Part shown: one piece after another, positions 1 to 32,000 of the stretch
How the letters are laid out: each line of letters starts with the position of its first letter
Position numbering within the stretch: position 1 is the first letter of the stretch
Assembly (NCBI RefSeq): GCF_018881775.1
Contig: NZ_JACVPR010000001.1
Coordinates: 1,164,318-1,196,317 of the forward strand
Length of the DNA stretch: 32,000 nucleotides
DNA from: Polynucleobacter sp. MWH-Loch1C5
Lineage (GTDB): Bacteria; Pseudomonadota; Gammaproteobacteria; Burkholderiales; Burkholderiaceae
Direction of reading: 5' to 3'
Made by a program: the position numbers and the translations under genes
The notes under the pieces: generated by a model
What the model saw: only the letters and a program-made list of their open reading frames with translations
Databases searched by the model: none
What the model was told of the DNA's origin: nothing

Positions 1-3
1 TGA

Positions 4-768
4 TTAATCAGGATCGAAACAGGCTTTCCAGGTTGCAAAAAACGAACAGTACAAGACTGTGAGTGCTGCCATGGAATAAGGGGGGATGATGAATGGGATG
101 GCCACACGCATGCCCATGCCGTCGAGTAATGCCTCAAAGAAGAATGGCATGGCCACGATGATGATGGCCCAAATAATCATGTAGTAAATGAAAGCTCCTC
201 GGTTACTCCAGCAGGCAATCCAGCTCGAGAATAGCGCCTGACCTACAGACATCTTTCCCCAGGCGACCAAAAGGGGCGCAAACCACATAATCATGGCAAT
301 CGGCACGTATAGCAGTAGGCCAACACCTAAGCCAAAGTAAATACTCTCCACATCTCTGAGTGTTGGTGGTGATTGTTGCGTGAGGATGGTGAGTAGCTGT
401 TTAAAGTCAATGAAGGCGCTAGCAATTAGGCTCAAAATCAGAATCAAAAAAGCGTAAATAGTCCCGAGGGTCAGCAGATTTTTACGGACCAATGGGTCGA
501 CAGTTTTAAAGCCGGATAAATAGACTGTGGGGTAGACTCTCTCGCCTCTAATCACCATTTGGCAAGCTGTCATGAAGCCCACGGTTAAACCTGGCGTCAA
601 TACCAAAATAATAAAAACGCCAAAGACAGGTATCAAGATGGCGAACTGAGCGATAAAAATATACAGAAATACCAGCATTAAAAACGCCAAAGGGTTTTTC
701 TTGAACAGCCAAAAACCTTGGCGCATCCAGACATATCCATCAGAAGCAAAAGCGTGTTTAAGTTGCAT
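4..768 (-). CDS. Multi-pass inner-membrane protein of unknown function
   Basis: Complete 254-aa ORF with several long hydrophobic segments. It lies 9 bp downstream of thrB on the same strand. No catalytic motif recognised. Confidence 0.6.
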   Translation of the reverse strand: MQLKHAFASDGYVWMRQGFWLFKKNPLAFLMLVFLYIFIAQFAILIPVFGVFIILVLTPGLTVGFMTACQMVIRGERVYPTVYLSGFKTVDPLVRKNLLTLGTIYAFLILILSLIASAFIDFKQLLTILTQQSPPTLRDVESIYFGLGVGLLLYVPIAMIMWFAPLLVAWGKMSVGQALFSSWIACWSNRGAFIYYMIIWAIIIVAMPFFFEALLDGMGMRVAIPFIIPPYSMAALTVLYCSFFATWKACFDPD

Positions 769-776
769 AGCTGTGA

Positions 777-1760
777 TTAGACCGTAAATTCTTGATTTCG
801 TCTTGCGATGAGGACTCTCTCAAAGTGAGTAGGGTCATGCGGCGTGAGTAAGGCTGCATCTCGCGGCAGATAAAAATCCCACAGGCGAGAAATCCAAAAG
901 CGCAATGCCGCTGCACGCAGCATCAATGGCCAGGCTTTCATTTCAGCATCGCTGAGGGGGCGAACTAATTGATAGCTATTGATCAGCGCCTGATAACGAT
1001 CGCTCTGTAATTCACCGTTAGTTAAATCGATGCACCAGTCATTCGTTGTGACGGCTAAATCAAATAACCATTTGTCTGTACCGGCAAAATAAAAGTCAAA
1101 GAAGCCGCCGAGTTGATCCTCACCATGAACCTCATCAAACAAGACATTGTCTCTAAATAAGTCACAATGACTAGGCCCGCTAGGTAAAAGACTATAGTTG
1201 GCAGACTGAAAAAAATCACTTTGTGTTTTTAGCTCGCTCAGCAATAGTTCTTGTTGTTGCTTTTGTAGATAAGGTAAAACCGTCGGCACCGTTTCTTGCC
1301 ACCATCCGAGGCTACGTAAATTCGGTTGATGCATGGGGAAGTCCATACCTGCTAAATGCATGCGAGCCAGCATATCACCCACCAAGGCACAATGAGTCGC
1401 CTCGGGCTTCAGTTTTGAGCTGCCCTTGAGCTTGGTCACGATGGTAGCGGGTTTATTTTTAAGCTGGGAAAGTAGTTGGTTCTCGCGGTTACGAATTGGT
1501 GCTGGGACTTTAATAGCCTTCTTAGCTAAATGCTCCATCAAGTTGAGATAAAAAGGCAGCTGTTCGCTCGTTAAGCGCTCAAAAAGGGTGAGGACATATT
1601 CTGTTTTCTGGCCAGACTGATCCTCAACTTGTATAAAAAAGTTACTATTTTCAATACCCGAGCTGATACCCTGCAGACCTTTTAAACGGCCAAGGTGATC
1701 ATAGTGCTTAGCAAACCATGATTCGGCTTCTGTGAATGCGACTTCAGTAAAAACGGCCAT
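777..1760 (-). CDS. thrB: Homoserine kinase (aminoglycoside-phosphotransferase-fold type)
   Basis: 327-aa ORF with an N-terminal GIENSNFF loop and the HCDLFRDNVLF (HxDxxxxN) catalytic motif. The polA / small secreted ORF / thrB neighbourhood is typical of Pseudomonas and Burkholderiales. Confidence 0.85.
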   Translation of the reverse strand: MAVFTEVAFTEAESWFAKHYDHLGRLKGLQGISSGIENSNFFIQVEDQSGQKTEYVLTLFERLTSEQLPFYLNLMEHLAKKAIKVPAPIRNRENQLLSQLKNKPATIVTKLKGSSKLKPEATHCALVGDMLARMHLAGMDFPMHQPNLRSLGWWQETVPTVLPYLQKQQQELLLSELKTQSDFFQSANYSLLPSGPSHCDLFRDNVLFDEVHGEDQLGGFFDFYFAGTDKWLFDLAVTTNDWCIDLTNGELQSDRYQALINSYQLVRPLSDAEMKAWPLMLRAAALRFWISRLWDFYLPRDAALLTPHDPTHFERVLIARRNQEFTV

Positions 1761-1762
1761 GA

Positions 1763-2146
1763 TTAGAAGGGCAATTTGACAGAGGGAACGCGGTTCACGT
1801 CTTGATTTCGAATTTTTGGATTGGCACTATCTTGCGGGTTGCTCATTTCGTAGCGCGTGCCTACCCCAGTCTGTACGACGACCTCTGTGCTTTTACCGGA
1901 TTCGCGATATTCCTTAATTTTTGTACCATCAGCTTCTTGATGGGTAAAGCTAGGCTGTTTAGTGTCTGATTTGCCTGTTTCGGCTCGATTTTGAATGCTT
2001 GGAATAATGGGTTGTTGATTAATTTGCTTGAGCTCTTCGGCGCTTAATGCCTGCCCGGTTTGTGCGCTAAGTCCTTGACTAAAAACAACAAAAATGAGTG
2101 TTGCGAAAATCGCTACGGGTTTTTTCAAAGGGGTTCTTAGCATCAT
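1763..2146 (-). CDS. Small secreted protein (DUF2782-like, recalled from gene context)
   Basis: 127-aa ORF with an N-terminal signal peptide (KKPVAIFATLIFVVFSQGLSAQ). It sits between thrB and a divergent polA. The family name is from memory and unverified. Confidence 0.5.
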   Translation of the reverse strand: MMLRTPLKKPVAIFATLIFVVFSQGLSAQTGQALSAEELKQINQQPIIPSIQNRAETGKSDTKQPSFTHQEADGTKIKEYRESGKSTEVVVQTGVGTRYEMSNPQDSANPKIRNQDVNRVPSVKLPF

Positions 2147-2194
2147 GTTTTAAAAAAAATAGAAGAATAGACCTATCAATTGTACGATTGCGGG

Positions 2195-4981
2195 ATGTCT
2201 TTAGATTCTCTTTTACTGGTTGACGGTTCCAGTTATCTATACCGTGCTTTTCATGCCATGCCAGACCTTCGTAACTCGCAGGGATTTCCTACGGGTGCGA
2301 TTCAGGGCATGGTCAATATGATGCGCCGCGCCCGTGCAGATTTTCCAGCGAGTCACATCGCCTGTGTTTTTGATGCCAAGGGTAAAACCTTTCGTGATGA
2401 TATGTATCCTGAGTACAAGGCGAATCGTAGTTCTATGCCTGAGGATCTGGCCTTACAAATTGAGGCGATACATCAAGTGGTCAGTGCTTTAGGTTGGCCT
2501 GTACTCGTCGTACCAGGCATTGAGGCTGATGATGTGATTGGTACTTTGGCTTGCCAAGCTTCTCACTTAGGTTGGAGCACAGTGATCTCTACCGGTGATA
2601 AAGATCTAGCTCAGTTAGTCACGGATCAAGTGACATTAATTAACACCATGACTGCTGAAAAATTAGATGTGGCTGGTGTGACCCAAAAATTTGGTGTGCC
2701 CCCCAATCGAATTGTTGATTACCTGAGTATTACGGGGGATGCTGTTGATAACGTACCCGGTGTACATAAAGCGGGCCCCAAAACTGCTGTGAAGTGGCTC
2801 ACTGAGTTTGGCGATTTAGACACCTTGATGAGTCGGTCAGCGGAGGTAAAAGGGGTGGTGGGTGAAAATCTGCGCACGGCTTTACCGTGGCTACCCAAGG
2901 CGCGTGAGTTATTAACAGTGAAGACGGATTGTGATTTAAATGATCATGTACCGCATCTGGAGAAACTGCGAGCGGCACCTGAAGATCGTGATCGATTGAA
3001 GGAATTATTTACTCAATTTGAGTTTCGTTCTTTATTACGCGATCTTGAAAAACATACTCATCTCAGTGGCGATGCCCCTCTGCCACCTCAGGCCGTAGAG
3101 GGTGCCGGTGGTGCGAGCATCACGATCCCTGCTTCTGCAGACTTATTTGGTTATGTGGCAGAGCATGATGCACAGCCTATTGCTAGGCATTATGAGTGTG
3201 TCACTACCCTAGAGCAATTACAAAAATGGCTCCATCAAATTGAGACTGCAACTTTAACGAGTGTCGATACGGAAACGAATAGCTTAGATCCTATGCAAGC
3301 TGAGTTAGTGGGTATTTCTTTATCGTTAGAGTCGGGTCTTGCTTGCTATATTCCGGTAGCACATACCACCCATGAGCAACAATTGGATAAGCAAACAGTT
3401 TTAGACAAGCTTAAGCCATGGTTAGAGAGTGAGCATCATCACAAGTTAGGGCAAAACCTCAAATATGACTGGCATGTATTTAAAAATGTAGGCATCACTT
3501 TGCGAGGTATTGCGCATGACACGCTCTTGCAATCATATGTCTTAGAATCACATCGGTCCCATGATATGGATAGTTTGGCCAAGCGTCATTTAGGCGAGAC
3601 CACGATTAGCTATGAGCAAGTTTGTGGAAAAGGGGCTCATCAAATTACTTTTGATCAAGTTGCGCTAGAGCAAGCGACTGCTTATGCAGCCGAAGATGCT
3701 GACATTACTCTGCGCTTGCATCAAGCCTTGCAAAAAGGCATGCAGTCAGAGCCTCGCCTGAAAGAGGTTTATGAAAAGATCGAGATGCCTGCCATGAAAG
3801 TATTGGCTCGCATGGAGCGTGAGGGTATTTTGATTGATGTGGAGCGGCTCGGTAAGCAGGCACAAGAGTTAGGTCACCGCTTACTGTCTTTGGAAAAACA
3901 GATCCACGAGCTCGCTGGGCAGCCATTTAACATCCAGTCACCCAAGCAGATTGCTGAAATTTTATTTGAGCGCTTGGAGCTTCCTGTGGTGAAAAAAACG
4001 CCATCTGGAGCGCCGTCGACGGACGAAGAAGTCCTGCAAAAACTGGCTGAGAATTATCCATTGCCTGCCAAAATTTTAGAGTATCGAAGTTTGGCTAAAT
4101 TGCAATCGACCTATGTTGAAAAATTGCCACGTATGATTAACCCACAAACTGGACGAATTCATACGAGTTTTTCGCAGGCGGTTGCGGTCACTGGCCGTTT
4201 GGCATCGAGTGATCCCAATTTACAAAATATTCCGGTTCGAACCGAAGAAGGTCGCAAGATCAGAGAGGCATTTATTGCTCGACCTGGTTGTCAATTAGTT
4301 TCTGCGGACTATTCGCAGATTGAGTTACGCATCATGGCGCACATTGCTGAAGATGAAAACTTGTTAAAAGCATTTGCAGCAGGTGAGGATATTCATAAAG
4401 CGACCGCAGCAGAGATGTTTCATGTCTCTTTAGATCAGGTGAATACTGAGCAAAGACGTTATGCCAAAGTGATTAACTTTGGATTAATTTATGGCATGAG
4501 TGCATTTGGTTTGGCTGGTAATTTAGGCATTGAGCGCTCAGCGGCACAGCAATATATTGATACTTACTTTGCACGTTATCCTGGCGTTGCTCAATATATG
4601 GCACAAACTCGAGAACTCGCTAAAGCCAGAGGTTATGTTGAGACTGTCTTTGGACGCCGTTTATGGTTGCCTGAAATAAAGAGTCCTCAGGCCATGCGTC
4701 GTCAAGCAGCGGAGCGAGCAGCAATCAATGGGCCTATGCAAGGTACTGCTGCTGATTTGATTAAATTGGCCATGATTGCAGTTCAGAAATGGTTGGATGA
4801 AGAAGGCTTAAAATCGAAACTATTGTTACAAGTGCATGATGAATTGATATTGGAGACTCCGGAAGAAGAGTTGGCTTTAGTAAAAAAACATCTGCCTGAG
4901 CTAATGACTGGTGTGGCGCAATTAAAAGTGCCGCTCCTTGTTGAGGTAGGGGTGGGTATGAATTGGGAAGAGGCGCATTAG
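2195..4981 (+). CDS. polA: DNA polymerase I
   Basis: 5'-nuclease N-terminus (LLLVDGSSYLYRAFHA), 3'-5' exonuclease motif (VDTETNSLD), and polymerase motifs A (DYSQIELRIMAH), B (RRYAKVINFGLIYG) and C (QVHDELI). ATG at 2195 is preferred over the TTG at 2180 used by the ORF track. Confidence 0.97.
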   Translation: MSLDSLLLVDGSSYLYRAFHAMPDLRNSQGFPTGAIQGMVNMMRRARADFPASHIACVFDAKGKTFRDDMYPEYKANRSSMPEDLALQIEAIHQVVSALGWPVLVVPGIEADDVIGTLACQASHLGWSTVISTGDKDLAQLVTDQVTLINTMTAEKLDVAGVTQKFGVPPNRIVDYLSITGDAVDNVPGVHKAGPKTAVKWLTEFGDLDTLMSRSAEVKGVVGENLRTALPWLPKARELLTVKTDCDLNDHVPHLEKLRAAPEDRDRLKELFTQFEFRSLLRDLEKHTHLSGDAPLPPQAVEGAGGASITIPASADLFGYVAEHDAQPIARHYECVTTLEQLQKWLHQIETATLTSVDTETNSLDPMQAELVGISLSLESGLACYIPVAHTTHEQQLDKQTVLDKLKPWLESEHHHKLGQNLKYDWHVFKNVGITLRGIAHDTLLQSYVLESHRSHDMDSLAKRHLGETTISYEQVCGKGAHQITFDQVALEQATAYAAEDADITLRLHQALQKGMQSEPRLKEVYEKIEMPAMKVLARMEREGILIDVERLGKQAQELGHRLLSLEKQIHELAGQPFNIQSPKQIAEILFERLELPVVKKTPSGAPSTDEEVLQKLAENYPLPAKILEYRSLAKLQSTYVEKLPRMINPQTGRIHTSFSQAVAVTGRLASSDPNLQNIPVRTEEGRKIREAFIARPGCQLVSADYSQIELRIMAHIAEDENLLKAFAAGEDIHKATAAEMFHVSLDQVNTEQRRYAKVINFGLIYGMSAFGLAGNLGIERSAAQQYIDTYFARYPGVAQYMAQTRELAKARGYVETVFGRRLWLPEIKSPQAMRRQAAERAAINGPMQGTAADLIKLAMIAVQKWLDEEGLKSKLLLQVHDELILETPEEELALVKKHLPELMTGVAQLKVPLLVEVGVGMNWEEAH

Positions 4982-5006
4982 TGTTTCAATCAATCAGGAG
5001 GCAATT

Positions 5007-5924
5007 ATGAAAACAAAGATTACGCAAGATATGGTGGCAGACACAGCAGCACTATTGGCAAGTGATACAGCTCGTCGCCGAGACTTTTTAAAAGTGGGCG
5101 CAGGCATTGCCTTGGGTGCTGGTTATGTTGCAGCAGCTGATCCTGTCATGGCGCAAGCGATTAAGACAGATTTCAATGGTATTAAAGGCGAGGAAGTGTC
5201 ATACAAGTCCTTGGGTGTTGATGTACCTGCTTACGTTTCTAAGCCAGAAAAACCAGCTAAAAACGGTTTTCCCGTAGTGATTGTTGTGAGTGAGATTTTT
5301 GGTGTCCATGAGTACATTGCTGATGTGACGCGACGTTTTGCTAAACAAGGCTATATGGCGATTGCCCCCGAGTTTTTTGTGCGCGCGGGTGATCCCAACC
5401 TCTTGGGCACTGTGGCAGAAATACAAAAAGAAATCGTAGGTAAGACACCCGATGAGCAAGTGATGGCAGATATTCGTGCAGCCATTGCTTGGGCTGGAAA
5501 AAATGGCGGTGATACTCGTCGGGTTGGCATCACTGGCTTTTGTTGGGGCGGCAGAATTACTTGGTTAGCTGCTGCTCAGGTGGCTGAGATTAAGGCCGGT
5601 GTGGCTTGGTATGGTCGCTTGGTTGGTGACAAAACACCCAATAACCCACTGCACCCAGTTGATTTGGCTGCTCAAATCAAGGCACCAGTTCTTGGTTTAT
5701 ATGGTTCTGCTGACACAGGTATTCCTTTGGATACGGTCGACGCTATGAAAAAAGCGCTGCTAGCAGCCCCACAAAATCGTGCTGCTCAACAATCGCTTTT
5801 TGAAATTTATCCAGATGCACCACATGCCTTCCATGCGGATTACCGTAATACCTATCGCGAGGGACCTGCTAAAGATGGTTGGCAAAAATGTCTCGACTGG
5901 TTTAAAAAGCAAGGGGTTGTATGA
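5007..5924 (+). CDS. Dienelactone hydrolase family protein with Tat signal
   Basis: 305-aa ORF preceded by an AGGAGG Shine-Dalgarno. Twin-arginine leader RRRDFLKVGAG...VMAQA. Alpha/beta-hydrolase nucleophile elbow GFCWGG and C-terminal PHAF. Confidence 0.8.
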   Translation: MKTKITQDMVADTAALLASDTARRRDFLKVGAGIALGAGYVAAADPVMAQAIKTDFNGIKGEEVSYKSLGVDVPAYVSKPEKPAKNGFPVVIVVSEIFGVHEYIADVTRRFAKQGYMAIAPEFFVRAGDPNLLGTVAEIQKEIVGKTPDEQVMADIRAAIAWAGKNGGDTRRVGITGFCWGGRITWLAAAQVAEIKAGVAWYGRLVGDKTPNNPLHPVDLAAQIKAPVLGLYGSADTGIPLDTVDAMKKALLAAPQNRAAQQSLFEIYPDAPHAFHADYRNTYREGPAKDGWQKCLDWFKKQGVV

Positions 5925-6709
5925 CCTTGATGTGGATTATCCTAGCTACCACGGTGGCTGGGGTGTTGAGTATCTCAGCGGCAGCGAGTCTGTCGCTGAC
6001 GGTACTTTCAAAAATGGTCGATCGCATGGTCAGCCTATCAGTTGGCGTCTTATTGGCCACTGCTTTACTGCATAGCCTGCCAGAAGCCTTTACGACCCCT
6101 AATGTTGATATCACCTCACTTTTTGTAGCGCTATTGGTTGGCTTGCTTGGTTTTTTTATTCTTGAAAAAGCAGCACTCTTGCGCCATTCTCATCATCATG
6201 AGCACGATGGCCATGGCCACCATCATGGTCACGATAAGGAATCTGCCGGGCGTAGTGGTTGGGTCATTCTTTTAGGTGATGGCTTGCATAATTTTGCTGA
6301 TGGCATTTTGATTGCAGCGGCTTTTTTAGCCGATCCTCACATCGGGGTTCTGACTGCCATTGCCATTGCTTTGCATGAGATTCCGCAGGAGGTCGGAGAT
6401 TTTATTGTTCTCATGAATGCAGGATTTACACGGACTCGTGCTTTGGTCTATAACTTCTTAGCAAGCATGATGGCTGTTTTAGGCGGTGTTTTAGGTTACT
6501 TTTTCCTAGACAGCACGACGCATTTAATTCCTTACGTGATAGTTTTAGCTTCAAGTAGCTTTATCTATATTGCTGTGAGTGATTTGATGCCTCAAATGCA
6601 TCGACGCCCTCGTTTGAGAGAATCTATGGAGCAGGTCGTCTTGATTGCTTTAGGTGTTGCTTTGGTACTCTTGGTTTCTGAAATTGCTCATTGGGGCCAT
6701 GCCCATTAG
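5921..6709 (+). CDS. ZIP family divalent-metal transporter
   Basis: 262-aa multi-pass ORF with a His-rich loop (HSHHHEHDGHGHHHGHD) and the ZIP signature HEIPQEVGDF. Its ATG overlaps the stop of the upstream gene (ATGA). Confidence 0.85.
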   Translation: MTLMWIILATTVAGVLSISAAASLSLTVLSKMVDRMVSLSVGVLLATALLHSLPEAFTTPNVDITSLFVALLVGLLGFFILEKAALLRHSHHHEHDGHGHHHGHDKESAGRSGWVILLGDGLHNFADGILIAAAFLADPHIGVLTAIAIALHEIPQEVGDFIVLMNAGFTRTRALVYNFLASMMAVLGGVLGYFFLDSTTHLIPYVIVLASSSFIYIAVSDLMPQMHRRPRLRESMEQVVLIALGVALVLLVSEIAHWGHAH

Positions 6710-7542
6710 TTTTTAGCAATCGGTCGAGTGGGTTCGCTGCACCACTCGCTCCAACTTCCCGCATAGAGTTTTGCAGAGTCAATGCCAGCAAGGGCCATGG
6801 CAAAAATATTATGACAAGCAGTCACGCCTGAACCGCACTGATGCACCAGTTCTAAGTCAGAGCTGAGTGCTTTAAATTCCTCTGCTAATACTTGGGGGTC
6901 TTTAAAGAGACCATGGCTATCTAAGTTATTTCTAAAAAAGCGATTCAGGGCACCTGGGATATGACCACCTACCGGATCTAGTGTTTCATTTTCACCCATG
7001 AAACGATCTGGCGCGCGTGCATCTAGGATCTGAAATTGTCGATCTTGAAGATTTGCAAGTACAGCGGCGCTATTGATGACGCCGTGAAACGGCTCTACGT
7101 CTAACTGCTCAGTTGTTGGATGATACTGGGTGCCACTGTCGGTGGGCAGGCCAGCCTTGAGCCAAGATTCAAAACCACCATTGAGAACTTGAACGCGCTG
7201 GATGCCTGAGGCTTTGAGCATCCACCACATTCTGCAAGCAAAGGCTCCGTACTGATGATCGTAGATGACGATGCTTTGCTGATGGGTAATGCCAAGACGA
7301 AGGCAAGTCTGATGCCATGATGAAAAATCGGGCAATGGATGGCGACCGTTATGACCATTTTTCGGGCCAGATAAATCACGATCTAGGTGAACATACGCTG
7401 CGCCAGGGATATGCCCCATTAGATAGGCATCATGACCACTCTCAGGTTTTGCTAAATCAAAGCGGCAGTCATAGATCAGGGGTGCCTGATGGTTTTGGAT
7501 TTGTGCCCATAATTCAGCAGCGTTAATCAGAGGTGAGTTCAT
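6706..7542 (-). CDS. sseA: 3-mercaptopyruvate/thiosulfate sulfurtransferase (tandem rhodanese)
   Basis: Two rhodanese domains and the active-site loop CGSGVTAC. ATG at 7542 (MNSPL...) is chosen because it overlaps the stop of the upstream Rieske gene (ATGA). The longer ORF-track start would overlap that gene by 37 bp. Confidence 0.85.
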   Translation of the reverse strand: MNSPLINAAELWAQIQNHQAPLIYDCRFDLAKPESGHDAYLMGHIPGAAYVHLDRDLSGPKNGHNGRHPLPDFSSWHQTCLRLGITHQQSIVIYDHQYGAFACRMWWMLKASGIQRVQVLNGGFESWLKAGLPTDSGTQYHPTTEQLDVEPFHGVINSAAVLANLQDRQFQILDARAPDRFMGENETLDPVGGHIPGALNRFFRNNLDSHGLFKDPQVLAEEFKALSSDLELVHQCGSGVTACHNIFAMALAGIDSAKLYAGSWSEWCSEPTRPIAKN

Positions 7543-8645
7543 GAATTTTCGTAGGCCATCACTTTGCGATACCACTCATGAAAGTGTTGCATACCATCTT
7601 CCATAGGGGATTGATAGGGCCCCACTTCATTTTCGCCACGCTCGAACAATGCTTTACGACCCGCATCCATGCGTTCAGCAATTTCATCATCTTCGATACA
7701 GGTTTCCATGTAAGCGGCACGTTCAGCTTCGATGAACTCGCGTTCGAATAGGGCGATTTCTTCTGGGTAATAAAACTCAACAATATTGCGCGTCTTATTA
7801 ATTCCCATTGGTTGTAATGTGGAGATACATAAAACACCGGGATACCACTCCACCATGATGTTGGGGTAGTAGGTCAGCCAGACTGCGCCATATTTTGGCA
7901 GTTGACCATTGTGATGACGCAAGACGGCTTCATGCCAGCGCGCATAGGTGGGTGAGCCAGCCTGTTGTAAGCCTTTATGAATACCGACAGTCTGAACGCT
8001 AAACCAGTCTTCAAATTGCCACTGTAAGTCATTGCACTCGACAAACTTCCCAAGACCTGGATGAAATGGTACTACGTGATAGTCCTCGAGATAGACTTCG
8101 ATAAATGTTTTCCAGTTGTAGTTACAGTCATGTACTTCAACATGATCAAGCATATAACCGGAAAAATCCAAGTCTTTGGCAATGCCTAAGTTTTTTAAAT
8201 CTTGATGCACATCGCGCGGACCTTCAAAGAGTAAACCTTGCCAATTTTGTAGAGGTGTCTTACCTAGGTTCAAGCAAGGCTGTTCTGCAAAATGAGGCGC
8301 ACCCATCAGTTCGCCGTTGAGTTGATATGTCCAGCGATGGAGTGGGCAAACAATATTTTGTGTATGACCTTTGCCATTGAGCATGATTGCTTGACGATGG
8401 CGGCATACGTTAGACAATAATTCAACACCCTGCGTGTTGCGAACTAGAACTCGACCCTCATTTTCAGCGCTTAAAGTTTGGTAATCCCCAATTTCAGGCA
8501 CCATAAGTTCATGCCCAATATAACCTGGGCCTTGTTTGAACAGTAGTTCAATTTCCTTGTTGTAGAGCTCAGTATCGAAATAAGCCGATACTGGCAGTTG
8601 TAGCTTGGACGGCGCAAGATGCTGCGCGGTAGCTAGATTAGTCAT
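7539..8645 (-). CDS. Rieske [2Fe-2S] aromatic-ring-hydroxylating oxygenase alpha-subunit-like protein
   Basis: Rieske motif CRHRQ...(17 aa)...CPLHRW followed by a C-terminal catalytic-type domain. The start is ambiguous between ATG 8645 and GTG 8654. Confidence 0.8.
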   Translation of the reverse strand: MTNLATAQHLAPSKLQLPVSAYFDTELYNKEIELLFKQGPGYIGHELMVPEIGDYQTLSAENEGRVLVRNTQGVELLSNVCRHRQAIMLNGKGHTQNIVCPLHRWTYQLNGELMGAPHFAEQPCLNLGKTPLQNWQGLLFEGPRDVHQDLKNLGIAKDLDFSGYMLDHVEVHDCNYNWKTFIEVYLEDYHVVPFHPGLGKFVECNDLQWQFEDWFSVQTVGIHKGLQQAGSPTYARWHEAVLRHHNGQLPKYGAVWLTYYPNIMVEWYPGVLCISTLQPMGINKTRNIVEFYYPEEIALFEREFIEAERAAYMETCIEDDEIAERMDAGRKALFERGENEVGPYQSPMEDGMQHFHEWYRKVMAYENS

Positions 8646-8800
8646 TCTTCCCACCCCCGATAAAAAAGTCAGCCGAAGCTAAGCGGAACAACCAATCCAA
8701 CCATCGACAGGTCGATATTGGAAAGGGAAAATGATTATACCCGTGCTAAAGCCTTAAAATTGCTACGTATATTGTTTTGCGTCAACAAATTGGACGATTT

Positions 8801-9022
8801 ATGCCTAAAAAACCAGCCTTACCCATTGAGTTCAACGATGACATGCCATACGAAGAGGCGATTGCTCAATTGGAGCAACTGATTGCTCGTATGGAGTCAG
8901 GTCAGTTGAGTTTGGAAGATACCTTAAAAGCCTACCAAGAGGGTGCGGCTCTCTTAAAGCATTGTCAGGCTGTTTTGCAAAAGGTAGAGCATCAAGTCAA
9001 AGTATTTCAGGCTGCCCCGTGA
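8801..9022 (+). CDS. xseB: Exodeoxyribonuclease VII small subunit
   Basis: 73-aa coiled-coil protein (YEEAIAQLEQLIARMESGQLSLEDTLKAYQEGAALLKHC). It is the first gene of the conserved xseB-ispA-dxs cluster. Confidence 0.9.
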   Translation: MPKKPALPIEFNDDMPYEEAIAQLEQLIARMESGQLSLEDTLKAYQEGAALLKHCQAVLQKVEHQVKVFQAAP

Positions 9023-9903
9023 CTCATCTTCCATCAGAGCTTGAGCAAGCTGCATGCACGATCGAGCAGCGCTTACAAGATACTTTTAAACAATCATCGC
9101 TAGCTCCCCGTTTATGGGAAGCGATGGAATATGCCGTCATGGGTGGCGGTAAACGTATTCGCCCACAATTGGTGTTAGCTTCGGCAGCCCTGAATGGCCG
9201 GGGTTTGCTACAAGAAGCTGCTTTAGACGCGGCTGTGGCGATCGAGTTGTTTCATACCTACTCGCTAGTACATGATGATTTACCTGCGATGGACAACGAT
9301 GATTTTCGTCGTGGTCGCCCCACCGTTCACAAAGTTTTTGATGAAGCTACAGCGATCTTGGTAGGAGATGCGCTACAAACATTAGCTTTTGAAACTATTT
9401 TGCAATCTCAGCACATCGGGTATGAGCAAAAAGTTGATATCTTGACTGTCATGACTCAAGCGGGTGGGGCTGAGGGCATGGCCGGTGGTCAAGCCATTGA
9501 TTTGGAGCATGTGGGGCAGGCGATGGGTTTGACTGAGCTTGAGCAAATGCATCGCATGAAAACGGGCGCTTTGCTCAGGGCATCTGCTGTGATGGGCGGT
9601 ATTGCGGGTGGCTTGGGACGAGCCCAGATTGACGCTTTAGATCGTTATGCAAGTCATTTAGGGTTGGCATTCCAAGTCGTAGATGATGTCTTAGACGCCA
9701 CGATGGACTCGGCTACATTGGGTAAAACAGCCGGAAAAGATGCCCTTGCAGAAAAGCCAACCTATGTCTCTTTATTAGATTTGGACAAGGCGAGAGCTTT
9801 TGCGAGAAAATTACACCTTGCCGCTATTGCGGAAATTAAAGACGAGGACCATGCCAGTTTCTTGTTAGCAATTGCTGATAGAGTAGTTGAGCGTTCCAAT
9901 TAA
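9019..9903 (+). CDS. ispA: Farnesyl-diphosphate synthase
   Basis: First Asp-rich motif [14 protein letters not shown] and second motif VVDDVLD. GTG at 9019 overlaps the xseB stop (GTGA). The upstream part of the ORF-track ORF overlaps xseB and is probably not translated. Confidence 0.9.
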
Positions 9904-9914
9904 CTGGCCATCAT

Positions 9915-11795
9915 ATGACGAACAAGTTGGATTCCATTCACAGTCCTGCCGATTTACGCAATTGCAGTAAAGCGGAGTTGGATGACTTAGCGATTGAGCT
10001 AAGACAATTTCTCTTAGATAGTGTTTCTAAGACTGGTGGACACTTGTCTTCTAATTTAGGCACCGTTGAGTTAACGATTGCTTTGCATTATGTTTTTGAG
10101 ACTCCTTACGATCGCTTAGTTTGGGATGTCGGCCACCAGAGTTACGCTCATAAGATTCTGACAGGTCGTAAAGATGCAATGTCTACTTTGCGTCAGTACG
10201 GTGGTATTTCAGGTTTCCCGCGCCGCTCTGAAAGTGAATACGATACCTTTGGCACAGCACACTCATCAACGAGTATTTCAGCTGCATTAGGCATGGCTTT
10301 GGGTGCCCGTGCTCAAGGTGAGAAGCGAGTTGCTGTGGCTGTCATCGGTGATGGTGCTATGAGTGCTGGTATGGCTTTTGAAGCGCTTAATAACGGTGGC
10401 ATCTATAAGGATTTGCCGCTAGTCGTGGTGTTAAATGATAACGATATGTCTATTTCACCTGCTGTGGGCGCGCTTAATCGTTACTTGGCACGTTTAATGA
10501 GCGGTCGTTTTTATGCAGCCACCAAAAAAGGTTTAGATAGTGTCTTATCAATGGCGCCACCATTACGTGAGTTTGCCAAACGTCTAGAAGAGCATGCCAA
10601 AGGCATGGTGGTGCCTGGCACTATTTTTGAGGAATTTGGCTTTAACTACATAGGCCCGATTGATGGACATGATCTCGATTCTTTGATCCCTACTTTGCAA
10701 AATGTCAGGCGTTTAGCTCTCGAGGGTGAAGGCCCACAGTTTTTGCATGTAGTGACTAAAAAAGGCCAAGGTTACAAATTAGCAGAAGCAGATCCGATTC
10801 TTTATCACGGCCCGGGTAAGTTTGATCCATCCCAAGGCATTAAGCCGAGCACGACAAGTAAAAAAACATTTACTCAAGTCTTTGGTGAATGGCTGTGCGA
10901 TATGGCGGCTGCGGATCCCAAATTGGTAGCTATCACCCCGGCTATGCGTGAAGGCTCTGGATTGGTTGAATTTGAAAGTCGTTTCCCACAACGTTATTTT
11001 GATGTGGGCATTGCTGAGCAGCACGCAGTTACTTTTTCCGGCGGTCTAGCTTGTGAAGGTTTAAAACCGGTAGTGGCGATTTATTCAACGTTTTTGCAGC
11101 GTGGCTATGATCAGTTGATTCATGACGTGGCTTTACAAGATTTGCCTGTGGTATTTGCATTAGATCGTGCAGGCTTAGTTGGTGCTGATGGTGCCACTCA
11201 TGCAGGCGCCTATGACATTCCATTCTTGCGTTGCGTACCTAATATGATTTTGATGGCCCCGGCTGATGAGGCAGAGTGCCGTGATCTTTTGACGACTGCT
11301 TATCGTCAAAATCATCCAAGTGCAGTGCGTTATCCGCGCGGTGCTGGTGTGGGTGCGGTAGTGAGTCAAGAATTAAAAGAGTTACCTTTAGGGCGTGGCG
11401 AAATCCGTCGTCAAGGTAAAAAAGTAGCGATTTTGGCTTTTGGAACATTGCTATACCCCGCCTTAGATGTGGCTGAGCGTATCGATGCCACTGTGGCCAA
11501 TATGCGTTTTATTAAGCCAATAGATGCCGATTTAGTTTGTTCTTTGGCTCGCACGCATGACTTGCTAGTGACCCTTGAAGAGGGTGCGATAGGCGGTGGT
11601 GCCGGCAGTGCATGCTTGGAAGTGTTAGCAGAGCAGGGTATTGAGGTGCCCTGTTTACAGCTCGGTTTACCCGATCGTTTTGTTGATCATGGTGATCATG
11701 CCCTACTCATGAAAGAATGTGGTCTGGATGTAGACGGCATTCAAAAAGCCATTCAGAAAAAACTGGATTTATCTCAAAAAAAGCGCGCAGCCTGA
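9915..11795 (+). CDS. dxs: 1-deoxy-D-xylulose-5-phosphate synthase
   Basis: 626-aa ORF with [13 protein letters not shown], the ThDP-binding motif [16 protein letters not shown] and a transketolase-like C-terminus. Confidence 0.95.
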
Positions 11796-11815
11796 TTTTG
11801 TCGGACAATAACGTT

Positions 11816-12637
11816 ATGAACGATATCAACACCGCATTTCTTAAAGGGCAGGCTATGCCCGATGTGCAGTCCAGCCACGATCACCGTAACATTCCTATTA
11901 ATCGGGTGGGTGTTCGTGGTGTGCGTCATCCGATCTTGATTCAGGTGGGTGATACGGCGCAGCACACGGTGGCGACATTCGATTTAGATGTGGCTTTACC
12001 TGCAGACAAAAAAGGCACCCACATGTCTCGTTTTGTGGCTCTTTTGCAAGAGCAGCATCAGGCCTTAGATGCGGCATCGATTCGTGAAATGGCCAGCAAA
12101 ATGCTGGATCTTTTGGATGCAACAGCAGGTCAGATTCAGTTCAAATACACCCAGTTCATCAATAAAACTGCACCTGTATCAGGTGTACAAAGTTTGTTGG
12201 ATTACGACGTCAGCTGGGATGTGCGTGCTGAAAAAATCAATGGTCAAGCGCAAACAACTCTCTACCTACAAGCGGTGGTTCCTGTCACGAGTTTGTGCCC
12301 ATGTTCTAAAGAAATCTCAGAGTATGGCGCTCACAATCAGCGTTCACATGTCACCATGAAGGTTGAGTTGGCTCAGGATGCTAAATTAGATTTAGAAGAG
12401 TTGGTCAAGATTGCTGAAAGCCAAGCCTCTTGTGAGTTATGGGGTCTTTTGAAGCGCCCCGATGAAAAGTACGTCACCGAGCGTGCGTATGACAACCCTA
12501 AGTTTGTAGAAGACTTAGTGCGTGATGTCGCCGGACAATTAAAGGCAGACAAGCGTATTCAGAGTTTTGTGGTTGAAGCTGAAAACTTTGAATCGATTCA
12601 CAATCATAGTGCTTACGCACTGATTTCATCTAACTGA
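11816..12637 (+). CDS. folE2: GTP cyclohydrolase I type 2 (FolE2/GCYH-IB)
   Basis: KGTHMSRF and [10 protein letters not shown] motifs. ATG at 11816 (MNDINTAF) lies just after the dxs stop. The ORF-track extension overlaps dxs. Confidence 0.85.
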
Positions 12638-13668
12638 TCTAGAGGCCAGCGCGGCCTCACATCAAAGCTGCGACTGCTTGTGGCCAAGCTAGGGTTTTGT
12701 GCCAAGCGCATGGCTCCTGCAAAGGCAATCATGGCGCCATTATCGGTGCACAAATGAAGGGGCGGGTAATGTACTTTTGCGCCAATTAATTCGCAAGCAT
12801 GATTGAGGTGTTCGCGTAATTGCACGTTAGCGCCAACACCGCCAGCGACGATTAAATGCTGTTGTTCATGAGTATTGAGTGCCGCAATACATTTTTCAGT
12901 AATGACTTCAGTGATCGCTGCCACGAATGAGGCGGCGATATCAGCTTTCGCAGATGGTTCTAAATTTTCTGTCCCGCCTAACTTTTTCACTTGTGTGAGG
13001 ACCGCAGTCTTTAAACCAGCAAATGAAAAATCTAAATCTTTTGAGTGCAGCATAGGTCGTGGGAAGTTAAAGCGCTCGCTCTGACCTGATTCTGCGAGAG
13101 CGGAGACTTGCGGTCCACCCGGATAGGGAAGACCTAATAACTTGGCTGTTTTGTCAAAGGCTTCGCCAGCCGCATCATCGAGTGTCTCGCCTAGGATGAT
13201 GTATTGCCCCAGACCTTTGACAAGCATCAGTTGTGTGTGCCCCCCTGACACTAAGAGAGCAATAAATGGAAATTCGAGAGGATTCTTCTGCCCTAGCAAA
13301 GGTGACAAAAGATGACCTTCAAGATGATGGATTCCTATGGTTGGAATACCGAGAGCCATTCCTAAAGCTTTCGCTACCGAGGTTCCGACGAGTAGCGCAC
13401 CTGCCAAGCCTGGCCCTTGGGTATAAGCGATCGCATCGATGCTATGAAGATCAGCCCCAGAATCTTTAACTACTTGATTAATAAGGGGAATAATCCTTTT
13501 GATATGATCGCGTGATGCTAATTCAGGGACTACGCCCCCGTAATTTTGGTGCATCGCGATTTGCGAATAAAGGGCTTGACCTTTGATTTCAAAGGAATTA
13601 TTTCCGCTAACCTCGACAATCGCTAGGCCGGTTTCATCACAAGAAGTTTCTATACCAAGAACTCGCAT
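12613..13668 (-). CDS. tsaD: tRNA N6-adenosine threonylcarbamoyltransferase
   Basis: 351-aa ORF with [21 protein letters not shown] metal site and GGVGAN. It is divergent from rpsU, as in E. coli. Confidence 0.95.
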
Positions 13669-13683
13669 AACAGTATTTTGCCG

Positions 13684-13692
13684 TGCTACAAT
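13684..13692 (+). promoter_or_regulatory. Candidate extended -10 promoter element (TGcTACAAT) for rpsU operon
   Basis: TG-n-TACAAT lies about 55 bp upstream of the rpsU ATG. No convincing -35 was found. Motif match only. Confidence 0.3.
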
Positions 13693-13745
13693 CTCGTTTT
13701 ACAGTTTTTTCTGACTAAATCAGAACATTTTTTAGAGTAAACAGC

Positions 13746-13958
13746 ATGACAACTATCCGCTTACGCGAAAACGAACCTTTTGAAGTGGCATTACGCCGTT
13801 TTAAGCGCGCTATTGAAAAGAATGGCCTCTTAACTGAACTCCGTGCTCGTGAGTTTTATGAAAAGCCAACTACAGAGCGCAAGCGCTTGAAGGCTGCTGC
13901 TGCGAAACGTCATTACAAGCGTATCCGCAGCCAGATGTTGCCTAAGAAAATGTACTAA
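13746..13958 (+). CDS. rpsU: 30S ribosomal protein S21
   Basis: 70-aa basic protein ([26 protein letters not shown]...[12 protein letters not shown]). Confidence 0.95.
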
Positions 13959-13996
13959 TTCTTTTCCGGGCAAGCATACTTGCCTTGGGATACGAT

Positions 13997-14031
13997 AAAC
14001 CCACTGCGGATATGCCCAGTGGGTTTTTTTA
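13997..14031 (+). terminator. Rho-independent terminator/attenuator after rpsU
   Basis: Stem AAACCCACTG / CAGTGGGTTT with a 10-nt loop, followed by a T run. It is positioned like the internal terminator of the rpsU-dnaG-rpoD operon. Confidence 0.6.
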
Positions 14032-14043
14032 TTTGGAGAAAAA

Positions 14044-14490
14044 ATGAGCCTGAAAGACAGCATTACAGAAGATATGAAATCCGCCATGCGTGCCAAAGAT
14101 ACGGAGCGTTTGGGGACCATTCGTTTATTACTGGCTGCGATGAAGCAAAAAGAAGTAGATGAGCGTATTGAGTTAGATGACGCTGCCGTGTTGGCCATCA
14201 TTGAAAAACTCATTAAGCAACGTAAAGACTCCATCAGTCAATTTCAAGCGGCCGGTCGTGATGATTTGGTTGCTAAAGAGCAAGCCGAATTAGTGGTTTT
14301 GCAAGCCTACATGCCAGCACAATTATCAGAAGAAGAAGTGCGTGCGGCAGTCTCCGCTGCGATTGCACAGGTGGGCGCCGTGGGTCCTCAGGATATGGGT
14401 AAGGTCATGGGTGTTGTAAAACCTCAATTGGCTGGCAAGGCCGATATGGGAATGGTTTCCGCAGCCGTGAAAGCCTTGCTCACCAAATAA
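14044..14490 (+). CDS. GatB/YqeY domain-containing protein
   Basis: 148-aa ORF (MSLKDSITEDMKSAMRAKD...QAAGRDDLVAKEQAE) located between rpsU and dnaG. Confidence 0.85.
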   Translation: MSLKDSITEDMKSAMRAKDTERLGTIRLLLAAMKQKEVDERIELDDAAVLAIIEKLIKQRKDSISQFQAAGRDDLVAKEQAELVVLQAYMPAQLSEEEVRAAVSAAIAQVGAVGPQDMGKVMGVVKPQLAGKADMGMVSAAVKALLTK

Positions 14491-14505
14491 TTTCTGATTG
14501 ACCGC

Positions 14506-16287
14506 ATGATTCCACAATCATTTATCACTGACTTACTCAATCGTGTTGATGTGGTTGAGATTGTGGGTCGTCATGTCACGCTCAAAAAGGCAGGCGCTAA
14601 TTTTCAGGGCCTATGCCCTTTTCATAACGAAAAATCTCCCTCTTTTAGTGTGTCACCCACTAAGCAGTTTTATCACTGCTTCGGTTGTGGCGCTCATGGT
14701 TCGGCCATTAGTTTTTTAATGGAATACTCGGGTCTGACTTATGTCGAGGCCATAGAAGACTTGGCGCGCTCAATCGGGTTAACGGTACCTAAAGAAGAGC
14801 GTCGACCTGCTGATGTGCAAAAGCAAAAGCAAGCATTGGCGATGGGTGAGATGATGGAGCGAGCGGCTAACTACTATCGTCAAGAGTTAAAGCAAAGTCA
14901 GCGTGCCATCGACTATCTTAAGGGTCGTGGTTTGAGTGGTGAAATCGCGAAACGTTATAGCTTGGGTTATGCCCCAGATGCCTGGCAGAGTCTTGAAGCT
15001 GTATTTGGCAGTTATCAGCAGGATGAGCTGGCGAAAGTGCTCATTGAAGCAGGGATGGTGATTCAATCAGAGAGTAAGCGCTACGACCGCTTTCGAGATC
15101 GCGTCATGTTTCCAATACGCAATACTAAGGGTCAAGTGATTGCCTTTGGGGGGCGCATCATTGATGCGGGTGAGCCTAAGTATTTGAACTCTCCCGAGAC
15201 ACCACTTTTCTCCAAAGGACATACTCTCTATGGCCTTTTTGAAGGGCGCTTAGGAATTCGTGACAAAGGCTATGTGATTGTGTGCGAAGGCTATATGGAT
15301 GTAGTCGCTCTGGCACAACTGGGATTTCCGAATGCTGTGGCTACCCTTGGAACGGCCTGTACTTCTCATCATGTGCGCTCATTAATGCGTCAAGCTGATC
15401 GTATCGTGTTTTCCTTTGATGGCGATGCTGCCGGTCGTCGAGCGGCAAAAAGAGCGTTAGAAGCTACTTTGCCAATGATGGCCGATGACAAAGCAGTGAG
15501 CTTTTTATTTTTACCCACAGAGCATGATCCCGATAGTTATGTCAGGGCTTATGGACAAGAAGCTTTTGAAGCGGCAATACGTTCAGCCATGCCTTTGTCA
15601 GAGTATTTAATTGAAGTAGCCGCAGAAGAACAGGATTTAAAAACGCCTGAGGGTCGTGCGCAAACCCAGTTTCATGCAAAACCTCTCATCGCAGCCATGC
15701 CAGCGATTGCCTTGCGTAGTCAAATTCTGCATGAGTTGGCGCGCCGACTGGTCATCAGTGTGCCAGAGCTAGAGAGCTTTATGGGTTTGAAAACAGCGCA
15801 AAAAGTGACTGAAAGCGTCAAGCCAACACCAGAAAAAAAAGAAAAGGCGGCTAGCCAGTCTGTCGATTTAGCCCAACAAATCGTTAAGCTGTTAATGCTC
15901 TACCCAGCCTTGGGTAAGCGCATTGATCAATTTCAGAAACAGCTCATTCTGTGGGTGGCAGAAAAGCGCTCAGTCAAAGCTCACGAGCTTATGCAAGATT
16001 TATTGAGTCAGTGCGAACAAATGCCACCGAATGTAGGCTTTGCGGTTTTTCAAGAGCAATTGGACCAAAGTGCTCATGCAAAAACCTATGCCGTATTAAG
16101 AGAGCGTCTGATGAGTACTGAATTAAGTTACGAATATGCTCAAGAAGATTTCTTTGGCATGCTCAAAAAGCTCGAATTGCAGTCTTATAAGGAAGAAATG
16201 ACGGCCATAGCCCAAAGAATGGGTGAAGGTAAGGCTTTACCTGGGGATCCCGAAAAATACCGTGAATTAATGGCAAAACTGAAATAA
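14506..16287 (+). CDS. dnaG: DNA primase
   Basis: Zinc ribbon CPFHNEKSPSFSV...YHCFGCGAHG, Toprim motifs EGYMDV and FDGDAAG, and a C-terminal helicase-interaction region. Confidence 0.95.
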   Translation: MIPQSFITDLLNRVDVVEIVGRHVTLKKAGANFQGLCPFHNEKSPSFSVSPTKQFYHCFGCGAHGSAISFLMEYSGLTYVEAIEDLARSIGLTVPKEERRPADVQKQKQALAMGEMMERAANYYRQELKQSQRAIDYLKGRGLSGEIAKRYSLGYAPDAWQSLEAVFGSYQQDELAKVLIEAGMVIQSESKRYDRFRDRVMFPIRNTKGQVIAFGGRIIDAGEPKYLNSPETPLFSKGHTLYGLFEGRLGIRDKGYVIVCEGYMDVVALAQLGFPNAVATLGTACTSHHVRSLMRQADRIVFSFDGDAAGRRAAKRALEATLPMMADDKAVSFLFLPTEHDPDSYVRAYGQEAFEAAIRSAMPLSEYLIEVAAEEQDLKTPEGRAQTQFHAKPLIAAMPAIALRSQILHELARRLVISVPELESFMGLKTAQKVTESVKPTPEKKEKAASQSVDLAQQIVKLLMLYPALGKRIDQFQKQLILWVAEKRSVKAHELMQDLLSQCEQMPPNVGFAVFQEQLDQSAHAKTYAVLRERLMSTELSYEYAQEDFFGMLKKLELQSYKEEMTAIAQRMGEGKALPGDPEKYRELMAKLK

Positions 16288-16411
16288 TCTGGAAAAACTA
16301 CACTGAGCCGACTATAATAGAAGGTTTTCTGAATTCCAATTAAATTCAAGAACTTAGGGTGGCCCAGTCGGCCCCCCACTGGCTCTTGATTAAAGTTAGT
16401 GAGCACAAACT

Positions 16412-18928
16412 ATGGCTGTTGCAAAATCAAAAAAAACGATCACCAAAGCAGTTTTGAAAAAGACTGCAGCTAAGCCAGCGGCTAAAAAGCCAGTGGCCAA
16501 GAAGTTAGCCAAACCTGCTGCTAAAAAGGCGGTTGTTAAAAAGCCAGTGGCTAAAAAAGCAGCAGCTAAGCCAGCGGCTAAAAAGCCGGTGGCCAAGAAG
16601 GTAGTCAAACCTGCTGCAAAGAAGCCGGTGGTTAAAAAGCCAGTGGCTAAAAAAGCAGCAGCTAAGCCAGCAGCTAAAAAGCCAGTGGCCAAGAAAGTGG
16701 CTAAACCTGTTGCTAAGAAGCCGGTGCCTAAGAAGGTGGCTAAACCAGTCAAGCCAGTAAAAGTAGAAAAAGGTCCAACGAAAGCTGAAATTAGAGCCGC
16801 AGAGCAAGCTAAGAAAAAAGAACTCCAAGCTCAGTTAAAGCTAGAAAAGCAATTACAAAAACAATTAGAAAAAGAACAAAAAAAGGCTGCGGCTGAAGCT
16901 GCTGCTGCATTAGCTGTTCCCAAAAAGCGTGGCCGCAAACCAAAAGTGGTTGAGCCAGGTGATCCAAATGTTGATCAACGTACAGACCGCCAAAAAGCAC
17001 GTGATCGTAAGGCTAAAGAAAAAGCCTTGCTACAAGAATTCAATGCCCAGAAACTAGGTAGTGAAGAACAGCAAGAGTTACGTCGTGCGCGTTTGAAGCA
17101 GTTGATCAAGATGGGTAAGTCTCGTGGTTATTTGACCCATGGCGAAATCAATGACGTGATGTCTGACGAGATCTCTGATGCAGATTCATTAGAGACTTTG
17201 ATTGGCTTGTTAAGCGATATTGGTATTACTGTTTATGAGCAAGCTCCTGATGCTGAGACTTTGCTGCTCAATGAAAATGCGCCATCAGCCACTACAGAAG
17301 AAGAAGCTGAAGAAGAGGCTGAGGCTGCTTTATCAACGGTCGATTCTGAGTTTGGTAGAACGACTGATCCAGTACGTATGTATATGCGTGAGATGGGTAC
17401 AGTTGATTTGTTGACGCGTGAAGGCGAGATTGTTATTGCCAAAAAGATCGAAGCTGGTCTTAAAGATATGGTGATGGCTTTGTCTGCATGCCCGGTCACC
17501 ATTGCAGAAATTTTAGATAACGCGCAAAAGATTAAAGATGCCACTATGGAAATCGACGAGTTCGTCGATGGTCTCGTGGACCCTAACGCTGAAGATATCC
17601 CTATGTCTGCTGCAGAAGAAGAGGAAGACCTCGATGATGCTGACGAAGATGAAGATGACATGGACGAAGAAGGCGGCGGCGGTGGTGCTAGTGCGGCCTC
17701 AGCTAAACAATTAGAGGAGTTGAAGCAACTTTCACTCGAAAAGTTTGATGTGATTCGCGCGCAATTTGAAAAAATGCGTCGTGCACATGAGCGTGAAGGA
17801 TATAACTCGCCCGCTTATAAGAAAGCGCAAGAAGTGATTCGTAATGAACTCATGGGTTTCAGATTTACAGCGAAATCTGTTGAGAAGTTGTGTGACACCA
17901 TGCGCAAGCAGGTCGATGAGGTATGGACTTTAGAGCGTAATTTGGTCGGTTTGCTGGCGAATAAGGTCGGTGTGCCTCGTAATGAAGTTCTAGCTGCATT
18001 GCCTAAACAGGCTTTGAATTTGAAGTGGACTGCTAACTTACTCAAGGAAGCCAAGCCTTATAGCGCCATTCTCGAGCGTAACGTACCAGCAATTCAAGAG
18101 ATTCAGCAAAAACTGATTGATATTCAGAGCGCAGTTGTGTTGCCGCTTGCAGAATTGAAAGAAGTCAATAAGCGCATGAACGAGGGTGAAAAGCGTGCTC
18201 GTGAAGCGAAGCGTGAAATGACTGTAGCTAACTTGCGTTTGGTTATTTCGATTGCGAAAAAATATACCAACCGCGGTTTACAGTTCTTGGATTTGATTCA
18301 AGAGGGCAATATTGGTTTGATGAAGGCGGTTGATAAGTTTGAATATCGTCGTGGTTATAAATTCTCTACCTATGCTACTTGGTGGATTCGTCAGGCGATC
18401 ACACGTTCTATTGCCGATCAGGCAAGAACCATCCGTATTCCAGTCCATATGATTGAGACGATCAATAAGATGAATCGTATTAGTCGTCAAATCTTGCAAG
18501 AGACCGGTATTGAGCCAGATGCTGCAACTTTAGCGCAGAAGATGGAAATTCCTGAAGACAAGATTCGTAAAATTATGAAGATTGCTAAGGAACCTATCTC
18601 TATGGAGACACCGATTGGTGATGATGAGGACTCGCATTTGGGTGACTTCATCGAAGATACCAACACCTTGGCTCCTGCAGAAGCAGCTTTACATGATTCG
18701 ATGCGTGATGTTGTCAAAGATATTTTGGACTCACTCACACCTCGTGAGGCTAAGGTTCTCAGAATGCGCTTTGGTATTGAGATGAGTACCGACCATACGC
18801 TGGAAGAGGTTGGTAAACAGTTTGATGTCACGCGTGAGCGTATTCGTCAGATTGAAGCCAAAGCTTTGCGCAAAATGCGTCATCCAAGCAGAAGCGACAA
18901 ACTCAAGAGCTTCTTAGAGGGAGATTAA
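16412..18928 (+). CDS. rpoD: RNA polymerase sigma-70 (housekeeping) with long Lys/Ala/Pro-rich N-terminal extension
   Basis: Region 1.1-like segment starts near residue 220 ([23 protein letters not shown]). Region 2 [12 protein letters not shown] and region 4.2 [30 protein letters not shown] are present. Residues 1-215 are extra and in the same ORF with no intervening stop. Confidence 0.95.
16466..16753 (+). repeat. Three tandem copies of a 96-bp coding repeat (32-aa [13 protein letters not shown]... unit)
   Basis: GCAGCTAAGCCAGC(G/A)GCTAAAAAGCC recurs at 16466, 16562 and 16658, an exact 96-bp period, inside the rpoD 5' region. Confidence 0.85.
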
Positions 18929-18935
18929 GCAATAA

Positions 18936-18977
18936 GGGCCCTTAGCTCAGTTGGTTAGAGCAGAGGACTCATAATCC
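18936..18977 (+). pseudogene. 5' half of split host tRNA (CAT anticodon, tRNA-Ile2/ileX-like)
   Basis: GGGCCCT-TA-GCTC-AGTTGGTTA-GAGC-A-GAGGA-CTCATAA-TCC gives the acceptor 5' strand, D arm, anticodon stem 5' strand and loop. The sequence then diverges into island DNA (ATTCACCCGG...). Confidence 0.85.
18968..18977 (+). repeat. attL core (CTCATAATCC)
   Basis: Identical 10-mer at 24695-24704. It corresponds to the anticodon loop plus 3 nt of the split tRNA. Confidence 0.75.
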
Positions 18978-19139
18978 ATTCACCCGGATTGTCCAAAGCT
19001 CTAAAATCCAGTAAAATAAAGGCTTACAGCGTTTTTTTACAAATAAAATCTGCTTACACACCACTTACACACTTTTTCAGCTTTTTAGGGGTGGTTTTGT
19101 GGAGGTTAGCAGCAGTAGTGAAATGAAGGGGGTGTGGCG

Positions 19140-19307
19140 ATGTATAAGGCGCAATACAAAGCGAACAACGCATATGAGAGTTGGACGAACATCGGCACAT
19201 ACAGCAGTGAGAGTGAAGCGATGAATGTGGCGATGAAGAAAAAGAACAGCGGCGCACTGATGGTGAGAGTAATCGATAGAAACGGCAGCGTGGTGTATTC
19301 AGGTTAA
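19140..19307 (+). CDS. 55-aa hypothetical protein (MYKAQYKANNAYESWTNIGTYSSESEAMNVAMKKKNSGALMVRVIDRNGSVVYSG)
   Basis: Read by hand; below the ORF-track size cutoff. ATG is preceded by AAGGGGG 8 nt upstream. It has the island-type T-poor codon usage and ends 9 nt before the element tRNA. Confidence 0.45.
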   Translation: MYKAQYKANNAYESWTNIGTYSSESEAMNVAMKKKNSGALMVRVIDRNGSVVYSG

Positions 19308-19316
19308 AACACAAAA

Positions 19317-19391
19317 GGGCCTATAGCTTAATGGTAAAGCAGGCGACTCATAATCGCTTGAGTGCTGGTTCGATTCCAGCTGGGCCCACCA
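19317..19391 (+). tRNA. Element-encoded complete tRNA with CAT anticodon (Ile2/k2C-type candidate; elongator Met not excluded)
   Basis: 75 nt: GGGCCTA-TA-GCTT-AATGGTA-AAGC-A-GGCGA-CTCATAA-TCGCT-TGAGT-GCTGG-TTCGATT-CCAGC-TGGGCCC-A-CCA. All four stems pair, with one G-T in the acceptor. C4-G69 and C5-G68 are present. No C1-A72 initiator feature. Confidence 0.85.
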
Positions 19392-19400
19392 AATACATAC

Positions 19401-19430
19401 AGAGCTGCTACCGATAGCAGCTCTTTTTTT
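19401..19430 (+). terminator. Rho-independent terminator after element tRNA
   Basis: Perfect 10-bp stem AGAGCTGCTA / TAGCAGCTCT, loop CCGA, followed by a T run. Confidence 0.75.
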
Positions 19431-19481
19431 GTCTGCGGTGTTTTGATTGTCCAAACTATTTAATGACACTACAGTAGCGAT

Positions 19482-20843
19482 ATGCCAGAGCAAAAAGAAA
19501 CGACACACACACTGATTGAGCGTTCGCTGATCGTGTATCGGCGTGAGCGCAGCAGCATATGGCAGTGTCGATACAAGGTTGATGGCGTATGGCAACGAGC
19601 ATCGACAAAAGAGAGCGACTTAAAAAAAGCCAAAGCACGGGCAAACGAACTGTTGATGGAAGCAGTAATACGCAAACGCTCAAATCTGCCTGTTATTACA
19701 CGCAAGTTTAGAGATGTGGCACGGCTGGCAGTGGAGCGGTTAGAGCACGAGATTGCGATCGGCAAAGGCAAGCGCAGCTACACAGACTACATACGGGTGA
19801 TTAACGATTATCTAATCCCGATATTAGGCAGAAAAGCGATAACAAGCATCGACTACCAAGCATTAGACGAACTGAACGAAAAACGCACAGCGATGATGGA
19901 AAAAGTGCCGACACAAAGCACGATGCTGACGCACAACGCAGCACTGAATCGTGTGTTTGACGAAGCGGTAATACGGGGATTTTTAACAGAAGCGAATAAG
20001 CCAAAGTTAGAAGCGACAGGCAAAAAGAGTGAGCGCAGAGCAGCGTTTGATATAAATGAGCTGCGGGCACTGCTGGCTAACTTTGATGGGTGGATTGAAG
20101 CGGCACGCACAGCGCAGAGCAAAGAGATGCGAACATTACTGCGTGATTATGTGGATGTGCTGATTGACACTGGCGCACGACCAGGCGACGAACTGTTGAA
20201 CTTACAGTGGCGACAGATCAAGTTTGCGATGAAACCGATACTGACGCACACAGGTGTGATTGATAACACAGACGATCAGCACGAAGAAATAACGCTTCCA
20301 AACCTAAATCGCAGCGTAGAGCTGGTCGTCAGCGGCAAAACAGGCACACGCACGATCGTGGCGATGAATAGGACGGTTAAAGCATTAGAGCGCATCGCAC
20401 TGCGCAACTACGACATTGATGACAGCATTGTCGATCCATTTAAGCAGCTAACAGTGCCGACAAACAAAGACTATGTGTTTAGGACACTAGATAAGCAGCC
20501 GCCGACAAGCTGGCAAAAGATGTTTGAGAGCTACTTAAAGGAACACAACTTACTGATTGACCCGATTACTGGCAACAAGCGTGTGTTTTACAGCCTGCGA
20601 CACACATATGCGACATTAGCACTGACAAACGACAAAGTGCCAATACACACGCTGGCAAAGCAGATGGGCACAAGTGTGCTGATGATCGAAAAGCATTACA
20701 GTCATCTTAAAGTCGTCCAAGCGATTGACCAGCTGCGTGGCGAAGAGACACGCAAACTCATTGATGCGGGTGGCGTGGTCGATGAGACTTACACAAGTCA
20801 GCGCAAGCTAAAGAAACAAGCAGCGCAGAAAAAGAAGGCATAG
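19482..20843 (+). CDS. int: Tyrosine-type site-specific integrase
   Basis: 453-aa ORF with catalytic-domain motifs DTGARPGDELLNLQW (Arg I), SLRHTYATLAL (His-x-x-Arg) and IEKHYSHL (Tyr). A long N-terminal arm/core-binding region is present. It lies next to attL. Confidence 0.9.
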   Translation: MPEQKETTHTLIERSLIVYRRERSSIWQCRYKVDGVWQRASTKESDLKKAKARANELLMEAVIRKRSNLPVITRKFRDVARLAVERLEHEIAIGKGKRSYTDYIRVINDYLIPILGRKAITSIDYQALDELNEKRTAMMEKVPTQSTMLTHNAALNRVFDEAVIRGFLTEANKPKLEATGKKSERRAAFDINELRALLANFDGWIEAARTAQSKEMRTLLRDYVDVLIDTGARPGDELLNLQWRQIKFAMKPILTHTGVIDNTDDQHEEITLPNLNRSVELVVSGKTGTRTIVAMNRTVKALERIALRNYDIDDSIVDPFKQLTVPTNKDYVFRTLDKQPPTSWQKMFESYLKEHNLLIDPITGNKRVFYSLRHTYATLALTNDKVPIHTLAKQMGTSVLMIEKHYSHLKVVQAIDQLRGEETRKLIDAGGVVDETYTSQRKLKKQAAQKKKA

Positions 20844-20858
20844 TATTCTTACTATGCC
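20837..20858 (+). terminator. Hairpin overlapping integrase stop codon (possible terminator, no T run)
   Basis: GGCATAGTA-TTCT-TACTATGCC forms a perfect 9-bp stem. No downstream U tract, so its function is uncertain. Confidence 0.3.
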
Positions 20859-20960
20859 TGTCATCTGTGTCAGCGTCGATTATTTTTACGCATCTCAAAC
20901 CGCTTAAATATTGCTCTTTAGCGTCGTTTGACTGGATTTATGGTGAGCACGGCTGTTGTT

Positions 20961-21131
20961 TTATTGCGTGGCAAGCTGGGCTAACTGCTGCTGTGTTTTG
21001 CGAAGCTTTAAGGTAAGCGCAGCACGACGGGCAGATTTAGCAGCAGCTTTGGCAGCACTCTGTTGCGCTTTGACACGCTGTGTGTCGGCGTTTAAGTTTG
21101 CTGTTGGACTGACGACTTCTGCGATACGCAC
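20961..21131 (-). CDS. 56-aa Lys/Ala/Gln-rich hypothetical protein
   Basis: GTG start at 21131 is preceded by a perfect AAGGAG 7 nt upstream and lies 28 bp after the stop of the 146-aa gene. The ORF-track ATG at 21218 would overlap that gene. Confidence 0.45.
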   Translation of the reverse strand: MRIAEVVSPTANLNADTQRVKAQQSAAKAAAKSARRAALTLKLRKTQQQLAQLATQ

Positions 21132-21159
21132 TGCGCTTCTCCTTAATGTGTAGCAGTAT

Positions 21160-21600
21160 TTAATCGTTGGCAAAACCTTTGCGCAGCGCAATGCTGGCCG
21201 CTTCGATCTGTGCGTCAAGTTCGCCGTTGCTGATAGCGGACTTAATCAGTTCAAGCGTAGGCACGATATCTTTGCTGTTTGCGATCTCTACTGCCGTTTT
21301 GCCTTTAGCTAACTCAAGTGTTCGTGCGCCGTATTTGATATGGACGCAGAGTTTGCCGTTGTCCGCTACAAAAGTCCAAGCCTTAACAGTTTTGGCAACT
21401 TCGGCTGTTTTACGCAAACCAGTGTCAGCGTCTGTGTAGCTGCGCAGGCGTGTAGCGGTATAGGCAGTGCCGTTTTGCTGTGCTGTGGCTAATGCGATTT
21501 GCTCATCTACTCTGCGCAGCAGTTTATGGCGACGGGCAAGCACAGGGCTGATGTGAGAGGGCTTTTTGGCTGTGGTTAGTTTTAGCTGTGAAAGTGTCAT
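21160..21600 (-). CDS. 146-aa conserved-looking hypothetical protein
   Basis: ATG at 21600 (MTLSQLKL...) follows AAAAGGAG. The sequence is non-repetitive and globular-looking (…RLRSYTDADTGLRKTAEVAKTVKAWTF…LELAKGKTAVEI…GELDAQIEAAS). I recall similar proteins in genomic islands (possibly a DUF family) but cannot verify this. Confidence 0.7.
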   Translation of the reverse strand: MTLSQLKLTTAKKPSHISPVLARRHKLLRRVDEQIALATAQQNGTAYTATRLRSYTDADTGLRKTAEVAKTVKAWTFVADNGKLCVHIKYGARTLELAKGKTAVEIANSKDIVPTLELIKSAISNGELDAQIEAASIALRKGFAND

Positions 21601-21753
21601 TTTTGCTCCTTTTTTGCGATGTGAAAAAAGCACTACGCACAGCACGATATGACCTGAAACGCAGGCTGGACAAGAGTTTTGAGGGCAAAAAGACGGGTTT
21701 GAGCAGAGATGGGAAAAATATTTTGGTTTTCCTGTTCAAACATAAATAACTGT

Positions 21754-22317
21754 ATGAAAGCCATACATACAGCACAGCACAAAGCAGCTTATATCGCAGC
21801 GCAGCACGACTACCTACAGCGTGTAGCGCAGCACTGCGACTACGCCATCACGCTACAGACCAGCTTACGCACAGCAGGCATTAAGGCACGCACGATGGAG
21901 GGCAGGCTATACAAGGCACAGGGCAGCTTACGGCAGCTGCGCAACAAGCTTAACAGGCTACTGACAGGCAACGGCTATAAGCGCAACAACAGGTATTTGC
22001 CAGTGTTTGTGGCTGCGATAGAGGGCACGACAAACGACTACGACTTAAACAGGACGCTACACATACACATAGCATTAGGCAACACAGGGCATACGGCAAC
22101 AGAAGAAACACGCAGGCTATTAGAAGACGGCATTAGGCAGATATGGGCAGCGACAGATGTAGGCACAGCAGATGTAAAGGTGGATAGGCTGACAAAAGGC
22201 ACAGAGAACAGGTGGATGGGCTACATAGGCAAAGAGGCACACACGGGCAGCACAGGCAACACAGGCGTTATTGACTACAGCAACACGCAAATCCCAGCAC
22301 ATTTACTACAAGACTGA
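21754..22317 (+). CDS. Putative HUH-superfamily rolling-circle replication initiator/nickase (inovirus Gp2 / YagK-YfjJ-like)
   Basis: Ordered motifs are AITLQT (motif I-like), TLHIHIALG (His-hydrophobic-His) and MGYIGKE (YxxK). The start is ambiguous between ATG 21754 and ATG 21709. Assignment rests on motifs only. Confidence 0.55.
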   Translation: MKAIHTAQHKAAYIAAQHDYLQRVAQHCDYAITLQTSLRTAGIKARTMEGRLYKAQGSLRQLRNKLNRLLTGNGYKRNNRYLPVFVAAIEGTTNDYDLNRTLHIHIALGNTGHTATEETRRLLEDGIRQIWAATDVGTADVKVDRLTKGTENRWMGYIGKEAHTGSTGNTGVIDYSNTQIPAHLLQD

Positions 22318-22412
22318 CTACAAGCAAAGACAGGCAGGCAACAACATAGGCAAGCGTGTGATTTGACGCAGCGTTAATCGCACGACATTTACAGTTTGAT
22401 AAGAGCGATGCT

Positions 22413-22510
22413 GACACTGGCGACAGTGTTAGTTGGATATGCTTTGTCTAAACATTGTCAAACACTGAACAACACACTCAAACACAATAAGACAACACTG
22501 GAACACTGAC
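22413..22510 (+). promoter_or_regulatory. Hairpin plus 10-bp-phased AACA repeats (candidate Rep-binding iterons/origin)
   Basis: Inverted repeat GACACTG-GCGA-CAGTGTT at 22413-22430. AACA then begins at 22451, 22461, 22471 and 22481, with AACACTG at 22461, 22494 and 22502. It lies about 100 bp downstream of the Rep-like gene. Confidence 0.35.
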
Positions 22511-23047
22511 ACACAGCACAGATACACAATGAACGAACAGTGAATGACAACGGCGACGCAGTGAAACAAAGACACAGCACAGATAGAGATACAGAGGAAT
22601 ACGAAGCAGCAACAAGCAGCACTGTGGTCAAAAATCAGCACATTGATGAAAAATGGGCTATTGCTGAAAAACGCAGCACGGATTTTTAGGGCTACAGCTG
22701 AAAACTGGGTAAGTAGCACACGCAGAGCAACGCACACAGCGCATAGCAAGCACTCAAAACGCTTCTATGCGCTGTTTTTACGCTTTTCGAATAGCAATAC
22801 AGCAGCGCAGTGCTACAAACAGCGTGTAGGGCGTTTTACAGCATCTGTGCTTGTGGCTTTTTGACTACGGATACACGCAGAGCAGCGGTAAATATGTATG
22901 AACAGGAAATACGCAAAAACTGTTCAAACCGTGTAAGCCGTTGATTTTTGGAAGGTCTTTGCGAATCAAAAAGAGGTAGGAAAAACTTTGAAAAGAAAAC
23001 AAACTGTGTGTAGCAATAAATGTTCAAAACCGAAGGAGAGCTACACA

Positions 23048-23614
23048 ATGGCACAAGCAGCAACATTAGACGCACAGCAGCTACAGCGGGTATTAGACTG
23101 CCTGAAAACACGCAGGCACTACAGGCGCAACAGGACGATGATTTTGCTGACGCATTGGTCGATGTTGCGTGTAGGGGAAGTAGCAGCACTGCGCTACTGT
23201 GATGTGTTAGACAGCGATGGGCAGATATTAAGTGAGACCGTGCTGGCAGCAGAGCAGACAAAGGGCGATCGGAGCAGGCGTATTTGGTTTAATGAGCGTA
23301 TGCGGTCAGAGTTGGCAGCGTATGTGGCAGCACACAAGCCCAAATACAAGACACAGAGGCTCTTTTACACGCAGCGCAGTGAAGGCTTTACGGCAAATAC
23401 GCTGACACACATTATCAACGGCATCTACAGCCAAGCGGGCATCGCAAACGCATCATCACACTCTGGCAGGCGCAGTGGGCTGACTACACTGGCAGATAAG
23501 GGTGTGAGTGTGCGGGTGCTGATGGCGTTAGCAGGACACAGTCAAATCGCTACTACACAGCGATACATTGATCTGCGTCCCAGCGTCGTTAGGGCTGCGG
23601 TGGAGTTGGTTTAG
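23048..23614 (+). CDS. Small tyrosine recombinase (catalytic domain only, 188 aa)
   Basis: ATG is preceded by GAAGGAG. Catalytic residues are present: LRVGEV (Arg), TKGDRSR (Lys hairpin), HSGRRS (His-x-x-Arg), GHSQIATTQRYI (His, Tyr). There is no N-terminal DNA-binding domain. Confidence 0.85.
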   Translation: MAQAATLDAQQLQRVLDCLKTRRHYRRNRTMILLTHWSMLRVGEVAALRYCDVLDSDGQILSETVLAAEQTKGDRSRRIWFNERMRSELAAYVAAHKPKYKTQRLFYTQRSEGFTANTLTHIINGIYSQAGIANASSHSGRRSGLTTLADKGVSVRVLMALAGHSQIATTQRYIDLRPSVVRAAVELV

Positions 23615-24468
23615 GAAAGCTTCGAAATAACTATTTCTTCACCACGACAGGTAAATCGTGTAAGAGCATTTTTGTGGGAATGTGAAATCCAACCTCTCGA
23701 AGCAAAATAGATAAGAGCGGCGTGCGCATCAATGCTTACAAAGGCGTCATCATCTGAAATATGTTCATACTTCTCCCACAAACTAAAATCTGGCTCGAGC
23801 TTCAAATATTCGAGTGGCAACGGACTATTTGAAATGTAGAGTTTGACTTCACGAAGCAGTCGAGATGGTATTGAGCAAAGCATACGAAAAATAAGATTAT
23901 TACGGACTGGAATCAAGAACTTCCCTATTTTTTCTGAAACGTTAAGTTCCGAGTAGGGTCTTTGTTCGAGCTTCTTTACGGTCCAAGGGCGACAGTTCCA
24001 GGCTGGACTTAAAACAGCGATTCCATTTGGCTTCAGTATTCTTTCGATCTCTTTAAAAGCTTTTTCAACTTCTGGAATATGCTCTAAAGCGGCAAAGGAA
24101 AAAATAAAATCTACAGATGACGGCGCAAGCGGCAAGGCTCGCGCATCCCCTTCAAAAATATTCAAGTCACTTCCATAAAGTTCTTTTGCCAACGCTACAG
24201 CAGTATTGGAATATTCAAACCCTTTCCAGTTTTTATGGCTGGTATTCAAGTGCCCAAGACCGCAACCGATCTCGATTACCACGGCGTCATCAGTTATCTG
24301 GTGCTGCTTTAAATATTTTTTTACGACTTCCAGCTGTGCGTTGGGCCTTTCTGACGTTTTTTTCTGGTTGTCAAAAGAGCCGTAGTTATGTCCGTCGGCC
24401 TTATACACATCAGAATAAAGTTGCTTTGTGTCAAGTTTTTGACCTTCGCTTAGATTTGTTTGAACCAT
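23611..24468 (-). CDS. Class I SAM-dependent methyltransferase, substrate unknown
   Basis: 285-aa ORF with motif I VIEIGCGLG, then FEGDARALPL, DFIFSFAALEHI and LKPNGIAVL. It also has a ~110-aa C-terminal region of unknown function. Composition is AT-rich and host-like, unlike the rest of the element. Confidence 0.85.
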   Translation of the reverse strand: MVQTNLSEGQKLDTKQLYSDVYKADGHNYGSFDNQKKTSERPNAQLEVVKKYLKQHQITDDAVVIEIGCGLGHLNTSHKNWKGFEYSNTAVALAKELYGSDLNIFEGDARALPLAPSSVDFIFSFAALEHIPEVEKAFKEIERILKPNGIAVLSPAWNCRPWTVKKLEQRPYSELNVSEKIGKFLIPVRNNLIFRMLCSIPSRLLREVKLYISNSPLPLEYLKLEPDFSLWEKYEHISDDDAFVSIDAHAALIYFASRGWISHSHKNALTRFTCRGEEIVISKLS

Positions 24469-24694
24469 TGTCGTTACCGTTGTGTCTATAAGTTATAGTT
24501 AGTTTAACAGCGCACAGCAGAGCAGCATAGAGTTTTGGCTGTGCGCAGAGCATTACTTAAGTGATACATTGCGGTTGCGCTGTGTCTTTCATTGTGTAGC
24601 AGCATAGTGCGCATTTGCTTACACACTTTGCTACACACCAAAAATAATCACGCTATTAGCCGCATAAATGCTGGATTTATTTTGAGTGTCTTTT

Positions 24695-24704
24695 CTCATA
24701 ATCC
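24695..24704 (+). repeat. attR core (CTCATAATCC)
   Basis: Direct repeat of 18968-18977. Confidence 0.75.
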
Positions 24705-24739
24705 TTTGGTCCGCGGTTCAAGTCCGCGAGGGCCCACCA
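24695..24739 (+). pseudogene. 3' half of split host tRNA (CAT anticodon)
   Basis: CTCATAA-TCCTT-TGGTC-CGCGG-TTCAAGT-CCGCG-AGGGCCC-A-CCA. The acceptor 3' strand pairs 7/7 with 18936-18942. Confidence 0.85.
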
Positions 24740-24746
24740 GTATGTC

Positions 24747-24774
24747 AAAAAGCCACCCTTTGAGGTGGCTTTTC
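24747..24774 (+). terminator. Rho-independent terminator of the original tRNA gene
   Basis: AAAAGCCACC / GGTGGCTTTT stem-loop immediately after the tRNA 3' end. Confidence 0.7.
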
Positions 24775-24848
24775 CATTAATACATTTTCATTGGCAAATT
24801 TATTCATAAGGTATAGGATATAAATACCATTCTATATAGGGGGGTGTT

Positions 24849-25415
24849 ATGAATCCAAATGATCTAATGAAATGGCAACAAGAAAGAGCTAAAGAGCTAT
24901 TTGCAATTTCTCATAAATTACTTGAGACAGCTAAACAGTTAAGTGAGCACCAGGTCGCAGAAATGAAAGCGAGTATGGATCACGCCAAACTGTATGCCAA
25001 ACAAGCGGCCACTAATGACATGGCCAAATTAAAGGCTTTGCAAGAGCAATTTGCAGAAGATGCCCAGGTTCGTATGGCTTCGTATCAAAAAAAGATCAAA
25101 TCTATTTTGAAAAACATCGAAGATGAAGCGGTTGATGAAGTCGAAAAGCATATTAATAAAGCGCGTGATGCGATGGAGCAGTGGCTTAAAAATGCGAGTA
25201 AAAATATGCCCGCTGGCTCGGAAAAATTTGCCGATATGATTCGTGATGTTGCCGATGCCGGCCATAAAGTGCTCAAAGAAGGACGAAAAATGGCCAAGCA
25301 AGCAGCAGAGGCTGCCGAATCGAGTATGGCAAAAATGGAGCGTGCCAAGCCCGCCGCTAAGAAGGCGCCAGCACGCAAGGCTGCAGCAAAAAAGGCAACG
25401 GCTAGAAGGCGCTAA
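24849..25415 (+). CDS. Phasin (PHA-granule-associated protein) with Lys/Ala-rich C-terminal tail
   Basis: 188-aa helical protein. KNASKNMPAGSEKFADMI resembles the KNAPAGSE block I recall in Ralstonia PhaP1. C-terminus is [23 protein letters not shown]. Confidence 0.75.
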   Translation: MNPNDLMKWQQERAKELFAISHKLLETAKQLSEHQVAEMKASMDHAKLYAKQAATNDMAKLKALQEQFAEDAQVRMASYQKKIKSILKNIEDEAVDEVEKHINKARDAMEQWLKNASKNMPAGSEKFADMIRDVADAGHKVLKEGRKMAKQAAEAAESSMAKMERAKPAAKKAPARKAAAKKATARRR

Positions 25416-25433
25416 GGCTCAGATTTAGATAAG

Positions 25434-25459
25434 AAAGCACCGAAAAGGTGCTTTTTTAT
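25434..25459 (+). terminator. Rho-independent terminator after phasin gene
   Basis: AAGCACC-GAAAA-GGTGCTT followed by TTTTT. Confidence 0.7.
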
Positions 25460-25539
25460 TGGGCTTAATATTCTCTTAAGCCTTCGTTTTCTCAGATAAC
25501 TATAATCCCCTCATTCTCTAATTTGATATTGGAACGATT

Positions 25540-26967
25540 ATGTTGCTAGCTCTGGTGGCACTGTATTTATTGGTCTCAATTGCGATTGGCATGATGAGCG
25601 CGAAAAATGTCCATAATGCGCGCGACTATATTAATGCTGGCCGTAATCTGCCAATGCCCATGGTTTTGGCCATGGTCTTTGCCACATGGTTTGGTGCTGA
25701 AACTGTTCTAGGTATTTCGGCGACTTTCTTGGAAGATGGTTTTAGAGGTTTAATTTCGGATCCGCTGGGCGCTTCACTGTGTTTGGTCATTTTTGGATTG
25801 GTTTTTGCTAGACCTTTATACAAGATGAACCTTCTGACCTTAGGGGACTACTTTAGGATTCGCTATAACAAACAGACGGAAGTGATTTTGTCTTTATGTA
25901 TTGTGGTGTCCTACTTGGGTTGGGTTGCGGCACAGATTACCGCTCTAGGTTTAGTCTTTAACGTTTTATCTTATGATCTCATCAGTCAAGACCAAGGGAT
26001 GGTGATTGGTGCCGCGGTGGTGCTTCTCTACACTCTTTTTGGTGGTATGTGGTCTGTCGCGATTACCACTTTTATACAAATGATCATCATCATTTTGGGC
26101 CTTTTGGCTGTAGCTTGGATGGCTGGTGACATGGCTGGTGGTATAGATAAAGTGATTGCGAGTGCTCACGCAGCCGGTAAATTTGAGTTCTTACCGAAAT
26201 GGGACCTGCTCGATATTGTGACGTGGGTGGGAGCCTTGGTAACGATGGGTCTGGGATCCATTCCTCAGCAAGATGTTTTTGCGAGGGTCAACTCCTCTAA
26301 AAATATTCGGGTGGCCGTTTGGGGGACGACATTGGGTGGTATTGCCTATTTCTTCTTTGCCGCCGTTCCATTGTTCTTGGCCTATTCAGCAACAATGATT
26401 AACCCTGAACTAGTGGCTAAATATTTAGGTCAAGATTCGCAATTAATCTTGCCGATGTTAATCCTGTACGAGATGCCTTTTTACATGCAAGTTATTTTCT
26501 TTGGGGCACTGATATCAGTCATTATGAGTACTGCTTCGGGTACTTTATTGGCGCCTTCGGTGACATTTTCAGAGAACATTCTTAAATCAGTCGTGCCTCA
26601 TATGACTGATCGCCAGTTTTTATGGTCGATGCGCACCACTGTTGCAGTCTTTGCTTGTATCGTCACCTTCTATGCTGTGTACTCCGATGCATCGATTCAT
26701 CATATGGTCGAACATGCCTACCGGATTACTCTTGCGGGAGCCTTTGTACCTTTAGCCGCTGGTCTATTCTGGAAAAAAGCGAGTAATTTAGGCGCTGCCC
26801 TTGCTATTACCTTTGGTTTGGGTGTATGGTTATTACTCGAGTTCACAAGTGTGGAGTTATGGGTGGATCCTCATCTGATTGGATTGGTCGCAAGTGCTAT
26901 AGGTATGGTTTTGGGGACCTTAATGGTGCCACGTCAAGCACATCATCAAGAGGTGCATCATCATTAA
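25540..26967 (+). CDS. Sodium:solute symporter (SSF) family transporter
   Basis: 475-aa ORF with about 12-13 hydrophobic helices. The N-terminal region (DYINAGRNLP...TWFGAETVLG) is typical of the SSF family. Confidence 0.8.
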   Translation: MLLALVALYLLVSIAIGMMSAKNVHNARDYINAGRNLPMPMVLAMVFATWFGAETVLGISATFLEDGFRGLISDPLGASLCLVIFGLVFARPLYKMNLLTLGDYFRIRYNKQTEVILSLCIVVSYLGWVAAQITALGLVFNVLSYDLISQDQGMVIGAAVVLLYTLFGGMWSVAITTFIQMIIIILGLLAVAWMAGDMAGGIDKVIASAHAAGKFEFLPKWDLLDIVTWVGALVTMGLGSIPQQDVFARVNSSKNIRVAVWGTTLGGIAYFFFAAVPLFLAYSATMINPELVAKYLGQDSQLILPMLILYEMPFYMQVIFFGALISVIMSTASGTLLAPSVTFSENILKSVVPHMTDRQFLWSMRTTVAVFACIVTFYAVYSDASIHHMVEHAYRITLAGAFVPLAAGLFWKKASNLGAALAITFGLGVWLLLEFTSVELWVDPHLIGLVASAIGMVLGTLMVPRQAHHQEVHHH

Positions 26968-26968
26968 T

Positions 26969-27280
26969 ATGTTCAAAAAGCTACTGCTTGTTTCTCTCGT
27001 TTTAACGGTGACTGCTTGCACTACTGTTAAAGAGGAGCCTGTAGCTGTGATCCCCTCAGGAGATACGCATTGGACATTAGAGTTCACCTGGTTGTACCGA
27101 GATCGCCCAACACATAAGCAAACCTTCCAGTATGAAAGTCGTCGAGATTGTTTTGATGCGATGTATCAGATGCAAAAAGACGCTAGCAAGAAACGCTTTC
27201 ATGCGGGAGCTGGTTTATGCACCAAGCTATTTGCCGATGGTCAAGAGCGTAACCATAACGATGTCCTCGGCAAGCGCTAA
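26969..27280 (+). CDS. Small lipoprotein of unknown function
   Basis: 103-aa ORF with a signal peptide and lipobox (LVLTVTAC). It starts 1 bp after the symporter stop. Confidence 0.6.
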   Translation: MFKKLLLVSLVLTVTACTTVKEEPVAVIPSGDTHWTLEFTWLYRDRPTHKQTFQYESRRDCFDAMYQMQKDASKKRFHAGAGLCTKLFADGQERNHNDVLGKR

Positions 27281-27297
27281 ATTGCCCTGACTATGGT

Positions 27298-27867
27298 TTA
27301 AGGGCTTATGCGATTGGCCGGCTTAATAAGATCTTTTTTCTGATAACCTAAGGCAGCAGCGCGAGCTAATAAATCATTTTCTAAGGCTTGAGGTAGCTGT
27401 GCTTGTCTTGCAAGTATCCAAAAGAACTTGCCACTAGGCTCACCGATTAAAACCCATGAGTAATCGGGGGCCAAATCAATAATCCAGTAATCGCCATAAA
27501 AAGGACGGAAGAAAGAAACGCGTAATTGAGCGTTTTGACTACCCGGCACTACCTTTGCAATTCCTTTAGCTTGTTTTAGGCTGTGTTGCTTTTGACAGCG
27601 ATTGATCACTTGAATATGTCCGTCATCTCGTAGACTGTAATTGGCAGTCACTATCAAACAGTCCTGATCTTCAAACCAATTGGGAAGGCGATAGATTTCA
27701 TACCAGGTGCCTAGATATTTTTGTAAATCAACACTGGCAACTGTTTTTAATGGCGCAGTACTCTGGCGATAGACCGGTTGACTGGCGCAAGCTGCGAGTA
27801 AGAGGGTGCACAATGAGACTAAGATGGCGCGACCTAAAGAGTATCTATTTAATTGAGCAAATTTCAT
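27298..27867 (-). CDS. blc: Bacterial lipocalin (outer-membrane lipoprotein Blc)
   Basis: Lipobox LLAAC and the lipocalin signature YLGTWYEIYRLPNWFE. The 189-aa size is typical. Confidence 0.85.
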   Translation of the reverse strand: MKFAQLNRYSLGRAILVSLCTLLLAACASQPVYRQSTAPLKTVASVDLQKYLGTWYEIYRLPNWFEDQDCLIVTANYSLRDDGHIQVINRCQKQHSLKQAKGIAKVVPGSQNAQLRVSFFRPFYGDYWIIDLAPDYSWVLIGEPSGKFFWILARQAQLPQALENDLLARAAALGYQKKDLIKPANRISP

Positions 27868-27890
27868 AGTTCAATCGTAAACTATTTTTT

Positions 27891-28538
27891 ATGAAAAAAA
27901 TTAAAGTTTGGGATTTACCCACACGTCTGTTTCATTGGCTATTGGTGATTTCAATGGCTATCACGATGATTTTGATTCATATCGATGGCTTATGGATCGA
28001 TTGGCATGCGCGTTTGGGTTATTTGATACTGGCTTTGATGACTTTTCGTTGGCTGTGGGGCTTTTGGGGTAGTCAGTACGCGCGGTTTAGTCAATTTTTA
28101 AAATCACCCCAAGAGACTTACCAATATATTCAACAAAAAGATCCTGCGACAAAACCGGGCCATAATCCCCTTGGAGCCTGGTCTGTGATGGCCTTATTGT
28201 TATCGATTACCATACAGGCGCTCACGGGCTTATTTATGACAGATGAAATTGCCTTCAATGGCCCCTTGTATGCCTATGTATCGAGTACTTGGGTCGACTA
28301 TTTCATCTGGGTGCACCATCAAAATCAATATGTTTTGATGAGCTTGATTGCATTACATCTGGGCGCAATCTTTTATTATCAAGTGATCAGAAAAAAGGAC
28401 CTCATAGGTCCTATGCGACATGGCTATCAAGAAGTGGATGAGCGGCACTTAGCTGCTGATGATCATTGGCGCTTACGCAGCCGAGCGCTCATCATTTTTC
28501 TAATGAGCGCTCTCGTTTATTTTTATTTCTTTCTATAG
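27891..28538 (+). CDS. Cytochrome b561-type (Ni/Fe-hydrogenase b-type cytochrome family) membrane protein
   Basis: 215-aa ORF with an N-terminal KVWDLPTRLFHWLLV motif, four hydrophobic helices and conserved His residues. Confidence 0.8.
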   Translation: MKKIKVWDLPTRLFHWLLVISMAITMILIHIDGLWIDWHARLGYLILALMTFRWLWGFWGSQYARFSQFLKSPQETYQYIQQKDPATKPGHNPLGAWSVMALLLSITIQALTGLFMTDEIAFNGPLYAYVSSTWVDYFIWVHHQNQYVLMSLIALHLGAIFYYQVIRKKDLIGPMRHGYQEVDERHLAADDHWRLRSRALIIFLMSALVYFYFFL

Positions 28539-28969
28539 TTATCGTGACAAGCTTTACAGGTTTGACCTGCCGCTGCGAATGCTTTTTTAATAGATTCGAG
28601 ATTACCTGATTGTGCTGCGGTATTGAGGTCTGCTACTGCTTTTTGCATTTTATCGGCGCCTGCTTTGAATTTATCGGTTTCTTTCCAGATCTCAGGTTGA
28701 GAGCGACCTCCTTCAGTACCAGGACCAAATGCTTGCCAAGGTAATGCAGCCATCGTGTTGACGATAGCAGCATTCGCAATCACTTCATCTTTGTTGTACG
28801 GCTTTTCACCTTTAACGACTGCGCCAATTCTGGAAAAATGCGCACCCATGACGGCAAAACTACCTTTGCGGTAATTGATGGCATCTTCACTTTTTGCAAA
28901 TTGTGCATAGCTGGTCAGTGGGCTGAGGGTAAGAGTTCCCAAAAGACTAGCCAAAAGAATTTTTCTCAT
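28523..28969 (-). CDS. Cytochrome c' (class II c-type cytochrome)
   Basis: Signal peptide and a C-terminal haem site, CKACHDNYRKK. ATG at 28969 (MRKILLAS) follows AAGGAGAAAAA. Confidence 0.85.
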   Translation of the reverse strand: MRKILLASLLGTLTLSPLTSYAQFAKSEDAINYRKGSFAVMGAHFSRIGAVVKGEKPYNKDEVIANAAIVNTMAALPWQAFGPGTEGGRSQPEIWKETDKFKAGADKMQKAVADLNTAAQSGNLESIKKAFAAAGQTCKACHDNYRKK

Positions 28970-29054
28970 TTTTTCTCCTTTGATATGTGTAAACAACACA
29001 TTCACTTTACTCCTGTATGGAGAAAATATCTTGAATCTTCTAGTGTGATGATTT

Positions 29055-29723
29055 TTAATAAAAAATCATACGTAGTGGTACAAGAATGATGTCAATCAAC
29101 CAGTAGCTGGCACCCATTAGAGGGAACATCCAATATTGGCTGATCAGTCCGCTAATTACTAAGGCCAGTACCACGAAAAAACCGTAAGGCTCAATTCGGG
29201 AAAAGGGAACGGCCCATTTCCAAGGTAATAAGCCGGTCATGATGCGCCCGCCATCGAGGGGTGGTAGTGGGAATAAATTAAATGCAAACATCACGACGTT
29301 GACCAAAATACCTGCCTGACACATTTCAATAAAGAAACGTTCTTGGACTGAATTACCCAATAGAAGGATGTATGCAATGCCCCACAGAACAGCCTGAAAA
29401 AAATTAGAACCTGGGCCCGCTAAGGCGACCCATATCATGTCTCGCTTAGGATGATTTAAGTTGCCAAAACGCACAGGTACAGGTTTGGCATAGCCAAACA
29501 AGAAAGAACCTGCCGTGGCGAGATACAGTGCTGTCGGTATTAATAGAGTGCCAACGGGATCAATATGTTTGATGGGGTTGAGTGTGACTCGGCCTAATTG
29601 ATAGGCGGTATCGTCGCCCAATAACTTGGCGCTATAGCCGTGAGCTGCCTCGTGCAAGGTGATCGCAAAAATAACAGGGATTGCATAAATGGCAATCGTT
29701 TGAATAATGTCATTCATGTTCAT
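29055..29723 (-). CDS. Site-2 protease (peptidase M50) family membrane metalloprotease
   Basis: HEAAHG (HExxH) in the first helix and NLFPLPPLDGGRI (NxxPxxxLDG). The ATG overlaps the copZ stop (ATGA). Confidence 0.88.
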   Translation of the reverse strand: MNMNDIIQTIAIYAIPVIFAITLHEAAHGYSAKLLGDDTAYQLGRVTLNPIKHIDPVGTLLIPTALYLATAGSFLFGYAKPVPVRFGNLNHPKRDMIWVALAGPGSNFFQAVLWGIAYILLLGNSVQERFFIEMCQAGILVNVVMFAFNLFPLPPLDGGRIMTGLLPWKWAVPFSRIEPYGFFVVLALVISGLISQYWMFPLMGASYWLIDIILVPLRMIFY

Positions 29724-29923
29724 GAGGGTTGTGGGCCCACTTCATAGCCGGCCTCTTCAATCGCTTTTTGTAGTTCAGCGTTGGTGAGTGCGGAGTCGAC
29801 TTGGACTGTCTGGGCCCCAATATCGGTCTCAACCTTAGCTTGCGGATCAATGGCGAGAATAGCTTTTTGAATGGCTTGGGTGCAATGACCACAATTCATG
29901 CCAGACACTTTAAATATTTTCAT
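29720..29923 (-). CDS. copZ: Heavy-metal-associated copper chaperone
   Basis: [14 protein letters not shown] metal-binding motif with a ferredoxin-like fold length. ATG at 29923 follows AAGGA. It is divergent from copA. Confidence 0.85.
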
Positions 29924-29984
29924 AACTGAGTCCTTACTGATAGACATCAATGCAGCAAACCGTAATAGCCTTATTATCGAACTT

Positions 29985-32000
29985 ATGAGTCAATTAGTCA
30001 CCTTAAAAATTGATGGTATGACCTGCGCGTCCTGTGTAAGCCGTGTAGAAAAAGCTTTGCAAAAAACATCTGGTGTGCAAGCTGCAAGCGTTAATTTGGC
30101 TACAGAAAAAGCGCAAATACGTATCGAAGATGGTTGGGATCAGGCGCCGCTGGATTTGATCAAGGTGATTGAGCGCACGGGTTATGAAGCCCATCTGCCC
30201 AATATGCCATCTAAAGTCAAAAAGCCATGGTTCGATTTGCATGGGACTTGGGCATTAGGTTTAGCTATCGTTTTATCGCTACCTTTAGTGATGCCAATGA
30301 TCTTCATGCCATGGTGGGGGCATGACGCGATGTTGCCCGCAAGTACTCAATGGCTCTTAGCGACCCCTGTGCAATTTATTTTGGGAGCACGCTTTTATCG
30401 TGCCGGCTGGAAGGGTTTGATGGCGGGTTCTGGAAATATGGACTTGCTAGTAGCTATAGGAACAACAGCCGCCTATTTTTTGAGTTTGTATCACTGGTGG
30501 ATTCTGGGGTCGGATAGTACTCATTTATATTTTGAGAGTTCGGCTGTAGTCATCACTTTGGTGATGTTGGGTAAATGGCTGGAGTCACGTGCGAAACAAA
30601 AAACGACACAAGCGATTACTGCCTTACAAGCTTTATCACCCGTGACAGCACGGTTGATTGCATCAGATAGCGATCAATCTGAGGAGCAATATCAAGAGCT
30701 GCCTATTGCGCAAATCTTACCTGCGGATCGTCTGATTGTTTTGCCAGGCGAGCGTATTCCTGTGGATGGCAGGATCTTAGAGGGAGAATCTTCTTTAGAT
30801 GAAGCCATGCTCACCGGTGAAGCGGATTTAGTCACTAAGCGAGTGGGTGATACTGTGTACAGCGGCTCAATCAACACAGTCGGTCGTCTCATTATCCTTG
30901 CTGAACATGTGGGACAAGACACCTTACTGGCTAAGATGATTCAGATGGTTGAAGATGCGCAGGCTCAAAAAGCGCCAATTCAACGCCTTGTTGATCGCAT
31001 CAGTGCTATTTTTGTGCCAACTGTGATTGTGATTGCGCTACTCACATTCATTACTCATATTTTCATGGGCCGTGACCTTGCATTAGCTCTCATCAATGCT
31101 GTGGCTGTGCTAGTGATTGCATGTCCTTGTGCCTTGGGCTTGGCAACACCGACGGCTATCATGGCAGGTACCGGTTTGGCAGCTAGACGTGGTGTATTCA
31201 TTAAAGATGCTCAGGCTTTGGAGCTCGCTCATCGGATTCAATTGGTTGCTTTTGATAAAACAGGAACTCTGACTTTGGGTCGACCTCATATACATGAGAC
31301 TTATATCAATGATGAGCATGCCCAGCAAGCAATATCCATCTTATACGCCATGCAATCTGCCAGTGAACATCCATTAGCGAAGGCGACTTTGGTATGGATC
31401 AAAGAAAAAAATCTGACTAAAGATATAGTCAGTATTAAAGAAATAACAACATTACCAGGGCAGGGGGTGCGTGCTGAACTTGATAGTGGTGAGCGTTATG
31501 CCTTACTCGGTTATCAACAAGCTCAGGAGTTAGTGCCTGGTATTTCAAATCAAGCTATCGTTGAGCATGCTTTGAAGCAAGGATTATCTATGGCTTGCTT
31601 ATTAGATTTGACGGCAGAAAATTCTTCGAAATTACTGGCAGTCTTAGTATTTGATGATGAGATTAAATCCACAGCTAAAACGACTGTTACACAGCTCAAG
31701 GAGCTAGGTATTCGGGTGGTGATGATTTCTGGTGATCATCTCAGTAGTGCAAAGCGTGTGGCGCATGCAGTCGGCATTACTGAAGTCTATGCCCCGGTAT
31801 TACCTGATCAAAAAGCACATCAAATTGAAGATCTCAAATCAAAAAATCAGATAGTCGCTATGGTTGGTGATGGCATTAATGATGCACCGGCTCTGGCGGC
31901 GGCGGATGTTGGTATTGCTATGTCTACTGGAACGGATATTGCTGTGCATACCGCGGGTATAACGGTGATGCGCGGTGATCCACTCTTGGTGGTTGAAGCG
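29985..32000 (+). CDS. copA: Copper-translocating P1B-type ATPase (3' end beyond window)
   Basis: Read by hand; it is open to the window end so absent from the ORF track. [21 protein letters not shown] domain, CPC at about 31124, DKTGTLT at about 31255, and GDGINDAP at about 31867. Confidence 0.93.

Follow-up and report, generated by a model that had tools for sequence, protein, structure and literature searches.

The window analysed here is a 32,000-nucleotide stretch of the genome of Polynucleobacter sp. MWH-Loch1C5. Downstream of rpoD, its tRNA-Ile2(CAT) gene is split in the anticodon loop by a 5,727-bp insert. The features of the locus are given below by window position, and L numbers denote the loci with which it was compared.

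18936–18977, + strand: 5' part of the host tRNA-Ile2(CAT) gene, equal to nt 1–42 of the intact gene in L001
18968–18977, + strand: attL common core CTCATAATCC (7-nt anticodon loop plus TCC), which occurs again at attR
19054–19072, + strand: two TTACACAC repeats on the P' side, about 77–95 bp from the core, candidate arm-type integrase sites
19134–19307, + strand: small conserved ORF (55–57 aa), flanked by the arm repeats and the element tRNA
19317–19391, + strand: complete element tRNA-Ile2(CAT), 75 nt (ARAGORN; Rfam tRNA, 73.5 bits, E = 3.9e-15)
19401–19431, + strand: intrinsic terminator of the element tRNA, a 10-bp stem followed by a T run
19482–20843, + strand: divergent tyrosine integrase, 453 aa (phrog_1 integrase, E = 2.4e-33)
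20961–21131, − strand: small ORF, 56 aa long in relatives, with gene calls in L009, L010 and L012–L016 and coordinates transferred by offset
21160–21645, − strand: DUF6641 protein (Pfam PF20346, E = 7.7e-14; phrog_31551, unknown function)
21709–22317, + strand: conserved 202-aa ORF with homologs in relatives
22988–23614, + strand: second, short Xer-like tyrosine recombinase, catalytic domain only, 188–208 aa (Pfam Phage_integrase, E = 2.5e-24)
23611–24468, − strand: class I SAM-dependent methyltransferase, cargo (Pfam Methyltransf_11, E = 5e-18)
24619–24638, + strand: two (T/C)TACACAC repeats on the P side, about 57–76 bp from the core, candidate arm-type sites
24695–24739, + strand: attR core CTCATAATCC and 3' part of the host tRNA-Ile2 gene, identical to L001
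about 24745–24775: terminator of the host tRNA, after its 3' part

The insert is flanked by CTCATAATCC, which occurs exactly twice in the window (18968 and 24695), and these 10 bp are the only sequence common to the left and right junctions (attL and attR). The 5' part of the host gene begins 7 nt after the rpoD stop codon and contains the acceptor 5' strand, the D arm, the anticodon stem 5' strand and the anticodon loop plus 3 nt, while the 3' part contains the anticodon stem 3' strand, variable loop, T arm, acceptor 3' strand, A73 and CCA. ARAGORN detected no tRNA at either junction of the window; with Rfam, the left junction (18936–18995) scored 23.7 bits, under the gathering score of 29, and the right junction gave no match. 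In-silico removal of the DNA between the cores yielded a 77-nt tRNA(CAT) with a 7-bp acceptor stem, a CTCATAA loop and an encoded CCA. The rejoined tRNA was identical at every base to the intact tRNA of L001 (7815–7891), with the same flanks and terminator, and L004 and L006 also carried an uninterrupted 77-nt tRNA(CAT) at 7815–7891, with rpoD on one side and a phasin gene on the other. The flanks of the insert-free conspecific contigs were 97.6–99.8% identical to the window. These results bear out an earlier sequence-only reading, which had placed the split in the anticodon loop of a tRNA(CAT) gene beside rpoD, had noted that attL and attR share only 10 bp and that neither junction regenerates a tRNA, and had proposed in-silico excision and a search for empty sites in related genomes as checks.

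The same reading had assigned the gene to tRNA-Ile2, and this assignment held. The best E. coli matches of the rejoined host tRNA are annotated as tRNA-Ile (84–86% identity), and the single match inspected adjoins rpoD-mug. Both the host and the element tRNA have the features that distinguish tRNA-Ile2 from tRNA-Met, namely CAU, G1-C72, C4-G69, C5-G68 and A73. A G1-C72 pair marks a tRNA that is not an initiator, and Ikeuchi et al. are said to have reported in 2005 that C4-G69 and C5-G68 are determinants for E. coli TilS.

The att sites were compared among related loci. An identical attL core was present in L009, L010, L012, L018, L019, L023 and L026, and the same junctions were found in other host tRNA sequences in L009, L010, L012, L013, L018, L019, L022, L023, L026 and L038. 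L021 contained a contiguous attP composed of right end, core and left end, and its core lacks flanking tRNA stems; read as a putative closed circle, L021 has an ORF across the end-to-start joint, the start codon of which could be on either side. The candidate arm sites on the P' side are supported by where they lie and by similar repeats in L021, L027, L033, L035 and L050. ACACC was kept at about −60 in every attR compared. Across the whole window, the arm-site motif YTWCACAC had 5 matches against 3.9 expected, a count that is not significant. An assembly chimera or a rearranged duplicate tRNA locus, with no mobile-element insertion, is conceivable as a general possibility only, and we find it scarcely credible, since the same junctions recur in many independent assemblies and hosts and are accompanied by a clean empty site in L001 and the attP junction in L021.

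The complete tRNA-Ile2(CAT) gene within the insert lies 340 bp from the left junction, in the same orientation as the broken host gene, and 91 nt upstream of the divergent tyrosine integrase gene. The sequence-only reading did not mention this gene. Its sequence reads C4-G69, C5-G68, A73 and CCA, and its best E. coli matches are annotated as tRNA-Ile. Among 8 variants of the element tRNA, 22 of 22 pairs were kept, with compensatory changes in 8 pairs, and C4-G69 and C5-G68 were invariant. Because its anticodon stem is GGCGA/TCGCT, the element tRNA reads CTCATAATCG and not the att core. This differing stem may prevent the element's integrase from attacking the element tRNA; such self-avoidance does not fit L038, whose element tRNA and rejoined host tRNA have the same sequence. 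The terminator at 19401–19431 was the sole + strand terminator-like site detected from rpoD to the integrase, and none was found on that strand between rpoD and the element tRNA. The earlier reading had implied that the host function was lost. Given the co-oriented element copy with its terminator, this part did not stand: tRNA-Ile2 function appears to be replaced by the element copy.

Taken together, we consider it probable that a 5.7-kb integrative element split the host tRNA-Ile2 gene and compensates for this with its own complete tRNA-Ile2 gene. The tyrosine integrase of the element would have recombined attP with the host tRNA-Ile2(CAT) gene, and the crossover would fall in the anticodon loop because attP and the host gene share only CTCATAATCC. 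Since attP lacks the tRNA 3' half, the host gene would be left as two dead pieces (18936–18977 and 24695–24739), a break that the element would offset with the gene at 19317–19391. As this gene is 340 bp downstream and co-oriented, with no terminator in between, it could use the rpoD-side transcription of the original gene, and its transcript would stop at the terminator of the element tRNA. If the element were excised precisely, the host gene would be whole again. The element tRNA is presumably expressed, modified with lysidine and needed for AUA decoding in the host. Loss of the element other than by precise excision may cost AUA decoding, which would be an unusual route of retention, and tRNA annotation will list the element tRNA as the host's own.

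We then examined the genes of the element. The integrase ORF is full length and has 1,866 homologs; the motifs GARPGDE, LRHTYAT and KHYSHL could be read from its sequence. It matched XerA weakly, and a PDB sequence search with it gave no match. Pfam at E = 0.01 also gave no match, so PHROGs were needed for its identification. Neither the 50,697 phage records nor IMG/VR contained a relative above 35% identity, and beyond the superfamily no relationship of the integrase to those of phages could be detected. The second recombinase matched phrog_216 (E = 3.9e-38) and, in the PDB, XerC-like, XerA and XerD proteins. The backbone DNA of the element is 81–92% identical in L009, L010, L012 and L026. 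The 55–57 aa ORF encodes a protein 89–100% identical in L009, L010, L012, L018, L019 and L026, is interrupted by a stop codon in L020, and had no family match in searches that included Pfam and PHROGs. The ORF at 20961–21131 likewise had no family match, and it is possibly an excision factor. Homologs of the 202-aa ORF are 63–96% identical in ten window-clade relatives and 26–30% identical in L042, L036 and L035; Pfam and other family searches gave no match, and its single-sequence AF2 model was unusable (pLDDT 39.7). It was considered as a candidate HUH Rep/relaxase, and the second His of its LHIHIAL motif is replaced in distant homologs (HYN, HVN). The methyltransferase occupies a variable slot whose content differs in L009, L010, L012, L021 and L026, and a repeat search for sites flanking this slot gave weak inverted repeats only, nothing convincing. 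Weak Rfam matches to ASdes, BjrC1505 and Plastid-ycf2 were below threshold or on the tRNA antisense strand and were taken as chance.

The PHROG matches of the element are to integrases, methyltransferases and families of unknown function, plus one marginal major-head match without a significant matched stretch, and virion and lysis genes are absent from its 5.7 kb. With this size, this PHROG content and an integrase without a close relative among phages or in IMG/VR, the element does not appear to be a prophage.

The integrase is probably still active. It could instead be that excision ability is gone and that the element tRNA is now permanently the host tRNA-Ile2 gene, a replacement and not a reversible insertion. 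Decay of this kind is seen in L022, which has a mutated attL core, CTCATAAGCC, and lacks about 30 bp at its left end. An exact look-up of the integrase sequence matched no gene elsewhere, and neither an attP nor a circular form was found for this particular element. However, both cores of the window are intact, the two tRNA halves match the unsplit gene of conspecifics at every base, the integrase ORF has its full length, and the element is present or absent among genomes that differ so little in their flanks, which makes a fixed relic distinctly improbable.

The design recurs among relatives. At least 26 of 80 related loci, mostly in Burkholderiales, combine a split tRNA-Ile2 with a carried tRNA-Ile2, so that the isotype carried is always that of the split target, and in the loci examined the element tRNA lies just downstream of the orphaned 5' half and is co-oriented with it. 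Relatives adjacent to tRNA-Lys, at 45–56% identity, are classical and rebuild their target: the direct repeat runs from tRNA nt 31–32 to nt 76–77 in L069, L072 and L075 and up to nt 71 in L042, and none of these four loci has a second tRNA. Across the family, a target that is not rebuilt goes with a cognate tRNA that is carried.

These comparisons also bear on whether the element tRNA is accessory cargo, serving the AUA-rich genes of the element or acting against tRNA-targeting defences (an anti-defence role of phage tRNAs is raised in PMC10865867), with another host tRNA-Ile2 elsewhere that makes the split harmless. ATA accounts for 28% of Ile codons in element genes (10 ATA codons in the integrase alone) versus 7% in host genes (8 ATA codons in four genes), and a second chromosomal tRNA-Ile2 could lie outside the 32 kb in view. 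Against this stand the constant match between carried isotype and split target at 26 or more loci, the lack of an extra tRNA in the four verified tRNA-Lys relatives, and the position and orientation of the tRNA just 3' of the orphaned half. Moreover, Polynucleobacter genomes have about 40 tRNA genes (only 40 in one complete genome; PMC10353399), and so little tRNA redundancy. That host genes do use ATA codons likewise speaks, indirectly, for a need for the tRNA. We consider such a cargo role unlikely and favour compensation for the split host gene.

The principle is already known, since tRNA-dependent lysogeny, first described for mycobacterial viruses (Guerrero-Bustamante & Hatfull, mBio 2024; PMC10865867), follows the same logic; the novelty that the sequence-only reading had implied therefore falls away. 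The phages concerned include Fionnbharth, LeBron and Gaia, with tRNA-Ile2-CAT cases in the Gordonia phages OneUp and Mollymur and cores of 9–10 bp (PMC10865867). The window holds the elements of tRNA-dependent integration: a predicted integrase with attB in a tRNA gene, a 10-bp core that does not rebuild it, and a carried tRNA-Ile2(CAT). Shared with the phage system are a tyrosine integrase with attB inside a host tRNA gene, a core so short (8–17 bp there, 10 bp here) that the tRNA is not rebuilt, putative arm-type sites on either side of the attP core, and close relatives at tRNA-Lys that rebuild their target with 40–50 bp cores and carry no tRNA. Unlike in that system, the carrier here is a non-phage element of 5.7 kb in freshwater Betaproteobacteria, its replacement tRNA gene is always found between attP and int and points the same way as the broken gene, and the host's need for this tRNA is presumed from sequence. 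In Sinorhizobium meliloti, passages of PMC11476347 (also PMC12429752) describe, on the basis of sequence, prophage-related sequences that substitute for an inactivated host tRNA gene; as in the window, an integrated element supplies a replacement tRNA in Proteobacteria, but there the sequences are phage-related and the host is an alphaproteobacterium. What is new here is the tiny non-phage carrier, an integrase lineage unrelated to that of the actinophages, and the widespread design. The authors of tRNA-dependent lysogeny had asked how frequent it is outside actinobacteriophages (PMC10865867), and the present family points to the same solution in a separate integrase lineage, in a minimal non-viral element of bacteria that rank among the most abundant in fresh water (Polynucleobacter, Limnohabitans and relatives).

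As in classical tRNA islands, the integrase gene adjoins a tRNA and the crossover is at the anticodon loop. Classical islands and prophages with anticodon-loop crossover were reportedly treated by Williams in 2002, and the tRNA-Lys relatives L042, L069, L072 and L075 behave exactly as such islands. Unlike these, the attP of the window element lacks the tRNA 3' half, and no functional tRNA results at attL. Databases such as Islander collect tRNA-targeting genomic islands (PMC4383910); because the repeat is only 10 bp, fragment-based finders of this type, which seek a displaced tRNA fragment, would probably overlook such elements.

About 27 relatives have a group I intron in the tRNA-Ile2 next to the integrase; it lies at the crossover site, after U36 or U33 and within the att core, and the intron-bearing tRNA was confirmed as element-borne in L027 and L039. 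Assignment to group I was based on a match to RF00028 and on in-silico splicing to a canonical tRNA, with a U before the splice site and a G at the end of the intron. Rfam RF00028 scored 57 bits in L050, over the gathering score of 50, and 45.4 bits in L035 (E = 2.5e-10), whereas the U33-type intron of L062 reached a weak 24.4 bits (E = 3.6e-4). In-silico splicing gave a canonical tRNA(CAT) of 75–77 nt at 25 loci. From sequence resemblance and the RF00028 scores, we take the intron to be like the Azoarcus-type group I intron of pre-tRNA-Ile(CAU), a likeness limited to relatives, as the window's own element tRNA is intron-free.

One tentative idea, which we rate as possible but doubtful, is that the integrase family is engaged in a contest over tRNA-Ile2. 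Elements would destroy the resident gene and install their own copy, made resistant to the integrases of the family by a recoded anticodon stem (window clade) or by a self-splicing group I intron exactly at the crossover. By such gene replacement they would carry Azoarcus-type introns into the tRNA-Ile2 loci of Betaproteobacteria, and some integrase clades would have shifted their target to the exon-intron boundary. Randau & Soll (2008), as cited in passages of PMC4390854 and PMC3293823, proposed that disrupted tRNA genes resist integration. If the contest were real, bacteria would for the first time provide evidence for the old proposal that introns protect tRNA genes from integration, and the intron-bearing relatives offer a natural system in which to ask whether introns shield tRNA genes from integrases. 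Absolute protection by the intron was rejected because L050 contains displaced, decayed copies of intron plus exon 2, and one clade seems to have intron-containing genes as its targets all the same.

We found exactly two copies of the 10-bp att core CTCATAATCC in the window, at 18968 and 24695, and in-silico excision between them joined the flanking host sequences into a 77-nt tRNA(CAT) that was accepted by ARAGORN. ARAGORN called no tRNA at the left or right junction, the left junction scored 23.7 bits against an Rfam tRNA gathering score of 29, and no Rfam match was reported at the right junction. These results bear out the sequence-only reading that a tRNA(CAT) gene is split in its anticodon loop and that neither junction holds an intact gene. 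The features are as follows.

18936-18977: 5' part of the host tRNA, upstream of the first CTCATAATCC, starting 7 nt past the stop codon of rpoD (838 aa)
19317-19391, same strand as the broken gene: tRNA(CAT) carried by the insert, 340 bp from its left junction; the sole ARAGORN call in the intact window
19401-19431: intrinsic terminator after the element tRNA
to 24739: 3' part of the host tRNA, downstream of the second CTCATAATCC, ending in CCA and followed by a hairpin and a T run

RpoD (WP_216149806.1), DnaG and a symporter encoded in the window match Polynucleobacter sp. MWH-Loch1C5 exactly, on a 1.63-Mb contig. The gene immediately right of the insert encodes a phasin found with identical sequence on many metagenome contigs, and the empty site anticipated in related genomes was recovered on three of them (L001, L004 and L006), with the gene order rpoD, intact 77-nt tRNA(CAT), phasin gene. 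The tRNA, flanks and terminator of L001 reproduced the in-silico excision prediction base for base. Since the contigs without the insert are 97.6–99.8% identical to the window flanks, the insert is present or absent within one species. A second type of variation was seen at the rpoD-phasin site in other strains of this species (L002, L003, L005, L007 and L008; e.g. L002 3766-7940), which carry a 4.3-kb block upstream of the phasin gene encoding a patatin, DUF3302, a membrane-fusion protein and an outer-membrane factor, without an integrase. On the contigs that include the tRNA (L002, L003, L005 and L007), the block begins directly after the CCA of the intact tRNA and replaces its terminator.

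The element tRNA scored 73.5 bits against Rfam. For the rejoined host tRNA as well as the element tRNA, the best E. coli matches were annotated tRNA-Ile (84–86% identity, full length), and the one match inspected adjoins rpoD-mug. Both tRNAs carry G1-C72, C4-G69, C5-G68 and A73; C4-G69 and C5-G68 were reportedly described by Ikeuchi and colleagues in 2005 as TilS determinants in E. coli. The matches and these identity positions therefore place both tRNAs in the AUA-decoding tRNA-Ile2 type, the identity already proposed for the split gene. Eight distinct element tRNAs kept 22/22 cloverleaf pairs, with compensatory double changes at 8 pairs; selection maintains them as functional tRNAs. Although the host copy is disrupted, the element carries a complete tRNA-Ile2 to take its place. 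The earlier interpretation was half right: no junction rebuilds the split gene, but its function appears to be replaced by the overlooked tRNA at 19317-19391.

We concluded that this arrangement represents tRNA-dependent integration. A crossover within CTCATAATCC has split the host tRNA gene, the attP of the window element being expected to read …GAGTGTCTTTT-CTCATAATCC-ATTCACCCGG…, and AUA decoding would be supplied by the element tRNA. The related locus L021 holds a contiguous attP composed of the element right end, CTCATAATCC and the element left end. No + strand terminator was found between rpoD and the element tRNA, so the replacement can plausibly share the transcription of the original host gene. 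The host genes of the window contain 8 ATA codons in four genes, and ATA accounts for 28% of Ile codons in the element genes (19482-24468) versus 7% in the flanking host genes; with 10 ATA codons in the integrase gene, the element itself depends on tRNA-Ile2 for its expression. Redundancy is unlikely, given that just 40 tRNA genes are present in a complete Polynucleobacter genome (PMC10353399).

Besides two tyrosine recombinases and DUF6641, the 5.7-kb element has three small or unknown ORFs and a single cargo gene that can be swapped. The integrase ORF (453 aa) starts after a 91-nt gap past the element tRNA, was missed by the Pfam search, contains recognisable tyrosine-recombinase motifs and matches PHROG integrase family phrog_1 (E = 2.4e-33). 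Its best phage relative shares 25% identity and IMG/VR holds only two relatives, both distant; the carrier element is not a phage. Pairs of (T/C)TACACAC repeats flank the core about 57–95 bp away on each side and recur in relatives, making them arm-site candidates, the motif count alone not being significant. As far as the short recombinase's stop codon, the backbone is 81–92% conserved (window versus L009, L010, L012, L021 and L026). Beyond it the cargo (window 23615-24500) varies among methyltransferases, a PglD-like acetyltransferase and unknown genes, and the short recombinase may service this slot; L026 has an additional 2.45 kb near window position 23060. The LHIHIAL and WMGYIGKE motifs of a conserved 202-aa ORF (window 21709-22317) recall HUH and YxxK rolling-circle proteins, but the second His is absent from distant homologs (L042 and L036). 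Its homologs also occur in tRNA-Lys and intron-clade elements, and the backbone is therefore common across the family.

The integrase has 1,866 homologs. Its close relatives on metagenome contigs (L009-L016) share the gene order of the window element; four of them (L009, L010, L012 and L013) have the same junctions with different host tRNA sequences, and L012 and L013 carry a different, 77-nt version of the element tRNA. A scan with one genome per species yielded 80 loci, mostly Burkholderiales. In the window and 6 of the 80 loci, the orphan host 5' half terminates in the core and is followed by an element tRNA(CAT) that lacks an intron and lies 86–103 nt upstream of the integrase. At loci reaching far enough, the host halves rejoined to a valid tRNA across inserts of 5.6–9.0 kb.

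Several loci departed from this layout. The attL of L022 (9643-9700) has its core changed to CTCATAAGCC, and about 30 bp are missing from the left end of the element, so this copy is probably immobilised, its tRNA probably now being the host's only tRNA-Ile2 at that locus. On L020, a contig labelled Nitrospira sp. MAG, non-tRNA DNA precedes CTCATAATCC at 9213, unlike other element right ends, and its small ORF is interrupted by a stop codon. A secondary site, a different right end and a mis-binned contig are possible readings. In L033 (CP012157.1, Betaproteobacteria bacterium UKL13-2), 5.2 perfect tandem copies of a 159-bp unit (9002-9820) run into the tRNA-Ile2 gene, every unit opening with the tRNA's first 19 nt; arm-like repeats and an integrase at 62% identity follow the tRNA, a classical-looking layout.

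Integrases with 45–56% identity adjoin tRNA-Lys. At four such loci (L042, L069, L072 and L075) a direct repeat begins at tRNA nt 31–32; it extends to nt 76–77 in L069, L072 and L075, whereas in L042 the exact repeat reaches only nt 71. No second tRNA was present at any of the four. In contrast to the window element, attP here supplies the tRNA 3' half, as in the textbook arrangement. Their core, CT(C/T)TTAATCC, resembles that of the window element, and the integrase family therefore targets the anticodon loop. Across the family, cognate tRNA carriage goes together with a target that is not rebuilt.

At about 27 of the 80 loci, the tRNA-Ile2 beside the integrase is interrupted in the anticodon loop, which hid it from ARAGORN (L027, L031, L032, L035-L037, L039, L045, L050-L060, L062, L063, L065, L079, L080, L085, L090 and L091; e.g. 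L035 9611-9900). The introns measure 198–222 nt where inserted after U36 (CTCAT|AATCC) and 245–250 nt where inserted after U33, and they lie exactly within the att core. Rfam identified the L050 and L035 inserts as group I introns at 57 bits and 45.4 bits, respectively, the U33 type in L062 scoring only 24.4 bits; we take the U36 type to be Azoarcus-like. Splicing in silico gave canonical tRNA(CAT), and an orphan host 5' half lay 180–250 nt upstream in 20 of these loci. The host 3' half displaced in L027 and L039 lacks an intron and differs in its T stem; the intron-tRNA there is element-borne. Three states occur across the family: an intron-less recoded copy, and intron copies that replace a host gene either without or with an intron.

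Guerrero-Bustamante & Hatfull (mBio 2024, PMC10865867) described actinobacteriophages with a common core of about 10 bp that do not reconstruct the tRNA and require a phage tRNA of the same isotype for lysogeny, including tRNA-Ile2-CAT cases with 9–10 bp cores; relatives at tRNA-Lys rebuild the gene. The logic is the same, but the carrier in the window is 5.7 kb and not a phage. The authors raised the question of how common tRNA dependence is elsewhere. A sequence analysis of S. meliloti prophage-related sequences reported a similar tRNA substitution (PMC11476347). The principle is therefore already known; the carrier, integrase lineage, host group and prevalence are new, and the interest lies mainly in the breadth of the family and the intron-bearing replacement tRNAs.

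Element tRNAs of the window's clade, which have no intron, differ in the anticodon stem, and the core position therefore reads CTCATAATCG or CTCATAATTC. As a hypothesis, an intron at the core or a recoded anticodon stem would bar the element's own tRNA from acting as attB. This fits the proposal for Archaea by Randau & Soll, as cited in PMC4390854 and PMC3293823, that disruption makes tRNA genes resistant to integration. Two observations keep the idea a hypothesis: the element tRNA equals the host tRNA in L038, and the displaced host copy in a Polynucleobacter clade is intron-containing, with crossover at the exon-intron border. L038 (9603-9909 and 18665), where rejoining the split host halves gives a tRNA identical to that of the element, does not follow the recoded-stem pattern and suggests recent capture or gene conversion. 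Several tandem orphan 5' halves and decayed intron-plus-exon-2 remnants in L050 (2440, 8660, 8893, 15140 and 17401) and L056 (5722 and 8584) suggest that insertions followed one another at a single tRNA-Ile2 locus, and that one clade targets an intron-containing gene at CTCATA. L050 also encodes a second integrase (2718-3842), only 33% identical to that of the window.

Follow-up and report, generated by a model that had tools for sequence, protein, structure and literature searches.

A small block of genes in the genome of Polynucleobacter sp. MWH-Loch1C5 is poor in T on its coding strands, rich in the codons ATA and AGG, and accompanied by a tRNA gene of the Ile2 type. Do the codons and the tRNA serve each other, as an earlier note on this DNA had proposed, or do they have separate causes? 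We analyzed the window, the whole stretch of 32,000 nt that contains the block, together with related loci. The explanation that we consider probable, with some reservation, is that the odd codon usage is a by-product of a purge of palindromes combined with transcripts poor in 5′-YC dimers, and that the tRNA replaces a host gene broken by the insertion.

Organization of the element

Two copies of CTCATAATCC in direct orientation, at 18968-18977 and 24695-24704, bound a mobile element of ~5.7 kb (18978-24704). On the left, the 5′ part of the host tRNA-Ile2(CAT) gene (18936-18977, plus strand) terminates in the attL core CTCATAATCC (18968-18977), and on the right the attR core (24695-24704) is joined to the 3′ part of the same gene (24695-24739, plus strand). 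The plus strand of the left portion carries a small conserved ORF of 57 aa (19134-19307; T 0.17), whose relatives of 55 aa are 87-95% identical in L001-L004, L006, L018 and L019, followed by the element-borne tRNA(CAT) of Ile2 type (19317-19391; found by ARAGORN, Rfam tRNA 73.5 bits) with its intrinsic terminator (19401-19424), and a tyrosine integrase of 453 aa (19482-20843; PHROG 1 integrase, E = 2e-33). A minus-strand operon (20961-21600) encodes a DUF6641 protein of 146 aa (21160-21600; Pfam DUF6641, E = 8e-14) and a 56-aa ORF (20961-21131). The plus-strand Rep-like gene (21754-22317) encodes 187 aa from a conserved Met within an ORF opening at 21709. An untranslated, indel-rich spacer lies 3′ of it (22318-22735, plus strand); it has no conserved reading frame, and a search of it against Rfam matched no family. 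The spacer leads into a hairpin followed by a T-run (22736-22775, plus strand; -22.4 kcal/mol, z = -4.3), probably the intrinsic terminator of the Rep-like transcript. A promoter/operator-like region with conserved blocks (22850-23047, plus strand) then precedes the small tyrosine recombinase (23048-23614, plus strand; 188 aa, ORF opening at 22988; PF00589, E = 2.5e-24). The inverted repeat TGAACAGGAAA (I16) occurs both in this region and upstream of the Rep-like gene (21728-21744). The recombinase is 53-96% identical in every locus that reaches across it, and L015 has no match. Last, a class I SAM methyltransferase of the small-molecule type (23611-24468, minus strand; PF08241 and NCBIfam) also lies inside the element as a cargo gene, and its slot is filled by other methyltransferase families in relatives. 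Pfam and PHROG profile searches revealed no virion genes in the element, and no relatives were found in IMG/VR.

The Rep-like protein has 86 homologue clusters, and profile searches against Pfam, NCBIfam and PDB sequences gave no match. The motif T.H.H..GN is invariant and W..Y..KE is conserved; among 59 sequences, His103 and His105 are invariant, while Tyr157 and Lys160 are at least 90% conserved. In the AlphaFold2 model (pLDDT 89), the H-x-H motif is placed on a β-strand and Y-x-x-K near the C-terminus, as in HUH Rep proteins and IS200/IS605 TnpA. HUH nucleases are also its top structural neighbors, although the Foldseek matches to the MVM NS1 nuclease domain, ISHp608 TnpA, AAV Rep and RepB are weak (E of 5e-3 or weaker, TM ≤0.41). 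Together with these motifs, the model makes the protein a candidate HUH nuclease, which differs from HUH Rep and IS200/IS605 TnpA in lacking a profile match.

Integrative elements of ~5-6 kb that are related to this one occur in Burkholderiales hosts with GC contents of 39-70%; they form a family, and the compositional bias is common to its members. Members are also found with their ends joined, either circular or in tandem, and in three metagenome contigs the right end, core and left end are contiguous. The GC content of the elements (43-55%) and their bias are unlike those of every host carrying one, and the signature is kept, always sharp-edged, across clades that are only ~66% identical in protein. 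The earlier note took the composition as a mark of foreign DNA, and this reading is supported: the signature delimits a mobile element with att repeats, and the related loci contain compositionally sharp ~5-kb blocks.

Codon usage and base composition

The avoidance of T was borne out by full counts. Across the 21 flanking host ORFs, sense-strand T spans 0.19-0.34, compared with 0.14-0.20 in the six genes of the element; third-position T (T3) is 0.26-0.41 in the host ORFs and 0.10-0.26 in the element genes (both comparisons Mann-Whitney p = 7e-6). In the minus-strand operon it is the minus strand that lacks T (0.18-0.19), as had been claimed, and NNT codons make up 17% of codons in element genes versus 36% in the host. 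The rule does not extend to all genes of the element: the methyltransferase gene, which also lies within it, has a T3 of 0.34 and is not T-poor. Phenylalanine codons show the reverse of simple T avoidance, with 16 TTT and no TTC.

ATA and AGG are both enriched above the host reference, which consists of the 21 ORFs in 26 kb of flanks (7,426 codons) and approximates the genome average. In the pooled element genes ATA accounts for 17/64 Ile codons (27%) versus 28/423 (7%) in the host (odds ratio 5.1, p = 9e-6), and AGG for 17/90 Arg codons (19%) versus 9/352 (3%; odds ratio 8.9, p = 3e-7). The hand count of the Rep-like ORF, which gave half of the Ile codons as ATA and about half of the Arg codons as AGG, was reproduced (ATA 6/12 from 21754, or 8/14 from 21709; AGG 8/15), and the integrase is indeed rich in ATA (10/31; T3 0.16). 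The heavy use of AGG holds for the pooled genes, but is confined to the Rep-like and small recombinase genes (7/21 in the latter); the integrase has 2/38 and the DUF6641 gene 0/9.

These counts describe codons, but the strongest T depletion in the element sits in the untranslated stretch 22318-22735; thus, the bias is not a codon phenomenon. The depletion of T and of YC runs through all three codon phases, codon junctions and sequence outside ORFs. The bias is determined at the level of nucleotides and belongs to the element family.

Purge of tetranucleotide palindromes

The zone of palindrome avoidance is the entire element between the att cores (18978-24694, both strands). AATT, CATG, GTAC and TGCA are absent from it, CCGG, CGCG and CTAG occur once each, and ACGT occurs twice, compared with ~9-31 of each per 5 kb in the flanks. 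For a set of nine tetranucleotides, two occurrences were observed in 3,279 coding nt, whereas shuffles preserving protein and codon usage gave 89 (minimum 67 in 1,000), and recoding with host codon usage gave an expectation of 102. Among the 136 tetranucleotide classes, the eight most depleted in the element are all palindromes; in the host flanks no class has a ratio under 0.3. The methyltransferase gene is purged of AATT, CATG, GTAC and TGCA as well, though its T and YC contents are host-like.

The purge is also present in L001-L014 and L016, whose flanking ORFs have GC contents of 39-64%. The avoided palindromes vary by clade: clade B lacks GATC and TCGA, while ACGT is abundant there. Judged from these word counts, it is well supported that selection against Type II restriction sites shaped the palindrome content. 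The clade-specific sets (GATC/TCGA versus ACGT) are consistent with avoided words that would match the enzymes of each host range, without being proof of it.

Depletion of T and YC on the sense strand

Superimposed on the purge is a bias that follows the sense strand. T and above all TC and CC are down 2-6-fold, also at codon junctions and in the 420-nt untranslated spacer, and the dinucleotide odds ratios in the element are 0.33 for CC, 0.54 for TC and 1.38 for TT. C itself is not reduced (0.22-0.23). The plus-sense transcription units contain 1.4-4.3 YC per 100 nt versus 6.7-13 in host genes, and their longest (YC)N9-13 chain has 2-3 members versus 3-8. The integrase has 3.8 YC per 100 nt; the Rep-like gene is the most extreme gene (T3 0.10, YC 1.8 per 100 nt), and the bias is strongest in the spacer (YC 1.4 per 100 nt), with A at 0.43 and T at 0.13 in 22450-22749. 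The third-position ratio C/(C+T) is 0.6-0.85 following a purine and 0.33-0.48 following a pyrimidine, falling to 0.00-0.23 following a pyrimidine in clade B. At codon junctions, 34 Y|C steps were found versus 75 expected (11 versus 59 in L008). In the minus-strand DUF6641 operon, YC is only slightly depleted in the clade of the window (7.8 per 100 nt) and strongly so in clade B, where the bias tracks the sense strand also in a minus-strand gene; the methyltransferase cargo gene has no such depletion.

Along terminal branches, YC is gained more often than lost (27 versus 10), as is T (110 versus 62), counts that could also stem from amelioration towards host composition. Together with a per-site C>T rate that is no higher at YC than at RC, they favor selection over mutation as the source of the sense-strand bias. 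As for its cause, Rho recognizes 5′-YC dimers and C>G regions (PMC6144790) and silences horizontally acquired DNA (PMC12360218), and we infer Rho evasion. The depletion of TC/CC and U might act as passive anti-termination, leaving the transcripts, including the 420-nt untranslated stretch, invisible to Rho; we hold this specific role to be possible but doubtful. Against it stand the unreduced C content, the slight YC depletion of the DUF6641 operon in the clade of the window, the lack of any in the methyltransferase gene, and the C>G skew: among 78-nt windows, a fraction of 0.24-0.39 has C>G on the element sense strands, not lower than the host mean of 0.34.

tRNA-Ile2 and the attachment site

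The earlier note was right to assign the tRNA of the element and the host gene that it interrupts to one type. The rejoined host halves form a canonical 77-nt tRNA(CAT) that folds as a tRNA and whose best Escherichia coli matches are annotated tRNA-Ile; the element tRNA is 84% identical over its full length to the E. coli PGAP 'tRNA-Ile', and its copies across the family carry compensatory stem changes. ARAGORN finds no tRNA at attL or attR. The common core CTCATAATCC is 10 bp long and lies in the anticodon loop of the host tRNA-Ile2. In the window and in L002, L003 and L008, the element lies between the two halves of a host tRNA(CAT) gene, and in these three relatives the integrase co-occurs with the tRNA and the split halves. 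Since the integrase cuts tRNA-Ile2 at the 10-bp core and the gene is not rebuilt, the element would have to carry a working copy. By analogy with tRNA-dependent lysogeny, the element tRNA is a putative replacement for the host gene broken on insertion.

The distribution of the tRNA follows integrase type and attachment site. The tRNA-bearing members occupy a split tRNA-Ile2 gene; L011, which has no tRNA, is inserted at the 3′ end of guaA and has a different integrase. The tRNA-less members (L007, L010, L011, L012) use ATA for 41% of Ile codons versus 36% in tRNA-bearing ones (p = 0.18). Within the element, ATA (27%) stays below what its third-position bias predicts (~0.48 A among A/C/T-ending codons of four-codon boxes).

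Proposed explanation

We suggest that two layers of constraint would produce the codon usage. At the DNA level, on both strands and over the whole element, a clade-dependent set of 4-bp palindromes has been lost almost entirely, the classical mark that selection against Type II restriction sites leaves in a small element of broad host range. At the transcript level, on the sense strand of the core genes and the spacer, T is depleted and TC/CC still more, possibly through selection for transcripts without Rho primary-site ligands, which are spaced 5′-YC dimers. As Rho silences foreign, poorly translated RNA, YC-poor transcripts would allow expression in any host. ATA and AGG would be in excess because these codons violate neither the palindrome rule nor the YC rule. 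For isoleucine, ATT has a final T and would yield AATT after A-ending codons (28%), and ATC includes TC; ATA is free of both. For arginine, CGN codons make Y|C junctions and ACGT, CGCG and CCGG sites, and AGR codons none. The tRNA-Ile2 would have a separate cause, tRNA-dependent integration, in which the integrase recombines in the anticodon loop and the element supplies the replacement.

Alternative explanations

The link drawn in the earlier note, in which ATA richness and the carried tRNA-Ile2 serve each other, has in its favor that ATA is enriched 4-fold over host genes, that the tRNA is of the Ile2 type and that, relative to third-position bias, ATA is avoided ~2-fold less than in the host (four-codon-box ratio). 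However, the tRNA-less relatives are equally rich in ATA, the tRNA moves with the module of integrase and att site, and one tRNA-Ile2 gene is broken for the one that is brought, so the net gain in gene copies is zero. AGG is unrelated to the element tRNA, since its decoding needs tRNA-Arg(CCU), which the element lacks, and the bias reaches untranslated sequence and codon junctions. We therefore regard co-adaptation as quite improbable, and the claim that codon demand is tied to tRNA supply does not stand. A donor signature, meaning the unameliorated codon and oligonucleotide usage of an original host, is a slightly weaker prospect still. The GC content and bias of the element do differ from those of all hosts found, and terminal branches gain T and YC as amelioration predicts. 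On the other hand, the signature persists with sharp edges over clades of only ~66% protein identity whose hosts range from 39 to 64% GC, the set of avoided palindromes is not the same in the two clades, and the confinement of the eight lowest tetranucleotide classes to palindromes points to site-specific selection rather than a genome style.

Strand-specific mutation, either by deamination of TC/CC on the non-template strand (APOBEC-like or a toxin deaminase) or by rolling-circle damage to single-stranded DNA via the HUH-like protein, is unlikely, though it accounts for several features: TC and CC are classical deaminase contexts, NYC codons are replaced by NYT in clade B, TT is over-represented and the element encodes a candidate HUH nuclease. 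Against it, T is depleted overall, not enriched; per site, C>T is no more frequent at YC (3/43) than at RC (55/410); YC arises on terminal branches more quickly than it disappears; and the bias in clade B flips with gene orientation, which a single replicative strand cannot explain. To the remaining reading, that T/YC depletion is a mere by-product of palindrome avoidance through strand asymmetry, we give hardly any credence. Loss of YC does remove GATC, TCGA, CCGG and GGCC, the extra sites missing in the YC-poor clade B. Palindromes are strand-symmetric, however, so their avoidance favors no strand; the element codon usage cuts the expected palindromes merely from 102 to 89; CATG, TGCA, GTAC and AATT contain no YC; and the methyltransferase gene has lost its palindromes but is neither YC- nor T-poor.

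Implications and comparison with known systems

The explanation by palindrome purge, YC-poor transcripts and tRNA replacement implies that an apparent match between codons and tRNA can arise by coincidence from two constraints that have nothing to do with each other, stealth at the sequence level and repair of the insertion site. If it is true, Rho invisibility, the palindrome purge and an own tRNA would together make a host-independent 'stealth' element, expressed regardless of codon adaptation; YC avoidance in transcripts would be a defence against Rho silencing of foreign genes and could be useful in the design of broadly expressible synthetic constructs.

In small broad-host-range plasmids, composition is adjusted to avoid the targets of restriction-modification systems (PMC10359461), and phages do likewise (PMC6286503). 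As in those cases, short palindromes in the element are rarer than composition and codon usage predict, and the avoidance, which varies with lineage, goes further in the small mobile element than in the DNA of its hosts. The difference is one of carrier, an integrative element here, and of degree, with 7-9 of the 16 4-bp palindromes essentially gone from 5.7 kb. This is an unusually clean natural case of a near-total tetranucleotide-palindrome purge in a tiny integrative element, in hosts of 39-70% GC.

Foreign operons are known to escape Rho through lambda N/Q antitermination, RfaH/ops and phage P4 Psu (PMC12360218). The result proposed here is the same, full-length foreign and poorly translated RNA despite Rho. 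These escape routes require dedicated proteins or sites in the RNA, whereas the element would rely on passive removal of YC; in the literature searched, we found no description of passive stripping of the 5′-YC ligands of Rho from transcripts.

In the codon-compensation model for phage tRNAs (PMC10264068), as in the element, the tRNA reads a codon that the host seldom uses and the mobile DNA uses often. The element departs from the model in that, across its family, codon enrichment does not depend on whether a member carries the tRNA, and in that the tRNA would take the place of a broken host gene. It is closer to the tRNA-dependent lysogeny known from actinobacteriophages (Guerrero-Bustamante and Hatfull 2024, PMC10865867), with which it shares a tyrosine integrase, an attB in a tRNA gene, a core of ~10 bp and a tRNA that is not rebuilt. 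Here, the host is a betaproteobacterium, the target is tRNA-Ile2(CAT), and in place of a temperate phage the carrier is a 5.7-kb element free of virion genes and of IMG/VR relatives. The element would work like the phage tRNA-dependent system yet is not a phage, and it would extend this mode of integration to Proteobacteria and to a carrier other than a phage.

Organization of the integrated element and its relatives

A single integrated element occupies positions 18978–24704 of the window. Two copies of a 10-bp direct repeat, CTCATAATCC, delimit it at 18968–18977 and 24695–24704; this sequence is the anticodon loop of a host tRNA(CAT). The halves of this host gene (18936–18977 and 24695–24739) give a canonical 77-nt tRNA when rejoined, and no tRNA is present at either element junction. 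From left to right, the element carries an ORF of 57 aa, a full tRNA(CAT) gene that has its own terminator, a tyrosine integrase of 453 aa, two minus-strand genes (an ORF of 56 aa and one for a DUF6641 protein), a Rep-like protein of 187 aa with conserved H-x-H and Y-x-x-K motifs, an untranslated 420-nt spacer whose end forms a strong hairpin followed by a T-run (−22.4 kcal/mol), a small tyrosine recombinase of 188 aa and, on the minus strand, a SAM methyltransferase. The 17-nt inverted repeat TTTCCTGTTCAAACATA / TATGTATGAACAGGAAA (21728–21744 and 22893–22909) precedes the Rep-like gene as well as the small recombinase gene; it is kept in relatives and probably serves the two as a common operator. 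A PDB sequence profile, Pfam and NCBIfam assigned the Rep-like protein to no family; judged by its conserved motifs and weak structural neighbours, it is a possible HUH-type replication protein. The neighbouring host RpoD (16412–18928, 838 aa) has an N-terminal extension of ~120 residues with tandem AAKKPVAKK-type repeats, and the host of the related locus L002 has a 936-aa RpoD beside the same tRNA site.

Homologues of the Rep-like protein form 86 clusters, mostly from 5–7-kb contigs, and 20 related loci (L001–L020) were retrieved for comparison. Their common core comprises the DUF6641, Rep-like, spacer and small recombinase modules, followed by a methyltransferase-type cargo gene in the loci where this slot was examined. 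By record title, the relatives belong to Polynucleobacter, Limnohabitans, Hydrogenophaga, Chromobacterium, Macromonas, Burkholderiaceae/Burkholderiales MAGs and one 'Halomonas' MAG, and the GC content of the flanking ORFs across the family ranges from 39 to 70%. A scan of IMG/VR viral contigs with the Rep-like profile returned no relatives, comparison of the whole element with PLSDB plasmids and INPHARED phages gave no DNA similarity beyond the tRNA, and an Rfam scan of the T-poor spacer gave no match. On three metagenome contigs, the right end, core and left end are joined as a predicted attP junction (L018 849–886, L019 274–311 and L020 1778–1815); the L018 junction is flanked by the small recombinase and cargo in one direction and by the 57-aa ORF, tRNA and integrase in the opposite one. 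These joined ends point to circular or tandem forms of the element in nature. Similarity of the left flank of L001 (1–142) to the right end of a further, diverged element suggests a tandem array. Directly after attR, L003 has an additional integrase gene (12938–14107; 34% identity), and the tRNA-Ile2 site looks like a hotspot for insertion. In L002, whose Rep-like gene is truncated, the Rep-like and recombinase genes are separated by an IS21-type insertion (11249–13921) encoding an IstB-like ATPase and a transposase.

The position after the small recombinase looks like a cargo slot. It always holds a minus-strand SAM methyltransferase of differing family (Methyltransf_11 or Methyltransf_24/TylF), located at 23611–24468 in the window, 4834–5511 in L001, 11844–12524 in L003 and 11809–12819 in L011. 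PADLOC made no defence assignments beyond a single match of the window methyltransferase to mad2 (E = 1.3e-13).

Sense-strand composition

An earlier note had described coding-strand T-avoidance with heavy ATA and AGG usage, and had taken these as marks of foreign DNA matched to the element-borne tRNA. A full recount bears out the T-avoidance: sense-strand T is 0.14–0.20 in six element genes versus 0.19–0.34 in 21 flanking host ORFs, and T at the third codon position (T3) is 0.10–0.26 versus 0.26–0.41 (Mann–Whitney p = 7e-6 for each). The minus-strand operon is likewise T-poor on its own coding strand, as had been claimed. ATA accounts for 6/12 Ile codons in the Rep-like ORF (8/14 counted from the upstream start) and 10/31 in the integrase, and AGG for 8/15 Arg codons in the Rep-like ORF. 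With the 26 kb of flanks as host reference, both codons exceed the host average in pooled element genes. The ATA share is 27% versus 7% (p = 9e-6); that of AGG is 19% versus 3% (p = 3e-7), the excess coming from just two genes, the Rep-like one and the small recombinase. NNT codons make up 17% of the pooled element genes and 36% of the host flanks. The DNA is rightly called foreign. Since every stop codon contains A and the antisense of T-poor genes is A-poor, many long spurious antisense ORFs (86–141 aa) occur on the minus strand at 19299–20122 and 22429–23261, a pitfall for gene callers.

This bias is neither a tRNA nor a codon phenomenon, because it is strongest in an untranslated, indel-rich spacer (A 0.43, T 0.13), C-ending codons follow an odd pattern and palindromes are purged from the whole element. 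When the second base is a purine, codons ending in C are preferred (GGC 76%, AAC 81%, CAC 71%); when it is a pyrimidine they are shunned (TTC 0/16, CTC 3%, ACC 5%, TCC 2%), a contrast that cannot be obtained from T avoidance alone. The sense-strand odds ratios of CC and TC, together termed YC, are 0.33 and 0.54, and their sum per 100 nt is 1.4–4.3 in plus-sense transcription units versus 6.7–13 in host genes. Codon junctions of the window element contain 34 YC dinucleotides versus 75 expected from shuffles preserving protein and codon usage, and those of L008, a member of sister clade B, contain 11 versus 59 expected from shuffles of the same kind. Clade B shares ~66% protein identity with the window's clade A; its YC deficit is stronger still and, for the minus-strand gene too, lies on the sense strand. 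Therefore, sense-strand YC avoidance is the signature common to both main clades, and marked T avoidance belongs mostly to the window's clade. Both depletions depend on orientation and are independent of codon phase.

Palindrome purge

The second layer acts on DNA. AATT, CATG, GTAC and TGCA are absent from the whole element, cargo gene included; there is one copy each of CCGG, CGCG and CTAG and there are two of ACGT, compared with about 9–31 copies of each purged palindrome per 5 kb of flank. The eight most depleted of the 136 tetranucleotide classes are all palindromes. Element genes contain two purged sites versus 89 expected from codon-usage-preserving shuffles. T3 avoidance is not the means of this purge, as element codon usage lowers the expected count only from 102 to 89; thus, palindrome and T3 avoidance are separate layers. 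The methyltransferase gene, omitted by the earlier end coordinate of 23614, is host-like in composition, yet its palindromes are already purged in most copies. The proposal that it protects the non-avoided sites AGCT, GCGC and TTAA is unsupported: its family matches are class I SAM methyltransferases of the small-molecule type, and inspection by eye found no (D/N/S)PP(Y/F) motif. The purge recurs in relatives, with clade B lacking GATC and TCGA but rich in ACGT, and the edges of the signature are sharp at the element boundaries in every host. DNA-level purging is site-, palindrome- and lineage-specific. L008 and other clade B loci have a strong excess of ACGT (in L008, 41 copies in the 5.9 kb of 7005–12901 versus ~4 in every 5 kb of flank), and ACWGT is almost absent from clade B (2 copies) and common in clade A (52).

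Together, the two layers would account for the favoured codons. ATT would be disfavoured as a T-ending codon that also yields AATT when the preceding codon ends in A; NNA codons, which are 28% of the total, precede none of the 22 ATT codons. ATC would be disfavoured for its TC, and clade B uses only 4–7 ATC codons per element, with ATA reaching ~40%. ATA is the sole Ile codon violating neither rule. Its 27% share is below the ~0.48 predicted from our own tally of third-position preference in four-codon boxes. Regarding Arg, the initial C of CGN codons would create Y|C junctions and seed ACGT, CGCG and CCGG, and AGR codons would do neither.

Role of the element-borne tRNA

For the element tRNA, and likewise for its rejoined host counterpart, the best full-length E. 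coli matches are genes annotated tRNA-Ile(CAT), and compensatory stem changes among the family copies mark them as functional genes. The element tRNA is found only alongside the 453-aa integrase type; tRNA-bearing members with complete flanks sit in a split tRNA-Ile2 gene, and members with another integrase have no tRNA. The tRNA-less L011, inserted at the 3′ end of the GMP synthase gene guaA and bounded by a 17-bp repeat (7280–7296 and 13576–13592), is the same core element with its integrase module swapped and another target. The ATA share is 41% in tRNA-less and 36% in tRNA-bearing members (p = 0.18), so ATA usage is independent of tRNA carriage. Because the tRNA is tied to integrase type and split-tRNA site, and tRNA-less members are equally ATA-rich, we regard it as a replacement for the broken gene: the host copy is disrupted and the intact one lies on the element. 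It adds no gene copy and is unrelated to AGG, leaving the proposed link between codon demand and tRNA supply unsupported. All element-borne tRNAs (19317–19391 in the window; L001–L009 in alignment A4) depart from the att core CTCATAATCC at its final 1–2 bases, reading …ATAATCG or …ATAATTC there, a mismatch that may protect the element's own tRNA gene from its own integrase.

Origin of the signatures and comparison with known systems

We infer, with good support, that the palindrome purge reflects selection by Type II restriction enzymes; restriction-driven palindrome avoidance is known in phages, and plasmids that are small and have a broad host range show it most strongly (PMC6286503, PMC10359461). 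For the sense-strand layer, terminal-branch changes (YC gains 27 versus losses 10; T gains 110 versus losses 62) and a C>T rate per site that is not elevated at YC are in favour of selection over mutation. An APOBEC-like mutational origin is rejected by the same lack of C>T excess and the surplus of YC gains, and single-strand (rolling-circle) skew is likewise rejected, given a bias that tracks gene orientation in clade B. Selection on the transcript is the tentative reading, most plausibly denying Rho its ligand, since the Rho primary binding site reads spaced 5′-YC dimers in RNA that is not being translated, and DNA acquired horizontally is silenced by Rho (PMC6144790, PMC12360218). However, neither the C content nor the C>G skew of the element is reduced, the C>G 'bubble' criterion fails to separate element from host sense strands, and YC is not scarce in the cargo gene or, within the window's clade, in the DUF6641 operon.

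The individual layers resemble known systems, namely restriction-site avoidance, tRNA-dependent integration and a possible HUH-type replication protein. In the tRNA-dependent lysogeny of mycobacteriophages, a ~10-bp core does not rebuild the tRNA and the phage bears one of the same isotype (PMC10865867). The element shares all three features; what is unusual is their occurrence on a 5.7-kb non-phage element of Betaproteobacteria. Also unusual are the extent of the tetranucleotide purge and its pairing with depletion of YC on the sense strand, a pairing without precedent in the literature searched.

Follow-up and report, generated by a model that had tools for sequence, protein, structure and literature searches.

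A 5.7-kb integrative element of Polynucleobacter splits a host tRNA-Ile2(CAU) gene and probably supplies its own replacement

Introduction

The closest described system to the locus presented here is tRNA-dependent lysogeny, known from the actinobacteriophages Fionnbharth (K4), Cluster L and Gaia (Guerrero-Bustamante and Hatfull, mBio 2024, PMC10865867). The Gordonia phages OneUp and Mollymur target tRNA-Ile2-CAT via 10- and 9-bp cores (PMC10865867). A sequence-only reading of the DNA analysed here was aware of no described strategy in which an element disrupts a tRNA gene and replaces it, but that claim of novelty did not hold: the strategy, tRNA-Ile2-CAT targets included, had already been published under the name tRNA-dependent lysogeny (PMC10865867). 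Other cases come from bioinformatics. Phage-related sequences in Sinorhizobium meliloti are reported to inactivate a tRNA-Leu(UAG) and bring a replacement (PMC11476347), and the Lactobacillus johnsonii prophage Lj965 is cited as a similar case (PMC10865867). As at our locus, a host tRNA is inactivated and replaced by the same isoacceptor, and one of the two is found in Proteobacteria. They differ in being prophage-like, with another tRNA and other integrases, and the available text on them describes neither a family-wide survey nor a covariation test.

Two kinds of elements that use tRNA genes are also comparable. Ordinary tRNA islands, as the Islander report presents them (PMC4383910), share with our element the crossover in the anticodon loop, the integrase gene by the tRNA end and the direct repeat at the far end; in our element this repeat has 10 bp, theirs about 45 bp, and the gene is left split. 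Tycheposons are similar in being small, with a tyrosine recombinase and variable cargo, and in occupying tRNA genes of streamlined plankton in arrays (PMC10872708). The resemblance is one of lifestyle and architecture. By their description, their sites include tRNA-Met(CAT) and the bordering tRNA is intact, and the available text describes no splitting with replacement (PMC10872708).

Here we describe an integrative element of 5,727 bp in Polynucleobacter sp. MWH-Loch1C5, located in a window of 32,000 nucleotides, which is the whole stretch of DNA that was analysed. It resembles the phage system in having a tyrosine integrase and an attB in a host tRNA gene, with a core of 10 bp as compared to about 8-17 bp in the phages, and no tRNA is rebuilt in either (PMC10865867). 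The two families have the targets Ile2-CAT, Lys-TTT and Lys-CTT in common, and in both of them close relatives of the integrase with an ordinary core, 43-52 bp in the phages, rebuild the tRNA (PMC10865867). There are also differences. The carrier, of 5.7 kb, lacks the structural, lysis and repressor genes of phages, so that one cannot strictly speak of lysogeny; its hosts are Betaproteobacteria; and its tRNA is found just within attL and points in the same direction as the broken gene. The requirement for the tRNA was established by experiment in the phages (PMC10865867), and for the element it is a prediction from sequence.

Results

The element is inserted in a host tRNA(CAU) gene downstream of rpoD and splits this gene at the 10-bp core CTCATAATCC (Table 1). 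Its six genes are two recombinases, a DUF6641 gene, two unknowns and one methyltransferase. The layout in E. coli is likewise rpoD-mug-ileX (annotated RefSeq record); here the host tRNA gene follows directly after rpoD, its 5' fragment starting 7 nt past the stop and extending 3 nt past the anticodon loop into the 3' stem strand. Because the identity between element and gene covers only 10 bp, the gene is cut in two: attL retains 42 nt of its 5' part and attR 45 nt of its 3' part. attR, for which the sequence-only reading gave no position, lies within the window as well. Neither ARAGORN nor the Rfam tRNA model calls a tRNA at attL or attR. The sequence of attL beyond the core, ATTCACCCGGATTGTCC..., is not that of a tRNA 3' half, and the ordinary restoration of the 3' half is thereby ruled out for this element. 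The hairpin after attR is probably the terminator of the host tRNA, now displaced 5.7 kb from the 5' half.

Metagenome contigs of the same species, with an identical phasin protein and an 838-aa RpoD, made it possible to observe the empty site (L082, L085 and L087). An intact 77-nt tRNA(CAU) is located between rpoD and the phasin gene, with element DNA absent, and its sequence equals window positions 18936-18977 joined to 24705-24739, which means that the insertion is exact. As joining the two host fragments gives the empty site, an element that excises precisely would leave an intact host gene behind, and curing of the element would therefore need no tRNA in trans.

Table 1. Features of the element and its flanks (window coordinates).
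Feature	Coordinates	Strand	Basis
Host rpoD	16412..18928	+	838 aa; ORF list and translation; identical to RpoD of Polynucleobacter sp. MWH-Loch1C5
Host tRNA-Ile2(CAU) 5' fragment, 42 nt	18936..18977	+	Equals first 42 nt of intact tRNA in empty site L082:3815-3891
attL core CTCATAATCC, 10 bp	18968..18977	+	Sequence
Promoter-like pair TTGTCC-17 nt-TAAAAT, toward cassette (putative)	18989..19017	+	Consensus scan
Putative left arm-type integrase-binding sites, two direct copies (G/A)CTTACACAC	19052..19072	+	Pattern search; binding presumed
55-aa basic protein ORF, pI 9.4, conserved	19140..19307	+	ATG to TAA; hypothetical protein WP_216149808
Element-borne complete tRNA(CAU), Ile2 type, CCA encoded	19317..19391	+	ARAGORN, Rfam, comparison with E. 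coli
Intrinsic terminator	19401..19431	+	Perfect 10-bp stem (19401-19424), 4-nt loop, seven T
Tyrosine integrase, 453 aa	19482..20843	+	PHROG phrog_1 integrase, E = 2.4e-33
DUF6641 protein, backbone gene	21160..21645	-	Pfam PF20346, E = 7.7e-14; syntenic in L001-L004
Backbone ORF, 202 aa, 8 AUA codons	21709..22317	+	ORF list, codon count
Second short tyrosine recombinase, catalytic domain only	23048..23614	+	Pfam PF00589, E = 2.5e-24
Cargo: class I SAM-dependent methyltransferase	23611..24468	-	Pfam methyltransferase domains
Putative right arm-type sites, copies of GCTTACACAC / GCTACACAC	24617..24638	+	Pattern search
attR: core CTCATAATCC (24695-24704) and host tRNA 3' fragment to CCA	24695..24739	+	Equals 3' 45 nt of intact L082 tRNA
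Hairpin after host tRNA	24746..24775	+	Read by eye from sequence

The only tRNA that ARAGORN calls in the window is the one carried by the element, 75 nt long with the anticodon CAT, and the Rfam tRNA model gives it 73.5 bits against a gathering score of 29. It begins 340 bp inside the attL core and has the same orientation as the broken host gene. The complete CAT tRNA of the sequence-only reading is thus agreed on by ARAGORN, Rfam and the coordinates, and the acceptor ends starting with GGGCC, with the pairs C4:G69 and C5:G68, are also present as it had stated. The element tRNA has the ends GGGCCTA...TGGGCCCACCA, the host tRNA GGGCCCT...AGGGCCCACCA. In the element tRNA the anticodon arm, GGCGA-CTCATAA-TCGCT, which the sequence-only reading had likened to that of ileX, is identical to ileX of E. 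coli K-12 (annotated RefSeq record). The two tRNA genes at the locus are 70% identical and differ in the anticodon stem, in line with the idea that the host isoacceptor is swapped for the element's version.

Compared with E. coli, the element tRNA is 81.6% identical to ileX, 84.2% to an ileY-like gene, 59.7% to metT and 45.5% to the initiator metZ, and its best matches are genes annotated as tRNA-Ile. The host tRNA, with the same CAU anticodon, is likewise nearer to ileX than to metT or metZ. In the element tRNA G1-C72 is paired, and the three G-C pairs (GGG/CCC) of the initiator are absent from the anticodon stem. It carries G3:C70, C4:G69 and C5:G68, all of them invariant in 12 element tRNAs; the acceptor-stem identity pairs for TilS are 4:69 and 5:68 in E. 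coli, and 3:70 and 4:69 in Burkholderia cenocepacia (PMC11947777). Judged by these features it looks like a tRNA-Ile2.

The sequence-only reading had placed the tRNA in a cassette with a small ORF and a terminator. The 9-nt gap between the stop of the 55-aa ORF and the tRNA, as well as the perfect 10-bp stem of the terminator, could be confirmed (the ORF list gives the ORF a GTG start at 19134). Ten homologous copies of the ORF stop 7-9 nt before the tRNA, with pN/pS values of 0.05-0.41, mostly 0.05-0.28, and the position of the terminator is conserved in L001, L002, L004 and L022. The ORF is a real conserved gene and its spacing is kept, yet it is optional in the cassette and not obligatory, because several sub-lineages (L009, L010, L008, L025 and L094) have the tRNA without it. 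Neither this ORF nor the 202-aa ORF has a match in Pfam, PHROG or NCBIfam. The promoter-like motifs recur in L001, L002, L004, L005 and L006, and a terminator scan found no terminator on the + strand between the host 5' fragment and the cassette.

The integrase has more than 1,800 homologs, several of them with Pfam PF00589, and its catalytic residues R233, R373/H374 (H-x-x-R-like) and Y406 are invariant in the alignment. A tblastn search against 50,697 phage records gave a sole match at 25%, in Psychrobacter phage Psymv2, and a PDB sequence search gave none. With this result we dropped membership of the Fionnbharth/LeBron integrase family, and the distance to the sole phage relative suggests that the integrase originated independently of the phage integrases. 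The left-arm motif (G/A)CTTACACAC recurs in L002, L004 and L022. The second recombinase is 188 aa from its ATG (TTG 22988 in the ORF list), with 188-aa orthologs in L001-L003. The methyltransferase occupies a single-gene slot; identity of the backbone between similar elements ends at 23614 and resumes at about 24501, and the slot holds different cargo in L001 and L002.

When the whole element was searched as DNA against plasmids and phages, the 75-nt tRNA alone was matched, which rules out a known plasmid or a known phage as its identity. A PHROG scan showed no structural or lysis genes on the 5.7-kb element, and the junction pattern had no match in the IMG/VR viral contigs. In the described system the tRNA is carried by a temperate phage, which has no counterpart here; the element resembles phage genomes in its tRNA and nowhere else.

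Relatives of the integrase were surveyed in 76 species-level genome loci. The 5' half of a split CAU gene was visible in 25 loci, and in 25/25 a complete tRNA(CAU) was located between this half and the integrase gene; further CAT tRNAs of this kind, which the sequence-only reading had proposed to look for, are thus found at every split visible in these genome loci. At attL junctions in metagenomes the tRNA was present in 12 out of 13. In the exception, the contig L103, the split host half adjoins a deletion derivative lacking the small ORF, the tRNA and the N-terminus of the integrase. A split gene can thus persist with no replacement next to it, at least in some context, for instance in a tandem array, beside a second copy or in a lineage that is dying out. 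Near-identical elements occupy different host tRNA contexts, and the 19317-type tRNA moves with the element into other hosts (L001, L101, L110 and L114). The replacement is not always a foreign version, since the element of L025 carries a tRNA with exactly the sequence of the host gene that it splits. These are elements of 5-11 kb, not phages, common in freshwater Burkholderiales (Polynucleobacter, Limnohabitans, Rhodoferax and others). Tandem arrays are certain in L002, L008 and L034. Six metagenome junctions, on contigs of 1.3-3.5 kb, read right end, core and left end, which fits circles formed on excision (attP) as well as tandem arrays.

Some close relatives of the integrase act in the ordinary mode at tRNA-Lys, tRNA-Phe and tRNA(CAU), rebuilding their target via repeats of about 45 bp, as with Lys in L050, L053 and L056 and CAU in L067. 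Williams is said to have described this mode in 2002, with islands and prophages crossing over in the anticodon loop and rebuilding the gene. No extra tRNA was seen in the relatives that rebuild their target (Lys, Phe).

We made a covariation test on 12 distinct intron-less element-borne tRNAs, with 500 shuffles and slid registers as controls. All cloverleaf pairs are standard (252/252), whereas slid registers give just 28-47% pairing. Compensatory changes, with both sides altered, were found in 9 out of 21 pairs, a number reached by 0/500 shuffles, and pairs 1-5 of the acceptor stem are invariant. By this pattern the element tRNA is under selection.

In sister elements the replacement tRNA-Ile(CAU) genes have group I introns of 205-250 nt in the anticodon loop. 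With the Rfam model Intron_gpI the sister introns score 78 and 57 bits, above gathering, and that of L022 45 bits (E = 2e-10); presumably their sequence resembles the Azoarcus intron. In Azoarcus the pre-tRNA-Ile(CAU) contains a group I intron (PMC13168695, PMC3984707). Unlike that intron, the intron-bearing gene of the sister elements is cargo of an integrative element and replaces a split, intron-less host gene. The inner pairs of the anticodon stem are GGA/TCC in hosts and CGA/TCG or GAA/TTC in the intron-less element copies; the sister elements retain the host-type stem, and in the DNA the intron interrupts the core (CTCAT^AATCC).

Discussion

The element splits the host tRNA-Ile2(CAU) gene and leaves it split, and we consider it likely that the complete Ile2-type tRNA which it carries serves as the replacement. 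The tyrosine integrase would recombine the core with the host gene at its anticodon loop and the three 3'-stem bases that follow. The element tRNA would then be transcribed from the promoter-like site inside attL, by read-through from rpoD and the tRNA, or both. After processing, lysidinylation by the host TilS and charging by IleRS, it would take over the decoding of AUA for both host and element genes. By the logic of tRNA-dependent lysogeny, integration without the replacement tRNA would be harmful or lethal, and with precise excision regenerating the host gene any dependence would be confined to the integrated state. Expression, lysidine modification, essentiality and the lack of a second host copy are inferred; the analysis covered 32 kb of the genome, and a second intact tRNA-Ile2 gene could lie elsewhere. 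A requirement for the tRNA has indirect support from its retention in 25/25 split loci and from the compensatory changes. The suggestion of the sequence-only reading that the element compensates for its own lesion stands as far as the exact split, the lack of a rebuilt gene and the conserved Ile2-type tRNA beside the integrase gene are concerned; its expression is assumed.

An alternative is that the tRNA is mainly a codon supplement, with a second host tRNA-Ile2 making the split cost-free. The frequency of AUA per 1000 codons is 17.5 in the element genes as compared to 4.0 in the host genes, about fourfold (Fisher p = 6e-7), and the AUA share of Ile codons is 28% as compared to 7%; the integrase alone contains 10 AUA codons. 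Because the element genes are four times richer in AUA, the tRNA may serve the element's own translation, additionally or instead, and the deletion derivative L103, which lacks the tRNA, also fits a split without cost. On the other hand, the carried isotype is the destroyed one in 25/25 split loci, no extra tRNA was seen in the target-rebuilding relatives (Lys, Phe), and Polynucleobacter genomes are streamlined, the contig that contains the window being 1.63 Mb long. Such genomes are expected to hold single-copy tRNA sets. The host genes in the window, dnaG among them, use AUA, so its decoding is needed. We therefore find it unlikely that supplementation is the main role, and the two roles are not mutually exclusive.

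It has also to be considered that the tRNA could be an elongator or initiator tRNA-Met, in which case there would be no functional replacement. ARAGORN does label it 'Met', but it names every CAT tRNA so, and deposited phage records label similar genes tRNA-Met. We rejected this identity on the identities of 82-84% to Ile as compared to 60% and 46% to Met, together with the ileX-identical anticodon arm, the pairs G3:C70, C4:G69 and C5:G68, the intact 1:72 pair and the missing GGG/CCC, and find it highly improbable. We put just as little weight on a counter-defence spare that resists or outnumbers anticodon nucleases and is located at the split gene incidentally. Such a role has been raised for phage tRNAs by the authors of the phage study (PMC10865867), and the anticodon stem does differ between element and host tRNAs; but Pfam, PHROG and NCBIfam scans found no nuclease or defence gene on the element, and both the match between isotype and target and the absence of the tRNA in rebuilding relatives would be left unexplained. 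Finally, the tRNA at 19317 could be the true host gene and the upstream 5' fragment a relic of an older event, tRNA-gene fragments being common beside islands according to the Islander report (PMC4383910). This is refuted by the empty site of the same species, where exactly the two fragments are joined without element DNA, and the 19317 tRNA accompanies the element into L001, L101, L110 and L114, which leaves this explanation practically no chance.

With replacement as the preferred reading, the novelty lies in the carrier, which is very small, is not a phage and has an integrase unrelated to those of the phages. Splitting a tRNA gene and bringing one's own is thus not confined to actinobacteriophages, as an unrelated integrase lineage does likewise. 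Such elements escape island finders that need a rebuilt tRNA and a long displaced fragment, and annotation will list an island 'tRNA-Met' and overlook the broken native AUA decoder. The compact module of integrase, attP and tRNA is a possible integration vector for hosts that are hard to manipulate, as has been proposed for mycobacteria.

It is possible, and we propose it tentatively, that across the integrase family the replacement tRNA-Ile2 is protected from integration, either by the altered stem or by the intron that splits the core. If true, integrase targeting would be a selective force on the sequence of tRNA-Ile2 and on the retention of tRNA introns. The elements would also spread intron-bearing tRNA-Ile(CAU) genes in Betaproteobacteria and displace the resident intron-less gene, possibly accounting for the patchy occurrence of such introns, with that of Azoarcus as the classic case. 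The sister lineages connect mobile elements with the group I introns of bacterial tRNA genes. Furthermore, because integration swaps in a version that is only 70% identical, the tRNA-Ile2 genes of these bacteria are horizontally replaceable.

The insertion site and the layout of the element

Exact protein matches assign the window to Polynucleobacter sp. MWH-Loch1C5. Many metagenome contigs encode an identical copy of the phasin-like protein that adjoins the right junction (attR). On contigs L082, L085 and L087 the order is dnaG, an 838-aa rpoD, one intact 77-nt tRNA(CAU) and then the phasin gene, and the intergenic sequence of L082 equals the left flank of the window up to 18977 joined to the right flank from 24705. 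This shows that the population is polymorphic for the element and that the tRNA gene is the insertion target, and it implies that precise excision would rebuild the host tRNA gene. On contigs L083, L084 and L086 (3880-4000) an identical phasin gene has an outer-membrane efflux gene as its left neighbour, not rpoD-tRNA, and no tRNA; these contigs are rearranged, with the breakpoint just right of the tRNA terminator. The RpoD length of 838 aa, found also in the cluster members from related genomes, is due to a long Lys/Ala/Pro-rich repeat run (AAKKPVAKK...) in the N-terminus (16412-16900).

Features of the window and of intron-bearing related loci (positions in the latter refer to the locus named)
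Feature	Position	Strand	Remarks
Host rpoD	ends 18928		upstream of split tRNA gene
Host tRNA(CAU), 5' piece	from 18936		42 nt; tRNA likeness ceases after ...GGACTCATAATCC
55-aa ORF	19140-19307		stop 9 nt 5' of element tRNA
Element tRNA(CAT)	19317-19391	+	ARAGORN; sole tRNA called in 32 kb
Terminator 3' of element tRNA	19401-19431		perfect 10-bp stem, 4-nt loop, seven T
Tyrosine integrase, 453 aa	starts 19482		PHROG integrase, E = 2.4e-33
Short tyrosine recombinase, 188 aa	23048-23614		second recombinase, catalytic domain only; PF00589, E = 2.5e-24
Single-gene cargo slot	23615-24500
Host tRNA, 3' part	24695-24739		CTCATAATCC, then TTTGGTCCGCGGTTCAAGTCCGCGAGGGCCCACCA and hairpin; also inside window
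Intron-bearing tRNA-Ile(CAU), L014	9619-9901
Intron-bearing tRNA-Ile(CAU), L017	9581-9904		Rfam Intron_gpI 78 bits, above gathering score of 50
Intron-bearing tRNA-Ile(CAU), L022	9611-9899		Rfam Intron_gpI 45 bits, E = 2e-10, below gathering score
Intron-bearing tRNA-Ile(CAU), L034	8886-9180		Rfam Intron_gpI 57 bits, above gathering score of 50

The 10-bp direct repeat at both ends gives the element a length of 5,727 bp. Neither ARAGORN nor the Rfam tRNA model called a tRNA at either junction, and a T arm is absent from the DNA 3' of the core at the left junction, attL (ATTCACCCGGATTGTCC...). The element tRNA scores 73.5 bits with the Rfam model (gathering score 29) and has the same orientation as the broken host gene; the terminator scan found no + strand terminator between the two. 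A promoter-like TTGTCC-17-TAAAAT lies just inside attL, with the same motifs in related loci, and on each arm, at about 80 nt from the core, repeated (G/A)CTTACACAC motifs look like putative arm-type sites. The description in the sequence-only reading, of the tRNA, the ORF spacing, the terminator and the split host gene, holds in every detail.

An exact 11-nt repeat, GATTGTCCAAA, was also observed at 18987-18997 and 19445-19455 (0 expected by chance). The first copy, 10 nt to the right of the attL core, overlaps the -35-like hexamer, the second lies between the terminator and the integrase gene, and the repeat may be a protein-binding site.

The 55-aa protein is basic (pI 9.4) and conserved in ten loci, where its stop codon lies 7-9 nt 5' of the tRNA. 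The pN/pS is 0.05-0.41 (mostly 0.05-0.28) with synonymous sites near saturation, and the low value shows that this is a real gene; scans of Pfam, PHROG and NCBIfam gave no family assignment. The lineages of L009, L010, L008, L002b, L025 and L094 have kept the tRNA without this ORF, L094 with a larger gene in its place. The tRNA is the constant part, the 55-aa ORF a sub-family feature.

The related loci L001, L002 and L004 share the backbone as far as the stop codon of the short recombinase (23614), and share it again in the right arm, from about 24501. The short recombinase is conserved in the element family and directly abuts the variable cargo gene: the window has a methyltransferase there, L002 and L003 have an acetyltransferase, and L001 has a gene for a 299-aa protein. 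The short-recombinase region of L004 contains an IS21-type insertion.

The element tRNA is of the tRNA-Ile2 type

The element tRNA was compared to labelled RefSeq genes of E. coli K-12, namely ileX (tRNA-Ile(CAU), 3' of rpoD and mug), metT, metU and metZ. It is 81.6% identical to ileX and 84.2% to an ileY-like gene of E. coli, as compared to 59.7% for metT and 45.5% for the initiator metZ, and its best matches in 5,424 E. coli genomes are genes annotated tRNA-Ile. The anticodon arm, GGCGA-CTCATAA-TCGCT, is the same as in ileX, the 1:72 pair is kept, and there is no GGG/CCC stem as in the initiator. G3:C70, C4:G69 and C5:G68 are present in the acceptor stem; the pairs used by TilS are 4:69 and 5:68 in E. 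coli, and in Burkholderia cenocepacia, of the same order as Polynucleobacter, they are 3:70 and 4:69 (PMC11947777). By this similarity and these determinants, and not by a tRNAscan-SE call, the element tRNA is assigned to the tRNA-Ile2 type. The reconstituted host tRNA, at 83.1% identity, likewise belongs to the ileX type, and between the element tRNA and the host gene that it replaces identity is only 70%.

Conservation of the replacement

More than 1,800 homologs of the integrase were found, and many in freshwater metagenomes and Burkholderiales MAGs are 85-97% identical to it. L001, L002 and L004 have the gene order of the window, and their host tRNA(CAU) is split at the same point (...GGACTCATAATCC followed by ATT...) in different host contexts, with a complete tRNA(CAU) of their own about 90-100 nt 5' of the integrase gene and then a terminator. 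A species-level genome scan gave 77 loci, 75 of which were classified, 76 with the window. A split host 5' half was accompanied by an intron-less complete tRNA(CAU) in 7 (window included) and by an intron-bearing one in 18; 29 had only an intact tRNA directly 5' of the integrase gene, 3 only a half, and in 19 no tRNA was seen. A complete tRNA(CAU) thus stands between the split half and the integrase gene in 25/25 loci with a visible split CAU half, and the claim of the sequence-only reading that the element compensates for its own lesion is well supported by comparative evidence.

In metagenomes, 23 junctions were found and sorted by left flank: the host tRNA 5' half (attL) in 13, the element right end, as in a circle or tandem array, in 6, and non-tRNA sequence in 4. 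The element tRNA follows downstream in 12 of the 13 attL junctions. The exception, L103 (a 1,902-nt contig), is a deletion derivative which has kept the split host half and the left arm, without small ORF and tRNA, and in which the truncated integrase forms a fusion with the short recombinase. The joins to non-tRNA DNA (L092, the same as L007, at 9213; L093 at 3401; L102; L111) may represent secondary attachment sites, rearrangements or mis-assemblies. The binning of L007 as Nitrospira and of L008 as Halomonas is probably wrong. In tandem arrays (L002 12954-13335; L008 597-978; L034 2441, 8661 and 8894) the hybrid junction of one element has received another that brings its own tRNA(CAU) and integrase, and three successive 5' halves are seen in L034.

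Among the 12 distinct intron-less element tRNAs the cloverleaf fits in 252/252 cells, and 9 of the 21 pairs are changed on both sides. None of 500 shuffles reached the observed pairing and covariation values, and slid registers paired only 28-47%. Selection for structure plainly acts on the element tRNA.

Proposed mechanism and host dependence

The integrase would exchange strands within the anticodon loop, after which the cassette would be transcribed from its own promoter, by read-through from rpoD and the tRNA, or both. The element tRNA would then be processed, lysidinylated and charged, and decode AUA for host and element genes. The host genes in the window have 27 AUA codons, 4 of them in dnaG, and the frequency is four-fold higher in the element genes (19140-24468), 17.5 per 1000 codons as compared to 4.0 (Fisher p = 6e-7), with 10 AUA codons in the integrase and 8 in a 202-aa ORF. 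Dependence of the integrated state on the element tRNA is plausible; the element as such would be dispensable to the cell, since its excision restores the host gene.

Group I introns and the anticodon stem

In 18 genome loci (the four in the table and L018, L019, L023, L024, L035, L037-L039, L042, L044, L046, L061, L063 and L064) an insert of 205-250 nt breaks the anticodon loop of the replacement tRNA(CAU), at one of two positions, CTCAT^AATCC and GGACT^..CATAATCC. These interruptions are predicted group I introns. The genes lie 3' of the split, intron-less host 5' half and 5' of the integrase gene. The intron-bearing copies have a host-type anticodon stem, GAGGA/TCCTT or GCGGA/TCCGT, and the intron-less copies have GTCGA, GAGAA or GGCGA, with the inner pairs CGA/TCG or GAA/TTC as compared to GGA/TCC in the host (19344-19360 versus 18963-18977 in the window). 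Either the intron or the altered inner stem is present, so the element's own tRNA gene has no contiguous host-type core, which suggests that this gene may be protected from use as an attachment site. The sole exception is L025 (9611-9909, 18665). There the element tRNA matches the two halves of the split host tRNA without a difference, which suggests either that the element captured the host gene recently or that gene conversion took place.

More distant integrase relatives adjoin intact tRNA-Lys(TTT or CTT), tRNA-Phe or tRNA-Leu. In L050, L053 and L056 the 3' 45 nt of the tRNA, from the anticodon loop on, are repeated at the visible far end, and in L067 a tRNA(CAU) is rebuilt likewise. These ordinary relatives show that the integrase family is an anticodon-loop-targeting lineage, some branches of which combine a short core with an own tRNA. 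Two Methylophilaceae loci have integrase relatives at 31-32%: in L081 a tRNA-Phe(GAA) 5' half ends in the anticodon loop 268 nt 5' of the integrase gene, with no complete tRNA seen nearby, and in L079 a tRNA-like 5' half lies 1,540 nt upstream. They may be splits without replacement, or remnants.

Relation to tRNA-dependent lysogeny

The sequence-only reading took the strategy to be undescribed, but it is already published as tRNA-dependent lysogeny (Guerrero-Bustamante and Hatfull, mBio 2024, PMC10865867). Two features define it: a tyrosine integrase whose core, in a host tRNA gene, is about 10 bp, so that no tRNA is rebuilt, and a phage-encoded tRNA of the same isotype, shown to be required for lysogen survival. 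The Gordonia phages OneUp and Mollymur use tRNA-Ile2-CAT with cores of 10 and 9 bp, and close relatives of the replacing phages rebuild the tRNA (Table 2 of that paper). Prophage Lj965 of Lactobacillus johnsonii is cited as a similar case in the same paper, and according to a 2024 study of Sinorhizobium meliloti a phage-related insert inactivates tRNA-Leu(UAG) and supplies its own copy (PMC11476347).

The element shares with these phages the short core without a rebuilt tRNA, and the own tRNA of the same isotype. It differs in its carrier, a 5.7-kb element that has, besides two recombinases and DUF6641, two unknown genes and a cargo slot for one gene, and in its hosts, which are Betaproteobacteria. 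Pfam and PHROG scans found no phage genes on it, and among 50,697 phage records no integrase relatives were detectable beyond a 25% match to a Psychrobacter phage. A literature search found no description of this element family. The element is a clean, widespread, non-phage instance of the mechanism published in 2024, and its family offers an unexplored link to tRNA group I introns.
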